Source of the DNA: an uncultured Chloroflexia bacterium
GTDB taxonomy: Bacteria > Chloroflexota > Dehalococcoidia > Dehalococcoidales > RBG-16-60-22
NCBI GenBank assembly: GCA_963759785.1
Contig: CAVXAM010000006.1
Location: forward strand, 18,389 to 82,388
DNA length: 64,000 nucleotides
Direction: 5' to 3'
This document shows positions 1 to 64,000 of the stretch, piece after piece. Each line of letters opens with the position of its first letter. Within the stretch, counting starts at the first letter, position 1. The notes beneath the pieces were generated by a model. The model was not told the DNA's origin. It did not search any database and saw only the letters and a list, made by a program, of their open reading frames with translations. The position numbers were made by a program, and so were the translations under genes.

Positions 1-73
1 CCTGCGTGATAAAGATAGCATCGAGTTCTTTTTCAGCGAGTTTACTGCGAAGTTTATCCAAGCGATTGTTCAT
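1..73 (-). CDS. Xaa-Pro aminopeptidase (M24) family protein, N-terminal part (runs off window)
   Basis: Manual translation MNNRLDKLRSKLAEKELDAIFITQ resembles the creatinase/aminopeptidase P N-terminus; overlaps the xerC stop. Confidence 0.6.
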   Translation of the reverse strand, partial: MNNRLDKLRSKLAEKELDAIFITQ

Positions 74-971
74 TTTTGTTGCTTTCTCCTTGAGCTAAAG
101 GGTGGGCGGCGAGGTATATCTTCCGCGCCTGGCTTTGCGTGACGTGGGTGTAAATCTGGGTAGACGATAGGTCGGCGTGCCCTAATAATTCTTGCACCAC
201 TTTAAGGTCGGCCCCGCCGTCAAGCAGATGGGTAGCGAAAGTATGACGTAGCGTATGGGGATGGACGTGTTTATTTATGACCCGAGCATATTTGCTGATT
301 ATTTTCTGCGCCCGTCGGACTAATATCCGCTTCCCGTAACGGTTAACGAAAAGGGCGTTATTTTTCTTGCCGCCGAGTAAAATTTTTCTGCCGTCATTAA
401 TATAATTATTCAATGCCTGCGACGCCGGACCGCCGATTAAAACCACCCGTTCTTTAGCCCCTTTACCCCAGACGCGTATCTCGTTGGTCGCCAGGTTTAT
501 CTGTTCGACGTTCATATTCACCAGCTCGCTGACACGGAGTCCGGAAGCGTAAAGCAGCTCCATTAAAGCGCGGTCGCGCTGGCCCTGCGGACTCGACAGG
601 TCGGGGGCTTCGACCAGGCGCTTGGCTTCTTCAACCGTCAGGAAAACCGGTAAACGTTTATCCAGTCTAGGCGATACAGTGGTCGCGGCCGGATTTACGG
701 TGATTAATTCATCGCGCATCAGGTAACGGTAGAACGACCTGATTGCCGAAAGCCGGCGAGCGATACTGCTCTTAGCATATTTTTGTTCCATCAGATAAGC
801 CAGATAAGTACGCAGCGTTTGTTTATCTACCTTGCGTAACGTGTCCAGACCCTGGTCGCTGGCAAATTGGAAGAATTCCTGCAGGTCGTTGGTATAGTTA
901 CGCACCGTATAGGCAGAGACGTTTTTCTCCGCCTGAAGGTAAGCAATATACCGACCAAATACTCCCTGCAT
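54..971 (-). CDS. xerC: Tyrosine recombinase XerC/XerD family
   Basis: LYASGLRVSEL, GKGAKERVV, HPHTLRHTFATHLL, LLGHADLSSTQIY; downstream of dprA-topA. Confidence 0.9.
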   Translation of the reverse strand: MQGVFGRYIAYLQAEKNVSAYTVRNYTNDLQEFFQFASDQGLDTLRKVDKQTLRTYLAYLMEQKYAKSSIARRLSAIRSFYRYLMRDELITVNPAATTVSPRLDKRLPVFLTVEEAKRLVEAPDLSSPQGQRDRALMELLYASGLRVSELVNMNVEQINLATNEIRVWGKGAKERVVLIGGPASQALNNYINDGRKILLGGKKNNALFVNRYGKRILVRRAQKIISKYARVINKHVHPHTLRHTFATHLLDGGADLKVVQELLGHADLSSTQIYTHVTQSQARKIYLAAHPLAQGESNKNEQSLG

Positions 972-975
972 AAAA

Positions 976-3108
976 CTAGCTGCTTGTCATTTGTTTGTCT
1001 TCTGTAGTTTGGACGGAGGAGGATTCTGTATCTTCTAGCTTCCCTTTATAGTCGCATTTCATGCACCACGCCTGCTTGCCGTGCTGGGTGAGGAGTCCGT
1101 TACAATTCGGGCAGGGTTGGGGGAGGGGTTTAAAATTGGTGAGGAAGTTGCAGTCCGGGTAGCCCGTGCATCCGTAGAAGGTGCGACGTCGTTTATTGAC
1201 TCTCTGGATAAGCTCCTTACCGCATTCAGGACACTTCGCGCCTACCTTAATCTGGAACGACTGGGTGTATTTGCACTGCGGATAGCCGCTGCAGGCGATG
1301 AACTTTCCAAAGCGTCCGGTTTTAATTAACAATGGCTTACCACATTGAGGGCACATCTCGCCGGTCGGCTCATCGGCAAGTTTGACTTTTTCAGCGGTCT
1401 GTACCGCTTTTTCGTAATCTTTTTCGAAGGGCGTATAAAAATCCTGGATAACGTTTTGCCATTGGCGTTCGTTGTTGGCGATATCGTCCAGCTCTTTCTC
1501 CATTTCGGCGGTGAACTGAATATTAATGATATCCGGGAAGTGCTGCACCAGCAGGTCGTTAGTCACCATGCCAAGTTCAGTCGGTTTAAAGACACCCTTA
1601 TCCTTTTCTACGTAGCCACGTTCCTGGATAGTAGAAATTGTCGGCGCATAGGTGCTGGGGCGCCCGATACCATTTTGCTCCAGCGTTTTAACTAAAGTCG
1701 CTTCAGTATAGCGGGGCGGCGGCTGGGTAAAACGCTGTTTCGGGAAGACGCCAAGTAGATTTAGTACGTCGCCTTTTTCCAGTTTCGGCAGCGTAATTTT
1801 GCCTTCGTCTTCGGCTTCGTCTTTACTTTCGCTGTAAAGCGTCATAAAACCGGGGAAGGTGTTGACCGACACCGCGGTTCGCAATAAATACTGCTGGTGG
1901 TTCTTAGCCTCGATATCGACGGTCGTGTTTTCGAAGATTGCCGCCGCCATTTGGCTGGCCACCATACGCTTCCAGATAAGGTCGTAAAGCCGGTACTGCG
2001 CGTTATTAAGATACTTTTTTATAATTACCGGTTCACGTCTAATATGAGTCGGGCGGATGGCTTCGTGCGCTTCCTGTGCCCCTCTAGCGCGAGCGGTAAA
2101 GACACGCGGCTTTGGCGGCAAGTATTTTTCACCATAGGCTTCTCTAATATAGGCAATCGTTTCGGCTAAAGCCGAGGATGCGACATGCGTCGAATCGGTA
2201 CGCATATAGGTAATTAAACCAACGTTCCCCTCGTTGCCGATAGGCAAGCCTTCGTAAAGCTGCTGGGCTATCGCCATCGTCTGCTTGGCGCTGAAGCGTA
2301 GTTTACGCCAGGCTTCCTGCTGTAAAGTGCTGGTCGTGAAGGGCGGCGCCGGCTGCCGTCCAACATTTTTGCTGGCGATATTAAGCACGTCATAAGCCGC
2401 CTCTTTAAGGGCATCTTCTATCGCTTTAGATTCTACCTCATTATGGACGTCGAGCTTGGTGCCCTGTATCAAGCCCAGTAAAGTCGCTCGAAAAGAAGGA
2501 TTTTCTTCTTGCTTTTTTAGCTCGACTTCAATAACCCAGTATTCTACGGGCACAAACGCTATAATTTCACGTTCACGGTCGACGATTATTTTAACGGCTA
2601 CCGACTGCACTCGGCCGGCTGAAAGCCTCTTCCTGACCTTTTTCCAGAGTAAAGGACTGATTTTATAGCCGACCAGCCGGTCTAAAATACGCCGCGCCTG
2701 CTGGGCATTAACCAGCTGCATATCGATAGAGCGGGGATTCTGGAAGGCTTCTTTTACAGCTTCCTCGGTTATCTCGCGGAATACCACGCGTTTGTAAGAC
2801 TTATTTTCCTCCCTAGTGACTTCGGCGAGATGCCAGGCTATCGCTTCTCCTTCGCGGTCGGGGTCGGTAGCCAGATAGACGGTAGTGGCATTTTTCGTTG
2901 CTTCCTTAAGCTCATTAACCAGCTTGGTTTTAGCTTTCGGCACGACATATCGCGGCTTAAAGCCATTTTCGATATCGAGTCCCATCTGGCTGCGGGGGAG
3001 GTCTCGCACATGTCCCAGTGAGGCTTTAATGCTATAATCATTGCCCAGTATCTTGCTAAGTGTTCTAGTCTTCGCTGGCGACTCGACGATAACAAGGTTT
3101 TTCGTCAT
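976..3108 (-). CDS. topA: DNA topoisomerase I
   Basis: IVESPAK, ATDPDREGE, SAGRVQS, ITYMRTDS, C-terminal Zn ribbons. Confidence 0.98.
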   Translation of the reverse strand: MTKNLVIVESPAKTRTLSKILGNDYSIKASLGHVRDLPRSQMGLDIENGFKPRYVVPKAKTKLVNELKEATKNATTVYLATDPDREGEAIAWHLAEVTREENKSYKRVVFREITEEAVKEAFQNPRSIDMQLVNAQQARRILDRLVGYKISPLLWKKVRKRLSAGRVQSVAVKIIVDREREIIAFVPVEYWVIEVELKKQEENPSFRATLLGLIQGTKLDVHNEVESKAIEDALKEAAYDVLNIASKNVGRQPAPPFTTSTLQQEAWRKLRFSAKQTMAIAQQLYEGLPIGNEGNVGLITYMRTDSTHVASSALAETIAYIREAYGEKYLPPKPRVFTARARGAQEAHEAIRPTHIRREPVIIKKYLNNAQYRLYDLIWKRMVASQMAAAIFENTTVDIEAKNHQQYLLRTAVSVNTFPGFMTLYSESKDEAEDEGKITLPKLEKGDVLNLLGVFPKQRFTQPPPRYTEATLVKTLEQNGIGRPSTYAPTISTIQERGYVEKDKGVFKPTELGMVTNDLLVQHFPDIINIQFTAEMEKELDDIANNERQWQNVIQDFYTPFEKDYEKAVQTAEKVKLADEPTGEMCPQCGKPLLIKTGRFGKFIACSGYPQCKYTQSFQIKVGAKCPECGKELIQRVNKRRRTFYGCTGYPDCNFLTNFKPLPQPCPNCNGLLTQHGKQAWCMKCDYKGKLEDTESSSVQTTEDKQMTSS

Positions 3109-3113
3109 ATGTT

Positions 3114-4235
3114 TCAGTCAACTCTCACTTTATATTGCTGCCGCATTTCACGCGACAGTACGTAATTCATCGTCCCAACCTGCTTAACCAGTCCCTTCAG
3201 TTCCATCATGGCAAGGGTACTGCTGACGGTCGCCGCCGGTAAACCGCTCTTCTCACAGACCTCGTCAATATGAGATGGTTCGGCGCTAAGCTGTTTGATT
3301 AACAGTGATTCAGTTTCGGTTTCGGGGAGCATCTCCCGCATTTCCATCTGCCGGGCTACCGTAGTCAGATTTAGCTCTTCGAGAATGTCGGTATAGGTTC
3401 GCACCAGTTTGGCTTCTCCCATCTGAATCAGGCGGTTAGTTCCCCGGCTGGCGGGCGATAAAATACTACCGGGTATCGCAAAGACTTCTCGATTCTGTTC
3501 TAAAGCGTCGCGGGCGGTAATCATCGCGCCGCTGTCTTCATCGGCTTCGGTAACTAGTACGCCCAGACTTAAGCCGCTTAAAATCCGGTTGCGGCGCGGG
3601 AAGTTCTCGGCGCGGGGTTTGGTGCCAAGCGCGTATTCGCTGATAATAGCGCCGTGTTCTATAATCTCTCGCACCATTCTTTCATTTTCCGGAGGATATA
3701 TGATATCCAGTCCGCTGGCGAATACTGCCACCGTTCTGCCGCCGGCTTCAAGAGCACTCCGATGCGCGACGGTATCGATGCCTTTAGCCAAACCACTGAC
3801 AATGGTGATTTTATTACGGGCGAGGTCGGTCACTATTTCTTCGGTAATTTGCTTGCCGTAAACCGTCGCCCGCCGGGTGCCGACGACTGCCAGACACCAT
3901 TCATCTTCCGGCAATAATGCCCCTTTAATATAAATAACCGGCGGGTAATCATAAATCTCCTTAAGGCGTTTGGGATAATCCGGGTCTTTACAGGTAAGGA
4001 CCTGAAGATGATAACGTTCCACATTTTCCATTTCGGTATCGGGGGATATTTTATCACGCCATTGGTCGATGGCGCGTAAGACGGAGCTATCGAGTCCAGC
4101 TCTCTTAAGTTCGCCGAGGGGAGCCTTCCAGGCAAGCTCAAGATTTCCGAAATAGCTTTCGAGTTGACCCAGTCTTACCCGCCCGATGCCGGGGATATTG
4201 TTAAAACCCACCCAGTATTTCGTTTCAGTATTCAA
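3114..4235 (-). CDS. dprA: DNA-processing protein DprA
   Basis: VVGTRRAT, IVSGLAKGID, FPRRNRILSG. Start moved to TTG at 4235 because the longer ORF runs through tRNA-Ser. Confidence 0.95.
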   Translation of the reverse strand: MNTETKYWVGFNNIPGIGRVRLGQLESYFGNLELAWKAPLGELKRAGLDSSVLRAIDQWRDKISPDTEMENVERYHLQVLTCKDPDYPKRLKEIYDYPPVIYIKGALLPEDEWCLAVVGTRRATVYGKQITEEIVTDLARNKITIVSGLAKGIDTVAHRSALEAGGRTVAVFASGLDIIYPPENERMVREIIEHGAIISEYALGTKPRAENFPRRNRILSGLSLGVLVTEADEDSGAMITARDALEQNREVFAIPGSILSPASRGTNRLIQMGEAKLVRTYTDILEELNLTTVARQMEMREMLPETETESLLIKQLSAEPSHIDEVCEKSGLPAATVSSTLAMMELKGLVKQVGTMNYVLSREMRQQYKVRVD

Positions 4236-4294
4236 AGCAATTTTAATTCTAACACAGGGCAATGGGGATGACAAAGGAGAAGTAAATAAAAAAG

Positions 4295-4381
4295 CGGAGA
4301 GAGTGGGATTCGAACCCACGGTAGCCTGACGGCTACACACGCTCTCCAGGCGTGCCTGATCGGCCACTCCAGCATCTCTCC
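4295..4381 (-). tRNA. tRNA-Ser(GGA)
   Basis: Cloverleaf with long variable arm, anticodon arm CACGC-CTGGAGA-GCGTG, GGTTCGAATCC T-arm; CCA not encoded. Confidence 0.95.
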
Positions 4382-4417
4382 GTGGATATTTTATTGTAAC
4401 AGATTAATAGAGTAAAT

Positions 4418-4915
4418 TTACAGTTTTATTGACTTTTTACGTTTAAGCTCAAGTAAACGTTGACGCTGCCACTCAAATTCTTTAGCAACAGCGTTTTCAA
4501 CATCAGTGGATTTCACTGCTCGATAAACAGCTTGTAAAGCATAATTTGCCGCGCCGATAGAATGCGTTTGGACGTGCGCTGTTGCGACAGCCTGACCGGC
4601 GGCATGTGCTGCTGAACGAGCCGCATTATCTACTCCTACATCGCGAGCGGCTGCATGAGCCGAGAGTGAAGCCTTACGTATATCAGCCATTTTGAAAACG
4701 CCAGTATCAATCCAGGTATTGAGTGTCTCAATGGCTTTGCAAGGGCGATTATCTTCAGGGAACATTCGCTCAAAGTACGGTAAAATACGTTCAGTGCAAT
4801 CAATGGCCCAAATTGCTAATGTTTTGTGGTCGATGTCTTTTATAAGTGTCAAATATGCACTTTTGTAATTCGTAAGTGAAAATCTGGATTTCTTTTGTTG
4901 CGCATCTGATTTCAT
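4418..4915 (-). CDS. Putative immunity protein (Imm5-like helical family)
   Basis: LAIWAIDCTERILPYFE..P.D.RP..AI, ASLSAHAAAR, AARSAAHAAGQAVATAHV. Confidence 0.65.
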   Translation of the reverse strand: MKSDAQQKKSRFSLTNYKSAYLTLIKDIDHKTLAIWAIDCTERILPYFERMFPEDNRPCKAIETLNTWIDTGVFKMADIRKASLSAHAAARDVGVDNAARSAAHAAGQAVATAHVQTHSIGAANYALQAVYRAVKSTDVENAVAKEFEWQRQRLLELKRKKSIKL

Positions 4916-4926
4916 GTCAAATTAAT

Positions 4927-5016
4927 TGGCGGAGAGGGTGGGATTCGAACCCACGCTCCGCTTGCGCGAAGACCGCTTTTCGAGAGCGGCACCATGAACC
5001 ACTCGGACACCTCTCC
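4927..5016 (-). tRNA. tRNA-Ser(CGA)
   Basis: Anticodon arm CCGCT-CTCGAAA-AGCGG, long variable arm, encoded CCA. Confidence 0.95.
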
Positions 5017-5145
5017 ACAACTATCAAATTCTAACGGAAAACGTTACATAGAGCAAGGGATTTATTTTTAAAGTTAATATTTGAGTAACATTTAGCTATT
5101 AAAATTTTTAAAGAGAAATAAGAATAAACATAGAGAAGAGGTAGC

Positions 5146-5457
5146 ATGATGATTCACTGGCGGCAACCGAAATGCGTTAAACCTATCTGTAATTTAAACG
5201 AGGGTGAAAAAGGAAGAATCGTTCAAATACGCGGTAAAATCGTCGAACACCGTTATTTATCGTTACTTGGTATCGCCGTCGGTCGGAATATAACTATTGA
5301 TAGAGTTGTAACCACGCCACGTGAACGTATCATTACGCTGGCTGTCGGTGACATCAAATTCACGCTGGATAAATTTCTATCTCAAAATATCCAGGTGGAG
5401 GTGCCTTTAATCGCTGATACGAGCGAAGCTCATAGTCTGCCAAAAGTATACGCGTAG
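5146..5457 (+). CDS. FeoA-family (SH3-like) protein
   Basis: L.EGEKGRIVQI....RYLSLLGIAVG..I pattern; GAGG RBS. Confidence 0.7.
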   Translation: MMIHWRQPKCVKPICNLNEGEKGRIVQIRGKIVEHRYLSLLGIAVGRNITIDRVVTTPRERIITLAVGDIKFTLDKFLSQNIQVEVPLIADTSEAHSLPKVYA

Positions 5458-5461
5458 ATGC

Positions 5462-7888
5462 TTAGCTTATTTCCTGGACCGTAACCGCGGAATCTGTTTT
5501 GGCAACATATATCTCGATTTGCGCCGCCCGGGTAACGCTTCTGATATCTACCAGGCATGCTTTTAGCGTTTCGGCATAACTATCTTTTGCCGTCGAGATT
5601 TTTATTTTTTCCAGCTTCGAACCCATCGGCAGCTTTTTCTCCGATTTATAACGTCTTACGGCAGTTGCTATTTCGATTAACATATCACCGGTTCTTTCGG
5701 CGTTATCGTCTTCTAATTCTTTTCGCTCTTTGGGCCACTGGGTGGTATGTATCGAAGCTTCTTGATTATCCTTCTTAAAAACCAGCTGATAAATTTCCTC
5801 GGTGATAAAGGGGGTAATCGGCGCGAGCAGCTGAATTATCGTCGAGAGTACATTATATAAAGCGTACCGGGCGGATTCCCTTTCGGTCGAGCCGTCCGGG
5901 AAGTCATAGAGTCGGGTCTTGACCATCTCCATGTAGTTGTCCGTAAAAATATCCCAGAAAAACTCCTCAATGCGGTTTTTAGCGGAGGAGTGGTTATATT
6001 CCTCGAAGTCTTTAGTGACCTCCGGTATCAGCCGGTTTAGTTTCGAAAGAACCCATTTATCCACCGGTAACAACGTCGGGGTTGTTTTAGGAAGTTTATA
6101 ATTTTCCAGGAATTGATATGAAAAACTGGTGACGTTCCAAAGTTTATTGACCAGCTTATGTCCCGAGACGATTTTATCTTCGTTGATTATCGAATCCTCG
6201 CCGAGTTTCGAAGAAGCCGCCCAATAACGCACCGCGTCAGCGGAATAGGCATCCATCATTTCCTTTGGGTCGTCGGAGAAATTGCCCCGCGACTTACTTA
6301 CTTTATCACCTTCGGGCGATAATCCGTGACCGGAGATAGCGATATCGGACCAAGGCACTTTATTTTCATGGTAAATGGACTTAACGATGGTATAAAAAGC
6401 CCAGGTGCGGATGATGTCATGGGCTTGAGGGCGGATGGACATCGGGTAAACCTTTTTAAAGAGTTTGGGTTCGTCCAGCCACCGACCGGCAATTTGCGGC
6501 GTCATTGAGGATGTACCCCAGGTGTCTAATATGCTGGTTTCCGGTGTAAAGTCGGTGCCGCCGCAGGAACACGGCTTACTAGGCTTAATCCTATTCGGGT
6601 CCACTGGCAGCTCCGAGAGTTCGGCGAGATGCACCTTATCGCATTTAGTGCAGTACCAGACCGGGAAAGGTACGCCGTAGTAACGCTGGCGCGAGATACA
6701 CCAGTCCCACTCCAGGTTTTTCACCCAGTCTTCATAGCGGGCGTGCATATACGACGGATGCCACTTTATCTGGTTGCCGGCTTCGAGCAACCGCTCTTTC
6801 TGGTCGAGAACCTTGATGAACCACTGCTTGGTTTCCAGGTATTCTATCGGCGAGTCGCAGCGGTCATGGATGCTGACCGTCTGGCTGGTGACTTTTTTAT
6901 CCAGCACTAAGCCGTTGGCTTCCATCTCTTCGATAATACGCTTACGCGCTTGCTTAATATTCATTCCCGCCAAAAAGCCGCCCGCTTCGTTTAACTTACC
7001 GGCACGGTCGATAACGCTGATAAGGGGCAATTTATGTTCCCGCCACCACTTGATATCCGTCGTATCGCCGAAAGTACAGCACATCACGATGCCGGTGCCT
7101 TTTTCGGGGTCGGCTTTAGGGTCGCCGAGGATAGGCACTTCTTTTTTAAAGACCGGCGTTATCGCTTTCTTGCCGATGAGGTGTTTGTGCCGTTTATCGT
7201 CAGGATTTACAAATACCGCCACGCAGGCTGGCAATAATTCGGGTCGGGTGGTTGATATAGGAAGAACCTGTCCGTCGCTTAAGGTGAAGGCGACGGTGAT
7301 GAAGTTGGTTTCCCGTTCGAAGTCGGTCACCTCTGCCTGGGCTAGAGCTGTTTTACATGCTGGACACCAAATAGTAGGGGAGGAGGCGCGGTAAACCCGC
7401 CCCTTGTTATAAAGGTCGATAAAAGAATATTGAGCTACTTTGCGGACAGGCAGGCTAATGGTCGAATAGGTGTAGCGCCAATCCACGCTTAGACCGATAC
7501 GCCGCCAGAGCCGTTCGTAATCTTTTTCCAGCTGCTGGCTGGTTTCGGCGATGGCTTTAATAAAAGCTTCCGCGCCAATCTTTTCGGGAGAAATCCCCAT
7601 CCGCTCTTCCACCAGCCGCTCGGTAGGGAGTCCGTTATCGTCCCAGCCCATCGGGTAAAAGATATTCTTGCCGTTCATCCGCTGGAAGCGGATATAGAAA
7701 TCGGGGTGGCTGTAGGAATAACAGTGCCCGAGGTGTAAATCACCGGAAACAGTAGGGGGCGGGGTATCGACCGAATAGACCGGTCGGGTATCATCAGGGT
7801 TGAAATGATAAAAGCCTTTTTCCTCCCAGTACTGCTGCCACTTGGGTTCAGCACTGGCGCTTTCATAACGCTTGGGGATTGGACTCAT
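5462..7888 (-). CDS. valS: Valine--tRNA ligase (archaeal-type, short)
   Basis: DTPPPTVSGDLHLGH, GWDDNGLPTE, DWCISRQRYYG, RPQAHDIIRTW, KVSKS; ATG 7888 follows GAGGTG. Confidence 0.93.
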   Translation of the reverse strand: MSPIPKRYESASAEPKWQQYWEEKGFYHFNPDDTRPVYSVDTPPPTVSGDLHLGHCYSYSHPDFYIRFQRMNGKNIFYPMGWDDNGLPTERLVEERMGISPEKIGAEAFIKAIAETSQQLEKDYERLWRRIGLSVDWRYTYSTISLPVRKVAQYSFIDLYNKGRVYRASSPTIWCPACKTALAQAEVTDFERETNFITVAFTLSDGQVLPISTTRPELLPACVAVFVNPDDKRHKHLIGKKAITPVFKKEVPILGDPKADPEKGTGIVMCCTFGDTTDIKWWREHKLPLISVIDRAGKLNEAGGFLAGMNIKQARKRIIEEMEANGLVLDKKVTSQTVSIHDRCDSPIEYLETKQWFIKVLDQKERLLEAGNQIKWHPSYMHARYEDWVKNLEWDWCISRQRYYGVPFPVWYCTKCDKVHLAELSELPVDPNRIKPSKPCSCGGTDFTPETSILDTWGTSSMTPQIAGRWLDEPKLFKKVYPMSIRPQAHDIIRTWAFYTIVKSIYHENKVPWSDIAISGHGLSPEGDKVSKSRGNFSDDPKEMMDAYSADAVRYWAASSKLGEDSIINEDKIVSGHKLVNKLWNVTSFSYQFLENYKLPKTTPTLLPVDKWVLSKLNRLIPEVTKDFEEYNHSSAKNRIEEFFWDIFTDNYMEMVKTRLYDFPDGSTERESARYALYNVLSTIIQLLAPITPFITEEIYQLVFKKDNQEASIHTTQWPKERKELEDDNAERTGDMLIEIATAVRRYKSEKKLPMGSKLEKIKISTAKDSYAETLKACLVDIRSVTRAAQIEIYVAKTDSAVTVQEIS

Positions 7889-7974
7889 AAAACACCTCAA
7901 TTGACAAAAAACGTCGGGAACTAAGAAAAACTTATAATATTTTACACTAGAAATAGAATAATACTCAATATAAG

Positions 7975-8012
7975 AAAAAGGAGCCGGTCATTCTTAAGTG
8001 AACAACCGGCTC
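7975..8012 (-). terminator. Rho-independent terminator
   Basis: GAGCCGGT...ACCGGCTC stem followed by CTTTTT on the minus strand, downstream of 8082..9419. Confidence 0.6.
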
Positions 8013-8046
8013 GATACAATTGCAAATCACTAACGAATATTCTTTA

Positions 8047-8074
8047 ATGGATTCCAGCCTTCGCTGGAATGACA
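8047..8074. repeat. REP-like palindromic element (TGGATTCCAGCCTTCGCTGGAATGACA)
   Basis: ATTCCAGC-CTTC-GCTGGAAT hairpin with GACA foot. Confidence 0.55.
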
Positions 8075-8081
8075 ATTTTGA

Positions 8082-9419
8082 TTACTTCTTATAATATCCG
8101 TACTCCCTGACCGCCGCCATGATAGCCTGTAAGTTTTCGAGCTTCGGATTATCGGCAGTCGAGCCGGCGGAAAGAACAAAGCCACCGCCCTTGCCGACTT
8201 CCTGTATCAGCCTGCGGCAGTACTCTTTAACGTCCTTGGGGTCGCCGGTGACAATCATTGAAGACGGTATGTTGCCCATCAGGCAGTACTTCTTGCCGAG
8301 CACCTGTTTCGCTTTAAAGATATCCGTGCGGTCGAAATACCAGATTACTGAACCTTTCGGGAACTTATCAATATACTCCAGGCGGGTATTAAAGCTGCCT
8401 TCGGCGAACATACTCTGGATAAGACCCTCGTTAATCAATGCATCCATCACCTTTTTCAGCGATGGCCAGTAGAAGGTATCGAAAGACTTTTGCGACATCC
8501 AGCCGTCGGCGCCTTTATGCAGGGGATAGGTTACGGTAGTCATATTGGCGATACCGGGTGAATTTAAGATAGTGGCGATTTGGAAATCAGCCACGACGTC
8601 GAGGGCTTTAAGCAGTTTATCGGGACAGCGGAAGGTATCTTTCATAATGCCCGTCGTGCCCCTCAAAGTATCTCCGATGATGTCGAAAGGCGCTTTAGCG
8701 AAGGTGACGCCGCCCAGGCTAAAACCGCCAGCCATACTAATCATCCCGCCCATGGCTTTTTGATACTCTTTACCGACCTCTAATAATCTCTCCAGCATCG
8801 TCTGCACCGCCGGCGTCGCTAAAGGCATAAACTGCATAACATGGACGTTCTCGGTAATATTCGTGAATGGCTGGAACATCCGCATCGGTTCGAAAACGCC
8901 GAAGGCGCGTGGTAAATACGTACGAATCCAGAAATCGGAGGGGTCGCGTATGAGGTTGTCGTACTCACTCGCTTTCATATATTCCCCTTCGACGAACTGC
9001 CAGCTGGTACCGTCCTTAGCCAGACCATGTCCCGGCCAGGCATAGAGTTTGTAATCCAATAACTCTAAAACCTTCCCCGGCATCGCCCAGGGCATCGCGT
9101 TGGTTTCCAGTTCGGCGCCATATTTAGCATTGAATTTAGCAGCGGCTTCGTAAGCTTTTTCAGGATTGTACATCGCATCATACGAAGTTACGCCGAACAT
9201 TTTCAGCGCCAGATTACCTATCGGCACGTTGACTGGTACCCGGTCAGGTTCTCTAACGTTATAAACGTCCACCATGCGCTGCTGCCTGATTTTAAAGTCT
9301 TTTTCAGCTTCGGGGGTGGGGAATTTCATGGCACTGGTGTTAAGGATTTTATTGAGCCGCCATTGTCGTTTTTCTTCCGACGTCATCTGTGACCAATTTT
9401 CAGGAAAATTAGCTGGCAT
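8082..9419 (-). CDS. Uroporphyrinogen decarboxylase / MtaA-like TIM-barrel protein
   Basis: PDRVPV, APFDIIGDTLRG, FDTFYWPSLK, CLMGNIP, GGGFVLSAG, ENLQA. Confidence 0.8.
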   Translation of the reverse strand: MPANFPENWSQMTSEEKRQWRLNKILNTSAMKFPTPEAEKDFKIRQQRMVDVYNVREPDRVPVNVPIGNLALKMFGVTSYDAMYNPEKAYEAAAKFNAKYGAELETNAMPWAMPGKVLELLDYKLYAWPGHGLAKDGTSWQFVEGEYMKASEYDNLIRDPSDFWIRTYLPRAFGVFEPMRMFQPFTNITENVHVMQFMPLATPAVQTMLERLLEVGKEYQKAMGGMISMAGGFSLGGVTFAKAPFDIIGDTLRGTTGIMKDTFRCPDKLLKALDVVADFQIATILNSPGIANMTTVTYPLHKGADGWMSQKSFDTFYWPSLKKVMDALINEGLIQSMFAEGSFNTRLEYIDKFPKGSVIWYFDRTDIFKAKQVLGKKYCLMGNIPSSMIVTGDPKDVKEYCRRLIQEVGKGGGFVLSAGSTADNPKLENLQAIMAAVREYGYYKK

Positions 9420-9452
9420 TATCTTATCTCCTATCTTAAAATGATTAATTTG

Positions 9453-9959
9453 TTATTTATCTTTTTTCGGTAATGAAAGATTGGTGACATCCATTACCAG
9501 ATCGGGACGGAAGCCTTTATCCTTAGCGAAGTAAGGTTCTCTGGTCGGCGGTGAACCATCAGCCGGAGCCAGCATCATTTCAATTTGTATAATCGGGCGG
9601 TTAACCCTGGTTATTTCCATCGGACAATGGACTAAACCCGGCGGCAGATGAATAACGGTAGGCTTGGTGAAAACATGCTTTTCCAACTCCTTGCCCATGT
9701 AAAAAACAACCTCACCCCCAAAGTCATCCGGGTCATCCGGATTACTGCCGTACCAGGCTAAAACCTCATGAAAATTATGGGTATGGGCGGGATTATCGCC
9801 CTTAAAAGGCTTTCTGACGAATTGATGTCCCATGGTGAAATTATAATTGATGAGCTGGGGACTAATCCAAAGTCCGTCAAAAATAACGCTTTTGTCCGTT
9901 TTCAACTGCATGCGAAGATGAGGAGGATGGGTGATATATTTATCGTATTTTCCAGCCAT
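9453..9959 (-). CDS. Hypothetical cupin-like protein
   Basis: HTHNFHEVL and LPPGLVHCP cupin-type metal motifs. Confidence 0.65.
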   Translation of the reverse strand: MAGKYDKYITHPPHLRMQLKTDKSVIFDGLWISPQLINYNFTMGHQFVRKPFKGDNPAHTHNFHEVLAWYGSNPDDPDDFGGEVVFYMGKELEKHVFTKPTVIHLPPGLVHCPMEITRVNRPIIQIEMMLAPADGSPPTREPYFAKDKGFRPDLVMDVTNLSLPKKDK

Positions 9960-10164
9960 TGTCTTCTCTCGATTTCATATTTATTTCGGTAATTCCTAGG
10001 TTCTGGCGCAATTTTATTCTATTTACATTTACATTGTCAAAAAAATGTGACGTTTTTGTGATGATTGCAAACTATTTTGTGATTGTAACGTTACATATAA
10101 TAGTTAGACTTTTTTCAAGTAAAACACTTGAAACGATTTATATAAAAGGCATAAAAGGAGCAAT

Positions 10165-10335
10165 TTGCGTATTATTAAGCTCAAAGGCTGCAAGCGGTGC
10201 GGCGGTGATTTGGTTTTAGACCGGGACTACGAAGGCTCTTATATTACTTGTCTACAATGCAGCGCCATTTACGTTAAAATTCAGCCAACTTTGGCGAAAA
10301 AGCCCGAGCCAAAGAAAATCTACGCCCGCGTGTAA
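10165..10335 (+). CDS. Small Zn-ribbon protein, 56 aa (not in ORF track)
   Basis: AAAGGAG RBS + TTG; MRIIKLKGCKRCGGDLVLDRDYEGSYITCLQCSAIY... Confidence 0.75.
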   Translation: MRIIKLKGCKRCGGDLVLDRDYEGSYITCLQCSAIYVKIQPTLAKKPEPKKIYARV

Positions 10336-10343
10336 AGAGGGTT

Positions 10344-10982
10344 TTATTTCTCGTCCTTCGTCTCTTCACTCTCACTTTTTTCGCGTTCTCTAATCCAGCG
10401 TTTGATATCGTCCAAAGCGGGTGGGGATACATAAAAAACCTGGATATCCGGCGGAAACTGTACCTGATGGTTTTCCCGCATCAGCACCAAGCCAATCTCA
10501 TTCTCTTTTAAAGTCTCATCTATTTTTTTCGCCAAGGACTCATTGCGTTTTTTCCCGACATCAGAATAGAATTCGTATATCTTCGTGATTACTTTAGGAT
10601 TCAGCAAGCCTACTAACAGACAGCGACTCCAATCCATAAATTCAGTAAGGACTTCATTATCCTCGAAGGCTTCCAGGCTGGCTTTTTTATCCAGGCAGAC
10701 TTTAACGATTTTCTGGCTTGATTTATTTAAGTCCTTAAGCGTCTTTAAACCGTTTTCTCCGGAATCAGCTATCAGCTCATGGAATATCTTATTGACTTCG
10801 CCGAGTTTCGATGACAGTTCGATAATCTGCTGCTCAACCTGTTCCCAGTATTTATTAAGTTTTTTATTATAGTCTTCCGGCGAATCTTCGCCGGTATAAA
10901 GAACCGGCACGAAAAATATCTTGCGGCCTGTTTTAAAGCTTTCTACTGGCGGTTTTTCAATTTTCCCTAGTTCTTGCGTCAT
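10344..10982 (-). CDS. Hypothetical protein
   Basis: Start MTQELG after AAGGA RBS; the longer track ORF overlaps the upstream gene. Confidence 0.7.
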   Translation of the reverse strand: MTQELGKIEKPPVESFKTGRKIFFVPVLYTGEDSPEDYNKKLNKYWEQVEQQIIELSSKLGEVNKIFHELIADSGENGLKTLKDLNKSSQKIVKVCLDKKASLEAFEDNEVLTEFMDWSRCLLVGLLNPKVITKIYEFYSDVGKKRNESLAKKIDETLKENEIGLVLMRENHQVQFPPDIQVFYVSPPALDDIKRWIREREKSESEETKDEK

Positions 10983-11017
10983 AGCATCCTTTGTTAGATT
11001 TGTAATATCAAATATGT

Positions 11018-11356
11018 TTACTGAATAGTCTTTTCGCACTCGCTGCAAACGAAAATGACCGGCCGAAATCGTTTGATTACTTTCATCTCGGAAATCGGTT
11101 TTTGCTTTTCGCAAAGACGGCACTTAAAAGTGACCCCCGAAACAGGAGAGGATATTTTTGACTTCGTTTCGATTTTAGGTTTCACCTCTATTTTAGATTT
11201 GGTAACGGCTTTGGACTTTGTTATAACTTTAGGTTTGGCGGTAATATTAGGTTTCTTCTGGGTTTTAGGTTTTATTACGCTTTTAGGTTTCGTTTTTATT
11301 TTTGGTTTAGCTGGACTTTTGGGATTAGCTTTACTTTTGGATTTCGCTTCAGCCAT
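11018..11356 (-). CDS. Lysine-rich repeat protein with C-terminal CxxC..CxxC domain
   Basis: AAAGGAG RBS; about 11 K[PS]Kxxx hexapeptides, then CRLC...CSEC. Confidence 0.75.
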   Translation of the reverse strand: MAEAKSKSKANPKSPAKPKIKTKPKSVIKPKTQKKPNITAKPKVITKSKAVTKSKIEVKPKIETKSKISSPVSGVTFKCRLCEKQKPISEMKVIKRFRPVIFVCSECEKTIQ

Positions 11357-11515
11357 AACGACTCCTTTAGGACAGATTTATTTCCCGTCTCTTTTAGAAT
11401 AAGGAAGCTGATATCTATCTAAGTTACTTTAATAGGCATAGGGTCAAAAAGTCAACTTTTGGGCACGCTATTTTCAGTATTGTCAAACTAATAAAACTTT
11501 CTATATACTATTTAT

Positions 11516-12703
11516 ATGGAATCAATACTTCACAGCACAGAATTCCAGATGAGCCTGCTGATGTTTGTAGCATTAGCGGGTTACCTGATTGCCTACCGGA
11601 TAAACCAGTCGGCAGTAGTAGGGATTATCCTGGCAGGCATTTTTGTCGGCCCAAGCTTACTTAGGTGGGTGACCTATACTGACTTCGTGTCCACTTTGGC
11701 ACATCTTGGCGCTATCGTTCTCTTATTTACCATCGGGCTTGAATTCAACATCAAAGATATTTTTAAAGTTAAGTATTTTATAATTGCCCTTTGTGGTATT
11801 ATCGTGCCCGCTTTAGGAGGTTTCTTCTTAGCCAAGCTATTTGATTACGATTTCAACGCCTCTATTATCATCGGTACCGCCCTCACCGCTACCAGCATCG
11901 CTATCACCGCCAATGTTTTAAGGGAAATGGGTAAACTGCAGACCGAAACCGCTAAAGCTATTATCGGCGCCGCTGTTATCGATGATGTACTTGCTTTGCT
12001 GGTTTTATCATTCTCGGAGGGTCTGGTTTCCGGTGATCTAACGGTAGTGTCAATATTGATTACAGCGGCTAAAGCGGTAGGATTTATTATCGTGGGAATT
12101 TTAGCCGGCAAATACATATTCAGCAAACTTTTAGTTCGACTGGATTGCACAAAGATATGTGCGAAATATCCGGAATCTATTTTCATAGCCACGATAATGG
12201 TGGCTTTTCTTTATGCCTTGGCAGCCGAACTAGTTGGTTTATCGGCTATCGTCGGCTCATTTCTTGCCGGATCATCATTCGCCGGCATTAAGTTAACCAA
12301 AGAAAAAATCTTTAAAGAAGGGGCGGAACATCTGCAGATAATATTCGCCTCCATCTTCTTTGTGTCATTGGGTATTATCATGGACCTCCATGAGATGACC
12401 TGGAATGTACTTTGGTTTACATTAGCGTTAACCGCAGTAGCAATGGTTACTAAGGTTATCGGCTGCGGTGTGCCGGCATTGACACAGCGAATGAACACTA
12501 AAGACTCTCTGATTATCGGCACCGGGATGGTTCCTCGCGGCGAAGTAGCAATGATTGTGTCGTTAATCGGGTTGAATCAGGGTTTAATTAACCAGAGTAC
12601 TTACTCCGCCTTGATTTTAATGAGTCTGTTAACGACGATTATACCGCCCTTAATTTTAAGAAACTGGCTTTATAGACACCAAACCCCCAAAATATCCGCC
12701 TAA
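11516..12703 (+). CDS. Cation:proton antiporter (CPA2/KefB-NapA family)
   Basis: LLFTIGLE, ATSIAIT, AAVIDD, MVPRGEVA; about 12 TM helices. Confidence 0.92.
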   Translation: MESILHSTEFQMSLLMFVALAGYLIAYRINQSAVVGIILAGIFVGPSLLRWVTYTDFVSTLAHLGAIVLLFTIGLEFNIKDIFKVKYFIIALCGIIVPALGGFFLAKLFDYDFNASIIIGTALTATSIAITANVLREMGKLQTETAKAIIGAAVIDDVLALLVLSFSEGLVSGDLTVVSILITAAKAVGFIIVGILAGKYIFSKLLVRLDCTKICAKYPESIFIATIMVAFLYALAAELVGLSAIVGSFLAGSSFAGIKLTKEKIFKEGAEHLQIIFASIFFVSLGIIMDLHEMTWNVLWFTLALTAVAMVTKVIGCGVPALTQRMNTKDSLIIGTGMVPRGEVAMIVSLIGLNQGLINQSTYSALILMSLLTTIIPPLILRNWLYRHQTPKISA

Positions 12704-12783
12704 TTCCTGAAAATAAAATCCGTGTCAGACGCTTCAATCATCTTGCGAACAACTATGAATTTACAGTATAATTTAGGTAATTA

Positions 12784-12856
12784 GCCCCTGTAGCTCAGGT
12801 GGATAGAGCACCAGCCTCCGGAGCTGGCTGCGAGCGTTCGAGTCGCTCCAGGGGCA
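12784..12856 (+). tRNA. tRNA-Arg(CCG)
   Basis: Anticodon arm CCAGC-CTCCGGA-GCTGG; acceptor GCCCCTG/CAGGGGC. Confidence 0.93.
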
Positions 12857-12877
12857 GTTTTACGTTATGGAGCTAAA

Positions 12878-13441
12878 ATGACTCAAGAAAAAAGCCTTGT
12901 CGAAATTCGGTGGCACGGTCGCGGCGGTCAAGGGGCGGTAACCTCTACGGAAATGCTAGCCCAGGCGGCTATCGCCGAAGGTAAATATGCGCAAGCCTTC
13001 CCAAGCTTTGGTCCGGAGCGGCGAGGTGCGCCGGTGCAGGCATTCAACCGAGTCGACAGTCGCGAACCGGTACGCATTAGAGCTGATATCACCGAACCTG
13101 ACCATATCGTCGTCCTCGACCCCGGCCTGCTGGGCAAAGTCAACGTAACATCCGGGCTCAAGAAGGGCGGCTATGTTATCGTCAACACTCGCAAAACCCC
13201 TAAAGAAATTCAGACCGAGTTTAAGATTGATTTCCCGGTGGCGACCGTTAACGCCACCAAAATCGCCCGCGAGGTTTTAGGCGTGCCTATCGTCAACAGT
13301 GCGATGCTGGGCGCCATGATCAAAGTCACTAAAATCGTCGATAAAAAATCGACCCATGAACCTCTTGAAAAGCGTTTCGGTAGGCTGGGCGAACGCAATA
13401 TCAAAGCGATGGAAACCGCTTACGAACAAGTAGCATTTTAG
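12878..13441 (+). CDS. porC: Pyruvate/2-oxoacid:ferredoxin oxidoreductase gamma subunit
   Basis: HGRGGQGAVT, FGPERRGAPV. Confidence 0.93.
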   Translation: MTQEKSLVEIRWHGRGGQGAVTSTEMLAQAAIAEGKYAQAFPSFGPERRGAPVQAFNRVDSREPVRIRADITEPDHIVVLDPGLLGKVNVTSGLKKGGYVIVNTRKTPKEIQTEFKIDFPVATVNATKIAREVLGVPIVNSAMLGAMIKVTKIVDKKSTHEPLEKRFGRLGERNIKAMETAYEQVAF

Positions 13442-13451
13442 GAGCAAATAA

Positions 13452-13745
13452 ATGGCAAAATCCGAAAGCGAAATGACCTGGAAAGATATTGAAATCGGTT
13501 GTATCGTTACCGAGATGGCCGGCGGACGCGCCCATGAAAGCGGCACCTGGCGCTCGCAGCGTCCCACCTACGATTTTACGAGATGTATCAAATGCGGCCT
13601 CTGCTCGCTATATTGTCCCGAAGGCTGTATCGAGCCAAATAAAGACGGCTATTTCGAAGCCAATTTATTTTACTGTAAAGGCTGCGGCGTCTGTGCTAAA
13701 GAATGCTGGCCCAGAGTGATTAAGATGGTTGAGGAGGTAGAGTAA
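13452..13745 (+). CDS. porD: Pyruvate/2-oxoacid:ferredoxin oxidoreductase delta subunit (2x[4Fe-4S])
   Basis: GTWRSQRP, CIKCGLCSLYCP, CKGCGVCAKEC. Confidence 0.93.
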   Translation: MAKSESEMTWKDIEIGCIVTEMAGGRAHESGTWRSQRPTYDFTRCIKCGLCSLYCPEGCIEPNKDGYFEANLFYCKGCGVCAKECWPRVIKMVEEVE

Positions 13746-14921
13746 ATGGCAACCAGAATCGGTGTTGAAGTCTCTATCGCCATTGCCGACGTGGTAAAAC
13801 TCTGTAATCCGGACGTCGTAGCGGCTTATCCCATTACTCCTCAAACGCACATCGTCGAGCACCTGGCTGAACTGGTCGCTAACGGCGAGCTGGATGCCGA
13901 ATACATACCCGTGGAGTCGGAGCATTCAGCGATGAGCGTCTGCCTCGGTTCGGCAGCGGCTGGCGCCCGCACCTATACCGCCACCTCCGCCCAAGGACTG
14001 GCTCTAATGAACGAGGTAGTTTACGTCGCCGCTCCGATGCGCCTGCCGGTAATTATGGCGGTAGCCAACCGGGCATTATCCGCTCCTCTAAGCATCTGGG
14101 GCGACCATTCCGATATGATGTCTGTCCGTGATACCGGCTGGATACAGATTATTACGGAAAACGGACAGCAAGCTATTGATAATACAATTATCGCTTTCCG
14201 CGTCGGTGAAGACCCGAGCGTCCTCCTACCAGTGATGGTACATCTAGACGGCTTTAACCTGACACACGTCGTCGAGCCGATTTTACTTCCGGAACAGGCG
14301 GATGTTAACAAATTCCTGCCTAAAAATCGATTCCCATTACCGTTAAATCCCGATAGACCGGTAGCGATGGGCGGTTTCGCCGCACCGAATATATTTATGG
14401 AAGCGAAATGGGCGCAGGAAGTTAATATACGTAACTCCAAAAAAGTCATCCTGCAAGCCTGGGATGAGTTCAGCAAAATATTCGGGCGGAAATACTCGCC
14501 GGTCGAAAAATACCAAAGCGACGGCGCTAAAGTCCTGATTATGACGATGGGCAGCAGTGGCGAGACGGCTTCCGTCGCTATCGATGAGCTTCGCAAAGAA
14601 GGTATAGACGTTGGGCAAATCAGGTTGCGTCTCTGGCGACCCTTCCCCTTTGAAGAATTGCGCGAAGCGGTCAAAGACGCCGACGTCCTTATCGTGATGG
14701 ATAGGGCGATATCCTTCGGCGGACCGGGCGGACCGGTTGCTTCCGAGGTTAAAGCCGCCCTTTATAATCAAGCTAAACGACCTAAGATAGTCAGTTACGT
14801 TATCAGCCTCGGCGGACGTGACACGACGGTATCCGGCTTTAAAAACATTATCCAACAAGGCACCGAAATCGGTGCCAAAGGTAGTAAGAATGAATATGAG
14901 ATTTACGGGGTGAGGGAATAA
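13746..14921 (+). CDS. porA: Pyruvate/2-oxoacid:ferredoxin oxidoreductase alpha subunit
   Basis: AYPITPQT, VESEHSA, TATSAQGL. Confidence 0.95.
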   Translation: MATRIGVEVSIAIADVVKLCNPDVVAAYPITPQTHIVEHLAELVANGELDAEYIPVESEHSAMSVCLGSAAAGARTYTATSAQGLALMNEVVYVAAPMRLPVIMAVANRALSAPLSIWGDHSDMMSVRDTGWIQIITENGQQAIDNTIIAFRVGEDPSVLLPVMVHLDGFNLTHVVEPILLPEQADVNKFLPKNRFPLPLNPDRPVAMGGFAAPNIFMEAKWAQEVNIRNSKKVILQAWDEFSKIFGRKYSPVEKYQSDGAKVLIMTMGSSGETASVAIDELRKEGIDVGQIRLRLWRPFPFEELREAVKDADVLIVMDRAISFGGPGGPVASEVKAALYNQAKRPKIVSYVISLGGRDTTVSGFKNIIQQGTEIGAKGSKNEYEIYGVRE

Positions 14922-15859
14922 TGGAAAAATACGCTGTATATGTTCCCCGGCTGGTCAAAAGAGAAGAGAATTTCGCGCCCGGACACCGCGCCTGTATCGG
15001 CTGCGGCGAAGCGCTGGCGATTCGGCAGACCTTTAAAGCTTTAGATAATAACATCATCGTCGTTAACGCCACCGGCTGCGCCGAGATTTTCGGCGGTCAG
15101 TTTCCTAACGTAGCCTGGCAGCTACCTTGGATACATACACTATTTGAGAATACCGCTGCGGTAGCTTCCGGTGTTGAAGCTGCCTATAAAGCGATGCGGC
15201 GTAAAGGCATTAAACTACCAGAAAAAACCAAAGTCGTTGCTATCGGCGGCGATGGCGGTACCAGCGATATCGGCCTTCAGGCACTTTCCGGGGCACTGGA
15301 GCGAGGGCATGATTTTACCTACATCTGCTTCGATAATGAAGCCTACATGAATACCGGTGTCCAGCGTTCTTCTTCAACACCATTCGGCGCGTCGACGACG
15401 ACATCGCCCGCCGGTAAAAAGAGCATCGGTCAGTTCAGCTGGAAGAAGAATATGCCGGAGATTGTCGTCGCCCATAATATCCCTTACGTCGCTACGGCAA
15501 CCCATGGTTATCCCTTCGACCTGATGGCTAAAGTGGCTAAAGCCGTCGCGACTCCCGGTCCGGCTTATGTTCACGTGCTAGCGGTTTGTCCGACTGGTTG
15601 GGGAAGCCCCACCGATACTATCAACCGCCAGGCTCGTTTAGCTGTACAGACCGGCGTCTTCCCGCTTTACGAAGTAGAAAACGGCGTGTACAGGATAACC
15701 GTTGAAACGCCGCAATTAAGACCAATCACGGACTACACAAGTGTACAGCGTAGATTCCGTCATTTAAGTGAAGATATCCTCGCCAAGATACAAAAGCGCG
15801 TGGAACTGGAATATCAAAAACTACTGGAGAAGACGAAACATGGCAGCAAAAAAGTTTAA
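14921..15859 (+). CDS. porB: Pyruvate/2-oxoacid:ferredoxin oxidoreductase beta subunit
   Basis: GHRACIGCG, TPP-binding GGDGG...DNEAYMNTG, CPTGW. Confidence 0.95.
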   Translation: MEKYAVYVPRLVKREENFAPGHRACIGCGEALAIRQTFKALDNNIIVVNATGCAEIFGGQFPNVAWQLPWIHTLFENTAAVASGVEAAYKAMRRKGIKLPEKTKVVAIGGDGGTSDIGLQALSGALERGHDFTYICFDNEAYMNTGVQRSSSTPFGASTTTSPAGKKSIGQFSWKKNMPEIVVAHNIPYVATATHGYPFDLMAKVAKAVATPGPAYVHVLAVCPTGWGSPTDTINRQARLAVQTGVFPLYEVENGVYRITVETPQLRPITDYTSVQRRFRHLSEDILAKIQKRVELEYQKLLEKTKHGSKKV

Positions 15860-16304
15860 AGAGCAAGTGCGACAGGTCTTAGAGAAATACGCTAATGATA
15901 AATCGGCGCTGATTGATATCCTGCATGATACCCAGGCAGCTATCGGCTATCTTCCTAAAGAAACGCTGGAAGAAATTCACCAGGGTTTAAACGTTCCGTT
16001 AAGCCGCGTTTATAGCGTCGCCACCTTTTTTAAAGCCTTCTCCCTGACGCCCAGGGGACGCAACTTGATAAACGTTTGCATGGGCACTGCCTGCCATGTC
16101 CGTGGCTCTGATAAAGTCTTATCACAGATTGAAAAAGAACTGGGCATCAAAAATGGCGAAAACACCCCCGACCTCAAGTTCACCTTAGAAACCGTCAACT
16201 GCGTCGGCGCCTGCGCTCTAGGCCCGATGTTGATTATCGGCGAAGACTATAACGGCGAGATGACGCCGGAAAAAGTCGGCGAAGTCCTAAAGAATTATAG
16301 CTAA
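15840..16304 (+). CDS. NuoE/HydC-like [2Fe-2S] subunit
   Basis: VCMGTACHVRG, VNCVGACALGP; ATG 15840 overlaps the porB end. Confidence 0.92.
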   Translation: MAAKKFKEQVRQVLEKYANDKSALIDILHDTQAAIGYLPKETLEEIHQGLNVPLSRVYSVATFFKAFSLTPRGRNLINVCMGTACHVRGSDKVLSQIEKELGIKNGENTPDLKFTLETVNCVGACALGPMLIIGEDYNGEMTPEKVGEVLKNYS

Positions 16305-16321
16305 CAACTGGAGGAATTCCC

Positions 16322-18004
16322 GTGGCGAAACTAAAATCCCCCGGCGATTTAGAAGCTCTTAGAAGCTCAATATTAAAACAGAGAGACCCTGCTAAGCCAT
16401 GCATCACCATCTGTAACGGCACCGGCTGCCAGGCATATGGCTCAAAGAGTATCGTGGCGGCTTTCCAGGATGAAGTCAAGAAGCAAAAACTGGAAGATAA
16501 AGTTGACGTTAAAGCCATCGGGTGTCCCGGCTTTTGCGAGCGAGGTACGCTGGTTGTCATTAAACCAAAAGACATATTTTACCAGAGGGTGCGTCCCAAG
16601 GACGTGCCGGAAATCATCACCGAAACTATCGTTAAAGGCGGCGTCGTTAACCGATTGCTTTATACTGACCGCGCTACCAACGAAAAAGTAAACAAAGAAG
16701 GCGATGTACCATTCTATAAAAAGCAGATGCGCTTGATTATCGGCAATAACGGCTTAATCGACCCCACCGTTATTGAAGACTATTTAGCTATCAGCGGCTA
16801 TACTGCGCTGGCTAAAGCCCTCAAAATGATGCCCGAAAACATTATCGAAGAAGTTAAAAAATCGGGGTTAAGGGGTCGGGGAGGGGCAGGGTTTCCAACC
16901 GGCAGTAAGTGGGAGAGCACGCGCAACGCCCACGGCAACATTAAATATGTTATCTGTAACGCCGAGGAAGGCGACCCCGGTGCTTTCGTGAACAGAAGTT
17001 TGATGGAAGGCAACCCGCACAGCGTGCTGGAGGGGATGATTATCGGCGCCTACGCCATCGGCAGTCATGAAGGTTATATCTACATCCGGAACGGATACAC
17101 GCTGGCAACGCGGCACATGCGCCTCGCCCTGGAGCAGGCGGAAACCTACGGCCTACTTGGCGATAATATCCTGGGGTCGGGCTTCAGCTTCAATATTAAG
17201 ATAAAACGCGGCGGCGGTGCCTACGTCTGCGGCGAATCCACGGCTTTAATGGCATCTCTGGAAGGTAGGGTAGGGGAACCGCGCGCCAAGTATATCCATA
17301 CTTCGGAGCAGGGTCTCTGGGGCAGGCCCAGCAACCTGAATAACGTCGAAACCTGGGCTAATATACCTTTAATTATAAATAAAGGTGCCGATTGGTACTC
17401 AAAAATTGGTACAGCTGGCAGCAAGGGTACCAAGATATTCGGCCTGGCCGGCAATGTTAGCAATACCGGTCTTGCTGAAGTGCCGATGGGCACCACCCTG
17501 CGGGAAATCGTCTTCGATATCGGCGGAGGTATTCCCAAGGGACGTAAGTTCAAGGCCGTCCAGACCGGCGGACCCTCCGGCGGTATGATTCCGGAAAATC
17601 TTCTCAACCTACCAGTGGATTTCGATGAGTTGACCAAAGCTGGTTCCATGATGGGTTCCGGCAGTATGATTGTCATGGACGATAAAACCTGCATGGTCGA
17701 TATGGCGCGTTATTACACCACCCTGCTCGAGGGCGAGTCCTGCGGCAAGTGCGTGCCCTGCCGGGAAGGCTTAAGACAGATGGGATACATACTGGACGGC
17801 ATTACCGAGGGGCGGGGTAAAGAAGGCGATATCGAACTCCTCGAAGAACTTTCGGCGACATTGATTGACGCTTCACTCTGCCAACTAGGTCAATCCGCGC
17901 CCAACCCGGTAATAAGTTCGATTAAACATTTTAGAGACGAATACATAGCCCATATTAAAGAAAAGAAATGCCCGGCGGGCGTCTGCAAATTCGGGCAGAA
18001 GTAA
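16322..18004 (+). CDS. NuoF/HydB-like FMN/NAD(P)H-binding subunit
   Basis: GLRGRGGAGFPTG, CNAEEGDPGAF, GGPSGG, ESCGKCVPCREG; N-terminal thioredoxin-like Fe-S domain; no C-terminal 2x[4Fe-4S]. Confidence 0.93.
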   Translation: MAKLKSPGDLEALRSSILKQRDPAKPCITICNGTGCQAYGSKSIVAAFQDEVKKQKLEDKVDVKAIGCPGFCERGTLVVIKPKDIFYQRVRPKDVPEIITETIVKGGVVNRLLYTDRATNEKVNKEGDVPFYKKQMRLIIGNNGLIDPTVIEDYLAISGYTALAKALKMMPENIIEEVKKSGLRGRGGAGFPTGSKWESTRNAHGNIKYVICNAEEGDPGAFVNRSLMEGNPHSVLEGMIIGAYAIGSHEGYIYIRNGYTLATRHMRLALEQAETYGLLGDNILGSGFSFNIKIKRGGGAYVCGESTALMASLEGRVGEPRAKYIHTSEQGLWGRPSNLNNVETWANIPLIINKGADWYSKIGTAGSKGTKIFGLAGNVSNTGLAEVPMGTTLREIVFDIGGGIPKGRKFKAVQTGGPSGGMIPENLLNLPVDFDELTKAGSMMGSGSMIVMDDKTCMVDMARYYTTLLEGESCGKCVPCREGLRQMGYILDGITEGRGKEGDIELLEELSATLIDASLCQLGQSAPNPVISSIKHFRDEYIAHIKEKKCPAGVCKFGQK

Positions 18005-18016
18005 GGATTAGATAAG

Positions 18017-18748
18017 ATGGTAAATATCACCATTAACGGACGACAGCTAAAAACGGAAGAGGGCAAAACGATTCTGGATGCCGCCCGCAAACATAACATC
18101 TACATCCCGACTTTATGCGCCAACGAAGCAGTGGCGCCTTACGGGGCGTGCCGTTTGTGCCTGGTAGAGATAAAAACTGCCCGCGGCAGGGAAAGACTGG
18201 TAACCTCATGTATCTACCTTGTCGAAGAAGGATTAACGGTTCAAACCGACACCGAAAGAATCAAGAAAATACGCTCGATGTTAATGGAGCTGCTATTAGC
18301 GAGATGCCCGGATTCCGAAGAAATACAGAAACTGGCTAAAGAGTTCGGCGTGGCTACGACGCGATTCGTCGAGCAGAACGGTAACAATAAATGCATCCTC
18401 TGCGCCAACTGCGCCCGCACTTGCGAAGAAGTGGTCGGTGTCGCGGCTATCAGCCTGGCTCAACGAGGTGTCGAGCGCGAACTCATTACGCCTTTCAACG
18501 AGGACTTTTCCGAAGCCTGTATCGGCTGCGGTTCCTGTTCGTATAGCTGCCCGACCGGCGCGATAACGATGGAAGATAAAAAAGGCAAACGCGTCATCAA
18601 CTGGCCGCATAACACAATGGAATTTAAACTAAGAAAGTGTTCTAAATGCGGTCAATACTGGGCGCCGGAAAAACAGATTGAATATATCGCTAAAACATCG
18701 GGCACGCCATTAAGCGATTACGATGCCTGCCCCGATTGCCGGGATTAA
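18017..18748 (+). CDS. NuoG/HydA N-terminal-like Fe-S protein without a catalytic domain
   Basis: IPTLC..GACRLC..C, CILCANCARTC, CIGCGSCSYSCP, C-terminal CSKC..CPDC. Confidence 0.88.
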   Translation: MVNITINGRQLKTEEGKTILDAARKHNIYIPTLCANEAVAPYGACRLCLVEIKTARGRERLVTSCIYLVEEGLTVQTDTERIKKIRSMLMELLLARCPDSEEIQKLAKEFGVATTRFVEQNGNNKCILCANCARTCEEVVGVAAISLAQRGVERELITPFNEDFSEACIGCGSCSYSCPTGAITMEDKKGKRVINWPHNTMEFKLRKCSKCGQYWAPEKQIEYIAKTSGTPLSDYDACPDCRD

Positions 18749-18770
18749 TTGTTGATTTGAGTTGTTCTTC

Positions 18771-18797
18771 GAGAGGGGCGATAAGCCCCTCTTTTTG
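18771..18797 (+). terminator. Rho-independent terminator
   Basis: AGAGGGGC-GATAA-GCCCCTCT then TTTT. Confidence 0.8.
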
Positions 18798-18844
18798 TAT
18801 GGTGTATTGCGCACCGTCATGTTTCTCGGCTATACTTTAACGGA

Positions 18845-18923
<79 letters not shown>

Positions 18924-18949
18924 GAAAAATAGGGGATGGTTTACATAAC

Positions 18950-19990
18950 ATGAACGAACCTAAAAATAATCAGCCGAACAATAATGTACCCATGGAACGC
19001 AACATCGCCATGGAACTGGTGCGGGTTACCGAAGCAGCCGCGATGTCCGCCGCCCGTTATTTAGGCCAGGGCGATAAGACTCTGGTCGACCAATCGGCGG
19101 TTAACGCGATGCGTAACGTATTGGGTTTTGTACGCATGGACGGTGTCGTCGTCATCGGGGAAGGGGAAAAGGATGAGGCGCCGATGCTTTATATCGGAGA
19201 GAAAATCGGCGATGGTTCGGAGCCTAAAGTCGATATCGCCGTTGACCCTGTAGACGGCACGACCTTAACAGCTAAAGGTTTGCCTGGCGCTATATCCGTG
19301 GTAGCACTATCGGCCAGGGGCACGATGCACTGTCCCCTCAACCTGGTTTATATGAATAAAATCGTCACCGACGCCGAAGCTAAAGACGTTATCGATATCG
19401 ACGCGCCGGTAGCCGAAAACATCAGGCGGGTCGCCGCCGCTAAGAACAAGAGAATATCCGAAATAACCATCGTCGTCCTCGACCGGCCGCGGCATGAAAA
19501 ATTACTCAAAGACATCCGTGAAGCCGGCGCCAGAGTAAAACTCATTACCGATGGCGATATCTCCGCGGCTATTGAAGCCGCGCTGCCGGAAACGGATGTA
19601 GATATGCTAATGGGCATTGGAGGCACGACGGAAGGTGTACTCTCCGCCGCGGCGATACGCTGTATCGGGGGATGCATTCAATGCAAAGGCTGGCCCCGCG
19701 ATGAGAAGGAAAAACAAGCCGCTATCGACAAAGGCGAAGATTTAAAGAAAGTTTATACCACTGAAGATTTAATCAGCAGCGATGACGTATTTTTTGCCGC
19801 TACCGGCGTCAGTACCGGCGATTTATTAAAAGGGGTGCGGTATTTCAGCGGCGGGGCGTTCACCCAATCGATAGCGATGCGCGGCCGGTCCGGCACGATG
19901 CGCTGGATAGACGCCCGCCATAATTTCAATAAACTGGAAAAACTCGACTCTATGAGTTATGTAAAAGAGCGGCGCTGGTCTCAAGAATAA
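18950..19990 (+). CDS. glpX: Fructose-1,6-bisphosphatase class II
   Basis: VRVTEAAA, GEGEKDEAPML, AVDPVDGT, LDRPRH. Confidence 0.96.
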   Translation: MNEPKNNQPNNNVPMERNIAMELVRVTEAAAMSAARYLGQGDKTLVDQSAVNAMRNVLGFVRMDGVVVIGEGEKDEAPMLYIGEKIGDGSEPKVDIAVDPVDGTTLTAKGLPGAISVVALSARGTMHCPLNLVYMNKIVTDAEAKDVIDIDAPVAENIRRVAAAKNKRISEITIVVLDRPRHEKLLKDIREAGARVKLITDGDISAAIEAALPETDVDMLMGIGGTTEGVLSAAAIRCIGGCIQCKGWPRDEKEKQAAIDKGEDLKKVYTTEDLISSDDVFFAATGVSTGDLLKGVRYFSGGAFTQSIAMRGRSGTMRWIDARHNFNKLEKLDSMSYVKERRWSQE

Positions 19991-21373
19991 CTAGATGCTT
20001 CTTAACAGCATCCCCAAGCCCTTAAAGTTCATCTTAATTTCGCCCCAGCTAGTGCAGCGTCGCAGTCTTTGCCATATATACGCGGGACGCAGATAGAACT
20101 GACGGTAGGCGCGGCTGGTCCACTTTTCGAGGTCCTTACGTGTTAGATTATCGCTCTCGAAAACCGGGCTGGTAGGATTATCCGTCCCGGCATAAACGAA
20201 CTTCGCCCAATCAATCTCTCCCGGATTAATCTGTTTATATATCTCGTATAATTCCGTGCCGGGAAACGGGGTGGTCACTGAAAACTGGGCGAAGTCTACT
20301 TTTAGTTTCTTGGCGAAGTCGATGGTCTGCCGGATAGTCTCCGGCGTTTCTCCTGGCGAACCGAGCATAAAGTACCCGACGACCTGTAAGCCGACTTCCT
20401 GATGGGCGCGGATGGCTTTTTCAACCTGTTCCAGGGTTATGTCTTTTTGTAAGGTCTTGATTATTTCCGGCGAAGCAGATTCGATGCCGTAAGCGACTGT
20501 ATAGCAACCAGCCTCTTTCATGTGTTTGAGTAATTCTTTGTCTACCAGATTAACGCGCGTTTCGCAGGTCCAGGCGATTTTAAGTTTCTTGGCAATTATC
20601 CTGTCGGCGATGGCGTAGATTCGTTTTTTATCAAGCGTGAAGGAGTCATCGTAAAAAGCGATTTCTTTAACGCCGAACTTTTTGATTAAGTACTCCATTT
20701 CTTCAATAACGCGGTCGGGACTCTGCGCGCGAAACTTAGAGCCGAAAACCGGCTTGGAACAGTAGGCGCAGCGGTAAGGACAACCCCGGCTTGTTACCAT
20801 CGCGCCGAAAGGCATCGCCATGCCGTGCGGGGGGTGGGGTCGATATTTTTGCCACGGTAGTAAATGAAAAGCCGGGTAGGGGAGCGAATCCATATCGATA
20901 GGCGTTTTATTATCCGGGGTATGAATTACTTTGTCGCTTGATTTATAGCTTATCCCGGCTACCTTATCTAAAGGACGGTTGTTTTCTAATGCTTGCAACA
21001 AATCAATAACCGTAACGTCAGCTTCACCACGGACAATAACATCGATATCGTTAGTCGAGGCCAGTGTTTCTTCGGGAAGAAGCGTAACGTGAGGACCACC
21101 GAGGATTATTTTTAGATTGGGACTTTTTTGTTTTATATAGTGCGCGATAATTAGTGCCGTACCAATGGTCGGCGTCATCGCTGTAATACCAACGACGTCC
21201 GCATCGGTCACCAACCCCGCTATTTCTTCCGGCTTTAGTCCCAAAGCATTAGCTTCGAGTAATTTTACCTGGTGACCGGCTCTCTCTAAAATCGCGGCAA
21301 TTAAAGCTAAACCAAGGGGCGGTTGGGGATAGCGGGTATCCTGCGGCGGATTTATCATCGTTATCTTAAGCAT
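19991..21373 (-). CDS. Cobalamin-binding radical SAM protein
   Basis: PPLGL, GGPHVT (B12 domain), TSRGCPYRCAYC, GIESAS, TPFPGT. Confidence 0.92.
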   Translation of the reverse strand: MLKITMINPPQDTRYPQPPLGLALIAAILERAGHQVKLLEANALGLKPEEIAGLVTDADVVGITAMTPTIGTALIIAHYIKQKSPNLKIILGGPHVTLLPEETLASTNDIDVIVRGEADVTVIDLLQALENNRPLDKVAGISYKSSDKVIHTPDNKTPIDMDSLPYPAFHLLPWQKYRPHPPHGMAMPFGAMVTSRGCPYRCAYCSKPVFGSKFRAQSPDRVIEEMEYLIKKFGVKEIAFYDDSFTLDKKRIYAIADRIIAKKLKIAWTCETRVNLVDKELLKHMKEAGCYTVAYGIESASPEIIKTLQKDITLEQVEKAIRAHQEVGLQVVGYFMLGSPGETPETIRQTIDFAKKLKVDFAQFSVTTPFPGTELYEIYKQINPGEIDWAKFVYAGTDNPTSPVFESDNLTRKDLEKWTSRAYRQFYLRPAYIWQRLRRCTSWGEIKMNFKGLGMLLRSI

Positions 21374-21391
21374 TTTTTTAGAAGTGGACGA

Positions 21392-22525
21392 CTATTTCTT
21401 TTCTCGCGCTAAAGCGCGGATGATGAAACCGGTAAAGATACTGAACACCCCGACGACAATTAAGGATATCGTTAAAAGAGTATTGCCCGTCGGTAAAACG
21501 CCATAAATAGAATATAGATTCAACACCCTGATGCCAAAACCCAGCCCGACAATGACCATAATCAAGCCGCTTAACCCAAAGAACAATAGCGGACGCCGCT
21601 CTGAAATAATCGCTAATATCCTGGCGAAGATATTGGCGTCGTGTTTTCCTGTTTGCAGTGTCGAGAGTATGAAACCGGTAAAGATACTGAACATGCCGAT
21701 GACTATTAGAACTACCGAGACTAGAGTATTGCCGGTCGGTAAGACGTTACTTTCGGAATATAGTGTCAGTACTCTGATACCGAAACCTAAGCCAACAGTT
21801 ACAACTATAGCGCCCCCAAATCCGAAGAAAAATAGGGGACGCTGTTCCGATATCATAACCAGTATCCTGGTAAATACCCCCAACCCATGCCGGACCGGAT
21901 TCAGGGTCGAGCTGTCTTTGCTGTAGGTAACGTTAACGGGAACCTGGGTGACTTTTAGGTTCTTTTTATATGCCTGGGCGACCGTTTCGGCGGAAATAGC
22001 CATGCCCGTCTCCCTTAGCTCTAGAGTTTGTATCGCTTTGCGGGAAAAAGCGCGGAAGCCGCATTCGGAATCAGTCAGTGTGTCTTTGGCAAGCGTTTTA
22101 ACAGAGCGGAGAATTATCTTCTGCCCGATACGACGATAAAATGGTATCTTCTTTGCCTGCTCCTGCCGCGACCCGATAACAAGGTCACGGTCATTTTCGA
22201 GGATTGGCTTAATGAGTGCCGTAATCTCCTGGGGACAGTGCTGGGCGTCGGCATCGAGGATAACGAGGACATCGGGATTTATCTTTTTCGCCTCAGTGAA
22301 GATGCTTTGGATGGCGGCGCCGTAGCCGCTGTTTTTCTGGTGCTGGATGACTTTAGCGCCGGCAAGTTTCGCTATCTCAACAGTATCATCAGTGCTGCCG
22401 TCATCAACAACGATTACTTCATCAACATATTTTCGGGTTTGCAGCACCAGCGAGCCGATATACTTAGCTTCGTTAAAAGCGGGCATACCGGCGATAATTT
22501 TAGGCTTGGACTTTTTGTTTACCAT
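21392..22525 (-). CDS. GT2 glycosyltransferase (DPM1-like) with duplicated C-terminal TM module
   Basis: MPAFNE, VVDDGSTD, LDADAQH, DSECGFRA. Confidence 0.9.
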   Translation of the reverse strand: MVNKKSKPKIIAGMPAFNEAKYIGSLVLQTRKYVDEVIVVDDGSTDDTVEIAKLAGAKVIQHQKNSGYGAAIQSIFTEAKKINPDVLVILDADAQHCPQEITALIKPILENDRDLVIGSRQEQAKKIPFYRRIGQKIILRSVKTLAKDTLTDSECGFRAFSRKAIQTLELRETGMAISAETVAQAYKKNLKVTQVPVNVTYSKDSSTLNPVRHGLGVFTRILVMISEQRPLFFFGFGGAIVVTVGLGFGIRVLTLYSESNVLPTGNTLVSVVLIVIGMFSIFTGFILSTLQTGKHDANIFARILAIISERRPLLFFGLSGLIMVIVGLGFGIRVLNLYSIYGVLPTGNTLLTISLIVVGVFSIFTGFIIRALAREKK

Positions 22526-22588
22526 AGTGTCTCAGTTGGTTAATTATAACGTTGACTTATACTGGGAAGCAAGAGAAGGCTAATTGGT

Positions 22589-23695
22589 TTACTTTATTTT
22601 GATATAAGGAGGTTCATATATTGTAGTATGTTTATTATTATGACGGTTAGATAGATACTTTTTAATTTTCTTTTTTATGATTCTAAATATAAGCCTGCGA
22701 CTTATTCTTCTTGGAAAATCAATTATAGGTTTTTTACTAAGCCTTGATAAATATATTGGATTAGGAAACAGACTATAAAAATTTATCAAAAGTGAATCAT
22801 CGGCAGACAAATTAAAGAGTTTCGATTCTAGATAACTTTCTTTAATTGGAGAGTACACAGATTTATTAGTGGTTTCATTTAGTATCGCGTCATCTATACG
22901 TTGTTGAATATCTGAAAGCTTTGATAAGGCAAATGTCATTTCCCTTTTTACAGACATTGCACTAAAATAATTCATAAATGTAATAACAGTCACTACCTGA
23001 AGAAAAATAACTAATAATACTGGCAGAATAACACTAGTATCAGTAACATAAATAGATTTAAGTAATATCAAAGACCAAATTGGTAATGCAAAAAGTGCAC
23101 CAACGTAAATCAGCGTATACAAAAAGATTATTATCCAGTTAAAAGCTCGTAATTTTACAGAAACTAGCTTTTTCCTGTTTTTTTCTAAATCACCTATAAC
23201 TTTTGTATTTAATATTGGAAGAGTAAAGAATATTATACAAGAAATAATAGGTACAACTACTGGATATTCTATATCTGATCCAATTATATTCATTTCTTTT
23301 AGTACTAATGATACAAACGAAATGAAAAATAATATACCTATAGTTTTAAATAATGGAACTGCGTTTTTGAAACTCACTAGTAGTAAAAATAAATCTCTTT
23401 CAGACAACCTTGATCTTCTTGTAATACCTACTTTATTTTCTTTTTGAAGACTTCGACTCTTTACTAATGACCTTACCAAAGAAAACATGAGAACAATCCA
23501 CATCAAGAAAAATGAGGCTGGTATCCAGTAAAGAAGAAGCCCAAATTGTTTGCTCAAGAATGAAGTTATTACTAGTGAAATGAAAGCGCTAAGTAAACTA
23601 GAATCAATGCTTTGTATTTGAATTCCAATTAACCGCGAACTCTGTTCAACATTTTTACTTAATTCTCTAAAAGTATCGGAATATTTTTCTACCAA
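22589..23695 (-). CDS. AT-rich hypothetical multi-pass membrane protein
   Basis: 368-aa ORF with about 6 hydrophobic segments, visibly AT-richer than its flanks. Confidence 0.65.
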   Translation of the reverse strand: MVEKYSDTFRELSKNVEQSSRLIGIQIQSIDSSLLSAFISLVITSFLSKQFGLLLYWIPASFFLMWIVLMFSLVRSLVKSRSLQKENKVGITRRSRLSERDLFLLLVSFKNAVPLFKTIGILFFISFVSLVLKEMNIIGSDIEYPVVVPIISCIIFFTLPILNTKVIGDLEKNRKKLVSVKLRAFNWIIIFLYTLIYVGALFALPIWSLILLKSIYVTDTSVILPVLLVIFLQVVTVITFMNYFSAMSVKREMTFALSKLSDIQQRIDDAILNETTNKSVYSPIKESYLESKLFNLSADDSLLINFYSLFPNPIYLSRLSKKPIIDFPRRISRRLIFRIIKKKIKKYLSNRHNNKHTTIYEPPYIKIK

Positions 23696-23832
23696 ATGAT
23701 TTTATCTACCCCTGTTGAGAATTTTAACAAATCGTCACTAAAATTCTAATCTCCATTTATTTTTATGTCAATGATGATTTTTGCCCTTTTGACATCACTA
23801 GGTTTTCAAGATAAAATTAAAATTGCATCAGC

Positions 23833-23908
23833 GCGGGAGTAACTCAGTTGGTAGAGTTCCTGCCCTCCAAGCAGGCTGTCGCGGGTTCGAGTCCCGTCTC
23901 CCGCTCCA
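23833..23908 (+). tRNA. tRNA-Gly(TCC)
   Basis: GCGGGAG acceptor, U discriminator + CCA, CCTGC-CCTCCAA-GCAGG anticodon arm. Confidence 0.92.
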
Positions 23909-23919
23909 ATTTTTCCCTT

Positions 23920-24106
23920 GGTTGGTAGAGTTTCTCGATTTCTATCGGGACTATCGACGGGTTTTCCTCGGCTACGCTCGGAATAAACGAGTCCCGCTTG
24001 CCCTTCAGAGCTTCCATGGTAAGTTTATCGAACCATAGCGTTGAAGGGTCTCTCGCTCCACTTGTCCTGAGTTTATCGCAGGATTCATCCCGAGCTTGTT
24101 GAGGGA
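23920..24106. repeat. Degenerate REP-like intergenic repeats (RAGYTT.TCGA-type units)
   Basis: Similar units GAGTTTCTCGA, AAGTTTATCGAA, GAGTTTATCGCA, GAGCTTGTTGAG between tRNA-Gly and the kinase stop. Confidence 0.45.
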
Positions 24107-25219
24107 TTACCCCGGCGCTTCTACAGTAATCGTCGTGCCTTTACCGGGCGCGGACTGTACAGATATCGTCCCCCCGACGAGCTGGACGCGTTCCTGCATG
24201 CCGGCTAACCCGAGCTTACCATGCTTGGCTAAATCGCCGATTTTCCCGTCCAGTTTAAAGCCCTTACCGTTATCGTTAATTGTTATTTTCGTTCTGTTAT
24301 CAGTAAATTCTAAAGTAATATCGGCTTTAGTAGCCCCGGAATGCCGCCAAACGTTACGCAGTGCCTCCTGGATAATGCGGAACAGGGCTATTGCCACTTC
24401 TTCGGGCAAACGGTGCTCCTTACCCAGGATACTAATGTTAGTAGCAACACCGGAGTATTTAGTCACTTCCTCCGCCAGCCATTGCACCGCCGGTAGCAAA
24501 CCCAAACGGTCAATCGCCGCCGGACGCAGGTCCTGGCTTAAGCGTCGCACTCCCTGCAGGACGCTATCCGTCTGATGCCAGAGTCCTTCGAGTCTCTTTT
24601 TAACGTCCTTTGACAAACCGTTACCGCTAGCCAGGGCATCGAGCTGCCGCGAAAGCACCACTAAAGCCTGCACGGTATCATCATGAAGCTCGTGGGAGAT
24701 ACGCTTTCTTTCTTCCTCCTGCGCACGGGTAGCCTGCTGGAGGTAGAAGTGCAGGTTTTCGTTCATTTTTTTTTGCTCGGTAATATCGCGGGCGATGTTC
24801 TGAAAACCCACCGGCTTGCCTTTATCGTAGATAATACTGGTAGAGAGTTGTATATAAGCTTCGGTGCCGTTTCGCCTGATAACGCGTTGTTCGTAAGGCT
24901 GTTCTACCGGCTCATTGTTTAGTAATTTGGTCCTGACGCGATGGGCTAAATCAAGGCTTTCTTTAGATAAAAAACTCCGGGCGTTGCCGTTATAAAGCTC
25001 TTCCCAGCTGATGCCGATCATCTTTATCGCGGCTTTATTAGCATTAATAAAATTACCGTCGAGGTCATGTGTCCAGATGCCGTCGATAGCGTTATCGAAA
25101 AGGTTGCGGTATCTTTCTTCGGAAGCCTTTAAAGCCTGCTGGGTTGCTTCGAGACGGACGCGATAGTCCCACTTCTCTCGGAACCAGCCGCATAATCTGT
25201 TAAATAATGCAATCTTCAG
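24107..25219 (-). CDS. PAS-domain sensor histidine kinase (HisKA_3, NarX/DesK-like)
   Basis: EERKRISHELHD, QEALRNV.RH, DNGKGF, GLAGMQER. The PAS domain continues upstream of ATG 25021 to a proposed CTG start at 25219. Confidence 0.88.
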   Translation of the reverse strand: MKIALFNRLCGWFREKWDYRVRLEATQQALKASEERYRNLFDNAIDGIWTHDLDGNFINANKAAIKMIGISWEELYNGNARSFLSKESLDLAHRVRTKLLNNEPVEQPYEQRVIRRNGTEAYIQLSTSIIYDKGKPVGFQNIARDITEQKKMNENLHFYLQQATRAQEEERKRISHELHDDTVQALVVLSRQLDALASGNGLSKDVKKRLEGLWHQTDSVLQGVRRLSQDLRPAAIDRLGLLPAVQWLAEEVTKYSGVATNISILGKEHRLPEEVAIALFRIIQEALRNVWRHSGATKADITLEFTDNRTKITINDNGKGFKLDGKIGDLAKHGKLGLAGMQERVQLVGGTISVQSAPGKGTTITVEAPG

Positions 25220-25881
25220 GGTATATCCTCCAGCGTCACCCAGCCCTCTTTTAAAGCCCGGACGACCGCTTCCGTCCTCGAGCTTACCTGGAGTTTATTA
25301 AAGATATGCCCGAGGTGCGCTTGCACCGTACGCAAGCTTAAGCAAAGCTCGTCGGCAATCTCCTGGTTGCTTAAGCCGCGGGTCGCCAGTTTCAGGACTT
25401 CTATCTCGCGGTCGCTTAACATTTCGACCGACCTTTTAGTTGCCGTCTTACCCGGGGTGGGGACGAAGCGGTTAAGCACTTTACGGGCGATGGCGGGGTG
25501 GAGTACCGATTCGCCAGCGTGCACCTGCCGTACCGCGTCGATAAGCTCGCGGCCGCGGACGCTCTTAAGTAAATAGCCGGCGGCACCAGCTTCCAAAAGA
25601 CTAAAAACAAACTGGTCGTCGTCGTAAGCGGAGAGTATCAGGACAGCGACGGAGGGGTAGAGAGCCTTAATTTGTTTAGTGGCTTCGATGCCGTCGACGC
25701 CGGGCATAGCGATATCTATTATCGCTACGTTAGGTCTGGTAGCTCCTGCCAGTCTGATAGCTTCGGCGCCGTCGGCGGCTTCGGCGACGACATCCATATC
25801 CGGTTCTTGCACTAATATCTGGCGTGTGCCGTCCCGTACAACAGCGTGGTCGTCGGCGATTAAAATTCTGATTTTATCCAT
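25216..25881 (-). CDS. NarL/LuxR-family response regulator
   Basis: ADDHAVVR, DIAMP, GYLLK, LSDREIEVL..GLSNQEIA. Confidence 0.95.
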   Translation of the reverse strand: MDKIRILIADDHAVVRDGTRQILVQEPDMDVVAEAADGAEAIRLAGATRPNVAIIDIAMPGVDGIEATKQIKALYPSVAVLILSAYDDDQFVFSLLEAGAAGYLLKSVRGRELIDAVRQVHAGESVLHPAIARKVLNRFVPTPGKTATKRSVEMLSDREIEVLKLATRGLSNQEIADELCLSLRTVQAHLGHIFNKLQVSSRTEAVVRALKEGWVTLEDIP

Positions 25882-26070
25882 ATGTCCCTCTATGTAACTC
25901 TATCATACACCCAGTGTAAGGTCGACTCAATATAGAACTAGTACCGTATTTTGTTAAGCAGTTATACCTAACAGCCTCGGCTCTCAAATAGGCATTAAAA
26001 CGGAATAATTTATTGACTCTTAATTGATAAGATAATGGTGTAAGGACAGTAGGGTAGAGGTTGACATAAT

Positions 26071-26205
26071 ATGAATTGGCAAATAGCAATAGCCGTCTTA
26101 ATCGCGATACCGGTAATGATCTTCCCGGCTGCTTTACTGTGGTACATCAATCCCGGCGGTATCTTTTCTATCTTTAAAAACAAAAACACTTTGCGCGAAA
26201 AATAA
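26071..26205 (+). CDS. Small single-TM protein, 44 aa (not in ORF track)
   Basis: MNWQIAIAVLIAIPVMIFPAALLWYINPGGIFSIFKNKNTLREK; GAGG upstream. Confidence 0.65.
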   Translation: MNWQIAIAVLIAIPVMIFPAALLWYINPGGIFSIFKNKNTLREK

Positions 26206-26246
26206 AGGGGAAGTACTTAATAGAATTATCAGCGTTGAATAATACC

Positions 26247-26297
26247 TAAAGGGGTGATTAGGCGAAGACTGCACACCGAATCACCCCCTTATTTTTT
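26247..26297. terminator. Probable bidirectional terminator
   Basis: GGGGTGATT...AATCACCCC stem between convergent genes, T-run after it. Confidence 0.6.
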
Positions 26298-26599
26298 TAC
26301 CAGGGATTTTCACGATTTTTCAGGGTATGTATCAGGTCGTCGATAGGGATGGCGGTTAACGTCAGGGTCTGGGTGGTGCCTTTAGCGCTTAAGCGTATCG
26401 CCAGTTTAGCCACAGCTTCATTACTCGGAGCTTCGATGATATTGACGAAATCATACTGGCCGAGTAGGGCGTACTGGATGATAATCTTACACCCCATAAA
26501 CTCGACTTCTTTATTAATTGCTTTAAGCAGCTCCGGGTCATCCTGTAAAGCCTTGCGTCCGGTATCGGTAAGGGTTGTCAGCATCAGATAAACAGACAT
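26297..26599 (-). CDS. GYD-domain protein
   Basis: YALLGQYDFV, TQTLTLTA; AAGGAGG RBS. Confidence 0.88.
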   Translation of the reverse strand: MSVYLMLTTLTDTGRKALQDDPELLKAINKEVEFMGCKIIIQYALLGQYDFVNIIEAPSNEAVAKLAIRLSAKGTTQTLTLTAIPIDDLIHTLKNRENPW

Positions 26600-26671
26600 C
26601 TCGACCTCCTTACGTGTCTAGCATGTTCATATTAGAAGGTATTTTGTAATTTTTGTCAATATCATTAAAAA

Positions 26672-26801
26672 TTCCCTCTCTCCCTCCCTGTATCAAGTAC
26701 GGGGCAGGCTTTTACGAAAGAGGGACGAAAGAATACGTAATGAATGTTCATAATTTAAAAAAAGTGTTGTCTCCCTTTGGTAAAGGGAGATTAAGAGGGT
26801 T
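26672..26801. repeat. Palindromic intergenic repeat (CCCTTT..AAAGGG type)
   Basis: TCTCCCTTTGGTAAAGGGAGA palindrome and TCCCTCT...AGAGGGA arms. Confidence 0.4.
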
Positions 26802-26856
26802 TTTTCATAGTTATGTTATAATGTAGCGATATTATTATAGGAAGGGCGGGGTAGTC

Positions 26857-27255
26857 ATGCCCGATAACGTTAAAGACCTGAAAGTTAAAGAAAAGAACGA
26901 ACCCATCGCTTCGTTTTTAAAGATGAAACTGGTAGAGCTTAAGCCGGGGTATTCTAAAGTAACGATGAAGCTCCTGCCGGAGCACGTTAACTTCAACGGG
27001 ATGGTCTTCGGGGGCATCGTTATGGCTATCGCCGACCAAAGTTTCGCCTACGCCACCAACTCGCTGTTAATGCCCTCGATCGCCACCCAATTCAATATCC
27101 ACCTGATAGCCGGCGCTAAAGTCGGTGACGTATTGACCGCCGAAGGACGTGTTATTAAAAGCGGGCGGCGTATCGGGGTCACCGAAATGACGGTTACCAA
27201 CCAGGACGGCAAGCTAATCGCTAAAGCTACCGGGACGACGGTGGTGACAGGATAA
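26857..27255 (+). CDS. PaaI-family hotdog thioesterase
   Basis: HVNFNGMVFGG..IAD, GKLIAKATGT. Confidence 0.9.
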   Translation: MPDNVKDLKVKEKNEPIASFLKMKLVELKPGYSKVTMKLLPEHVNFNGMVFGGIVMAIADQSFAYATNSLLMPSIATQFNIHLIAGAKVGDVLTAEGRVIKSGRRIGVTEMTVTNQDGKLIAKATGTTVVTG

Positions 27256-27346
27256 AAGTGTTTTTCTAACTATCTCTTGACAACATGTACTTCTAAGATT
27301 ATTATTGAAATTACTTTACCTGAGAAAATTTTGAAAACGGAGACAT

Positions 27347-27547
27347 ATGAATATTTTTAAATGGTTTTTCAAGTGGAAATTTTTAACCATTATCAGTAGA
27401 CTTCTCGGCGGTATTTTAATCATCGGTGATATTTTGTATGTCTGGCACCTTGGTTTTAACAGCGCTACTTTTAGTGATTGGGCAACTACTTTGTGGGTTA
27501 TCGTTGTCGCTCTTATAGGACTTTTTTTGGTTTTTGTATTCAAATAA
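27347..27547 (+). CDS. Small AT-rich two-TM protein
   Basis: GGAG RBS, TTGACA promoter upstream, 66 aa, hydrophobic. Confidence 0.6.
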   Translation: MNIFKWFFKWKFLTIISRLLGGILIIGDILYVWHLGFNSATFSDWATTLWVIVVALIGLFLVFVFK

Positions 27548-27558
27548 TATATAAGATA

Positions 27559-27636
27559 GTGACGGAGATGACGGTAACCAACCAGATGGGCAAGCTAATC
27601 GCTAAAGCCACCGGCACGACGGTGGTGACATCTTAA
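27559..27636 (+). repeat. Second copy of the paaI 3' end (direct repeat of 27178..27255)
   Basis: 66/78 nt identical, same codon phase, ends in TAA. Confidence 0.9.
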
Positions 27637-27666
27637 AGAAGTAAAAATCGACTTTTTCGTCTCGTA

Positions 27667-27873
27667 TTGACAGTCTTCCTAATAATATGTTAATCTATAC
27701 CGTTATATGAAAACGTCAACCTATTTTTACGAGTTGGAAAAACTAAACTTCATCTTTATCGAGCGCACCAAAGGTGCGCAGGGGAGGTTTTGCAGTTCGT
27801 AAATAGATTGATTAGCTTATTATAGTTATTATTGTTAGTTAAAGATTACCTCCCCAGCGCGGGAGGTTTTTTT
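27667..27873 (+). promoter_or_regulatory. Promoter plus candidate attenuator leader
   Basis: TTGACA-18-TAATCT; leader ORF 27707..27802; antiterminator arm GGGGAGGT 27781..27788; terminator ACCTCCC-CAGCGC-GGGAGGT-T6 at 27848..27873. Confidence 0.6.
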
Positions 27874-27877
27874 ATGG

Positions 27878-29792
27878 GTGAAAATGGATAAAAGAGAAAC
27901 AATACCACAGATAATCAAGAGCAACGCCGCCAAGTGGGGCAGCCGTACCGCGATGTCCATGAAGGCGTTCGGTATCTGGCGGCGTTACACCTGGCAGGAA
28001 TATTACGACAACGTTAAGTATTTCTCGCTGGGTTTGATAAGCTTGGGGTTTAGGATTGGCGATGTCGCCTGCATCATCGGCGATAACGAGCCACAGTGGT
28101 TCTGGGCGGAGTTCGCCGTCCAGGCGGCGGGGGGTATCGCTACCGGTATCTACGTTGACTCCATTCCTGCTGAAGTCCGTTACGTCGCCGTGCATTCCGA
28201 CGCCAAGTTCGCCGTCGTTAACGACCAGGAGCAGACCGATAAATTCCTGGAAATTAAAGACGATTTACCCTTACTACAAAAAATTATCTACTGGGACACC
28301 AAAGGGCTACGCAACTATGACGACTCGATGTTGATTAGTTTCAACGAGGTGATGGCGCTCGGTAAGGAATATGATAAAAAACATCCCGATCTTTTCGAAA
28401 AGAACGTCGCTGCCGGTAAGGGCGACGATATCGCCTTCATCTACTATACTTCCGGCACGACTGGACTACCCAAAGGGGCGGTATTGACCCACCACGCTTT
28501 AATCACCACCGCCCAAGGTTTTATCGACCGTTATCCCCTGGATGAAAAAGATAACCTGATATCCAACTTCCCGGCAGCGTGGGTGGGCGACAGCTTTTTC
28601 GCCACCATCCCCCATTTATTGACCGGGGCAGTACTGAACTTCCCCGAAGAGCCGGAAACCATCGCTGAAGATACGCGTGAAATCGGTCCCAACTTCGTCA
28701 TCTACGGTCCCCGCCAGTGGGAGGGGCTGGTTAGCGAAATACAGGTTAAAATGCTGGACGCCTACTGGCTTAAACGATTGACATATAAAACATTCTTACC
28801 GGTGGGACATAAAATCGCCGATATGAAGTTCGCTGGTAAAACCCCGAACCTTTTCTGGCGCGTCTTGCATTATTATCGCTTATCTGGCGTTGTTCCGTCC
28901 CCTTAAAGACCGGCTGGGCTTAAGCAATGTCAGGTTCGCTGTAACGGGCAGCTCCGTGTTAAGCCTCGATACCTTCCGACTCATCCACGCTATCGGCGTC
29001 GAGCTGCGGCAGTGCTACGCCAGCACTGAAGCCGGCTTAATCTCCTCCCACAGCCAAGGTGAGATTAAGTTCGAAAGCGTGGGACGTCCCGCTCTGGGCA
29101 CTACTTTAAGAATCACCAAAGAAGGCGAACTGCTGGTCAACAGCGACTGCATGTTCACTGGCTACCATAAGAATAAAGAAAAAACCGAGACGACGCTAAT
29201 CGACGGCTGGTGTCACACCGGCGACGCCGTCAACCTCAACGAAGAGGGACATATCATCTTCATGGACCGGCTGGAGCACATGGGTATTTTAAAGTCCGGC
29301 GCCAAATATGCGCCGCAATATATCGAGGGGCGGTTAAGGTTCAGTCCCTACATTAAAGACGCCATGGTTATCGGCGGTAAGGATAAAGATTATGTTTCCG
29401 CCATCGTTAACATCGACTTCGCGATGGTGGGTAAATGGGCGGAACGGCACCGTATTCCCTATACCACCTTCGTCGACCTTTCGCAGAAAAAAGAGGTCGC
29501 CGCTTTAGTACGCCAGGACCTGGAGCGCGTTAACGGCTATCTGCCCGAGCAGTCCCGCGTCCAAAAGTTCGTCCTGCTCCATAAAGAGTTCGACCCCGAC
29601 GAAGCGGAACTTACACGCACGAGGAAGCTACGCCGCGAATTCATGGAGCAGCGCTATAAAGAACTCATCGACACCTTATACGGCAACATCACTACGATAG
29701 ATGTAGAAGCACCGGTTACCTACCGCGATGGACGTAAAGGCGTGGTAACCACCAGCATCCATATCAGGGACATTGGGAAAGAGGCATCATAG
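27878..29792 (+). pseudogene. AMP-dependent long-chain acyl-CoA synthetase split by a 1-nt frameshift near 28870
   Basis: YTSGTTGLPKG in the 5' half; YASTE and HTGD in the 3' half; the two frames overlap at 28868..28906. May be an assembly error. Confidence 0.8.
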
Positions 29793-29793
29793 T

Positions 29794-30678
29794 ATGGACC
29801 AACTTTTACAATATATTATTACGGGCTTATCGGTAGGCATGGTGTATGCCCTGATTGCGCTAGGATTCGTGCTTATCTGGAAATCCAGTAGTGTAGCCAA
29901 TCTGGCGCTAGGACAGATAGTCCTGTTATCCTCATGGTTCACTTACTCGATGCTAGTACAGGTGAACCTATCGCCGTATATCGCCCTGCCGATCGTTATC
30001 GTTTTCGCTTTATGCCTGGGTTGGGTTATCGAGCGTTTTGCTCTGCGTCCCCTCATCGCCCAGCCGATATTATCGCTAATCGCGGTGACGTTGGGAATAG
30101 GTTACTTCATCGAGGGCATTATTACCTTTATCTGGCCGTGGAGCGTTGACGCTTTGCCCCGCCTTTTCCCCAAAGACGTCGTCCATATCGGTCCCGCCGT
30201 TATTTCGCAACAATACCTCTGGGTTATCGGTATTAGTCTGTTAGTCTTTGTTCTTCTGACATTGTTCTTCCGCTATCACAAGATGGGTGTAGCGATGCGG
30301 GCTACCGCCGACGACCAGATGGCGGTGCAGGCTTGCGGCATACCGGTTACCAGGGTTTTTTCGACATCATGGATGCTAGCCTGTGTCGTGGCGGCTATCG
30401 GCGGCGTGCTAATTTCCAGCATCGGCGGTATTACCCACGGTCTGGTGGATACTGGACTCAAAGCTTTCTCGGTAGTTATTTTAGGCGGACTGGACTCATT
30501 CGTCGGCGCGCTGGTTGCCGGACCGATTATCGGCTTGGTAGAAACTTTAGCCGGAGGTTACCTTACGCCTTATACCTGGGGCGGCATCAGAGATGTGGTG
30601 CCTTTCGTGATTATCATTATCGTAATGATTATTAAGCCCTTCGGTCTTTTCGGCGAGAAGCGTATAGAGAGGATATAG
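29794..30678 (+). CDS. livH: HAAT (Liv-type) ABC transporter permease
   Basis: YALIALGFVLI, GVAMRATADD, VILGGLDS. Confidence 0.88.
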   Translation: MDQLLQYIITGLSVGMVYALIALGFVLIWKSSSVANLALGQIVLLSSWFTYSMLVQVNLSPYIALPIVIVFALCLGWVIERFALRPLIAQPILSLIAVTLGIGYFIEGIITFIWPWSVDALPRLFPKDVVHIGPAVISQQYLWVIGISLLVFVLLTLFFRYHKMGVAMRATADDQMAVQACGIPVTRVFSTSWMLACVVAAIGGVLISSIGGITHGLVDTGLKAFSVVILGGLDSFVGALVAGPIIGLVETLAGGYLTPYTWGGIRDVVPFVIIIIVMIIKPFGLFGEKRIERI

Positions 30679-30679
30679 C

Positions 30680-31738
30680 ATGAGTTTACCTTGCGGGATA
30701 CGCAATTATGACTACGCGCAAGATATGGCTATCTTCCGCACCAAGACCCATTGGGGGATGCTTATCGCGTTACTCGCGTTTCTCTTTATCGTGCCGCCGC
30801 TTTTCTTTAACCATCTCTGGCTTAATACCGTCAATTCTATCGGCATAACCCTGATTGCCACGCTGGGACTTAACATTTTGGTAGGCTACTGCGGACAGCT
30901 ATCCATCGGACACGCCGGCTTTATCGCCGTCGGCGCCTATACCTCGGCGATACTGACCAACCGCTTCGAAGTTCCATTCCTGGTGGCCCTCCTCGCCGCT
31001 GGTATTGTCTCGGGCTTGGTAGGCATTATCTTCGGTCTGCCGTCAGTGCGCGTCAAGGGTTTTTACCTGGCTATCACGACTATCGCCGCCCAATACATCA
31101 TCATCTGGGTCATTAACCACTGGGGTTTAACCGGCGGCTTTGAAGGCATATCTGTTCCCTACGCTTCTATCGGCGGGCTGGTTTTCGATACCGATGTCAA
31201 GCAGTTTTACCTCGTGATGATAATCGTAGTTATCGTGGTGTTTTTGGCGAAAAATCTGACGCGGACTAAAGTAGGGCGGGCTTTTATCGCCATCCGCGAT
31301 AACGACCTCGCCGCCGAGGTGATGGGCGTTAACGTTAATTACTATAAACTGCTGGCGTTCTTCATCGGCTGCTTTTTCGCCGGTATCGCTGGTTCATTGC
31401 TCGCCCATACCACCTATAGTTTAAACGCCGAACAGTTCAGCTTTAACGACTCGATACTCTATATCGGTATGATTATCATCGGCGGTTTAGGCACAACGAT
31501 AGGGCCTATATTAGGTGTGGTAGTTATCCGTATTTTACAAAAAGTGCTGCTGCCGATTTACTTTGTACCGTTCCTGGAAAGGACTGTTACTATTCTCCCC
31601 GCTGGCTTTGCTACCGGTGTGGCACCGATGCTTTTCGGCTTGATAATCGTTTTATTCCTGATACTCGAGCCGCGAGGTTTGGCTCATCGCTGGGCATTAT
31701 TTAAGGCCGCGTATCGTTTATGGCCATTCTCATATTAA
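30680..31738 (+). CDS. livM: HAAT ABC transporter permease
   Basis: GYCGQLSIGHAGF, GFYLAITT, GRAFIAIRDN. Confidence 0.88.
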   Translation: MSLPCGIRNYDYAQDMAIFRTKTHWGMLIALLAFLFIVPPLFFNHLWLNTVNSIGITLIATLGLNILVGYCGQLSIGHAGFIAVGAYTSAILTNRFEVPFLVALLAAGIVSGLVGIIFGLPSVRVKGFYLAITTIAAQYIIIWVINHWGLTGGFEGISVPYASIGGLVFDTDVKQFYLVMIIVVIVVFLAKNLTRTKVGRAFIAIRDNDLAAEVMGVNVNYYKLLAFFIGCFFAGIAGSLLAHTTYSLNAEQFSFNDSILYIGMIIIGGLGTTIGPILGVVVIRILQKVLLPIYFVPFLERTVTILPAGFATGVAPMLFGLIIVLFLILEPRGLAHRWALFKAAYRLWPFSY

Positions 31739-31813
31739 TAAAAGGAGGGCGGGTCGATGTAGTATGTTTAGAAAAAACAAACGGCAGTTTTTAAAATATA
31801 TAAAGGAGGAAAA

Positions 31814-33082
31814 ATGAAAAATAAAAAGCTGTTAATTCTAAATACCATTATTTGTCTGGCGTTATTAGTAATGGCGGTACCTGTTCTTACCGCTTGTGGT
31901 CCGGCAGAACACCCCGGGTTAACACTTAAAGTAGGCATCATGACGCCTACTACCGGTCCTGCCGCAGAAAAAGGCGTCCCGTTACGCGACGCCAACATGG
32001 ACTGCATCCAGTATATCAACGATGAACTCGGCGGTGTAAACGGTTATAAGATTGAGGCGATTAACCTCGATAGCCAGTATAAAGCCGACCAGGCTGTTAT
32101 TAACATCAACCAGTTCATGGATGAAGGCTGTCTCTTCTTTACGACATCCTCATCCACCGAAATGGGCTATGTTCAGGAAATCGCCAACCGCGCCGGATTC
32201 CCCGGGCTGGTGGCATATTCCTCACCCAGCAACTATCACCCGCCGCAGCATATCTACGGCCAGATGCCGGACTACGGCGATGACTGGACGGCTTTCACTC
32301 AATATTACCTGAAAAATATCTGGAAGGGCACCGGCAAACCTAAGATGGCACTAATGCTACTAGCCAACCCGACCGGCGCCGGCGCCAAGAATGCTGCCAA
32401 GGCGCTCGCCGACACGTTAGGCGTCGAGATTGTGGCTACGGAAGAACACGCTGCCACCACCCTTTCCGAGATGGAAGCGCTGACCCGTATCAAGGCGTTG
32501 AATCCTGACGTAATCTATATCTCTTCCACGCCGAAACCAGCCGCCATTATCGTTAAGGAAGCTGCCGACGTTGGTTTATTCCCTGATGTACCCATCGGTC
32601 TCTGCCACGCCGCGATGACCAAGGCTTTCGTCGACCTCGCCGGTGCAGATGTTGCTAACGGCGTCTATGGCGTCTTCCCCACGGTCAGTTGGAGCGAAGA
32701 CGTTCCCGGTATTGCTAAGATGAGTGAATACGCCAATAAACTCCATCCTAAAGACGTCAACAACGGCGACTATATGGCTGCCTGGGCGCAGAGCCTGGTA
32801 ATCGCCGAGATTCTGAAGAAAACTCTGGACGCCGTCGGCTATGACGTGTTGTCTAAAGGCGATAAAGCCGCTTGGGAAGCCATTGAAAAATACGGCTTCC
32901 AGGGTCTGGACAGCTATGACGTCGGCGGTTTACAGAGTCCGGTCAAGTACGTCGCCGGTGATAACCGCTTGGGCAAATCGCTGCGTATTAACCAGGTAAA
33001 GAATGGCGTCATTACCGCGATAACCGGTTGGGTGGAAGCGCCGTTAATTAAATACGAAGACTTTGATTGGTACGGAAAGTAG
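31814..33082 (+). CDS. HAAT ABC transporter substrate-binding lipoprotein
   Basis: Lipobox LTAC, KVGIMTPTTGPAA, INDELGGVNG. Confidence 0.88.
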   Translation: MKNKKLLILNTIICLALLVMAVPVLTACGPAEHPGLTLKVGIMTPTTGPAAEKGVPLRDANMDCIQYINDELGGVNGYKIEAINLDSQYKADQAVININQFMDEGCLFFTTSSSTEMGYVQEIANRAGFPGLVAYSSPSNYHPPQHIYGQMPDYGDDWTAFTQYYLKNIWKGTGKPKMALMLLANPTGAGAKNAAKALADTLGVEIVATEEHAATTLSEMEALTRIKALNPDVIYISSTPKPAAIIVKEAADVGLFPDVPIGLCHAAMTKAFVDLAGADVANGVYGVFPTVSWSEDVPGIAKMSEYANKLHPKDVNNGDYMAAWAQSLVIAEILKKTLDAVGYDVLSKGDKAAWEAIEKYGFQGLDSYDVGGLQSPVKYVAGDNRLGKSLRINQVKNGVITAITGWVEAPLIKYEDFDWYGK

Positions 33083-33102
33083 AGAGTTAAGACTTAATAT
33101 AT

Positions 33103-33237
33103 TGTCATTCTGAAAGAGTCCTTCAAGTACTTTCAGGATAGACTCCGCGACTAAAGAGTTTGGGGTCCTTCCCTCCAAGGATGACGGATTCTTCGAAGAG
33201 TTAATCTTGAACGGTAGTTGAAGGACTCAGAATGACA
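33103..33237. repeat. MITE/REP-like long imperfect inverted repeat
   Basis: TGTCATTCTGA..GAGTCCTTCAA on the left; TTGAAGGACTCAGAATGACA on the right. Confidence 0.7.
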
Positions 33238-33259
33238 CCGCGTAAAAAGGCAATAAAGT

Positions 33260-34051
33260 ATGCTCAAACTTAATAATATTGAAGTTACCTATCTTAACGT
33301 GATACGGGTACTGCACGGTGTGTCGCTAACCGTCGAGGACGGCGCGATTATCGCTTTATTGGGGGCTAACGGGGCGGGAAAAAGCACTACCCTTAAAGCG
33401 ATATCCGGTCTGCTGCATGTCGAAGAAGGCGAAGTGACCGACGGCAGCATCGAATGGAATGGCGAGCGAATCGAAAAGAAAAACGCCGAACAGATAGGTA
33501 AACTGGGTATAATTCAGGCGCTAGAGGGTCGGCACGTTTTTGAGCACCTGACAACCGAGGAGAATCTGCTGGTTGGTTCACATAATCGCCGCGACCGCAG
33601 TGCTGTCAAACCCGACCTCGAGATGGTCTACGATTACTTCCCGCGTCTTAAAGAGCTGCGTCGTAATACTGCCGGCTACCTTTCCGGCGGCGAGCAGCAG
33701 ATGCTGGTCATCGGGCGGGCGATGATGGCTACCCCGAAGCTGATGATGCTCGACGAACCCTCGTTAGGTCTGGCGCCATTACTCGTCGAAGAAATATATG
33801 ATATTATTAAACGGTTCAATACCGAGCATAAAACGTCCGTCTTACTCGTCGAACAGAACGTGCGTATTGCTTTAAGCATCGCCCACTACGGCTATGTTAT
33901 GGAGAACGGCAGGGTAGTGCTGGACGGCACGTCTGACTTCCTGAAAAATAACGAGGACGTTAAAGAATTTTACATGGGGCTTTCGACCGTGGGCACCAAG
34001 AAAAGCTACCGCGAGGTGAAGCATTACAAGAGGAGAAAACGATGGCTGTAG
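33260..34051 (+). CDS. livF: HAAT ABC transporter ATPase
   Basis: GANGAGKS, LSGGEQQM, LDEPSLGLAP. Confidence 0.92.
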   Translation: MLKLNNIEVTYLNVIRVLHGVSLTVEDGAIIALLGANGAGKSTTLKAISGLLHVEEGEVTDGSIEWNGERIEKKNAEQIGKLGIIQALEGRHVFEHLTTEENLLVGSHNRRDRSAVKPDLEMVYDYFPRLKELRRNTAGYLSGGEQQMLVIGRAMMATPKLMMLDEPSLGLAPLLVEEIYDIIKRFNTEHKTSVLLVEQNVRIALSIAHYGYVMENGRVVLDGTSDFLKNNEDVKEFYMGLSTVGTKKSYREVKHYKRRKRWL

Positions 34052-35313
34052 GCGAGTATTACGATAATCTGGAAACGATGTCAACCGCGAAACGCCAGCA
34101 GTACCTCGATAAAAAGCTGCGCGAGCAGGTGACTTACGCTTATCAGCACTCGCCCGCGGTTAAAAACGTTTTTGATAAAGCCGGTGTTAAGCCCGGCGAC
34201 ATTAAGATAATAAAAGACCTGGAAAAGCTACCGATTATTAGGAAAACCGACCTCCTCGAGATGCAGAAGGCGAACCTGCCTTATGGCGGTGTTATCGGCA
34301 TACCTAAGGAAGACGTTGAACGGGTTTTTATCTCTCCCGGACCGATTTACGAGATTCAGCCCTCAAGCTGCAAGTGGTTCGCCAAGGCGTTTTGGGCGGC
34401 GGGGTTCCAGCAGGGCGACGTCGTTATCAACACGTTCACTTACCATATGTCGCCGGCGGGGATTCTCTTTCATGAAGCCATCAGGGACTGTGGGGCTACG
34501 GTAGTCGTCGCGGGCACGGGCAATACCGACCTCCAGATTCAGATAATTAAAGAGCTTAAGGTTACCGGCTTCGTAGGTACGCCGAGCTTTTTGAACACGA
34601 TTATCAAAAGGGCGGAGGAACTGGGACATAACATTAAAAAAGACCTCGCTCTCAAACGCGCCTGGTTCACCGGAGAGATGCTGCCGCCGTCTTTACGCAA
34701 AACCTTCGAGGAAGATTACGCTATCGACACATTCCAGACCTACGCCGTCACCGAGCCGGGCGGGGCGATAGCTTATGAATGTAAAGAGAAGTCCGGTATG
34801 CACCTGATGGACGAATATGTTACCGAAATCGTCGACCCGGAGACGGGGAAGCAATTAGGACCCGGTGAAGTCGGCGAAATCGTCACCACGCAGCTCCACA
34901 ATCGAAACTGGGGGCTTATCCGCTTCGGGACGGGGGATTTATCGTCTTTAGCTACCGAACCGTGCCCTTGCGGTCGTACGGCTCCTAGGATTACCGGCAT
35001 CGTCGGCAGGGCAGGGGACGCGGTAAAGGTACGGGGCATGTTCATTGTCGCCAAGCAGGCGGAACAGGCGATTATGGGCTTTAGCCAGGTCGGCCGTTAT
35101 CAATTGGTGGTGGGACGCCGCGAACACCGCGACGAGATGACGCTTAAAGTAGGATTGAAAGATAATAGTGTTGACAGAAATAGGCTGGCAGTTGACATAA
35201 ATAACAAGTTTCAGGATATTTGCCGTATCAAGATAGATAAGATTGAGTTCATTGCCCCGGGCTCGATTGCCGATAAAGAACAAGGCATTAAAGACGAGCG
35301 GAAGTGGGAATAA
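34042..35313 (+). CDS. Phenylacetate--CoA ligase family protein
   Basis: DLEKLPIIRKTDL, GTPSFL, EIVDPETG, IRFGTGDL, CPCGRT, VKVRG; the SSGTTG P-loop is replaced by ISPGP. Confidence 0.85.
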   Translation: MAVGEYYDNLETMSTAKRQQYLDKKLREQVTYAYQHSPAVKNVFDKAGVKPGDIKIIKDLEKLPIIRKTDLLEMQKANLPYGGVIGIPKEDVERVFISPGPIYEIQPSSCKWFAKAFWAAGFQQGDVVINTFTYHMSPAGILFHEAIRDCGATVVVAGTGNTDLQIQIIKELKVTGFVGTPSFLNTIIKRAEELGHNIKKDLALKRAWFTGEMLPPSLRKTFEEDYAIDTFQTYAVTEPGGAIAYECKEKSGMHLMDEYVTEIVDPETGKQLGPGEVGEIVTTQLHNRNWGLIRFGTGDLSSLATEPCPCGRTAPRITGIVGRAGDAVKVRGMFIVAKQAEQAIMGFSQVGRYQLVVGRREHRDEMTLKVGLKDNSVDRNRLAVDINNKFQDICRIKIDKIEFIAPGSIADKEQGIKDERKWE

Positions 35314-35378
35314 ACCCGTTTGTCATGCTGGAGCGAAGCGAAGCATCTGGGGTGGCGGGACTTTTGGAACCTTACTGA

Positions 35379-36140
35379 TTATTCAGGTTTAACGCCGCAA
35401 AACACTGGCGTCACGGCGTTAGGGTGAACGCTTTTAGGCATATCAACAGACCGAACATCCTTAAAACCGGCTCCTGCCACTAATGTGAACCATGTCTTCT
35501 TTTGAAAGACTCCCATACAATGGCGTTCCGTAAAAACACTAAAAATTTTACCGTTTTTCATCAGGTAAACCATTTCTACATAATATTCTGTATCCGTAGT
35601 ATCCGAGTCCCATGTCCAGCTAAGATATCGAAGTCCGCGATTACCGGCATCATGTCCACCGTGACTGGTGGTAGGAGTAAAAGTCTCTCTTATATAGTCC
35701 GGCACAAATAAAGCCACTCCACCGGGTTGGCAGTGGACGAAGGCAGTCTCGATAGCTTTCAACAAGTCATCTTCAGTAGTCAAGTAGCTAACAGCGTCAT
35801 GGACAAAGACTGCATCGAACTGCCGTCCCAGCCGCAAGTTTCTCATGTCTCCCTGGATATGCTCGCATTCCGGGTTCAGGCGGCGGCTTATAGCCAGCAT
35901 GTTTTCAGACAGGTCTGTTAGCGTCATCCGGAAATATGCCTTAAGATGAGAAGCATTATTGCCGCCGCCGCTGCCCATTTCAAGTATAGTCTTCACCGGG
36001 ATACAGCTGTTGTTTATAATCACTCCGCGGAAAAAATCCGCTTCCACACGGTAATCTTCCGGCGCGGTTAGCAGGTGGAACCATTCGGCCAGGTCGCTGT
36101 AAAGGTGAAGTGTTTTTTCTCCCCTTTTATTTATTGACAT
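35379..36140 (-). CDS. Class I SAM-dependent methyltransferase
   Basis: ILEMGSGGG, QGDMRNL, FDAVFVHDA, PGG. Confidence 0.88.
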   Translation of the reverse strand: MSINKRGEKTLHLYSDLAEWFHLLTAPEDYRVEADFFRGVIINNSCIPVKTILEMGSGGGNNASHLKAYFRMTLTDLSENMLAISRRLNPECEHIQGDMRNLRLGRQFDAVFVHDAVSYLTTEDDLLKAIETAFVHCQPGGVALFVPDYIRETFTPTTSHGGHDAGNRGLRYLSWTWDSDTTDTEYYVEMVYLMKNGKIFSVFTERHCMGVFQKKTWFTLVAGAGFKDVRSVDMPKSVHPNAVTPVFCGVKPE

Positions 36141-36992
36141 CTACTTTTTCTCTTCGCCAAGGTAAGCGGCGATAACTTTAGGATTGTTCTTAATCTCTTC
36201 CGGGGTGCCTTCGGCGATTTTACGTCCGAAGTCCAGCACCACGATGCGGTCGGCGATATCCATCACCACCCCCATGTCATGCTCCACTAAAACGATACAG
36301 CTAACGCCATCTCTTAAAACAGGCGTATCGGGGTAAGTAACGCCCTGACCTTCGAAGATATCGATAATGAAGCGGGCGATATCTTCCTTTTCCTCGAGGT
36401 TCATGCCCGCCATCGGCTCGTCCAGCAGTAGAACCTTGGGTTCTAAAGCTAAAGCCCGTCCCAGTTCCACGCGTTTACGCATCCCGTAAGGCAGGACGCC
36501 GACCGTACGCTGGCGAATTGACTCGATTTCCAGGAAGTCGATGATGTCCTCGACGGTTTTACGGTGCGTTATTTCCTCCTTATGAGCCCAGCCGAAGTAG
36601 AGGGCGCTGGCGAGGGGATTTTGCTTCATCAGAACGTGGCGTGCGGCGAGGATGTTATCCAGCGTGCTTAAGCCGGTGTAAAGCTCGATGTTCTGGAAGG
36701 TACGGGCGAGACCCAGTTTAGCGGCTTTATCAGGACGGATACGCGTTATGCGTTGCCCGTCGAAGGTGATTTCGCCTTGCTGGGGCTTATAAAAGCCGTT
36801 GATACAGTTCAAGAGGCAGGTTTTACCCGCTCCGTTAGGGCCGATAATCGCCAGAATTTCTTTATCGCGGACGTCCACGTTGATATCAACCAGGGATTTA
36901 ACACCGCCAAAGGACAGCGAGAGGTGCTGTATCTTTATTCTGACTTTTTTAGCGTTTTTCTTCTTAGGGGCTGCTTTTTTCGTAGTAGTCAT
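36141..36992 (-). CDS. livG: HAAT ABC transporter ATPase
   Basis: GPNGAGKT, RTFQN, LPYGMRKRVELGRAL, VEHDM. Confidence 0.9.
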   Translation of the reverse strand: MTTTKKAAPKKKNAKKVRIKIQHLSLSFGGVKSLVDINVDVRDKEILAIIGPNGAGKTCLLNCINGFYKPQQGEITFDGQRITRIRPDKAAKLGLARTFQNIELYTGLSTLDNILAARHVLMKQNPLASALYFGWAHKEEITHRKTVEDIIDFLEIESIRQRTVGVLPYGMRKRVELGRALALEPKVLLLDEPMAGMNLEEKEDIARFIIDIFEGQGVTYPDTPVLRDGVSCIVLVEHDMGVVMDIADRIVVLDFGRKIAEGTPEEIKNNPKVIAAYLGEEKK

Positions 36993-37234
36993 TTCTTTTT
37001 CATCAACTCGTCGCGGTATTTGGGCAGTTTAGGACAAGCATTGTCTTTACATAATAATGGTTTACCGGCTTTTTGACTCTTCTTTTTAAGCTCTTTTTGA
37101 GCTTCTTTGTTGTTTAAAGCGTATTTTTGGCTGCCGGTGCACCTTACCGTGCCGTTTCCTTGAACGATAATCGTTACTTCGTCATCTACGTCGTCGCAAT
37201 AAATCGTCGTTGCCGTTACTTCCCAGTCAACCAT
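36989..37234 (-). CDS. Small cysteine-containing hypothetical protein
   Basis: 81 aa, coupled to livG by an ATGA overlap; four Cys. Confidence 0.7.
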   Translation of the reverse strand: MVDWEVTATTIYCDDVDDEVTIIVQGNGTVRCTGSQKYALNNKEAQKELKKKSQKAGKPLLCKDNACPKLPKYRDELMKKK

Positions 37235-37367
37235 ACGTAATCCAATCGAGAAAATATCATTTTTATATTACAGTTATTACTAACGTAATTCAAGCTGGTA
37301 TGCTTGATAAAGAACGTTTATCAAGGTAAAATAATGGAGACGATAGGGGGGCGGAGGAAAGCCACGC

Positions 37368-37439
37368 GGGCTCGTAGCTCAGCGGAAGAGCGGGCGGCTC
37401 ATAACCGCTTGGTCCCAGGTTCGATCCCTGGCGAGCCCA
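37368..37439 (+). tRNA. tRNA with CAT anticodon (probably Ile2; elongator Met not excluded)
   Basis: GGGCTCG/CGAGCCC paired acceptor (so not initiator), GGCGG-CTCATAA-CCGCT. Confidence 0.88.
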
Positions 37440-37470
37440 TTTTCATTAAGCTTCTTTAAGGAATATATCG

Positions 37471-37728
37471 ATGTCAGACAAACACCAACAATCGACTAAA
37501 GACCAAACCAGCCTTTCACAGGATATCCGGGCTTATGTTAAGAAAAGAACAGATAAGCAGGGGGAAAAAGCAGGTGAAGCCAGGAAGTACATGGAAGTGC
37601 AGTTGCTTTTAAGTGAACTGGAAAACCTGCTTTTACAAATGGATCAAGACGACACGCAAGTTTTTTCTTCGCGGAAAAAACTTTTCGATCTGAAGATAGC
37701 CTTTTATAAGACGCTCGACATTAAATAA
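37471..37728 (+). CDS. Hypothetical protein
   Basis: 85-aa ORF, TAAGGA RBS, directly after the tRNA. Confidence 0.55.
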   Translation: MSDKHQQSTKDQTSLSQDIRAYVKKRTDKQGEKAGEARKYMEVQLLLSELENLLLQMDQDDTQVFSSRKKLFDLKIAFYKTLDIK

Positions 37729-37795
37729 ACCACATTTCACGCTCAGACTATCTAACCATGTATTATTATGTCAAACTCTATTCTCTACGAACTAT

Positions 37796-37823
37796 ACACG
37801 ACATAACATATATTGTGCGCCCC
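37796..37823 (-). other. dif-like XerC/D recombination site
   Basis: GGGGCGCACAA-TATATG-TTATGTCGTGT, 20/28 identical to E. coli dif; intergenic between convergent genes. Confidence 0.5.
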
Positions 37824-37869
37824 AGTGTTTTTGGGTCTTTTTGATTGACATAAAGGGGGAAAGTTAGCT

Positions 37870-38769
37870 TTATCTGAACAGTAAAAACGTCCCCGCTACC
37901 GTTACCGCCATCCCTAATCCTACCTTCCAGGTAAAAACCTCGCTCCGCCGGTTGACTATAAAAGACAAGACGAAAATAAAAAGTATTTCACTGCTGACCA
38001 GCGGCGATACAGTGTTAGCCGGACTCCTCCCTAACGCCATGAAATATAGCAATTGCCCTGCCGCCGTGAATAGCCCCGCCAGGACCATCGGCAGTATGTT
38101 CTTCCTTAAAGACAGCCTCTTAAATTGTTCCCGCTGCTTTTTCCCTCCCAATAACGCCAGCATCGCTACGCCGGATGCCGCGTAAGAAATAAAGCTTCCC
38201 GCTACCGCCGACCCCATCTCTTCGACCGCCGGCTTAATCAGAACCGGCGTTATGCCCCAGCAAAGCGCCGCCCCGAGCGCCAGCAGAATGCCCTTCAACT
38301 CATCGCGGGATAGCTTTTTCTTGCCTTTATCTGAACTAGCCCTTTCCTGGCTAATTAAGAATACCCCCGCCAGCATACATGCCGCGCCTAAACCAACATA
38401 AATAGTCAATGTTTCCTGCAGGAAAATCCAGCTTAACAGAACGGTTATCGCCGGGCTGATTTGCGTAATCGGCGTCCCGCGGTTAGCTCCGATAAGACGG
38501 AAGGATTCGTAAGCCCACAGGCGTCCGATTATGAAATGAATTAAACCGACGATTGCCAGAAAGCCCAGCGCCCACCATGATACGCCCTGCAGCTTAGACC
38601 AGTCCCCGCTGGCGAAGATGGCAATGGTAAAAAAGAAAACCCCGGCAAAAGCCGTAAAAGCGGTAACGGTGAAAGCCTCGCCGGCTTCTCCGACGGATTT
38701 CCTGACCAGGACGATGCCGATAGCGAAGCTAACAGCCGAAATCAGGGCGAGAACCAAGCCGGTATCCAT
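37870..38769 (-). CDS. DMT/EamA family transporter
   Basis: Two EamA repeats, about 10 TM helices. Confidence 0.88.
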   Translation of the reverse strand: MDTGLVLALISAVSFAIGIVLVRKSVGEAGEAFTVTAFTAFAGVFFFTIAIFASGDWSKLQGVSWWALGFLAIVGLIHFIIGRLWAYESFRLIGANRGTPITQISPAITVLLSWIFLQETLTIYVGLGAACMLAGVFLISQERASSDKGKKKLSRDELKGILLALGAALCWGITPVLIKPAVEEMGSAVAGSFISYAASGVAMLALLGGKKQREQFKRLSLRKNILPMVLAGLFTAAGQLLYFMALGRSPANTVSPLVSSEILFIFVLSFIVNRRSEVFTWKVGLGMAVTVAGTFLLFR

Positions 38770-38771
38770 CG

Positions 38772-39941
38772 CTAGTCCACAGACGCCGGCAGAGAGGACT
38801 CGGATACAGCCTTAGTTATCGTTTCTAAAAGCCTGGGGAGCCCCCAGCCCTTGACGGCAGCGATAATTACCGTGCTTTCGTCCGGGGCGAGGCCTAGAGA
38901 CGCTATAACGCTTTCGACGCCCTCCCCGTTCGGCATTGGCTCATCGGGCATCAGGCAGTCGATTTTATTCAGTACGGTAATGCGTTTTTTCTCTAGTAAA
39001 CCGAGCTCGCCGAGGATTTTTTCCACCGCCTGGCACTGCTCCGCAGCATCCGGCGACGAAATGTCGACAATATGCAGCAGAAGGCTAGCTTCGGTAAGCT
39101 CTTCGAGGGTCGCGTGGAAGGCGTGAATAATCATCGGTGGCAGTTTGCGGATAAAGCCGACCGTGTCAGTGAGGAGTATCGTGTTGTTATTCGGCAAAGT
39201 CAGGCGCCGGGTGGTGGGGTCTAACGTGGCGAAAAGCCTGTCATCCGCCAGCACGTCGGCACGGCAGAGGGCGTTAAGTAAGGTACTCTTACCGGCGTTG
39301 GTATAGCCGACTAAAGCCACCACCGGGATGCCGCTTTGCTGTCTTTGCTGGCGGTAGAGAGCGCGGCGACGTCTTATTTCTTCCGTTTGCTCTTCCAAAC
39401 GTCGGATTTTATGACGAATTAGACGCCGGTCCGTCTCTAGCTGTGACTCACCGGGTCCCCTCGTACCGATACCGCCGCCCAGCCTCTCCAGGTGGCTCCA
39501 CTGTCCCGCCAGCCGGGGTAAAAGGTACTGGTGCTGGGCTAACTCTACCTGTAAACGTCCTTCGTGGGTACGGGCACGCTTGGCGAAAATGTCTAAAATC
39601 AACGCCACACGGTCGATAACCTTTACCTCCAGCTCTTTTTCAAGGTTCTCCTGCTGTTTCGGCGTCAATTCATCATCAAGGATGAGGACATTGTAGTCTT
39701 TGGTGTCTTTTAAAGCTAAAAGCTCCTCGATTTTCCCCTTGCCGACGTAATAATCGTGCGAAGGCGTCGGCAGCTGCTGGACGATTTTAGCTACTACTTT
39801 AGCCCCGGCGGATTCAGCCAATAAAGCCAGTTCCTCGAGTGAATTCTCGGCGATTTGCCTTTCGCGGCTCCCTTTTGGCGATACAGCTACTAATAGCGCT
39901 TTTTCCTGCGGCGCTTTGGTGACGATGATATTTTTAGCGAT
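38772..39941 (-). CDS. hflX: Ribosome-splitting GTPase HflX
   Basis: GIGTRGPGE, GYTNAGKS, LFATLDPT, DTVGF, NKID. The conserved N-terminus extends to a proposed ATC start at 39941. Confidence 0.93.
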   Translation of the reverse strand: MAKNIIVTKAPQEKALLVAVSPKGSRERQIAENSLEELALLAESAGAKVVAKIVQQLPTPSHDYYVGKGKIEELLALKDTKDYNVLILDDELTPKQQENLEKELEVKVIDRVALILDIFAKRARTHEGRLQVELAQHQYLLPRLAGQWSHLERLGGGIGTRGPGESQLETDRRLIRHKIRRLEEQTEEIRRRRALYRQQRQQSGIPVVALVGYTNAGKSTLLNALCRADVLADDRLFATLDPTTRRLTLPNNNTILLTDTVGFIRKLPPMIIHAFHATLEELTEASLLLHIVDISSPDAAEQCQAVEKILGELGLLEKKRITVLNKIDCLMPDEPMPNGEGVESVIASLGLAPDESTVIIAAVKGWGLPRLLETITKAVSESSLPASVD

Positions 39942-39973
39942 GTTTTGCTCCTGAATATACAGATTATGTAAAC

Positions 39974-41158
39974 TTATTTCTTCGGGGTGAGACGACGGGT
40001 ATTCCGCCAGCCTGACAACTTCGAGAGTCCTTTTACCAGCGAGGCATCGGGGATAGTCAGCGACAATCTTACGTAACCTTCGCCGCTGGCTCCGTACCCC
40101 AAACCGGGAGTAACCGCCACCCCTACCTGGTCGAGTAAATCAGCCGTAAAATCTACCGAACTATAGCCTTCGGGGACCTTCGCCCAGATATAAAGACTAG
40201 CCTTAGGCGGCGTTACTTTAAGTCCTATCCTGTTCAACATATCGACAATCAGGTCGCGGCGACGCTGGTAAATAACGTTATGTTCGGCAACGCTGTCCTG
40301 CGGACCGTTTAAAGCCTCGATAGCCATATACTGAATAGCCTGCGGAATCCCCGAATCCAGGTTCGATTTCAGCGTCCTTAAAGCCTTAATCGCTTCGGCG
40401 TTACCGACCGCCATACCGATACGCCAGCCGGTCATATTAAAAGTTTTTGAGAGCGAATGGAACTCGATAGCGACATCTTTAGCCCCATCCGCCTGCAGAA
40501 AACTCACCGGCTGATAGTCATCAAAAGATACCTCGGAATAAGGTCCATCATGGCAGATAAGGATATTGTGTAGCCTGGCGAATTCAGCTGCCTGCTGGAA
40601 AAACGCTAAATCCGCCACCGCCCCGGTGGGATTATTGGGATAATTCAGCCACAATATTTTGGTGCTTTTCAAGATGTAGTCCTTAATGTCCTTCAGGTCG
40701 GGTAAAAACCCGTTCTTTTCCAGCAGCGGGAGATAGTAAGGTCTACCACCTGCCAATTGCGTGCCGATGGCGTAAACGGGATACGCCGGGTCGGGTACTA
40801 AAGCGATATCGCCAGGGTCGATAAAGCAGAAAGCGATATGCCCGATGCCTTCTTTAGAGCCGATTAGCGGCAGCACCTCGGTAGCCGGGTCAAGCACAAC
40901 ATTGAACCGCCTTTCGTACCAGTCGGCGATAGCCTGGTGCAATTCCGGTAATCCTTCTGACTCCGGGTAACGATGATTAGCGGGGTCTTTGGCGGTTTCG
41001 CAGAGCTTATCGATGATATGCGGCGGCGTGGGGATATCGGGGTCGCCAATAGCGAAACTGATAACCTCTTCGCCTTTAGCCCGTTTTTCGGCTATTTTTT
41101 TATTGATTTCAACAAACAGATACGGTTTTAAAGCCTCAATACGCCGCGCCACTTTCAT
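39974..41158 (-). CDS. dapL: LL-diaminopimelate aminotransferase
   Basis: LIGSKEG, NYPNNPTG, SLSKTFNMTGWRIG; adjacent to dapF. Confidence 0.88.
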   Translation of the reverse strand: MKVARRIEALKPYLFVEINKKIAEKRAKGEEVISFAIGDPDIPTPPHIIDKLCETAKDPANHRYPESEGLPELHQAIADWYERRFNVVLDPATEVLPLIGSKEGIGHIAFCFIDPGDIALVPDPAYPVYAIGTQLAGGRPYYLPLLEKNGFLPDLKDIKDYILKSTKILWLNYPNNPTGAVADLAFFQQAAEFARLHNILICHDGPYSEVSFDDYQPVSFLQADGAKDVAIEFHSLSKTFNMTGWRIGMAVGNAEAIKALRTLKSNLDSGIPQAIQYMAIEALNGPQDSVAEHNVIYQRRRDLIVDMLNRIGLKVTPPKASLYIWAKVPEGYSSVDFTADLLDQVGVAVTPGLGYGASGEGYVRLSLTIPDASLVKGLSKLSGWRNTRRLTPKK

Positions 41159-41167
41159 AAAAACACC

Positions 41168-42028
41168 TCAATCTGGCCAACTACCTTCGTAAACCACGAC
41201 AGCCGGTCCGCCCAAAATTACTTCACCGTTACCGTTCCATTCTGCATTAAGTATACCACCAGGCAGCTTTACGTCCACCTTCGATTCGGTATAGCCGTTT
41301 AATTTTGATGCTACCGTAATCGCACAGGTACCGGAGCCGCAGGCTAAAGTTTCACCCACACCCCTCTCCCAGACCCTCGCTTCAATATGATTTTTATCCA
41401 GTACACGGGCTATTTCGAAGTTCACCCGTTGCGGAAAGACAGCCAGGTTTTCTACCAGTGGTCCTATTTTACCTAGCGGAAAATCAGCTACCGGTGTATC
41501 CAGGAAGTGTACGGCGTGAGGATTACCCATAGATACGAGATTTAGGGTTAAATCCATGCCATCAACGATAGTTCTAAAGGCAACCATCGACTTTATGTCA
41601 ACTGCCCTACCCTTCCCGGCTTTAATATTAAACGGAATTTGTTCGGCAGCGAGTCTGGGTTTACCCATGTTCGCCCAGAATTTAACGACCTTACCGCCCT
41701 TCCTCTCCAGCTTTACCTTATTTATCGTGGCTACGGTCTCGATAGTCATTTCATCAATATCAGACTTAATTAAACCCTTTTCCAGAATGTACCTGGCAAG
41801 ACACCTAATGCCGTTGCCGCAGGTTTCGGCTTCCGAGCCGTCGGTATCCCAGGTGCGCATCGCGAAATCGGCTTTGTTCGAATTAAAAAGTACGATTAAG
41901 CTGTCCGCGCCGATACCCAGGTGACGATTTAGAACCGTTATCGCTAGCTTCGACCAGTCACGCTTGATATTACGCCCGTCAACCATGACGAAGTCGTTGC
42001 CGGCGCCATGCATTTTAGTGAAATCCAT
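41168..42028 (-). CDS. dapF: Diaminopimelate epimerase
   Basis: KMHGAGNDF, CGNGIRC, MGNPH, ERGVGETLACGSG. Confidence 0.96.
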   Translation of the reverse strand: MDFTKMHGAGNDFVMVDGRNIKRDWSKLAITVLNRHLGIGADSLIVLFNSNKADFAMRTWDTDGSEAETCGNGIRCLARYILEKGLIKSDIDEMTIETVATINKVKLERKGGKVVKFWANMGKPRLAAEQIPFNIKAGKGRAVDIKSMVAFRTIVDGMDLTLNLVSMGNPHAVHFLDTPVADFPLGKIGPLVENLAVFPQRVNFEIARVLDKNHIEARVWERGVGETLACGSGTCAITVASKLNGYTESKVDVKLPGGILNAEWNGNGEVILGGPAVVVYEGSWPD

Positions 42029-42051
42029 TACTTTATCTTACACTCCATTCA

Positions 42052-42972
42052 TTATTCTTCGGCTAAAAACTCTTTAAGAGCTTTCTCAATCGTTGTATCT
42101 TTGGTTTGTTCGATATCAAACCAGTGGATATTTTCGTCCTTCAGCCGGAACCAGGCATACTGGTGGCGGATAAAGCGGTGCGTTTCCGTTTTGATTTTCT
42201 GAATTGCTGCCTCGAGCGTCAGTTCACCTTTTAAATATTGACCGATTTGCCGGTAGCCGATACCAGACATCGACGGTAAACTGAAATCGTACCCCATTTT
42301 GAGGAGGTTCTCCACTTCCTGGATGAGTCCCCGTTCAACCATCTTATCCACGCGCTGGTCGACGATATGGTAAAGCGCCGACCTTGCGGCCGTTAAGCCG
42401 ATGATGTATGGGGTAAAGGCAGGGGGATTTTTACGCCCGAGCCGCGAAAACGCCTGCCCGGCTTTAGCATGCACTTCGAGTGCGCGAATCACACGGCGCA
42501 CATTGCGGCGATCAATTTTAGCTGCCGCGTCGGGGTCGGCAATGACAAGTTCTTGATAAATTTCATCAATGCTTCTCTCATTGACTTTCTTAGCTATATT
42601 ATACCTGAAATCTGCATCAGGTGAAACCCTCGGTATCTGCCATCCTTCGAGAACCGCTTTAACATATAGCCCCGTCCCCCCGACGAGAAACGGCAATTTA
42701 CCTCGCCGATGAATATCGGCGATGGCTTGATTGGCTAATTCCTGGTAAGTTGCCAGATTAAAATCATCGCTTGGATTAATAATATCTATCAAATGATGGG
42801 GGATGGATTCAAGCTCCTGCGACGTTGGCTTGGCAGTGCCGATATCCATATAACGATATACCTGGCGGCTATCGGCGCTAACGATTTCACCATGAAAAAC
42901 CTTCGCGAGGTGCAGCGCCAGACGGCTTTTACCAATACCGGTAGGACCGACGATAGCGATAACCCGCTTCAT
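42052..42972 (-). CDS. miaA: tRNA dimethylallyltransferase
   Basis: GPTGIGKS, DSRQVY, VGGTGLY. Confidence 0.96.
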   Translation of the reverse strand: MKRVIAIVGPTGIGKSRLALHLAKVFHGEIVSADSRQVYRYMDIGTAKPTSQELESIPHHLIDIINPSDDFNLATYQELANQAIADIHRRGKLPFLVGGTGLYVKAVLEGWQIPRVSPDADFRYNIAKKVNERSIDEIYQELVIADPDAAAKIDRRNVRRVIRALEVHAKAGQAFSRLGRKNPPAFTPYIIGLTAARSALYHIVDQRVDKMVERGLIQEVENLLKMGYDFSLPSMSGIGYRQIGQYLKGELTLEAAIQKIKTETHRFIRHQYAWFRLKDENIHWFDIEQTKDTTIEKALKEFLAEE

Positions 42973-43733
42973 ACTTTCTTTATTTCAGAAGCTTGTTTGA
43001 CGATGCTGACGAATTCATCGGCTTTTAAGCTGGCTCCGCCGACCAGAGCGCCGTCGATTTCCGGCTGCTGCATGAACTCGGCGATATTCGCGGCGCTGAC
43101 ACTACCGCCGTAAAGGATGCGGACATTACCGGCGATATCGGTGCCATGCAATCGGGTGATAAAATCACGGATAAAACTGATAGTATTGTTAGCGTCCTCG
43201 CCGGTGGCGGACCTGCCGGTGCCGATAGCCCATATCGGCTCGTAGGCGATGACCATTCCGCTAAGGAAGTAGAGTTTATTCGAACAGGAATAAATCTGGC
43301 GTCCCAGCACCTCTTTCGTTTCTCCGGCTTCATTTTCTGCCAGCGTTTCACCGATGCATAGAATCGGTCTAAAGCCGAAGGTAATCGCCGCTTTCAGCTT
43401 TTTATTTATCATTTCATTAGTCTCGCCGAGAATCTGCCGGCGTTCGGAATGCCCGATGATAATATATTCACAAAGGTCAGCCAGCATAAGCGGTGAGATT
43501 TCACCGGTATAGGCACCCTTTTCCTCGTAAAAGACGTTCTGGGCGCCCAGCTTAATGTTGTCGCCCTTTAAAGCAACTTTCGCATCGACTAAAGAAACAA
43601 AGGGAGGACAAATAACCTTTTCTACGTTTTGTATTCTGTTGAGTCCCGGCTGTATTTTTTTTATTAGATTCACGGCTTCTTTGACCGTGGTATTCATCTT
43701 CCAGTTGCCCGCAATCAGCGGCATACGTGACAT
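42969..43733 (-). CDS. tpiA: Triosephosphate isomerase
   Basis: GNWKMN, GHSERR, AYEPIWAIGTG, LVGGASL. Confidence 0.98.
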   Translation of the reverse strand: MSRMPLIAGNWKMNTTVKEAVNLIKKIQPGLNRIQNVEKVICPPFVSLVDAKVALKGDNIKLGAQNVFYEEKGAYTGEISPLMLADLCEYIIIGHSERRQILGETNEMINKKLKAAITFGFRPILCIGETLAENEAGETKEVLGRQIYSCSNKLYFLSGMVIAYEPIWAIGTGRSATGEDANNTISFIRDFITRLHGTDIAGNVRILYGGSVSAANIAEFMQQPEIDGALVGGASLKADEFVSIVKQASEIKKV

Positions 43734-43742
43734 ATTTAGCTC

Positions 43743-44945
43743 CTAGGCTCCGAACTTGGTTAACTTCCGGGCATTAGCCATCGCTAAAGGCATGATGTCG
43801 GTAGCTTGAATTCTCCCCAAGCCGCCCGCTAGAAAAGCCGACTCGGTAAATTCTTTAACTATATCGGTACGGCAATACTTCGAGCATATCGCCACCGGTA
43901 CCGGATGCCAGCTATGACCGCCGTAAGCCGCCGGTGTCGAATGGTCGCCGGTAACGACCAGCACATCCGGCTTAAGCGCCGTTACTACAGGCAAAGCGGC
44001 ATCGAGTTGCTCCAGCACTCTCACCTTCCTGGCGAAATTGCCATCTTCGCCGGCGGTATCCGTCCACTTAATATGCAGGAAGAAAAAGTCGTATTTACGG
44101 TAGTTTTCTTTAAGTGTTTCGAATTCGCTTTCTAATGTCGTTCCCGTCGCCGCTACCTGCATCCCTACCAGCCGGGCTATCCCGCGGTACATGGGGTAAA
44201 CAGCGATAGCCAGCGGGTTAAGTTTATATATATCACGCATAGTCGGCAGTTGCGGTTTTTTGGCGAAACCACGTAATAAAATCATATTGGCGGGTTGTTG
44301 CTTAAGTAATACAGTTTTAGCTCTTAAGATAAATTTATTAACAACATCTGCAGTAAATTTAGCGATAGCATGTTCTGTTTTCACTTCCAACGGGGCTACA
44401 CCGGACCGTGATGGGTCGGACTCTGTAACGTGTTCGTCCAGATTAGCACCGCGAAAAACGACTACAAAACGGTGTTCCCTTATCGGATAAACTTTTATTT
44501 CCACCCCTTCAACTGTTATCCTGCTGAGCATTTTACACAGGTCGGCGCATATTTCCGTAGAGATACGCCCCGCTCTTCGGTCGATGATAACGCCCCAGTT
44601 ATCCATCGAACAGAAGTTGCCGCGGGCAGCCAAATCGTTCGGTCCAAGTTCGACATCAATGCCCACCGCTTCTAAAGCCCCACGGCCAATCTGATATGTA
44701 ATAGGATCGTAACCGAATAACGCCAGGTGACCCGGGCCACTCCCGGGGGTAATACCCGGAGCGATGGGGTCAGCCAGACCGCAGATGCCCTCTTTAGCGA
44801 TATTGTTGAGGTTCGGAATACGGGCGGTTTCCAGTTCGGTCTTGCCAGTTTCAGGGTCAGGTAGCCCACCTAACCCGTCTACCACCAACATCACTATCCT
44901 TTGCGGCGAGGTTATTGTAATGTTTTTAATCAGATTAATGTCCAT
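43743..44945 (-). CDS. apgM: 2,3-BPG-independent phosphoglycerate mutase (archaeal type)
   Basis: VDGLGG, PGSGPGHL, RGALEA, TGDHSTP, HSWHPVP. Confidence 0.92.
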   Translation of the reverse strand: MDINLIKNITITSPQRIVMLVVDGLGGLPDPETGKTELETARIPNLNNIAKEGICGLADPIAPGITPGSGPGHLALFGYDPITYQIGRGALEAVGIDVELGPNDLAARGNFCSMDNWGVIIDRRAGRISTEICADLCKMLSRITVEGVEIKVYPIREHRFVVVFRGANLDEHVTESDPSRSGVAPLEVKTEHAIAKFTADVVNKFILRAKTVLLKQQPANMILLRGFAKKPQLPTMRDIYKLNPLAIAVYPMYRGIARLVGMQVAATGTTLESEFETLKENYRKYDFFFLHIKWTDTAGEDGNFARKVRVLEQLDAALPVVTALKPDVLVVTGDHSTPAAYGGHSWHPVPVAICSKYCRTDIVKEFTESAFLAGGLGRIQATDIMPLAMANARKLTKFGA

Positions 44946-44951
44946 ATACTT

Positions 44952-46148
44952 TTATGCCTCTATTTTATCACGTAATGCAACTACCCCGGGTAAATCATCC
45001 CCTCCCAGGAACTCCAGCGAGGCTCCGCCGCCCGTCGAAACGAAGGTTATTTTATCCGCCAAGCCCAGCGTAGTAATCATTTCGGCGGTCGAACCGCCGC
45101 CGACGATGGTTTTCGCTTTTAGCTTGGGGAGTAGTCTGGCTAAAGCCTGGGTCGCTTTAGCAAATTGCGGTATCTCCGCTACTCCCATCGTGCCATTCCA
45201 GAAGACCGTTCGGCTTTTCTTCAGCTCCTTTTCAAAAGCCTCGGTTGTTTTAGGGCCGATATCAGCAATCAGCTTATCGGACGGTATCGCTTCAACCGCT
45301 ATGACTTTACCTGTAGCTGTGTTATCGATTTTCTCGGCTACTACTACATCAACCGGTAATAATAGACATACTTTATTCTTTTCGGCTGCTTTAAGCAACT
45401 CTCCGGCAATGTTGATGATGTCAGATTCGACCGCTGACATGCCGACGTCATATCCTTTAGCTTTTAAAAACGTCGCCGCCATGCCGCCGCCGATGAGCAG
45501 GCAGTCCACCTTGTCCATGATATTTTTTAACAAGGCTACTTTATCACTAACCTTAGCCCCCCCGAAAAGCCCCGTAAAGGGATGCTCTGGATGCTCTAAA
45601 AGTCCACCGAGGGTATTCAGCTCCTTTTCCAATAAGAACCCTGCCACCGCCGGCAGGTAATGAGCGATGCTGGACATCGAGGCATGGGCGCGGTGCGAGG
45701 TGCCGAAAGCGTCATTAACATAGACATCGCCCAGGTTCGCTAAAGCCCTGGCGAAACTCTCATCACCCTTTTCTTCTTCGGGGTGAAAGCGTAAATTTTC
45801 CAGTAGTAAAATATCGCCCGCTTTTAACGATGCGGCGGCTTTTTCTACTTCAGGACCAATGCAGTCCCTGGTTGTAGCAACAGGCTTTTTTAAAATTTCA
45901 CCAAGGCGCCTGGCGGCTGGTGCCAGCCGCATACTTTCAACAACCTGTCCTTTGGGACGTCCGAAGTGCGAAAGAAGGACGACCTTGGCTTTATGTTCGA
46001 TAAGATATTTGATAGTCGGTAAAACGGCGCGAATACGGCTATCATCAGTTATTGCTCCGGTTTTAACATCCAGCGGTACGTTAAAATCCACCCGAACCAA
46101 CACTCTTTTACCCGCAACATCGATATCTCTAACGGTCATCTTGTTCAT
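44952..46148 (-). CDS. pgk: Phosphoglycerate kinase
   Basis: RVDFNVP, ENLRF, DAFGTSHR, STGGGASLE. Confidence 0.98.
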   Translation of the reverse strand: MNKMTVRDIDVAGKRVLVRVDFNVPLDVKTGAITDDSRIRAVLPTIKYLIEHKAKVVLLSHFGRPKGQVVESMRLAPAARRLGEILKKPVATTRDCIGPEVEKAAASLKAGDILLLENLRFHPEEEKGDESFARALANLGDVYVNDAFGTSHRAHASMSSIAHYLPAVAGFLLEKELNTLGGLLEHPEHPFTGLFGGAKVSDKVALLKNIMDKVDCLLIGGGMAATFLKAKGYDVGMSAVESDIINIAGELLKAAEKNKVCLLLPVDVVVAEKIDNTATGKVIAVEAIPSDKLIADIGPKTTEAFEKELKKSRTVFWNGTMGVAEIPQFAKATQALARLLPKLKAKTIVGGGSTAEMITTLGLADKITFVSTGGGASLEFLGGDDLPGVVALRDKIEA

Positions 46149-46305
46149 GATGTATAAAGCTCCCGAAAACCAAGCGCTTAAAACAAAATATCAGGCGCCA
46201 GCCCGGCAACCTGATACTCACCACCACTTCTAACACAGGCGGCGTTAGCTTTCTGTGTTATTATACCGATTACGAATTTCCGTATCAAGCGGAAATTAAC
46301 CTCCA

Positions 46306-48210
46306 TTAAGTGGTTTTTGTTTTATTTTTCTCCCTGAGTTTTAAATCGGCTGTTGTGCCAGACAACATTCCTAAAACATGTCGCGCAATACCTTCGGCAT
46401 CCAGACCGTATTTAGCCCGCAGAATAGACTGGGTACCATGTTCGACGAACTCGTCCGGTATACCGATATTGTTTATCGTGATATCTTTCCTGCCTGATTC
46501 TTGCAGTAGACTGGCAACATTACTCCCGAAACCGCCAATCAGCACATTTTCTTCAACGGTAACGATGTTTTTTATACGTCCGGCAATATCGAGAATCAGC
46601 CCTTTATCTAACGGTTTGGCGAAACGGGCATTCACTACGGTAGTTTCGATTCCTTTCGAAGCCAGTATTTTCGCCGCTTCCATCGATGGGTAAACCGATG
46701 CGCCCAAAGCAAGAATGGCTACATTGTCTCCGTGTCCTAATATTTCACCCTTACCGATGGGGATTTCGTGAAACATATTATCCAGCGTCACACCCAGTCC
46801 GCGACTGCGGGGATAACGCACCGCCATCGGGCGCCGCGCTTTAATCGCCGTATAAAGCAGGTGCTGCAACTCATTTTCGTCTTTAGGGGCAGCAACGACC
46901 ATCTGCGGTATTAGCGTCAGGTAAGAGATATCGAATGTACCCTGGTGGGTCTTGCCGTCGTCACCGACAATGCCGCCGCGGTCAATAGCGAAGACAACCG
47001 GTAAATTTTGCAGGCAAACATCGTGGATTATCTGGTCAAAAGCACGTTGTAAAAAGGTCGAATAAATCGCTACCACCGGCAGATAGCCCTGCGTCGCCAG
47101 TCCGGCTGCGAAGGTAACCGCGTGCTGTTCGCAAATGCCGACGTCGAAAACGCGGTTGGGGAATTCGGCGATGAAATCGGCTAAACAATTCCCTTCCGGC
47201 ATTGCCGGTGTAATGACCACCAGCTTCGGCTCTTCACGGGCTAAACGAACCATCGTTTGAGCGAAGACTTCGCTATAGGTCGGAGCGTTACTCTCGCTTT
47301 TGTCCTTGGCGGGTACGCCATGAAAATAGACCGCATTATTCTCTGCCGCGGAATGCCCCTTCCCTTTAGTAGTAATAACATGAACCAGGGTCGGTTTATT
47401 ACTCTCTTCTTTTACCCTTTTTAGTACATTCAACAAATGCTGAATATTATGTCCATCGACTGGTCCTATATAAGTAAATCCAAGCGCCTCCCAAAGCGGC
47501 GTCGGCATAAAGAAACTCTTGATGTTATCGATTAAACTCCGACTCCATTGCCAGAATTTTTTACCAAAAGGTAATGCCGTGATGATTTTGCGACTGCCCC
47601 TCTCGGCGGTACGTAAGCGCCGGTCCAGTCTAACGCGGCTCATCAGCTTTGCCAGGGCGCCGACCGTCGGTGAAATCGACATCCCGTTATCATTCAGGAT
47701 AACGATAAGGCGCGACCCCAGATGGCCAGCCTGGTTCAATGCCTCATAAGCCATCCCGGCGGTAATCGCGCCGTCGCCGATGACCGCAACGACATGGTAT
47801 TTTTCACCGGCCAGGTCGCGGGCTACCGCTATCCCTAAAGCGGCGGAAATAGAGGTACTGGCATGTCCCGCGCCGAAGGGGTCGTGCTGACTTTCTTCGC
47901 GGGTGGTATAGCCGGAAAGACCGCGGTATTGCCGTAGAGTACTGAATTTTCGTTTCCTGCCGGTCAGGAGTTTATGACTGTAGCTTTGATGCCCGACGTC
48001 CCAGATAATTTTATCCTTGGGACTATCGAAGACGCGGTGAATAGCAATAGTTAATTCAACGACGCCAAGATTAGAAGCTAAATGCCCGCCGGTCGTGGTA
48101 ACGGTATTGATGATTTCTTCACGGAGTTCGGCAGCTAATGCTTCCAGCGCCGCCAGTGATAATCCTTTTAGGTCAGCGGGGCTATCGATAATATCCAGCA
48201 GTTTCGGCAT
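46306..48210 (-). CDS. dxs: 1-deoxy-D-xylulose-5-phosphate synthase
   Basis: GGHLASNLG, WDVGHQ, GDGAITAG, DVGICEQH, DGKTHQG. Confidence 0.97.
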   Translation of the reverse strand: MPKLLDIIDSPADLKGLSLAALEALAAELREEIINTVTTTGGHLASNLGVVELTIAIHRVFDSPKDKIIWDVGHQSYSHKLLTGRKRKFSTLRQYRGLSGYTTREESQHDPFGAGHASTSISAALGIAVARDLAGEKYHVVAVIGDGAITAGMAYEALNQAGHLGSRLIVILNDNGMSISPTVGALAKLMSRVRLDRRLRTAERGSRKIITALPFGKKFWQWSRSLIDNIKSFFMPTPLWEALGFTYIGPVDGHNIQHLLNVLKRVKEESNKPTLVHVITTKGKGHSAAENNAVYFHGVPAKDKSESNAPTYSEVFAQTMVRLAREEPKLVVITPAMPEGNCLADFIAEFPNRVFDVGICEQHAVTFAAGLATQGYLPVVAIYSTFLQRAFDQIIHDVCLQNLPVVFAIDRGGIVGDDGKTHQGTFDISYLTLIPQMVVAAPKDENELQHLLYTAIKARRPMAVRYPRSRGLGVTLDNMFHEIPIGKGEILGHGDNVAILALGASVYPSMEAAKILASKGIETTVVNARFAKPLDKGLILDIAGRIKNIVTVEENVLIGGFGSNVASLLQESGRKDITINNIGIPDEFVEHGTQSILRAKYGLDAEGIARHVLGMLSGTTADLKLREKNKTKTT

Positions 48211-48350
48211 AGTTTTTTACTTGCCAGAGGGGGACACCCATTAAATATTAGCAACGAAAACGAAGCATTGTCAAGCAAACAGGCTCGAATTAAACGTATT
48301 TTGTACTAAGTTGTTTGACACTATCACTGATGTTTTGCTACACTCGCAAG

Positions 48351-48995
48351 GTGACTTCGCTCGAACATTGGGTCCTCGACATTATTAACTCCCTCTACAC
48401 TTTTATGCAATGGCCGGGCGTGATGCTGCTGATGGCGGTAGAAAGCGCCTTAATCCCCTTTCCCAGCGAACTCATTATGCCCCTGGCTGGCTGGATGCTC
48501 ATTAACGAGCCCGGTCTATCAGTCTGGTGGGTGTTAGTCGCCGGTGTTGTCGGGGCTGTCGGTAATACCATCGGCTCGGTGGTAGCCTATTACGTCGGTA
48601 TGTGGGCGGGACGCCCGTTCCTGAATAAGTACGGACGCTATGTCCTGATTTCGCAGCACGACCTTGATATCGCCGACCACTGGTTCACGAAACGCGGCAG
48701 CTGGACGGTCTTTGTTTCACGCTTATTGCCTTTAGTCCGCACCTATATCAGCCTCCCCGCCGGTATCGCCCGGATGAATATCGTCAAATTCCTAGTATAT
48801 ACTTTCAGCGGATCTTTTATCTGGAGTACCGGGCTGGCTTACGGCGGCTATTTATTGGGCGAACACTGGGAACAGCTACGTAGCGCGATGCGACCCTTCG
48901 ACCCCATTATTTTGGCTATTGTCGTAATTCTCATCGCCTGGTATATTTACCGTCATATCAAGCACCTCCGCGCCGAAAAGAAAAAGGAAGACTAA
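48351..48995 (+). CDS. DedA family membrane protein
   Basis: ESALIPFPSE, RLLPLVRTYISLPAG; GTG 48351 lies 6 nt after TTGACA-18-TACACT. Confidence 0.9.
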   Translation: MTSLEHWVLDIINSLYTFMQWPGVMLLMAVESALIPFPSELIMPLAGWMLINEPGLSVWWVLVAGVVGAVGNTIGSVVAYYVGMWAGRPFLNKYGRYVLISQHDLDIADHWFTKRGSWTVFVSRLLPLVRTYISLPAGIARMNIVKFLVYTFSGSFIWSTGLAYGGYLLGEHWEQLRSAMRPFDPIILAIVVILIAWYIYRHIKHLRAEKKKED

Positions 48996-49054
48996 CACTA
49001 TCCCCGCTACATATTGACCACCCATCCAAATTCGTGTTAAATTTGAGTGTAAAC

Positions 49055-49131
49055 GTCCCTGTAGCTCAGCTGGATAGAGCGGCTGCCTTCTAAGCAGTAG
49101 GTCGTGGGTTCGAGTCCCTCCAGGGACGCCA
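49055..49131 (+). tRNA. tRNA-Arg(TCT)
   Basis: GTCCCTG acceptor, GCTGC-CTTCTAA-GCAGT, encoded CCA. Confidence 0.94.
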
Positions 49132-49158
49132 CTGTTTTAATTTAAAATAAAACACATA

Positions 49159-49632
49159 TTATTTTTGGTTCTTCGGCAATAACGACCTCACATCCGAACC
49201 CGGCGCCCCGTGGAAGTTATTAAAGCTATTCGTCACGTAAACAGGTCTGATATTGTACGTGTCTTTCGCCTTCATACTTTCTCTGTCATCAGCCTCGACA
49301 ATCGCCCGCCGGATACCGTTCCAGCTGTCGCTATCGTAAAATATCTTTTCGCGGGTGGATTTCTCCCTGTTATTCTTTTCCATCTCTGCCTGGGACTGTT
49401 TACGGTTTCTGGCGGCATAAGCTGAAAATGCATCGGGGTCATTGAACCAGGGGCGTCTTATTGGGGTCACTTCTATTTGTTGTATAGTCTCGGTTTTCAT
49501 ATTTACTCCTCTTTCTGCCGGCAGCCAGTTACGCCGCGGCATATCCTTAATATCTTCAGGCAACGTGATGATTTCTTTTTTCATCAATGTCGCCGGTTTT
49601 TCATGTACCACCCAAATACGCTGTCTAGCCAT
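49159..49632 (-). CDS. Hypothetical protein (start 49632, or 49500 with a GAGGAG RBS)
   Basis: Open frame; strong RBS before MKTETIQ. Confidence 0.55.
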   Translation of the reverse strand: MARQRIWVVHEKPATLMKKEIITLPEDIKDMPRRNWLPAERGVNMKTETIQQIEVTPIRRPWFNDPDAFSAYAARNRKQSQAEMEKNNREKSTREKIFYDSDSWNGIRRAIVEADDRESMKAKDTYNIRPVYVTNSFNNFHGAPGSDVRSLLPKNQK

Positions 49633-49945
49633 AGGTTGGCTTTGAATATAACGCAACCGCGTTCTGCTTCATCGTAGCGCGTTTCACGGGCATTACTGCT
49701 GGTTTGTCCCGAAAGTAGAATAGTCCCCGTTTCGAGACTTTAGCTTTACCCGAGGTATCCAGATTAACCAGCGTCGCTAATAGGGTTATGCTTTGCGCAT
49801 TTGCCCCCGCGGCGATATTCGATGGCGTCTGATAGTTCGCAGCAGCGTCATCAACCGCCGAAGCGGCGGCATCCCCATGGAAACGCCACAGGTTATATGT
49901 TGGCTTTCGGTCATTTTCGACAGGCTGTTTACTGGACTCAACCAA
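49625..49945 (-). CDS. Hypothetical protein
   Basis: 106-aa ORF, GAAAGGGA RBS + TTG. Confidence 0.45.
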   Translation of the reverse strand: MVESSKQPVENDRKPTYNLWRFHGDAAASAVDDAAANYQTPSNIAAGANAQSITLLATLVNLDTSGKAKVSKRGLFYFRDKPAVMPVKRATMKQNAVALYSKPTYG

Positions 49946-50098
49946 AAGTATATCCCTTTCGATTAACGAAATTTAAAACAAATATCTATCCCCATTAAGT
50001 TATATCTGGGACGCAAACGACTATTTTAGACGCCAGAATACTAAAAAGATATATTGCCAGTTTAGTTATCAGGACACCGCGCGACTTTAATATAAGGG

Positions 50099-50308
50099 CT
50101 ACCTAGAGTCGCACGGTTTGATTTCTTTAGCTACCAGCCCTTTTTCCCCCAGCCCGACTTTATAAATAACGCCCTGCCCTTCTCTTAAGGACTGGAAGCT
50201 GATGCCCTCCAGCTGACTCTGATGGAAAAAGATATCTTTACCAGTATTACTGGAGACAAAACCATAGCCATATTTCCCAACCAGATGCCTCACAACCCCA
50301 GTCGTCAT
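50099..50308 (-). CDS. Cold-shock domain protein
   Basis: GYGFV (RNP1), DIFFH (RNP2), FQSLREGQ. Confidence 0.9.
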   Translation of the reverse strand: MTTGVVRHLVGKYGYGFVSSNTGKDIFFHQSQLEGISFQSLREGQGVIYKVGLGEKGLVAKEIKPCDSR

Positions 50309-50349
50309 GTTAACCCCCTATTTAAGAAAGATTCCGATATCAGGTTAGA

Positions 50350-50472
50350 TTATTTGCCCAGAGCCGATTCCTGTTTCTTTCTTACCGGACGGGTGCCATG
50401 GCCATGTTTTACATTCTTAAAAGCTTCTTTATAGTTTCGGCGTTGCGCTTGTTTTTCAGCTTTTCTTCCCAT
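50350..50472 (-). CDS. Small basic protein, 40 aa (not in ORF track)
   Basis: AAAGGA RBS; MGRKAEKQAQRRNYKEAFKNVKHGHGTRPVRKKQESALGK. Confidence 0.5.
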   Translation of the reverse strand: MGRKAEKQAQRRNYKEAFKNVKHGHGTRPVRKKQESALGK

Positions 50473-50554
50473 TTTTGATTATCCTTTGCTAGTTACTTTT
50501 TACCTTTTTATTATATCTTAATCGACCTGCCGATTACTAATTTAGATTAGACTC

Positions 50555-50953
50555 TTAAGCATGTTCCAGTACCAGTTGCCAATCGCGCCAATCAAAGATA
50601 GCCATGTTTAGCACCAGCCGGCGTAAGGCTTCTTCTTTAGTCAATAAATAAAAATAAACGCCGCAATCGTTTTCTACATTAAGTATTTTTTCCTGCACCA
50701 TTTCGTTTAAAGCGTCTTCTATCTCCCACCCGGTACAGTTATCGTCGATAGCATGGAGAACCGCCAGCTTGCTGAATCTGCCGTTAGGATGAGCCGCGAA
50801 AAACCGTAACAACCCCAGGCAGCTACGATTGCTAATAAGTTTTTTCATCAACTGTTCGATGTACGAGCGACTTTTACCTTTATTTTTCTTCACGTCAATG
50901 ATAGTCATCAATGACTCCTTTCCATTTTTCATATCCACCCTCGTACGTGTCAC
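50555..50953 (-). CDS. Hypothetical protein, possible winged helix
   Basis: GTGA overlap with the ftsZ stop (alternative ATG 50908 with AAGGAG); LLRFF..HP, ALNEMV..KIL, YFYLL pattern. Confidence 0.6.
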   Translation of the reverse strand: MTRTRVDMKNGKESLMTIIDVKKNKGKSRSYIEQLMKKLISNRSCLGLLRFFAAHPNGRFSKLAVLHAIDDNCTGWEIEDALNEMVQEKILNVENDCGVYFYLLTKEEALRRLVLNMAIFDWRDWQLVLEHA

Positions 50954-52050
50954 TTCTTCTTACCTGAAGCGACATATTCTGATTTTTCAGCTTGCTGCTT
51001 ACGGGTGAAAGAAGGCATATCAAGCTCATCATCCTTAATCTGTTTAAGCATATTCGTTAATACTTTTTCTTTCGCTTCCTTAATTGTATCGACGATTTCA
51101 TCCTTCGCTTGAAAACCAGTGGCAATCAAGGTAAGCCGAACATCGTTGCCCATCTCGGGGTCCAGCATGACACCGAAAATCACGTTAGCTTTCGGGTCGA
51201 CTGCCTGGCGGATAATCTCGGCAGCGTCATTCACTTCATGCAACGTTAGCGAACTGCCGGCGACGTTAAATAGTACACCGGTAGCACCCTCTATAGAGAC
51301 ATCCAGTAGAGGACTGGCTAATGCGTCCTTAGCGGCATCTACTGCCCTGTTTTGTCCCGTCCCCCGCCCGATGGACATCCATGCAGGACCAGCTTCTTTC
51401 ATGATGGTTCGCACATCGGCAAAGTCCAGATTAATAAGGCCGGGCACGGTGATAACCTCGGCAATCGCCTGTACGCCGTGAAGCAGCACTTCGTCGGCTT
51501 TTCGGAAAGCCCCGTCGACGCTCGTTTTCTGGTTGCAGAGCTCAAGCAGACGGTCGTTAGGCACGATAATTAAGGTATCGACATTGCTGTTTAAGTCTCT
51601 AATGCCCTCCTCGGCGGTATTACAGCGGTGCGTTCCCTCGAATGTAAACGGTCTGGTCACTACGGCAATAGTCAGCGCGCCGGCTTTTTTAGCCATTTCG
51701 GCAATAATCGGTGCCGAACCGGTGCCGGTACCGCCGCCCATGCCTGCCGTGACAAAGACCATATCTGCCCCCGCCACTACGTCGGCTATTGCGTCGCGGC
51801 TTTCTTCGGCGGCTTTGTGACCGATGATATGGTCGCCGCCAGCCCCTAGACCGCGTGTGGTTTTAGGACCGAGCTGAATACGCTTCATCGCCTCGGTAGC
51901 TTCTAAAGCTTGCCCGTCAGTGTTCATCGCGATAAATTCCACGCCGCGCAGGTGCTCGCGTACCATTCTCGAAATGGCATTACTCCCTGCGCCTCCGGTG
52001 CCAATAACTTTAATATTCGCACCACTAGAGACATTACTCGCTCTCGCCAT
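50950..52050 (-). CDS. ftsZ: Cell division GTPase FtsZ
   Basis: AGMGGGTGTG, PFTFEG, INLDFADV, C-terminal LDMPSF. Confidence 0.97.
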   Translation of the reverse strand: MARASNVSSGANIKVIGTGGAGSNAISRMVREHLRGVEFIAMNTDGQALEATEAMKRIQLGPKTTRGLGAGGDHIIGHKAAEESRDAIADVVAGADMVFVTAGMGGGTGTGSAPIIAEMAKKAGALTIAVVTRPFTFEGTHRCNTAEEGIRDLNSNVDTLIIVPNDRLLELCNQKTSVDGAFRKADEVLLHGVQAIAEVITVPGLINLDFADVRTIMKEAGPAWMSIGRGTGQNRAVDAAKDALASPLLDVSIEGATGVLFNVAGSSLTLHEVNDAAEIIRQAVDPKANVIFGVMLDPEMGNDVRLTLIATGFQAKDEIVDTIKEAKEKVLTNMLKQIKDDELDMPSFTRKQQAEKSEYVASGKKK

Positions 52051-52091
52051 ATAAACCTCCAGTGAATATCCTTGCTAAATAATCCAGGCGC

Positions 52092-53312
52092 TTAACCAAA
52101 TAGTCTAAGCATCTTTTTCATTAGACCGTTCACGCCTGTTTCTGTTACTCTCGGTGATTCCATATCATCGTTCTTCATCTTCCAGAGAAGCAGACCGATG
52201 CCCGTGGCATGAGCCGGATTATCCAGAATTTCGGAAACACCCTGTAGCTTCATCGGGAGTCCCAGCCTGACCGGCATATGGGTTACCTTCCGCCCCAGTT
52301 CAGCGATACCAGGCAGGTTAGCGCCACCGCCGGTGATAACCAGACCCGCCGGGATAAGCTTATGAAAGTCTGACTGCGGAAGCTCCAGCATGATGAGATG
52401 CATCATTTCTTCAACACGAACCCGGATGATTTCAGATAGGTCGTTATAAGAAACGCTGTGCCCGTTGCCGGTAATCGATATTTCTTTATTCAGGCCGGTT
52501 TTACCGCCCTTTTCTCTTTCACGGGGTGTTACGTCACCGTAACGCTTTTTCATCTCTTCCGCCAGTTCATAGGTAATCCCCAGGCCGATAGAGATATCGC
52601 GCGTTATCTGATAGCCGGCTACCGGCAGCACGGAAGTATGATAAATGGTATCGTCCTTGAAAAGGGCGATATCCGTGGTACCGCCGCCGATATCAGCCAG
52701 TAAAACACCGTCCTGTTTTTCCTCCGGTTCTAATACAGCCTCGGCGCTGGCGAGCGATTCCATTACCAGGTCTTCAACTTCGATGCCGATGCTGCGGATG
52801 CACTTTGTCAGGTTCTGTACCGAGGTCGCGGCTGCCGTTATAATATGGGTCTCAACGTCCAGCCGTAATCCATGCAGTCCGACGGGGTTTTTCACGCCCG
52901 GTTGACCGTCCACCGTATAATCTCGGGGAATAACGTGTAACAGTCTTTGGTCGGAAGAAACTTTAACGTTACGGGCAACACCGAGGACGCGTTTCATATC
53001 GTCCTTCCGCACGATTTGATTATTGCGGGTAATCGAGATAGTGCCCGTTTTATTCACCGAGCTTATGTGCCGACCGGTAACGCCAACGTAGGCTGATTCC
53101 AGCTTGCAGCCAGCCATCTGTTCCGCCATTCTGACGGACTGTCGAATCGATTCCCTGGCTTCGCTGATGCTTAGCACTAATCCTTTATGCAGACCACGCG
53201 ATGGGTTTACTCCCACCCCGATAGCCCGCAGACCTTCATCATGCACTTCAGCTATGATGGTGCAAATTTTGGTCGTTCCGACGTCAATTGCCGCAACTCT
53301 ACCTCTTTTCAC
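52092..53312 (-). CDS. ftsA: Cell division protein FtsA
   Basis: IDVGTTKI, DIGGGTTD, ITGGGANL, C-terminal amphipathic helix. Confidence 0.95.
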   Translation of the reverse strand: MKRGRVAAIDVGTTKICTIIAEVHDEGLRAIGVGVNPSRGLHKGLVLSISEARESIRQSVRMAEQMAGCKLESAYVGVTGRHISSVNKTGTISITRNNQIVRKDDMKRVLGVARNVKVSSDQRLLHVIPRDYTVDGQPGVKNPVGLHGLRLDVETHIITAAATSVQNLTKCIRSIGIEVEDLVMESLASAEAVLEPEEKQDGVLLADIGGGTTDIALFKDDTIYHTSVLPVAGYQITRDISIGLGITYELAEEMKKRYGDVTPREREKGGKTGLNKEISITGNGHSVSYNDLSEIIRVRVEEMMHLIMLELPQSDFHKLIPAGLVITGGGANLPGIAELGRKVTHMPVRLGLPMKLQGVSEILDNPAHATGIGLLLWKMKNDDMESPRVTETGVNGLMKKMLRLFG

Positions 53313-53379
53313 TTACTCCTCCTTTGTGGCATTGCGCCACTGTGTGATAGAGTCATCCTCTGTTTTTCCATAGATAATG

Positions 53380-53604
53380 TTACTTGCCCCTGGCATCGCG
53401 GTAGCGGATATTCCATTTGTTGCAAAGAGACAGCAGGTGTTCTTTGAACTCCGGATTCGGGATACGATAAAGTTCCGCTAGAAAGCCATGCAGGAGTTCG
53501 CCGCCGGTCATGCTCGGAGCTGAATCTTCGGGCCCCGGCAGGTTGACGTACACGATTTCTGTCATGAGTTTCTGATACTCTATTGGAGTACCCATGGATT
53601 TCAT
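53380..53604 (-). CDS. Small hypothetical protein upstream of ftsA
   Basis: GAAGGAGG RBS; start 53604 or 53595. Confidence 0.7.
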   Translation of the reverse strand: MKSMGTPIEYQKLMTEIVYVNLPGPEDSAPSMTGGELLHGFLAELYRIPNPEFKEHLLSLCNKWNIRYRDARGK

Positions 53605-53809
53605 CCCTCCTTCTCAATTTTTTTGGATGCAAATGACCGCTTGTTTCATTTGCCACTTCAATTTTATAATTGTTAGGGACGAGAAAAAATTATTGTCCTT
53701 ACTGAATACTGACGTGTCCTTTAAAAATTCCATAAAAAAATTTCCAGAAGATTCTTGTAAATTTCCATGTCTTGGAATATAATGGTAGACGATTGAGTGA
53801 GGGCTTACC

Positions 53810-54502
53810 GTGACAAATGAAAAAGGACGCAAACACCTGCCGCCTTACGTTTCTTACCGCACCTTTTATAACTTCCTGGAACGGTTAGAACAGCATATGC
53901 CCTCCCGCATCGACCGGAGCTATTGGGGTGATTTGCTTTCCGGCAGTACGGGTATTCAGTTGATGGCGGCGCTGCGGTTTCTTAACTTGATGGATATTAA
54001 CGGCAAGCCTACCGAGCACTTGAAATCGCTCGTCGTAGCTAAAGGCGAAGCGAGAACGCAAATCCTACGCAGTATTACTAACGACTCATTCGACTTCGTC
54101 TGCAAAAGCCCGCTCGACCTCGGAAGTGCTACCTACGCACAACTGCAGGAGGTCTTTCATAACACCTTCCAGTTGACCGACGACGTCAGCCGTAAGTGTG
54201 TAAAATTCTTTATCGGCTTAGCTAAAGATGCAGGGATTACCATATCGCCGTTTATTACCAAAAGGACGCGTTCCACTCATTCCAATACTGGCGTAAGAAT
54301 AGCTGTAAAGAAAATTGGTACCAAGACAGATAAAAATACTATAATTCCACAAACGCAGGACGAAATTCCAAATTCCAATTCTTATATCCACTTACTCTTG
54401 TCCAAATTCCCGAACTTCGACCCCTCGTGGAGCGACGAGATAAAATTGAAATGGTTCGCGGATTTCGACGAATTATTGAAAAAAGCGCAGATTAACCGGT
54501 AG
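53810..54502 (+). CDS. DUF5343-like protein
   Basis: LPPYVSYRTF, P.RIDRSY, L..ALRFL.L.D..G.PT; C-terminal LLSKFPNFDPSW...KWF. Confidence 0.65.
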   Translation: MTNEKGRKHLPPYVSYRTFYNFLERLEQHMPSRIDRSYWGDLLSGSTGIQLMAALRFLNLMDINGKPTEHLKSLVVAKGEARTQILRSITNDSFDFVCKSPLDLGSATYAQLQEVFHNTFQLTDDVSRKCVKFFIGLAKDAGITISPFITKRTRSTHSNTGVRIAVKKIGTKTDKNTIIPQTQDEIPNSNSYIHLLLSKFPNFDPSWSDEIKLKWFADFDELLKKAQINR

Positions 54503-54530
54503 TTTTACATGCTAAACTAGCTTGCTGGTT

Positions 54531-55487
54531 TCACTTTTTAGAGTCGTTCCCAGATTCATCCAATAATATTCCCTTTTTCTTCGGCGGCCATAGATAGGAC
54601 GCCAAAGCGGCGAGGAGTAATATTCCCAACACTGTCCCTAAAGATATCGGAACCGGCACCTCTACCCAAGAGGATATCAGCATTTTAACCCCCAGCAATC
54701 CCAAAATGGCTGCCAGACCGTAGTTAAGATACACTAGTTTCTTGGTTACACCGGCGATAGCGAAATATAAAGCCCGTAACCCGAGAATCGCGAAAATATT
54801 CGAAGTATAGATTAAAAACAGGTCCGGCGTTATTGAAAGCACGGCTGGAACTGAATCTACGGCAAAAACTATATCGGTTGTTTCAATTACTATCAGCACC
54901 AGAAACAAGGGGGTAGCCAGCAACCGCCCTTTTTCCCGGGTAAAAAACTTACCATCGCGGTAATCGTCTGTAACTCGTAAATATTTATTACAAAATCTTA
55001 AAATCACGTTTTTCTTCGGGTCTACCTCATCATCCTTCTTGGTAGCAATTTTAACAGCAGTATAGACCAAAAAAGCGCCGAAAACATAAATCACCCAATG
55101 TAGAGCTTTCAGTAATGCCCATCCCGACCCAATAAAGGCTCCCCTCATCACTACCGCCCCGATAATGCCCCAGAAAAGCACCCGGTGCTGGTAATCCGAA
55201 GGCACGGCAAAACTGGTAAATATCAACAGGAATACGAACAGGTTATCCATACTTAACGACTGTTCGACGATGTAGCCGGTTAGGAAGGTGAATGATTTAT
55301 CTTGCCCCAGCATAAAATAAACCAAGCCAGCGAATACTAGAGCCAAAGCCATATAGCAGGCAGTCATTATTAAAGCTTCTTTAGTCTTGATGGTATGGGC
55401 TTTACGCTGGATTACCCCTAAGTCCAGCACCAGCACCACCGGCACAATAATCGCGAACACTATCCATAAAATATTTTCTTGCGGCAT
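54531..55487 (-). CDS. TerC/Alx family membrane protein
   Basis: EQSLSMDNLFVF, ETTDIVFAVDSVPA, SNIFAILGLRALYF. Confidence 0.93.
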   Translation of the reverse strand: MPQENILWIVFAIIVPVVLVLDLGVIQRKAHTIKTKEALIMTACYMALALVFAGLVYFMLGQDKSFTFLTGYIVEQSLSMDNLFVFLLIFTSFAVPSDYQHRVLFWGIIGAVVMRGAFIGSGWALLKALHWVIYVFGAFLVYTAVKIATKKDDEVDPKKNVILRFCNKYLRVTDDYRDGKFFTREKGRLLATPLFLVLIVIETTDIVFAVDSVPAVLSITPDLFLIYTSNIFAILGLRALYFAIAGVTKKLVYLNYGLAAILGLLGVKMLISSWVEVPVPISLGTVLGILLLAALASYLWPPKKKGILLDESGNDSKK

Positions 55488-56587
55488 TATTTGTTCCCTA
55501 TCTTTACTAAACTATCGCTATTTTCTTTTAAAAACCGACTACGCAATTGCCCACAGCCGGCTTTAATATCCTGACCGCGTCGCTCGCGCAGCGTAACGTT
55601 AATATGACATCGTTTAAGCTCGTTTTCGAAAGCCAGTACAATTTTACGCAGTGGCGGCTGGTATTTCACGTTGGTCGTAGGATTAGCCGGTATAAGGTTC
55701 ACATGGCACTTTAGTCCTCGTATCAGTTCAGCCAGGGCGCACGCCTGCTCAAGAGAATCGTTAATACCGTTAAAGAGAGTGTATTCGAAGCTAAGTCGCC
55801 GTCCCGTTTTTTTGCTGTATTCGCGGCAAGCCGGAATCAGTTCCTCCAGCGGATATTTCTGATTCAGCCGCACCAGTTTATTCCTTAACTCATTGTTACT
55901 TGCGTGCAGCGAAACCGCCAGTCCAACCTGGAGCTTTTCCTTAGCTAGCTGCTTTATCTGCGGCACTAAACCGGCAGTCGAAATCGTGATATTACGAGCC
56001 CCCAAACCAAATCCTTGCGGCGAGTTCAGCATTTCGATAGCCTGCCAGAGGTTATCATAATTCGCTAAAGGTTCGCCCATACCCATGAAAACTACGTTAG
56101 AGATGTGTTCGGATTTATTACTATCGCGAAGATAGCGGGTGAAATAAAGCGCCTGGTCGATTATCTCGCCCGGCGTTAAGTTACGTTCAAATCCCTGCTG
56201 GCCGGTAGCGCAAAAAGGACAACCAACGGCACAGCCCACCTGGGTGGAAACACAGACCGTATGCCTTTCCCCTCCCCTATCGTTATCATAATACATTAAC
56301 GCCGACTCGATGGTATTACCGTCATAAAGTTTAAAAAGAACCTTTATCGTCCCGTCACTCCCCTTCTCCGAGTGTATCATCTCGAGGCTATGCAGCTTTA
56401 TCTCATCTTTTAGTCTTTCTCTTAGAGCTAAAGGTAAATCGGTCATTTCATCGTAGGATAACGCCAGATTCTGGTAAACCCATTTAAGCAGCTGTTTAGC
56501 GCGATATTCAGGTTCGCCCATCGCCTTGATGAGTTGATTCAGCTGAACGTAGGTTAAATCGGTGAAATACGTCGGTATCTTAAACAT
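55487..56587 (-). CDS. rlmN: 23S rRNA/tRNA C2-methyltransferase RlmN
   Basis: STQVGCAVGCPFC, FMGMGEP, SLHA, AGCGQL. Confidence 0.96.
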   Translation of the reverse strand: MFKIPTYFTDLTYVQLNQLIKAMGEPEYRAKQLLKWVYQNLALSYDEMTDLPLALRERLKDEIKLHSLEMIHSEKGSDGTIKVLFKLYDGNTIESALMYYDNDRGGERHTVCVSTQVGCAVGCPFCATGQQGFERNLTPGEIIDQALYFTRYLRDSNKSEHISNVVFMGMGEPLANYDNLWQAIEMLNSPQGFGLGARNITISTAGLVPQIKQLAKEKLQVGLAVSLHASNNELRNKLVRLNQKYPLEELIPACREYSKKTGRRLSFEYTLFNGINDSLEQACALAELIRGLKCHVNLIPANPTTNVKYQPPLRKIVLAFENELKRCHINVTLRERRGQDIKAGCGQLRSRFLKENSDSLVKIGNK

Positions 56588-56833
56588 TTTAGCCTTGATA
56601 GTGTTAACTTTAGGATTATATCATTTTAAGTCAGAATATTTAAATTAATCAGCCATTCTCCCATAAATAACACCATAGTTATATTAATTAACAATTATAT
56701 GTTAATAGTGCTATATTTCTGAACATCACTTGTTATTTAGCAACAACCGAGACTCAAATACCCCATTCCGGACTCGTAAGAACCTCGCACAATAAACTGG
56801 TATCATGTTATAATTACGTTCGGAGAACCACCT

Positions 56834-57730
56834 TTGAAGAAACTCAAATTCTGGCTACTAGAAACTCGTCCCCAATTTCTTATCCTGTCTTTAATACTGG
56901 CTTTCCTGGGTACAACCATTGCCCTGTATAACGGCACCATCAGCATCTGGTATGCTGTACTTGCTGGTTTCGGTTTAGTACTCACCCATGCCAGTGTCAA
57001 CATCCTTAACGACTATTTCGACTTCCGTAGTGGTATCGACCAGGCAGCGAGACGCACTCCTTTCAGCGGCGGTAGCGGTATTCTCCCCGCCAACCTACTG
57101 ACACCCCACCAAGTGCTCTGGTTGGGTATAGTCTGTTTTACCCTGGCGGTACCAATCGGTATTTACTTTATCGTTGTCAGCGGCTGGCTTTTACTGCCGT
57201 TATTGATTGTCGCTGCCTTTTTCATCGCACTTTATAGTCCCTTTATCCTAAAGCATCCCTGGCCGGAATGGGCGGCAGGCGTTGGTCTCGGCGCTTTACC
57301 CATCTTAGGCATGTATTTCGTGCAAACCGGGGCCTATACCTGGGATTCTGTTGTCGTCTGTATCCCCTCGGCGTTTCTGGTACATAACCTACTACTGCTT
57401 AACGAATTTCCCGATACCGAAGCCGATAAACTGGCGAACCGTAAGACTATGACCATCACCGTGGGTAAGAAAAAAGCGGCGATTTTCTATTCAGCAATCA
57501 ATATCGCCGTATACGTCTGGATAATTGCCTGGGTGGCAGCCCGGGTTATGCCAATCTGGTCGCTTCTGGCGCTGCTTACGCTGCCCCTGGCTATCAAAGC
57601 TATCAACAGCGCCTTCCATTATGATGAACTCAATAAACTCGTACCGGGTATGGCAGCCAACGTAGCGAATGTCCTGCTAACACAGTTGTTATTGGGTATC
57701 GGTTATCTTATCGGTCACGTTGTAGGTTAA
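56834..57730 (+). CDS. menA: UbiA-family prenyltransferase, MenA-like
   Basis: NDYFDFRSGID, FSGGSG, NEFPDTEAD..KT. Confidence 0.75.
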   Translation: MKKLKFWLLETRPQFLILSLILAFLGTTIALYNGTISIWYAVLAGFGLVLTHASVNILNDYFDFRSGIDQAARRTPFSGGSGILPANLLTPHQVLWLGIVCFTLAVPIGIYFIVVSGWLLLPLLIVAAFFIALYSPFILKHPWPEWAAGVGLGALPILGMYFVQTGAYTWDSVVVCIPSAFLVHNLLLLNEFPDTEADKLANRKTMTITVGKKKAAIFYSAINIAVYVWIIAWVAARVMPIWSLLALLTLPLAIKAINSAFHYDELNKLVPGMAANVANVLLTQLLLGIGYLIGHVVG

Positions 57731-57735
57731 GATTT

Positions 57736-58452
57736 ATGGCAAGCCTTCAAAAGACTCCTTTACACGGCATCTTTACCGCCGTTCCCCCCCATTACGACCT
57801 GGTTAACCGCATTATTACGCTGGGGATGGATAAAAGATGGCGCCGGCTGGCAGCTCAAGCCTGTCTGGATTCAAACCCCCGGAAAGTTTTAGACATCGGC
57901 TGCGGTACCGGCGACCTCACGATTAATATCGCCCAACTAGCACCTAAGGATACGGAAATTATCGGGCTGGACTATAGTGCCCCGATGTTACAAATAGCAC
58001 GGCAAAAATCCGTTAAAGCCGGGATTAGTCAAAGAGTTCGTTTTATTGAAGGCGAAGCATCAAAACTCCCCTTCCCTGATGCCTGTTTCGATTGTACGGC
58101 AATATCCTTCGCCTTCCGTAATCTGACCTATAAAAATCCGGTATGCTTTCCACACCTCGCCGAGGTAGTAAGAGTCTTAAAACCCGGGGGACATTACGTT
58201 ATCGTTGAATCAAGCCAGCCGGAAAATAGCTTTATCCGGGCGTACTTTCACCTATATCTACGCGCTTTCGTGATGCCGATGGGGTTAATCCTTTCCGGTA
58301 ATAAAAGCGCTTACCGCTACCTCGCGGAGTCCACCCGGCATTATTTTAGTCCAAAGGGAGTTAGAGATTTGTTACTAAAGGCAGGCTTCCGTGACGTCCA
58401 CTATCGTCCCCTGTTTTTCGGCGCCGCCGGCATTCATGTGGCTGTTAAGTAG
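57736..58452 (+). CDS. menG: Demethylmenaquinone methyltransferase (MenG/UbiE)
   Basis: YDLVNRIITLG.D.RWR, LDIGCGTGD, FAFRN, RVLKPGG, AYRYL.ES. Confidence 0.88.
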   Translation: MASLQKTPLHGIFTAVPPHYDLVNRIITLGMDKRWRRLAAQACLDSNPRKVLDIGCGTGDLTINIAQLAPKDTEIIGLDYSAPMLQIARQKSVKAGISQRVRFIEGEASKLPFPDACFDCTAISFAFRNLTYKNPVCFPHLAEVVRVLKPGGHYVIVESSQPENSFIRAYFHLYLRAFVMPMGLILSGNKSAYRYLAESTRHYFSPKGVRDLLLKAGFRDVHYRPLFFGAAGIHVAVK

Positions 58453-59697
58453 CTAAATCTGGTGTTCGATACAATATTCGCGCAATGTATTCAGCGCGGC
58501 GAAAAACTCCCGCATCATAACACTCACGGGATACATGCCTTTTTCGGTTACCTGCAGAGATTCATTGCCAGTGGCCACCCCGCCTGCCTTTAAAAAAGCC
58601 AGTTCCAACCATAATTTCCGCCCTATTCCCCCACCAAAGCGCTGCTGAAAAGTCTCTATATCCAGTTTCATACCGAAGAGCTTGGTTAAAAGGTAGTAAC
58701 GTAAGTTTTCTCTTTCCGACAGCTGACGCCAACCTACGATAGGTAACTGATTAGAGTTAATCAACTCATGGTAATGTTCTAACGCGAAGGAGTTAACGTA
58801 GAAATTGCCCCCGACAATACTCACCGAACCCGACCCGATACCGATATAATCGTCCGACTCGATGATATATTCGTCAATCATGCGTTCGCCGCGGGAAAAA
58901 CACCAGGCTGTTGACGCTTTATAGCCGCCGCGATAAAGCTGCTTTAAAATAACATCGTAAAACTGTTTTTCACGGGAGTTATCCACCTTATTAAACCGCC
59001 GTTCGAGGGCATCCTTCTTATGCGGCGAAGCCATCAGCGGATAAAACGTCGCCTGGTCGATACCTAACTCCTTAAACGCTGTAATATCGTTGGTGAATTG
59101 TTCTATGGTTTGTCCCGGGAAATTGAATACGAAGTCCACGTTTAACGTGTCGAATTGTCTTTCGGCTGTTAGGAGTCGTTTTTTGACCTCTTCCGCCGGT
59201 CCATTAACCCTGCCCATCGTTTTAAGGACGCTTTCCTCAAAGCTCTGGACACCGACAGAAAGCCGGTTTACGCCGAACTCTTTAAGGAGTTTAATATTCC
59301 GCTGGGTTAATTCTCTCGGAGTGGTTTCCAATGAAATCTGTTTAACTTTAAATTGCTTTCGTAAATGTTTAATGAATGCGCCGAGTTCATCCATCAGCAC
59401 AGTGGGCGTGCCCCCGCCGAAATAAATATCGGAAAAGCTAAAGCCCCTCCCCCAATATATCTCTAGCTCCTGTTTCAAGTCTTTAAAATAGCGGCGGGCT
59501 GAATCTTCTTGAAAAAGGTAACGGTTAAAACAGCAAAATGGGCATAGCGAGCGGCAAAACGGAATATGCACATAAAGCGATATCTCATTACCCTCAATCA
59601 ACCGGTCCGCGTTGATTATAGAGGTATCGATAGGCTTAAGGCGGCGAAACTTGCGTCCCTCTCGCTGGGTGATAAAGCCGGCTATTTCTGCAATCAT
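58453..59697 (-). CDS. HemN-like class C radical SAM methyltransferase, probable MenK/MqnK
   Basis: YVHIPFCRSLCPFC, FGGGTPT, DQATFYPLM, YIGIGSGS; abuts menG. Confidence 0.72.
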   Translation of the reverse strand: MIAEIAGFITQREGRKFRRLKPIDTSIINADRLIEGNEISLYVHIPFCRSLCPFCCFNRYLFQEDSARRYFKDLKQELEIYWGRGFSFSDIYFGGGTPTVLMDELGAFIKHLRKQFKVKQISLETTPRELTQRNIKLLKEFGVNRLSVGVQSFEESVLKTMGRVNGPAEEVKKRLLTAERQFDTLNVDFVFNFPGQTIEQFTNDITAFKELGIDQATFYPLMASPHKKDALERRFNKVDNSREKQFYDVILKQLYRGGYKASTAWCFSRGERMIDEYIIESDDYIGIGSGSVSIVGGNFYVNSFALEHYHELINSNQLPIVGWRQLSERENLRYYLLTKLFGMKLDIETFQQRFGGGIGRKLWLELAFLKAGGVATGNESLQVTEKGMYPVSVMMREFFAALNTLREYCIEHQI

Positions 59698-59821
59698 ATC
59701 CAGGCACTTAATTATGGTATCTGTACCTAAAAAATGATACCACAGGCAGCCGACTTTAGCGAAATGCTTTAGATACGGGAGAGGGTATTGGTGGATATAA
59801 AACGGGAACTAATTTTATGAA

Positions 59822-60955
59822 CTAATAGACCGGTCGTTTGTTTTTCGTCAAACGCGTGCGGACAAAACCGGTATTAAAAGCTTTAATTGCCAGCGGACAG
59901 AATTGGTCGCCGGTATGCTTGAACAATTCTGCGAAGGCTTCCTGGGGAAGCATTGCCTTACGATAACTATGTTCGTTAGTCATATTATCAAAAGCATCCA
60001 CCACAGCTATCAGTCGGGCGCCGATGGGTATATCATTGCCATGCAGTCCGCGCGGATAGCCGCCGCCATCATATCTCTCATGATGATAGAGTATCAATAC
60101 GCTGGCTTCTTTTAAGAATGGGATGTCTCTTAATAGTTGATATCCGACGATAGTGTGCTTTTTCATCAACACCCATTCTTTATCAGTAAGTTTACCGGAT
60201 TTACCTAAAATCTCATCAGAGATGCTAAGCTTGCCGATATCATGTAAAAGAGCCGCATATTCGATACTTTGCTGCTGTTTCTTATTCAACCCTAATTCTC
60301 TCGCTCCCATCAGGGCGTATTCCACCAACCGCCGGGAATGTCCACCGCCGCCGCTACTCTCTTTGGCATCCGTTAACGACACCAGAGCTCTGACAGTATG
60401 TTTATAAGAAAGCATTAGCGATTTGTTCTTTTTATAGCCTTCGACAGCTATTGAAGCAGTGCTGGCTATGTCAGTAATGGTGTCTAAATCGTGCTTGGAG
60501 AAAAGAATCCCCTGAGATTTATTCAAAGCCTCGATAACACCGATTACTTCTCCCTGGCTAACTAGAGGAGCGGCAATCGCAGCTCTCGTTCTAAAACCGG
60601 TAGCATCGTCGATAAACCGGTAGTAAACCTTGTTTTTTTCGGCATTGTTAACCAGCATCGGTTTGCGATTTTGAATTACCCAGTTAGAAATCCCTGATTG
60701 CCGGCCGATATGTAACCGCTTCAGTTGTTTTGCTTGTGGACCTTCGGCAAATTGAAAATATAACTCTTGTTTATTATTATCACTCTGGATCATCAAGGTT
60801 GTAGCTAGAGGTTGTATCGAGTTTTGAGTAAGACTGATAATGCCAGCGATTATTCGGTCGATTTTATCTTCCGGCTTAACTGTACTCCATATTTTGTCAA
60901 GCAAGTCTATCTTGCTTGTGCCGCTTTTCTTATCTAGTTCCTTTACCGCCGGCAT
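59822..60955 (-). CDS. GAF + HD-GYP c-di-GMP phosphodiesterase
   Basis: TGFRTR..APL..VIGVIEALNK; LHDIGK, HHERYDGGGYP. Confidence 0.92.
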   Translation of the reverse strand: MPAVKELDKKSGTSKIDLLDKIWSTVKPEDKIDRIIAGIISLTQNSIQPLATTLMIQSDNNKQELYFQFAEGPQAKQLKRLHIGRQSGISNWVIQNRKPMLVNNAEKNKVYYRFIDDATGFRTRAAIAAPLVSQGEVIGVIEALNKSQGILFSKHDLDTITDIASTASIAVEGYKKNKSLMLSYKHTVRALVSLTDAKESSGGGGHSRRLVEYALMGARELGLNKKQQQSIEYAALLHDIGKLSISDEILGKSGKLTDKEWVLMKKHTIVGYQLLRDIPFLKEASVLILYHHERYDGGGYPRGLHGNDIPIGARLIAVVDAFDNMTNEHSYRKAMLPQEAFAELFKHTGDQFCPLAIKAFNTGFVRTRLTKNKRPVY

Positions 60956-61142
60956 TCTCTTACTCCCTATAACACCCCGCTCGAGTTATACTGATACTCT
61001 TCGCAATTATGGCAAGAAACTGATAAAGCCATAATAAAAATTGATATAGAAAATCTAAAGAAAACATAACAATTGAGGCTAAAAAGGGAATTGACTTAAG
61101 AATCGTTGAAAAAGACTAAAATAAAATTATAAAATATGAAGA

Positions 61143-61916
61143 CTAATTCTTAAGAAGCTTTTCTTTAGCTTTCGCTACTATCTTGGCTAATGTTTCGCCT
61201 GTTTTTTCCCGGATAACGATATCGGCACGGTGGTCATGGGGTGTTTCGGTAAGGTTGATAATGACCAGATAGGCGCTGTTTTGCTTCGCCAGCAGTGGCA
61301 TCTGCGCCGCCGGATAGACCACCAAAGATGACCCCGCCGCCAGGAACAGGTCGCAGTTAGAAGACCTTTCGACGGCTTCGTTCGTTTCGCGCACCGGCAT
61401 CGATTGACCATAAGCCACGGTAGCGGGCTTTAGGATGCCGTGACATTCACCGCAGCGCGGTACTTTTTCGCCAGCCAGCATCTTTTCATGAGCGTAGTCC
61501 CTAGGATAACGCTTTTTGCAGTCCAGACAGTCAACCCAATGCATCGTGCCATGGAGTTCCAGCATCTTTTCCTGCGGGGTGCCGGATTTCTGATGTAAGC
61601 CATCGGTATTTTGTGTGATAACACAGTCCAGTTTACCCATTTGGTGAAGTTCGGTAACGGCGTAATGCCCAGTATTAGGCTGGGCGTCTTTGACCGCCTC
61701 CCAGAACATGCGGTGTACCTGCCAGTATTTCTCCCTGATTTCTTCGCTGCGTAGAAAGTTAGGCAGATTTAACTCATCGGGGTCGAACTTGCTCCAAACC
61801 CCCTGCGGACCCCTGAAGTCTGGGATGCTGGATTCGGTGCTGAAACCCGCCCCCGTAAAGACAATCACTTTTTTCGCCTTAACAATCATCTCGGCAACGG
61901 TTTCAATATTGTCCAA
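61143..61916 (-). CDS. cobB: NAD-dependent deacylase (sirtuin)
   Basis: GAGFSTES.IPDFRG, TQNTDGLH, ELHG, two CxxC, GSSLVVYPAA. Confidence 0.92.
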   Translation of the reverse strand: MDNIETVAEMIVKAKKVIVFTGAGFSTESSIPDFRGPQGVWSKFDPDELNLPNFLRSEEIREKYWQVHRMFWEAVKDAQPNTGHYAVTELHQMGKLDCVITQNTDGLHQKSGTPQEKMLELHGTMHWVDCLDCKKRYPRDYAHEKMLAGEKVPRCGECHGILKPATVAYGQSMPVRETNEAVERSSNCDLFLAAGSSLVVYPAAQMPLLAKQNSAYLVIINLTETPHDHRADIVIREKTGETLAKIVAKAKEKLLKN

Positions 61917-61929
61917 GAATGCCTCACTA

Positions 61930-62934
61930 TTATTTTTCAGAATATCTTCCTCTATTAGGATCAGATAAATAAGTCAGGAAAATTTTTTTAGGAAATTTCA
62001 TGATTATTTCATTTAGTTGTTCCAATAAAGAATTATCTATATAACCATAAATGACGATATGTATATCAAAAGGGAATTTCAAATATGCTATTAGTTGCCC
62101 CATTAAACGATCTATATCAGATTGTGTGGGATTCAGTTTACCTTCAATAATAGACTGTTCAAAGAATACATCAGCTACTCTTTTATTCCCTAAATTATAG
62201 TGATATGTAGCATCATTAAATCCCATAGCCTTTAAACATGATGTTAGTGCACGATTAGCTTCATCCTCATCTTTAAACCATTTATGTGTTTTATCAATAG
62301 CTTTTAAAGCTTTCTCTAGCGCATCTTTGACAATAGTATTTTCTGAAGGTGGAGGCGATGGCAAACTTTTTATTTCAGGTTGTCTTTCCACTATGATATC
62401 AATTGGAAGAGGTGGCATTGGTTGTACTTTAGATTGTTTTTTTTGTAAATCACCATTAGATTTTTGGGTATTTATTAATTTACGAATTGGTTTATATATA
62501 ACTGGTGAAATAAAAACAATAAATAACAATATCCCTAACAATATAAACCAAACATTATGTTGGGGTATCATCTCATATATGCTAATGTTATATTTAGTTC
62601 TTTGTTGCCACGCTATATTTTCATCTATTGAAATATTATCTCTTTCTACTTTAACTTTCCTGATATCTATTTCAAGCTTACTCCAAGTGACATTATATGA
62701 TACTTGAGTAACATTATTTGATAAAATTACTCTATATGTTTGGTCTGGTTTAATAGTAGTAGTAGGAGATAATTTTACTTCTATATAATCACCATAATTT
62801 TGGGGGGGACTAACTAAAGCAACCGGATTATAAGCCACAGATACGGGCTCTAGAATATACATATAAGCACAGATACAAAAAAATAATCCTATTATAGCTA
62901 GACATACTAAAATGAACCGCATGCTTATTTTCAT
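61930..62934 (-). CDS. AT-rich membrane-anchored protein with C-terminal PD-(D/E)XK nuclease-like domain
   Basis: Two TM segments, Pro-rich linker, RVADV..IIEGK..DRLMGQLIAY. Confidence 0.55.
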   Translation of the reverse strand: MKISMRFILVCLAIIGLFFCICAYMYILEPVSVAYNPVALVSPPQNYGDYIEVKLSPTTTIKPDQTYRVILSNNVTQVSYNVTWSKLEIDIRKVKVERDNISIDENIAWQQRTKYNISIYEMIPQHNVWFILLGILLFIVFISPVIYKPIRKLINTQKSNGDLQKKQSKVQPMPPLPIDIIVERQPEIKSLPSPPPSENTIVKDALEKALKAIDKTHKWFKDEDEANRALTSCLKAMGFNDATYHYNLGNKRVADVFFEQSIIEGKLNPTQSDIDRLMGQLIAYLKFPFDIHIVIYGYIDNSLLEQLNEIIMKFPKKIFLTYLSDPNRGRYSEK

Positions 62935-63014
62935 CTAATATACTTTAGTCTATAAAAAGGAGAAAAGGAGAGTTTATTACCATTGTACACCAATGAACAA
63001 AAAAATCTAGCTCT

Positions 63015-63662
63015 TTATTTAGCCCGCACTACCGTTTTAGCTAAATCCCAGGCATATTCGTAAAGGTGCAATCCTTTACTCATCGCCAACAATTCGCCGT
63101 CCCCCACCCCGATTTCACTCGCCATATACTCTTTTAAGAGTTGTATCGCCGCCAGGTTCGATGGGAACCCCGCCCATAAGTCCCACGATCGGAAATAGAC
63201 GACGAAATTGAGTTTCCCTTCCCTCACCCGGGTATCTATCATCCTAAGGCAGGGCGGGTCGGGTAAATCGATAGAGTCTTCATTGCCCACCGCCATATAA
63301 GCCTGGTTGGTGTTAAAGCCATCCCGTTGATACATCTGGATGACTTTAGATATCTGCTTTTCGAGGAACTGCCCATAGGTATATTGCTCGCCTTCTTTTT
63401 TCTTTGAAGCCATCAGGTAAGGCAGATAACTTTCGACATACTCCATGGTGCTGGGCGGAGGAACTCCCTGCGGCACATCGGGGATTAGCGGTCTCGCGCC
63501 CGGATACGTAACCTGCACGACAACCATATCCAACTCTTTACGGCGCTGTCCGGCGTAGCTCCCGCGGTCGATTTTATATTCATAGCCTTCGTCGAGGGTT
63601 TTCGCCAGACAGAGGAACCACGCTTCGGCCAGGTCGCGGGCTTTAATGACCGATATATTCAA
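63015..63662 (-). CDS. thyA: Thymidylate synthase (short, archaeal-type)
   Basis: YTYG, PPCLR, YFRSWDLWAGFPSN, LHLY. Confidence 0.85.
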   Translation of the reverse strand: MNISVIKARDLAEAWFLCLAKTLDEGYEYKIDRGSYAGQRRKELDMVVVQVTYPGARPLIPDVPQGVPPPSTMEYVESYLPYLMASKKKEGEQYTYGQFLEKQISKVIQMYQRDGFNTNQAYMAVGNEDSIDLPDPPCLRMIDTRVREGKLNFVVYFRSWDLWAGFPSNLAAIQLLKEYMASEIGVGDGELLAMSKGLHLYEYAWDLAKTVVRAK

Positions 63663-63665
63663 TCT

Positions 63666-64000
63666 TTACTTTCTGCCTTTCACCAGAGTGAAAAACCTGT
63701 CCTGGTACTCCTCAAAGACGCCCCATTGATTCAGTTCCTGCTCCAGCTCATAAACCCTTATCTCACCGCGATAAGCCTGCTGGAACATTTCTTCGATGGT
63801 CTGCCTGACCCCGACCGGTATCCCGCTTTGACTCATCCCCAATAACCCCCTCGACTCCAGCTGGGCGATATTACTGGATACCGAACGGCTGGTTATCTCG
63901 TAGATAAACTTCAATAGCGATACATCCCAGAGGTCATCCTGCCCTTTGATGATGGTGGCTAGCGGGTCGTTCTTTTTATCGACTTCGTCGTTCAGCTTTT
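63666..64000 (-). CDS. Hypothetical protein, 5' end outside the window
   Basis: The frame stays open to the window edge (KLNDEVDKKNDPLATIIKGQDDLWDVSLLKFIY...). Confidence 0.65.
   Translation of the reverse strand, partial: KLNDEVDKKNDPLATIIKGQDDLWDVSLLKFIYEITSRSVSSNIAQLESRGLLGMSQSGIPVGVRQTIEEMFQQAYRGEIRVYELEQELNQWGVFEEYQDRFFTLVKGRK

Follow-up and report, generated by a model that had tools for sequence, protein, structure and literature searches.

Respiration without quinones is typified by cultured Dehalococcoides, and the question raised by the present locus is whether an uncultured bacterium of the same order could complete and further methylate a menaquinone. The window, meaning the whole stretch of 64,000 nucleotides that was analysed, had been predicted to come from a Dehalococcoidia-like host, and the genome is indeed that of an uncultured Dehalococcoidales bacterium. 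The features concerned are as follows.

56588..56833, no strand: AT-rich spacer of 246 nt separating the divergently oriented rlmN and UbiA (read from the sequence)
56834..57730, plus strand: ORF of a UbiA-family prenyltransferase (298 aa, TTG start)
57736..58452, plus strand: ORF of a MenG/UbiE-type SAM-dependent C-methyltransferase, of the type acting from demethylmenaquinone to menaquinone (238 aa)
58453..59697, minus strand: ORF of a class C (HemN-like) radical SAM protein, convergent with MenG (414 aa)

Our main reading, to which we assign a probability of about 0.6, is that the three genes may encode the final steps of (methyl)menaquinone formation in a pathway without ring synthesis of its own.

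Arrangement and conservation of the three genes

The ORF list and a reading of the bases confirmed the three ORFs and their stop-to-stop junction at 58452/58453. The TAG of MenG (58450-58452) is directly followed by CTA (58453-58455), the reverse complement of the TAG of the radical SAM gene, so the two stops abut with 0 bases between them. UbiA and MenG lie on the same strand with a gap of 5 nt, and their co-transcription is plausible. The sequencing runs listed as containing this DNA comprised 14 from DNA and none from RNA, a listing that bears on neither expression nor habitat. GGAG is present 8 nt upstream of the TTG start of UbiA, and we infer that the spacer (56588..56833) is likely the putative promoter region of the pair. 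Promoter-like hexamers were not enriched in this spacer (6, with a shuffle mean of 5.5), and the terminator scan at the locus showed no excess (5, with 3.5 in shuffles).

Among 80 related loci, MenG adjoins the radical SAM gene in 65. Convergent MenG and UbiA are found beside the radical SAM gene in 51 of the 62 loci with at least 1900 nt past the radical SAM stop, while the outer flanks differ among loci (RlmN in 10/80 and TerC in 6/80), which indicates that the arrangement of the trio is not due to chance. Furthermore, gene order is preserved across dozens of genomes, in which identity ranges from 57 to 82% for the radical SAM protein and from 51 to 82% for UbiA.

The prenyltransferase, MenG and the origin of the ring

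Family scans agree with the labels initially given to the three proteins (PF01040 for UbiA, PF01209/TIGR01934 for MenG, PF04055/NF006385 for the radical SAM protein). MenG passed PF01209 (187.7 bits, cut-off 20.1) and TIGR01934 (214.1, cut-off 158.35), and was slightly under the cut-off of the equivalog NF001244 (212.6, cut-off 216).

The UbiA protein gave 104.8 bits for PF01040 in the Pfam scan, and its ten best NCBIfam matches are all MenA-type models, one of which is named only 'prenyltransferase'. The models of DGGGP, haem O and chlorophyll synthases gave at most 33 bits, and the only PDB match was UBIAD1 (8djk, E 8.7e-10, full length). The protein also contains two Asp-rich stretches, NDYFDFRSGID and DTEAD, which are presumably its catalytic motifs. 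However, the protein scored below the cut-off of every MenA model (156.4 versus 277 for NF004749, the best one, and 67.3 versus 102.15 for TIGR00751) and is 25-27% identical to the MenB-adjacent MenA of two other Dehalococcoidales genomes, whereas the canonical MenA proteins of the order, from genome G005 and from the sister genus genome G034, pass TIGR00751 (132.7 and 129.3, respectively); a naphthoquinone acceptor is therefore only putative. Thus, of the MenA-like prenyltransferase in the original prediction, what stood is that MenA is the nearest subfamily, and what did not is an identity with canonical MenA; the protein is best described, from its sequence, as probably MenA/UBIAD1-type in a separate non-canonical clade. 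Its homologues are named 'DHNA octaprenyltransferase' by JGI and only 'prenyltransferase' by NCBI. A second UbiA gene (G000:C7, 311 aa) was rejected as MenA-like, being DGGGP-synthase-like or haem-O-synthase-like.

The lack of ring-synthesis genes, which had been noticed for the window, extends to the whole genome. The men/mqn search found no ring gene above cut-off in this 88.9%-complete genome (neither MenB, MenD, MenF, MqnA/D nor MqnC, beside UbiA or elsewhere), with no match at all for MqnA/D; this completeness falls short of proving that the ring pathway is missing. Additionally, none of 11 genomes (this one and ten family members) had a MenD, MqnC or isochorismate synthase match above the cut-off. 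Six crotonase matches were rejected as MenB and are ordinary enoyl-CoA hydratases (61-168 bits, cut-off 342.7). A hidden isochorismate synthase was rejected as well, the two chorismate-binding genes being TrpE and PabB-like: the TrpE gene stands in an ORF stretch with trp-operon-like sizes (TrpE and TrpG were scanned), and the PabB-like gene is followed by PabA-like and PabC-like genes. Elsewhere in the order the MqnA/D matches are marginal (27-35 bits), and none occurs in a genome with a MenK-like gene.

The pattern is different in G034 (96% complete), in which MenF (335.1 bits) and MenD (487.1 bits) are side by side, MenB (363.2 bits) adjoins the canonical MenA, a MenK-like gene carries all six motifs described below, and the UbiA clade is absent. 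That G034 combines the MenK-like gene with the Men pathway and has a canonical MenA instead of UbiA suggests that the two prenyltransferases are interchangeable. The MenK-like gene of G034 would also be convergent with MenG, if locus L037 is contig G034:C21, as their identical length of 23657 bases suggests.

In a sample of 151 Dehalococcoidales genomes, orthologues of the UbiA clade (E<=1e-90) were identified in 85, and a radical SAM enzyme accompanies the clade in 69 of these (MenK-like in 25, TIGR04190 in 45, with 1 genome having both). The clade was never found adjoining MenB, and is linked to a radical SAM gene instead. Elsewhere in the order, the position of the MenK-like gene beside UbiA-MenG is occupied by TIGR04190, a class B radical SAM family, which lies within 3.6 kb of UbiA in 44 of the 45 genomes; this offers a concrete, testable function for a family of unknown function. 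A limited literature search on TIGR04190, Ta0216 or a cobalamin-dependent menaquinone methylase returned nothing relevant.

These observations also bear on another explanation, in which the trio makes a prenylated and methylated redox lipid with a non-naphthoquinone head group, that is, a new quinone-like carrier, built either on another aromatic acceptor or on a ring from an unrecognised pathway, with a role for the radical SAM enzyme beyond decoration. The distance of the UbiA clade from canonical MenA and the lack of men/mqn ring genes over cut-off are consistent with such a carrier, and the coupling of UbiA with radical SAM genes is tighter than optional decoration predicts. In line with this, a recent survey places Chloroflexota mostly among the lineages without known quinone pathways and allows that new quinones may remain to be discovered (PMC13386864). 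We nevertheless consider this explanation unlikely: MenG is above the cut-off of the UbiE/MenG subfamily, the nearest models of UbiA are all MenA, the one relative of UbiA with a solved structure, UBIAD1, is a naphthoquinone enzyme, and in G034 the same MenK-like gene occurs with the classical Men pathway and a canonical MenA instead of UbiA.

The radical SAM protein and the MenK/MqnK/MenK2 family

The product of 58453..59697 had been proposed to be of MenK/MqnK type rather than HemN or HemW, and the motifs, the model NF006385 and the grouping in a tree all favour this assignment. Six motifs of the MenK/MqnK/MenK2 (MKMT) signature family and their frequencies were taken from Table 2 of PMC10320005, which quotes them from Wilkens 2021. 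Five of the six are exact in the protein, and the remaining one has K for R.

Motif 1, LYxHxPFCxxxCxxCxF (radical SAM cluster site; 96.0% of MKMTs): LYVHIPFCRSLCPFCCF, residue 41
Motif 2, YFxxxRxE (91.7% of MKMTs, 0.1% of HemW): YFKDLKQE, residue 70, K replacing R
Motif 3, GxxFxxxYxGGGT (97.1% of MKMTs, 2.2% of HemW): GFSFSDIYFGGGT, residue 85
Motif 4, RxSxGxQxFxxxxL: RLSVGVQSFEESVL, residue 145
Motif 5, QxTxYPLx (89.7% of 828 MKMTs, 0.0% of 7747 HemW proteins): QATFYPLM, residue 215, within the predicted DQATFYPLM, which is present
Motif 6, NxFxxxxY (95.0% of MKMTs, 2.0% of HemW): NSFALEHY, residue 302

The signature motifs are retained in 63 to 73 of 73 Dehalococcoidales relatives; motif 5 is found in 73/73, and motif 2 in its strict form in 13/73 and in a K/R form in 66/73. 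The protein matched PF04055 in the Pfam scan and passed NF006385 in the NCBIfam scan (399.4 bits, cut-off 355), a model that was passed in 0 of 14 control genomes. The tests for HemW failed (no HNxxYW; TIGR00539 157.4 versus 205.4), as did those for HemN/CgdH (TIGR00538 134.1 versus 324.95; GPRYTSYPTA and RNFQGYTT both absent), and the ChuW models were below cut-off in the NCBIfam scan. HemW-like paralogues of the same order possess HNxxYW and are missing motifs 2, 5 and 6. In a tree of 132 rows, which are unnamed homologues labelled by published motif count and do not include characterised MenK, MqnK or MenK2, the 41 rows that show 5-6 motifs, the protein studied here included, all fall within one branch of support 100, and the HemW-like and other HemN-like paralogues fall outside it. 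The JGI pipelines name close homologues 'menaquinone C8-methyltransferase'. On the basis of the motifs, one HMM and these automatic names, the protein appears to be a member of the MenK/MqnK/MenK2 signature family, and it is proposed that this MenK-like enzyme adds a second ring methyl at C8 or C7.

The motifs are no proof of methyltransferase activity, because Campylobacter jejuni CgdH2 (Cj0363c), a member of the MKMT signature clade, has all six of them and is reported to bind haem as a haem chaperone (PMC10320005). By analogy, the HemN-like protein might be a haem chaperone or another haem-handling protein serving b-type cytochromes, and its adjacency to MenG would then mean that both serve the respiratory chain, and not that quinones are methylated. 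It is the sole HemN-family gene in the genome, as it is in the same-genus genome G137, and the genome also has genes for haem b proteins (the EMO-like protein and the FdnI-like cytochrome b described below). Yet the synteny with MenG and UbiA is kept in most of the loci with enough flank, the position beside UbiA-MenG is elsewhere taken by TIGR04190, which has no link to haem, many relatives with a MenK-like gene retain a separate HemW-like gene, and the report on CgdH2 leaves methylation open in its treatment of that protein (PMC10320005); we regard a haem function as quite improbable. That the trio is a relic of a lost menaquinone pathway with no product in this organism is very improbable, for although ring genes are absent over cut-off and the Men pathway is still complete in one sister genus, the three intact reading frames and the conserved identity, order and motifs are the pattern of genes under selection.

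Candidate quinone users, the proposed pathway and known systems

Several candidates for the quinone-dependent enzymes to be expected under the original prediction are encoded in the genome. The genes etfB-etfA are followed by that of a 654-aa EMO-like protein. This membrane FeS protein consists of a single chain, has two CCG domains and conserved histidines, and was compared only with PDB 9ojn ('Iron-sulfur-binding reductase', which we take to be a mycobacterial enzyme), to which it aligns in both the membrane and the FeS parts (E 2.3e-115). A NiFe(Se) hydrogenase adjoins this gene region, and there are five acyl-CoA dehydrogenases. The genome also encodes an 11-subunit Nuo (NuoA-D, H and L-N were found and NuoEFG were absent in the stretch examined, I-K being outside the scan), three NrfD genes with NrfD-anchored molybdoenzymes, a HepT-like prenyl synthase, and a Mo enzyme that resembles formate dehydrogenase and has an FdnI-like cytochrome b. 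No reductive dehalogenase over cut-off was found in this genome (the best match had 58 bits, cut-off 160.35). NrfD-type and Nuo-type complexes occur as well in Dehalococcoides, which are reported to lack quinones (PMC10772276), so that their presence alone requires no quinone. Across the order, a full-length EMO-like gene was found in 69 of 151 genomes, with a UbiA orthologue in 59 of these 69; EMO-like genes were found in 10 of the 66 genomes without UbiA, and kinship among the genomes inflates this link.

Taking the gene identities, motifs, synteny and co-occurrence together with the lack of men/mqn matches above cut-off, the substrates, the product, the methylated position, ring uptake and quinone use of the proposed menaquinone pathway would be the following. 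The head group would be a naphthoate or naphthoquinol, in the simplest case 1,4-dihydroxy-2-naphthoate or a related naphthoquinone, obtained from the surroundings or via an unrecognised route. It would be prenylated by the MenA/UBIAD1-like UbiA with a tail from the single long-chain polyprenyl diphosphate synthase of the genome, MenG would add the C2 methyl, and the MenK-like class C radical SAM enzyme would add a methyl on the benzenoid ring (C8 or C7), giving a lower redox potential. The product may serve as a membrane electron carrier among several enzymes of a non-dehalogenating Dehalococcoidales bacterium, linking an EMO-type ETF:quinone oxidoreductase (fed by the acyl-CoA dehydrogenases), the 11-subunit Nuo, the NrfD-anchored molybdoenzymes and the formate-dehydrogenase-like enzyme with its cytochrome b.

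A wider joint reading is put forward tentatively, as one that we doubt more than we believe. Most non-dehalogenating Dehalococcoidales would make a low-potential methylated naphthoquinone via a dedicated MenA/UBIAD1-like clade and either of the two radical SAM enzymes, the ring being imported or unconventionally made and the UbiA clade being obligatorily paired with the MenK-like enzyme or TIGR04190. The class B TIGR04190 (the family of Thermoplasma Ta0216) would be a new cobalamin-dependent quinone C-methyltransferase, and the quinone would drive a syntroph-type redox loop formed by EMO/ETF, hydrogenase and formate dehydrogenase in a class from which only quinone-free members have been cultured. 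Such a route would have been overlooked by quinone-pathway surveys. Should the trio itself yield methylmenaquinone, as in the main reading, a large share of the uncultured wetland and sediment Dehalococcoidales (the UbiA clade being in 85/151 genomes) would rely on quinone-based low-potential transport, probably coupled to the oxidation of fatty acids or aromatic acids via an EMO-type enzyme as in syntrophs. The naphthoquinone ring would be supplied by neighbours, which may help to explain resistance to cultivation and suggests a supplement.

The menaquinone methyltransferases MqnK of Wolinella succinogenes and MenK/MenK2 of Coriobacteriia (PMC10114718) resemble the radical SAM protein in the HemN-like architecture, in five exact motifs with a conservative sixth, in the MenG neighbour, in the absence of HemW and HemN motifs and in the automatic naming of homologues; they differ from it in that the host here is a member of Dehalococcoidales without men/mqn ring genes and the partner is not a canonical MenA or MqnP. 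With MenA and UBIAD1, the prenyltransferase shares the UbiA fold, the best NCBIfam models and the full-length match to 8djk, but unlike MenA it is below the cut-offs, has 25-27% identity, is not beside MenB and is linked to radical SAM genes. DHNA salvage is known in some streptococci, and partial menaquinone pathways with an imported ring are likewise confined to late steps (prenylation and methylation) with ring synthesis missing, whereas the present locus has a third enzyme, predicted to add a further ring methyl, and a separate prenyltransferase clade.

A literature search for a prior report of a MenK-like gene in Dehalococcoidia gave only a 2017 mention of menA and ubiE/menG; Sewell et al. 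described this pair in two single-cell genomes of Chloroflexi, DscP3 and Dsc4, for which they suggested electron transfer that depends on quinones (PMC5736913). Given this pair and the names assigned by JGI, the idea is less new than was first assumed. The EMO of Syntrophus passes electrons to 8-methylmenaquinone and, together with a formate dehydrogenase in the membrane, forms a reverse redox loop (PMC8805022; bioRxiv 10.64898/2026.08.18.745454). The present genome is similar to Syntrophus aciditrophicus in its etfB-etfA with a two-CCG membrane FeS protein, its acyl-CoA dehydrogenases, the adjacent NiFe(Se) hydrogenase and the formate-dehydrogenase-like enzyme with cytochrome b, and differs in that the Dehalococcoidales loop is a prediction from genes. 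Finally, CgdH2 of Campylobacter jejuni belongs to the same MKMT signature clade, but the radical SAM gene of the present locus, unlike it, is syntenic with quinone genes.

The gene trio and its prenyltransferase

The original prediction named a MenA-like prenyltransferase, MenG/UbiE and a MenK-like radical SAM protein, and all three open reading frames are present in the window:

56834..57730, + strand: UbiA-family protein, 298 aa; TTG start, with GGAG 8 nt upstream
57736..58452, + strand: MenG/UbiE methyltransferase, 238 aa; begins 5 nt after the UbiA gene
58453..59697, - strand: reading frame of a HemN-like radical SAM protein, 414 aa

Positions 58447-58458 read ...AAG TAG/CTA AAT..., so the stop codons of MenG and the radical SAM gene abut with zero bases between them, and the contact noted at 58452/58453 is seen in the sequence. 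The noted string DQATFYPLM was also found in the radical SAM protein, and Pfam and NCBIfam concur with the family labels of the trio. Next to the trio lie housekeeping genes, with rlmN and terC on one flank and those for an HD-GYP/GAF protein and a Sir2 deacylase on the opposite one. The assembly comprises 1.85 Mb in 9 contigs (88.9% complete) and contains no reductive dehalogenase over cut-off (best 58 bits vs 160.35). Elsewhere in the window, positions 22001-24000 and 10001-12000 are low in GC (0.363 and 0.398 vs about 0.49 elsewhere), and they contain ORFs (22589-23695 and 10344-11123) without NCBIfam matches. Additionally, the ORF at 53810-54502 (+, 230 aa) has no Pfam or NCBIfam match, and that at 61930-62934 (-, 334 aa) no NCBIfam match.

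From sequence comparison, the trio would form a salvage-type late menaquinone pathway leading to methylmenaquinone and serving a low-potential membrane electron transport chain (probability about 0.6).

The ten best NCBIfam matches of the UbiA protein are all MenA-type and all under cut-off (156.4 vs 277; for TIGR00751, 67.3 vs 102.15), and its sole PDB match, over the full length, is UBIAD1, the eukaryotic menaquinone-4 synthase. Homologues are named 'DHNA octaprenyltransferase' by JGI and merely 'prenyltransferase' by NCBI. The MenB-adjacent UbiA genes of two other Dehalococcoidales genomes, G005 and G034, pass TIGR00751 (132.7 and 129.3), and they are just 25-27% identical to the UbiA protein of the window. 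The protein is therefore MenA-like in kind and lies outside the NCBI MenA equivalog; the predicted label holds for its nearest models and its structural match, but not for the MenA cut-offs, every one of which it failed, or for identity to canonical MenA. Its ring acceptor is a predicted one only, which counts against the main reading. A related, non-classical prenylquinone as the product is rather unlikely.

The MenK-like radical SAM protein

The radical SAM protein exceeds the NCBIfam model NF006385 (399.4 vs cut-off 355), which no protein passed in 14 control genomes, and falls below the cut-offs of HemW (157.4 vs 205.4), HemN (134.1 vs 325) and ChuW/HutW (152.7 vs 400). Six signature motifs are reported to distinguish the menaquinone methyltransferases MenK/MqnK/MenK2 from HemW (Wilkens et al. 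2021, table quoted in PMC10320005). Five of them are exact in this protein and the remaining one is YFKDLKQE, with K for R; a motif search revealed neither the HemW motif HNxxYW nor either HemN motif. Among 73 full-length Dehalococcoidales relatives, the six motifs are conserved in 71, 13 (66 with K or R), 72, 63, 73 and 72. As an internal control, HemW-like paralogues from four genomes of the same order have HNxxYW and are without motifs 2, 5 and 6. Solved structures related by sequence are limited to HemN (1olt, 1e-28) and NocN, a class C methyltransferase (9p2u, 7e-18). The MenK name has already been given automatically by JGI, as 'menaquinone C8-methyltransferase', to 5 of the 120 homologues listed (75-79% identical), and the remaining named ones are 'coproporphyrinogen III oxidase-like'.

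A FastTree phylogeny of 132 rows was built from 116 of 150 cluster representatives (380-520 aa), the window protein, 8 relatives, and 4 HemW-like and 3 other paralogues, with motif counts serving as labels in place of characterised sequences. A branch with support 100 unites 95 of the 132 rows, among them the window protein and every one of the 41 rows with 5-6 motifs; it leaves out the HemW-like and other paralogues. The motifs, the NF006385 score and the failed HemW and HemN models and motifs uphold the predicted MenK/MqnK type. However, these motifs alone are no proof of methylation, which counts against the main reading: Campylobacter jejuni CgdH2 has all six, yet is reported as a haem chaperone, with methylation left open (PMC10320005). 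A haem-handling role of the HemN-like protein, for which CgdH2 is the precedent, is improbable. As a separate observation, the MenK-like gene is the sole HemN-family gene found in the window's genome, as also in a genome of the same genus (G137), and many other genomes of the order retain a separate HemW-like gene.

Linkage, distribution and an alternative radical SAM partner

All 80 related loci derive from MAGs of uncultured organisms. One carries the label Deltaproteobacteria; the labels of the other 79 are Dehalococcoidales, Dehalococcoidia, Dehalococcoidaceae, Chloroflexia, Chloroflexi or Chloroflexota. The radical SAM proteins of these loci share 57-82% identity with that of the window. 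Linkage was counted in the 62 loci with at least 1900 nt past the radical SAM stop. MenG and UbiA are adjacent and convergent to the MenK-like gene in 51 of them (median gap 12 nt between aligned ends), and the other 11 have MenG alone (1), MenG about 1 kb off (2), UbiA alone (1) or neither (7). That the trio consists of relic genes is, beside such linkage, very improbable.

Among 151 evenly drawn genomes of the order, the window's genome included, 26 have the MenK-like gene over cut-off and 85 have a UbiA orthologue (our threshold, E<=1e-90). All MenK-like genomes except G034 (25/26) have the orthologue. Seven genomes of family f10 (1.4-1.9 Mb; six closed, single contig), which we suspect to be cultured dechlorinators, have no MenK-like gene, UbiA orthologue, TIGR04190 or EMO-like gene (EMO, ETF:(methyl)menaquinone oxidoreductase).

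Where a genome lacks the MenK-like gene, UbiA is part of a conserved block: GatB, SecG, SAM hydrolase, UbiA, in most cases MenG, and lastly a B12-binding radical SAM protein (about 570 aa) that passes TIGR04190 ('Ta0216 family', 655-690 bits vs 500).

TIGR04190 proteins directly after UbiA or UbiA-MenG, at loci outside the window
L102:5885-7603, - strand
L093:6729-8438, - strand
L095:10390-12096, + strand
L098:11193-12902, + strand

The closest named relatives of this uncharacterised family are C-methylases, e.g. HpnR and BzaD. Of the 151 genomes, 61 have TIGR04190 over cut-off, and 45 of those 61 also have the UbiA orthologue; by eye from position tables, the two genes are on one contig and no more than 3.6 kb apart in 44 of these 45, and no more than 1.3 kb apart in 42. 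The MenK-like gene and TIGR04190 (26 and 61 of 151) are nearly mutually exclusive, occurring together only in G092. UbiA is accompanied by neither radical SAM gene in 16 genomes, at least four of which (G003, G013, G030, G059) show TIGR04190 fragments. TIGR04190 is over cut-off in none of the seven genomes of the window organism's family and is missing from its own genome (best match, 24% identity). The window also carries, beside an AglJ-like glycosyltransferase, a 460-aa B12-binding radical SAM protein (19991-21373, -) with best matches HpnJ (280.9) and BchE (239.1), all below cut-off; as TIGR04190 it was rejected (80.6 bits only).

Ring synthesis and candidate quinone users

Scavenging of the ring had been suggested originally, and a genome-wide search for men/mqn ring genes revealed none over cut-off in the window's genome: MqnA/D had zero matches and MenB only six crotonases (61-168 bits vs 342.7). 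None of 11 genomes (the window's and 10 family members) has MenD, MqnC or isochorismate synthase over cut-off; the two isochorismate synthase candidates of the window's genome proved to be TrpE (587.6 vs 517.7) and a PabB-like protein. The incompleteness of this genome (88.9%) counts against the main reading, as does a search of sequencing runs that yielded no RNA data. Among the 151 genomes of the order, 2 have MenB over cut-off, and MqnA/D is marginal in 7, none of them MenK-like holders.

The exception is G034, a 96% complete genome of a sister genus in the same family. Its MenF and MenD genes adjoin each other, its MenB gene adjoins a canonical MenA, and its MenK-like gene contains all six motifs (Men/MenK-like sites C125:1410-3826, C117:2851-4571 and C21:9891-11057); it has no orthologue of the window's UbiA (E<=1e-90). 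At locus L037, a convergent MenG faces the MenK-like gene and there is no UbiA; L037 and C21 (both 23657 bases) are taken as one contig. Of the comparative evidence, G034 speaks most strongly for assigning the MenG/MenK-like pair to menaquinone synthesis and for the UbiA clade of the window replacing MenA; since the contigs in question are short, they may be mis-binned.

Gene clusters of candidate quinone users in the window's genome
C5:44368-48494 (L103:3368-7494): etfB, etfA and a 654-aa EMO-like protein, then NiFe(Se) hydrogenase small and large subunits and MTHFR genes
C7:467958-474822 (L107:5958-12822): ferredoxin-like subunit, NrfD-like protein, 736-aa formate-dehydrogenase-like molybdoenzyme and FdnI-like cytochrome b

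The 654-aa protein has membrane helices at its N-terminus and a pair of CCG domains, and can be aligned with PDB 9ojn_A ('Iron-sulfur-binding reductase', E 2.3e-115) in its membrane (17-310) and FeS (317-651) parts, with histidines 68, 206, 222 and 224 matching histidines in 9ojn. A second such protein (689 aa) is encoded at another site. A full-length EMO-like gene occurs in 69 of the 151 genomes. The UbiA orthologue is present in 59 of these 69, and of the 66 genomes that lack the orthologue, 10 carry the EMO-like gene; because the genomes are related, they are not independent data points and the Fisher value exaggerates this link. The genome also encodes NuoA-D, H and L-N (the scan covered A-H and L-N), with no NuoEFG in the Nuo stretch examined, three NrfD-type membrane subunits, one adjoining a 926-aa molybdoenzyme, the formate-dehydrogenase-like molybdoenzyme paired with FdnI-like cytochrome b, five acyl-CoA dehydrogenases with beta-oxidation-type genes, and one long-chain prenyl diphosphate synthase, HepT-like.

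Downstream of the C7 cluster lie a methyltransferase and a second UbiA-family gene (311 aa), rejected as MenA, being DGGGP-synthase-like or haem-O-synthase-like. In the window, the genes for a NuoF-like (560 aa) and a HoxU/NuoG-like FeS protein (243 aa) at 16322-18748 (+) follow porA and porB; separate from the 11-subunit Nuo operon, they may encode an NADH-linked hydrogenase or formate dehydrogenase module. At 27878-29792 (+), two overlapping ORFs of 342 aa (N-terminal part) and 300 aa (C-terminal part) make up a FadD11-like fatty acid-CoA ligase; a frameshift, a pseudogene or an error of assembly may explain the split.

The presence of menA and menG in relatives is already in print (PMC5736913). 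Our literature search, which excluded bioRxiv supplements and Wilkens 2021, found no description of a MenK-like gene in Dehalococcoidia, a separate UbiA clade, its near-obligatory pairing with a class C or class B radical SAM protein, or its link to an EMO-type enzyme. Nuo- and NrfD-type complexes also occur in Dehalococcoides, described as without quinones and cytochromes (PMC10772276), which counts against the methylmenaquinone reading. The etfBA cluster with the 654-aa protein is a putative EMO-type ETF:quinone oxidoreductase, as in syntrophs; in Syntrophus, ETF:methylmenaquinone oxidoreductase, 8-methylmenaquinone and membrane formate dehydrogenase are described as a reverse redox loop (PMC8805022; bioRxiv 10.64898/2026.08.18.745454).
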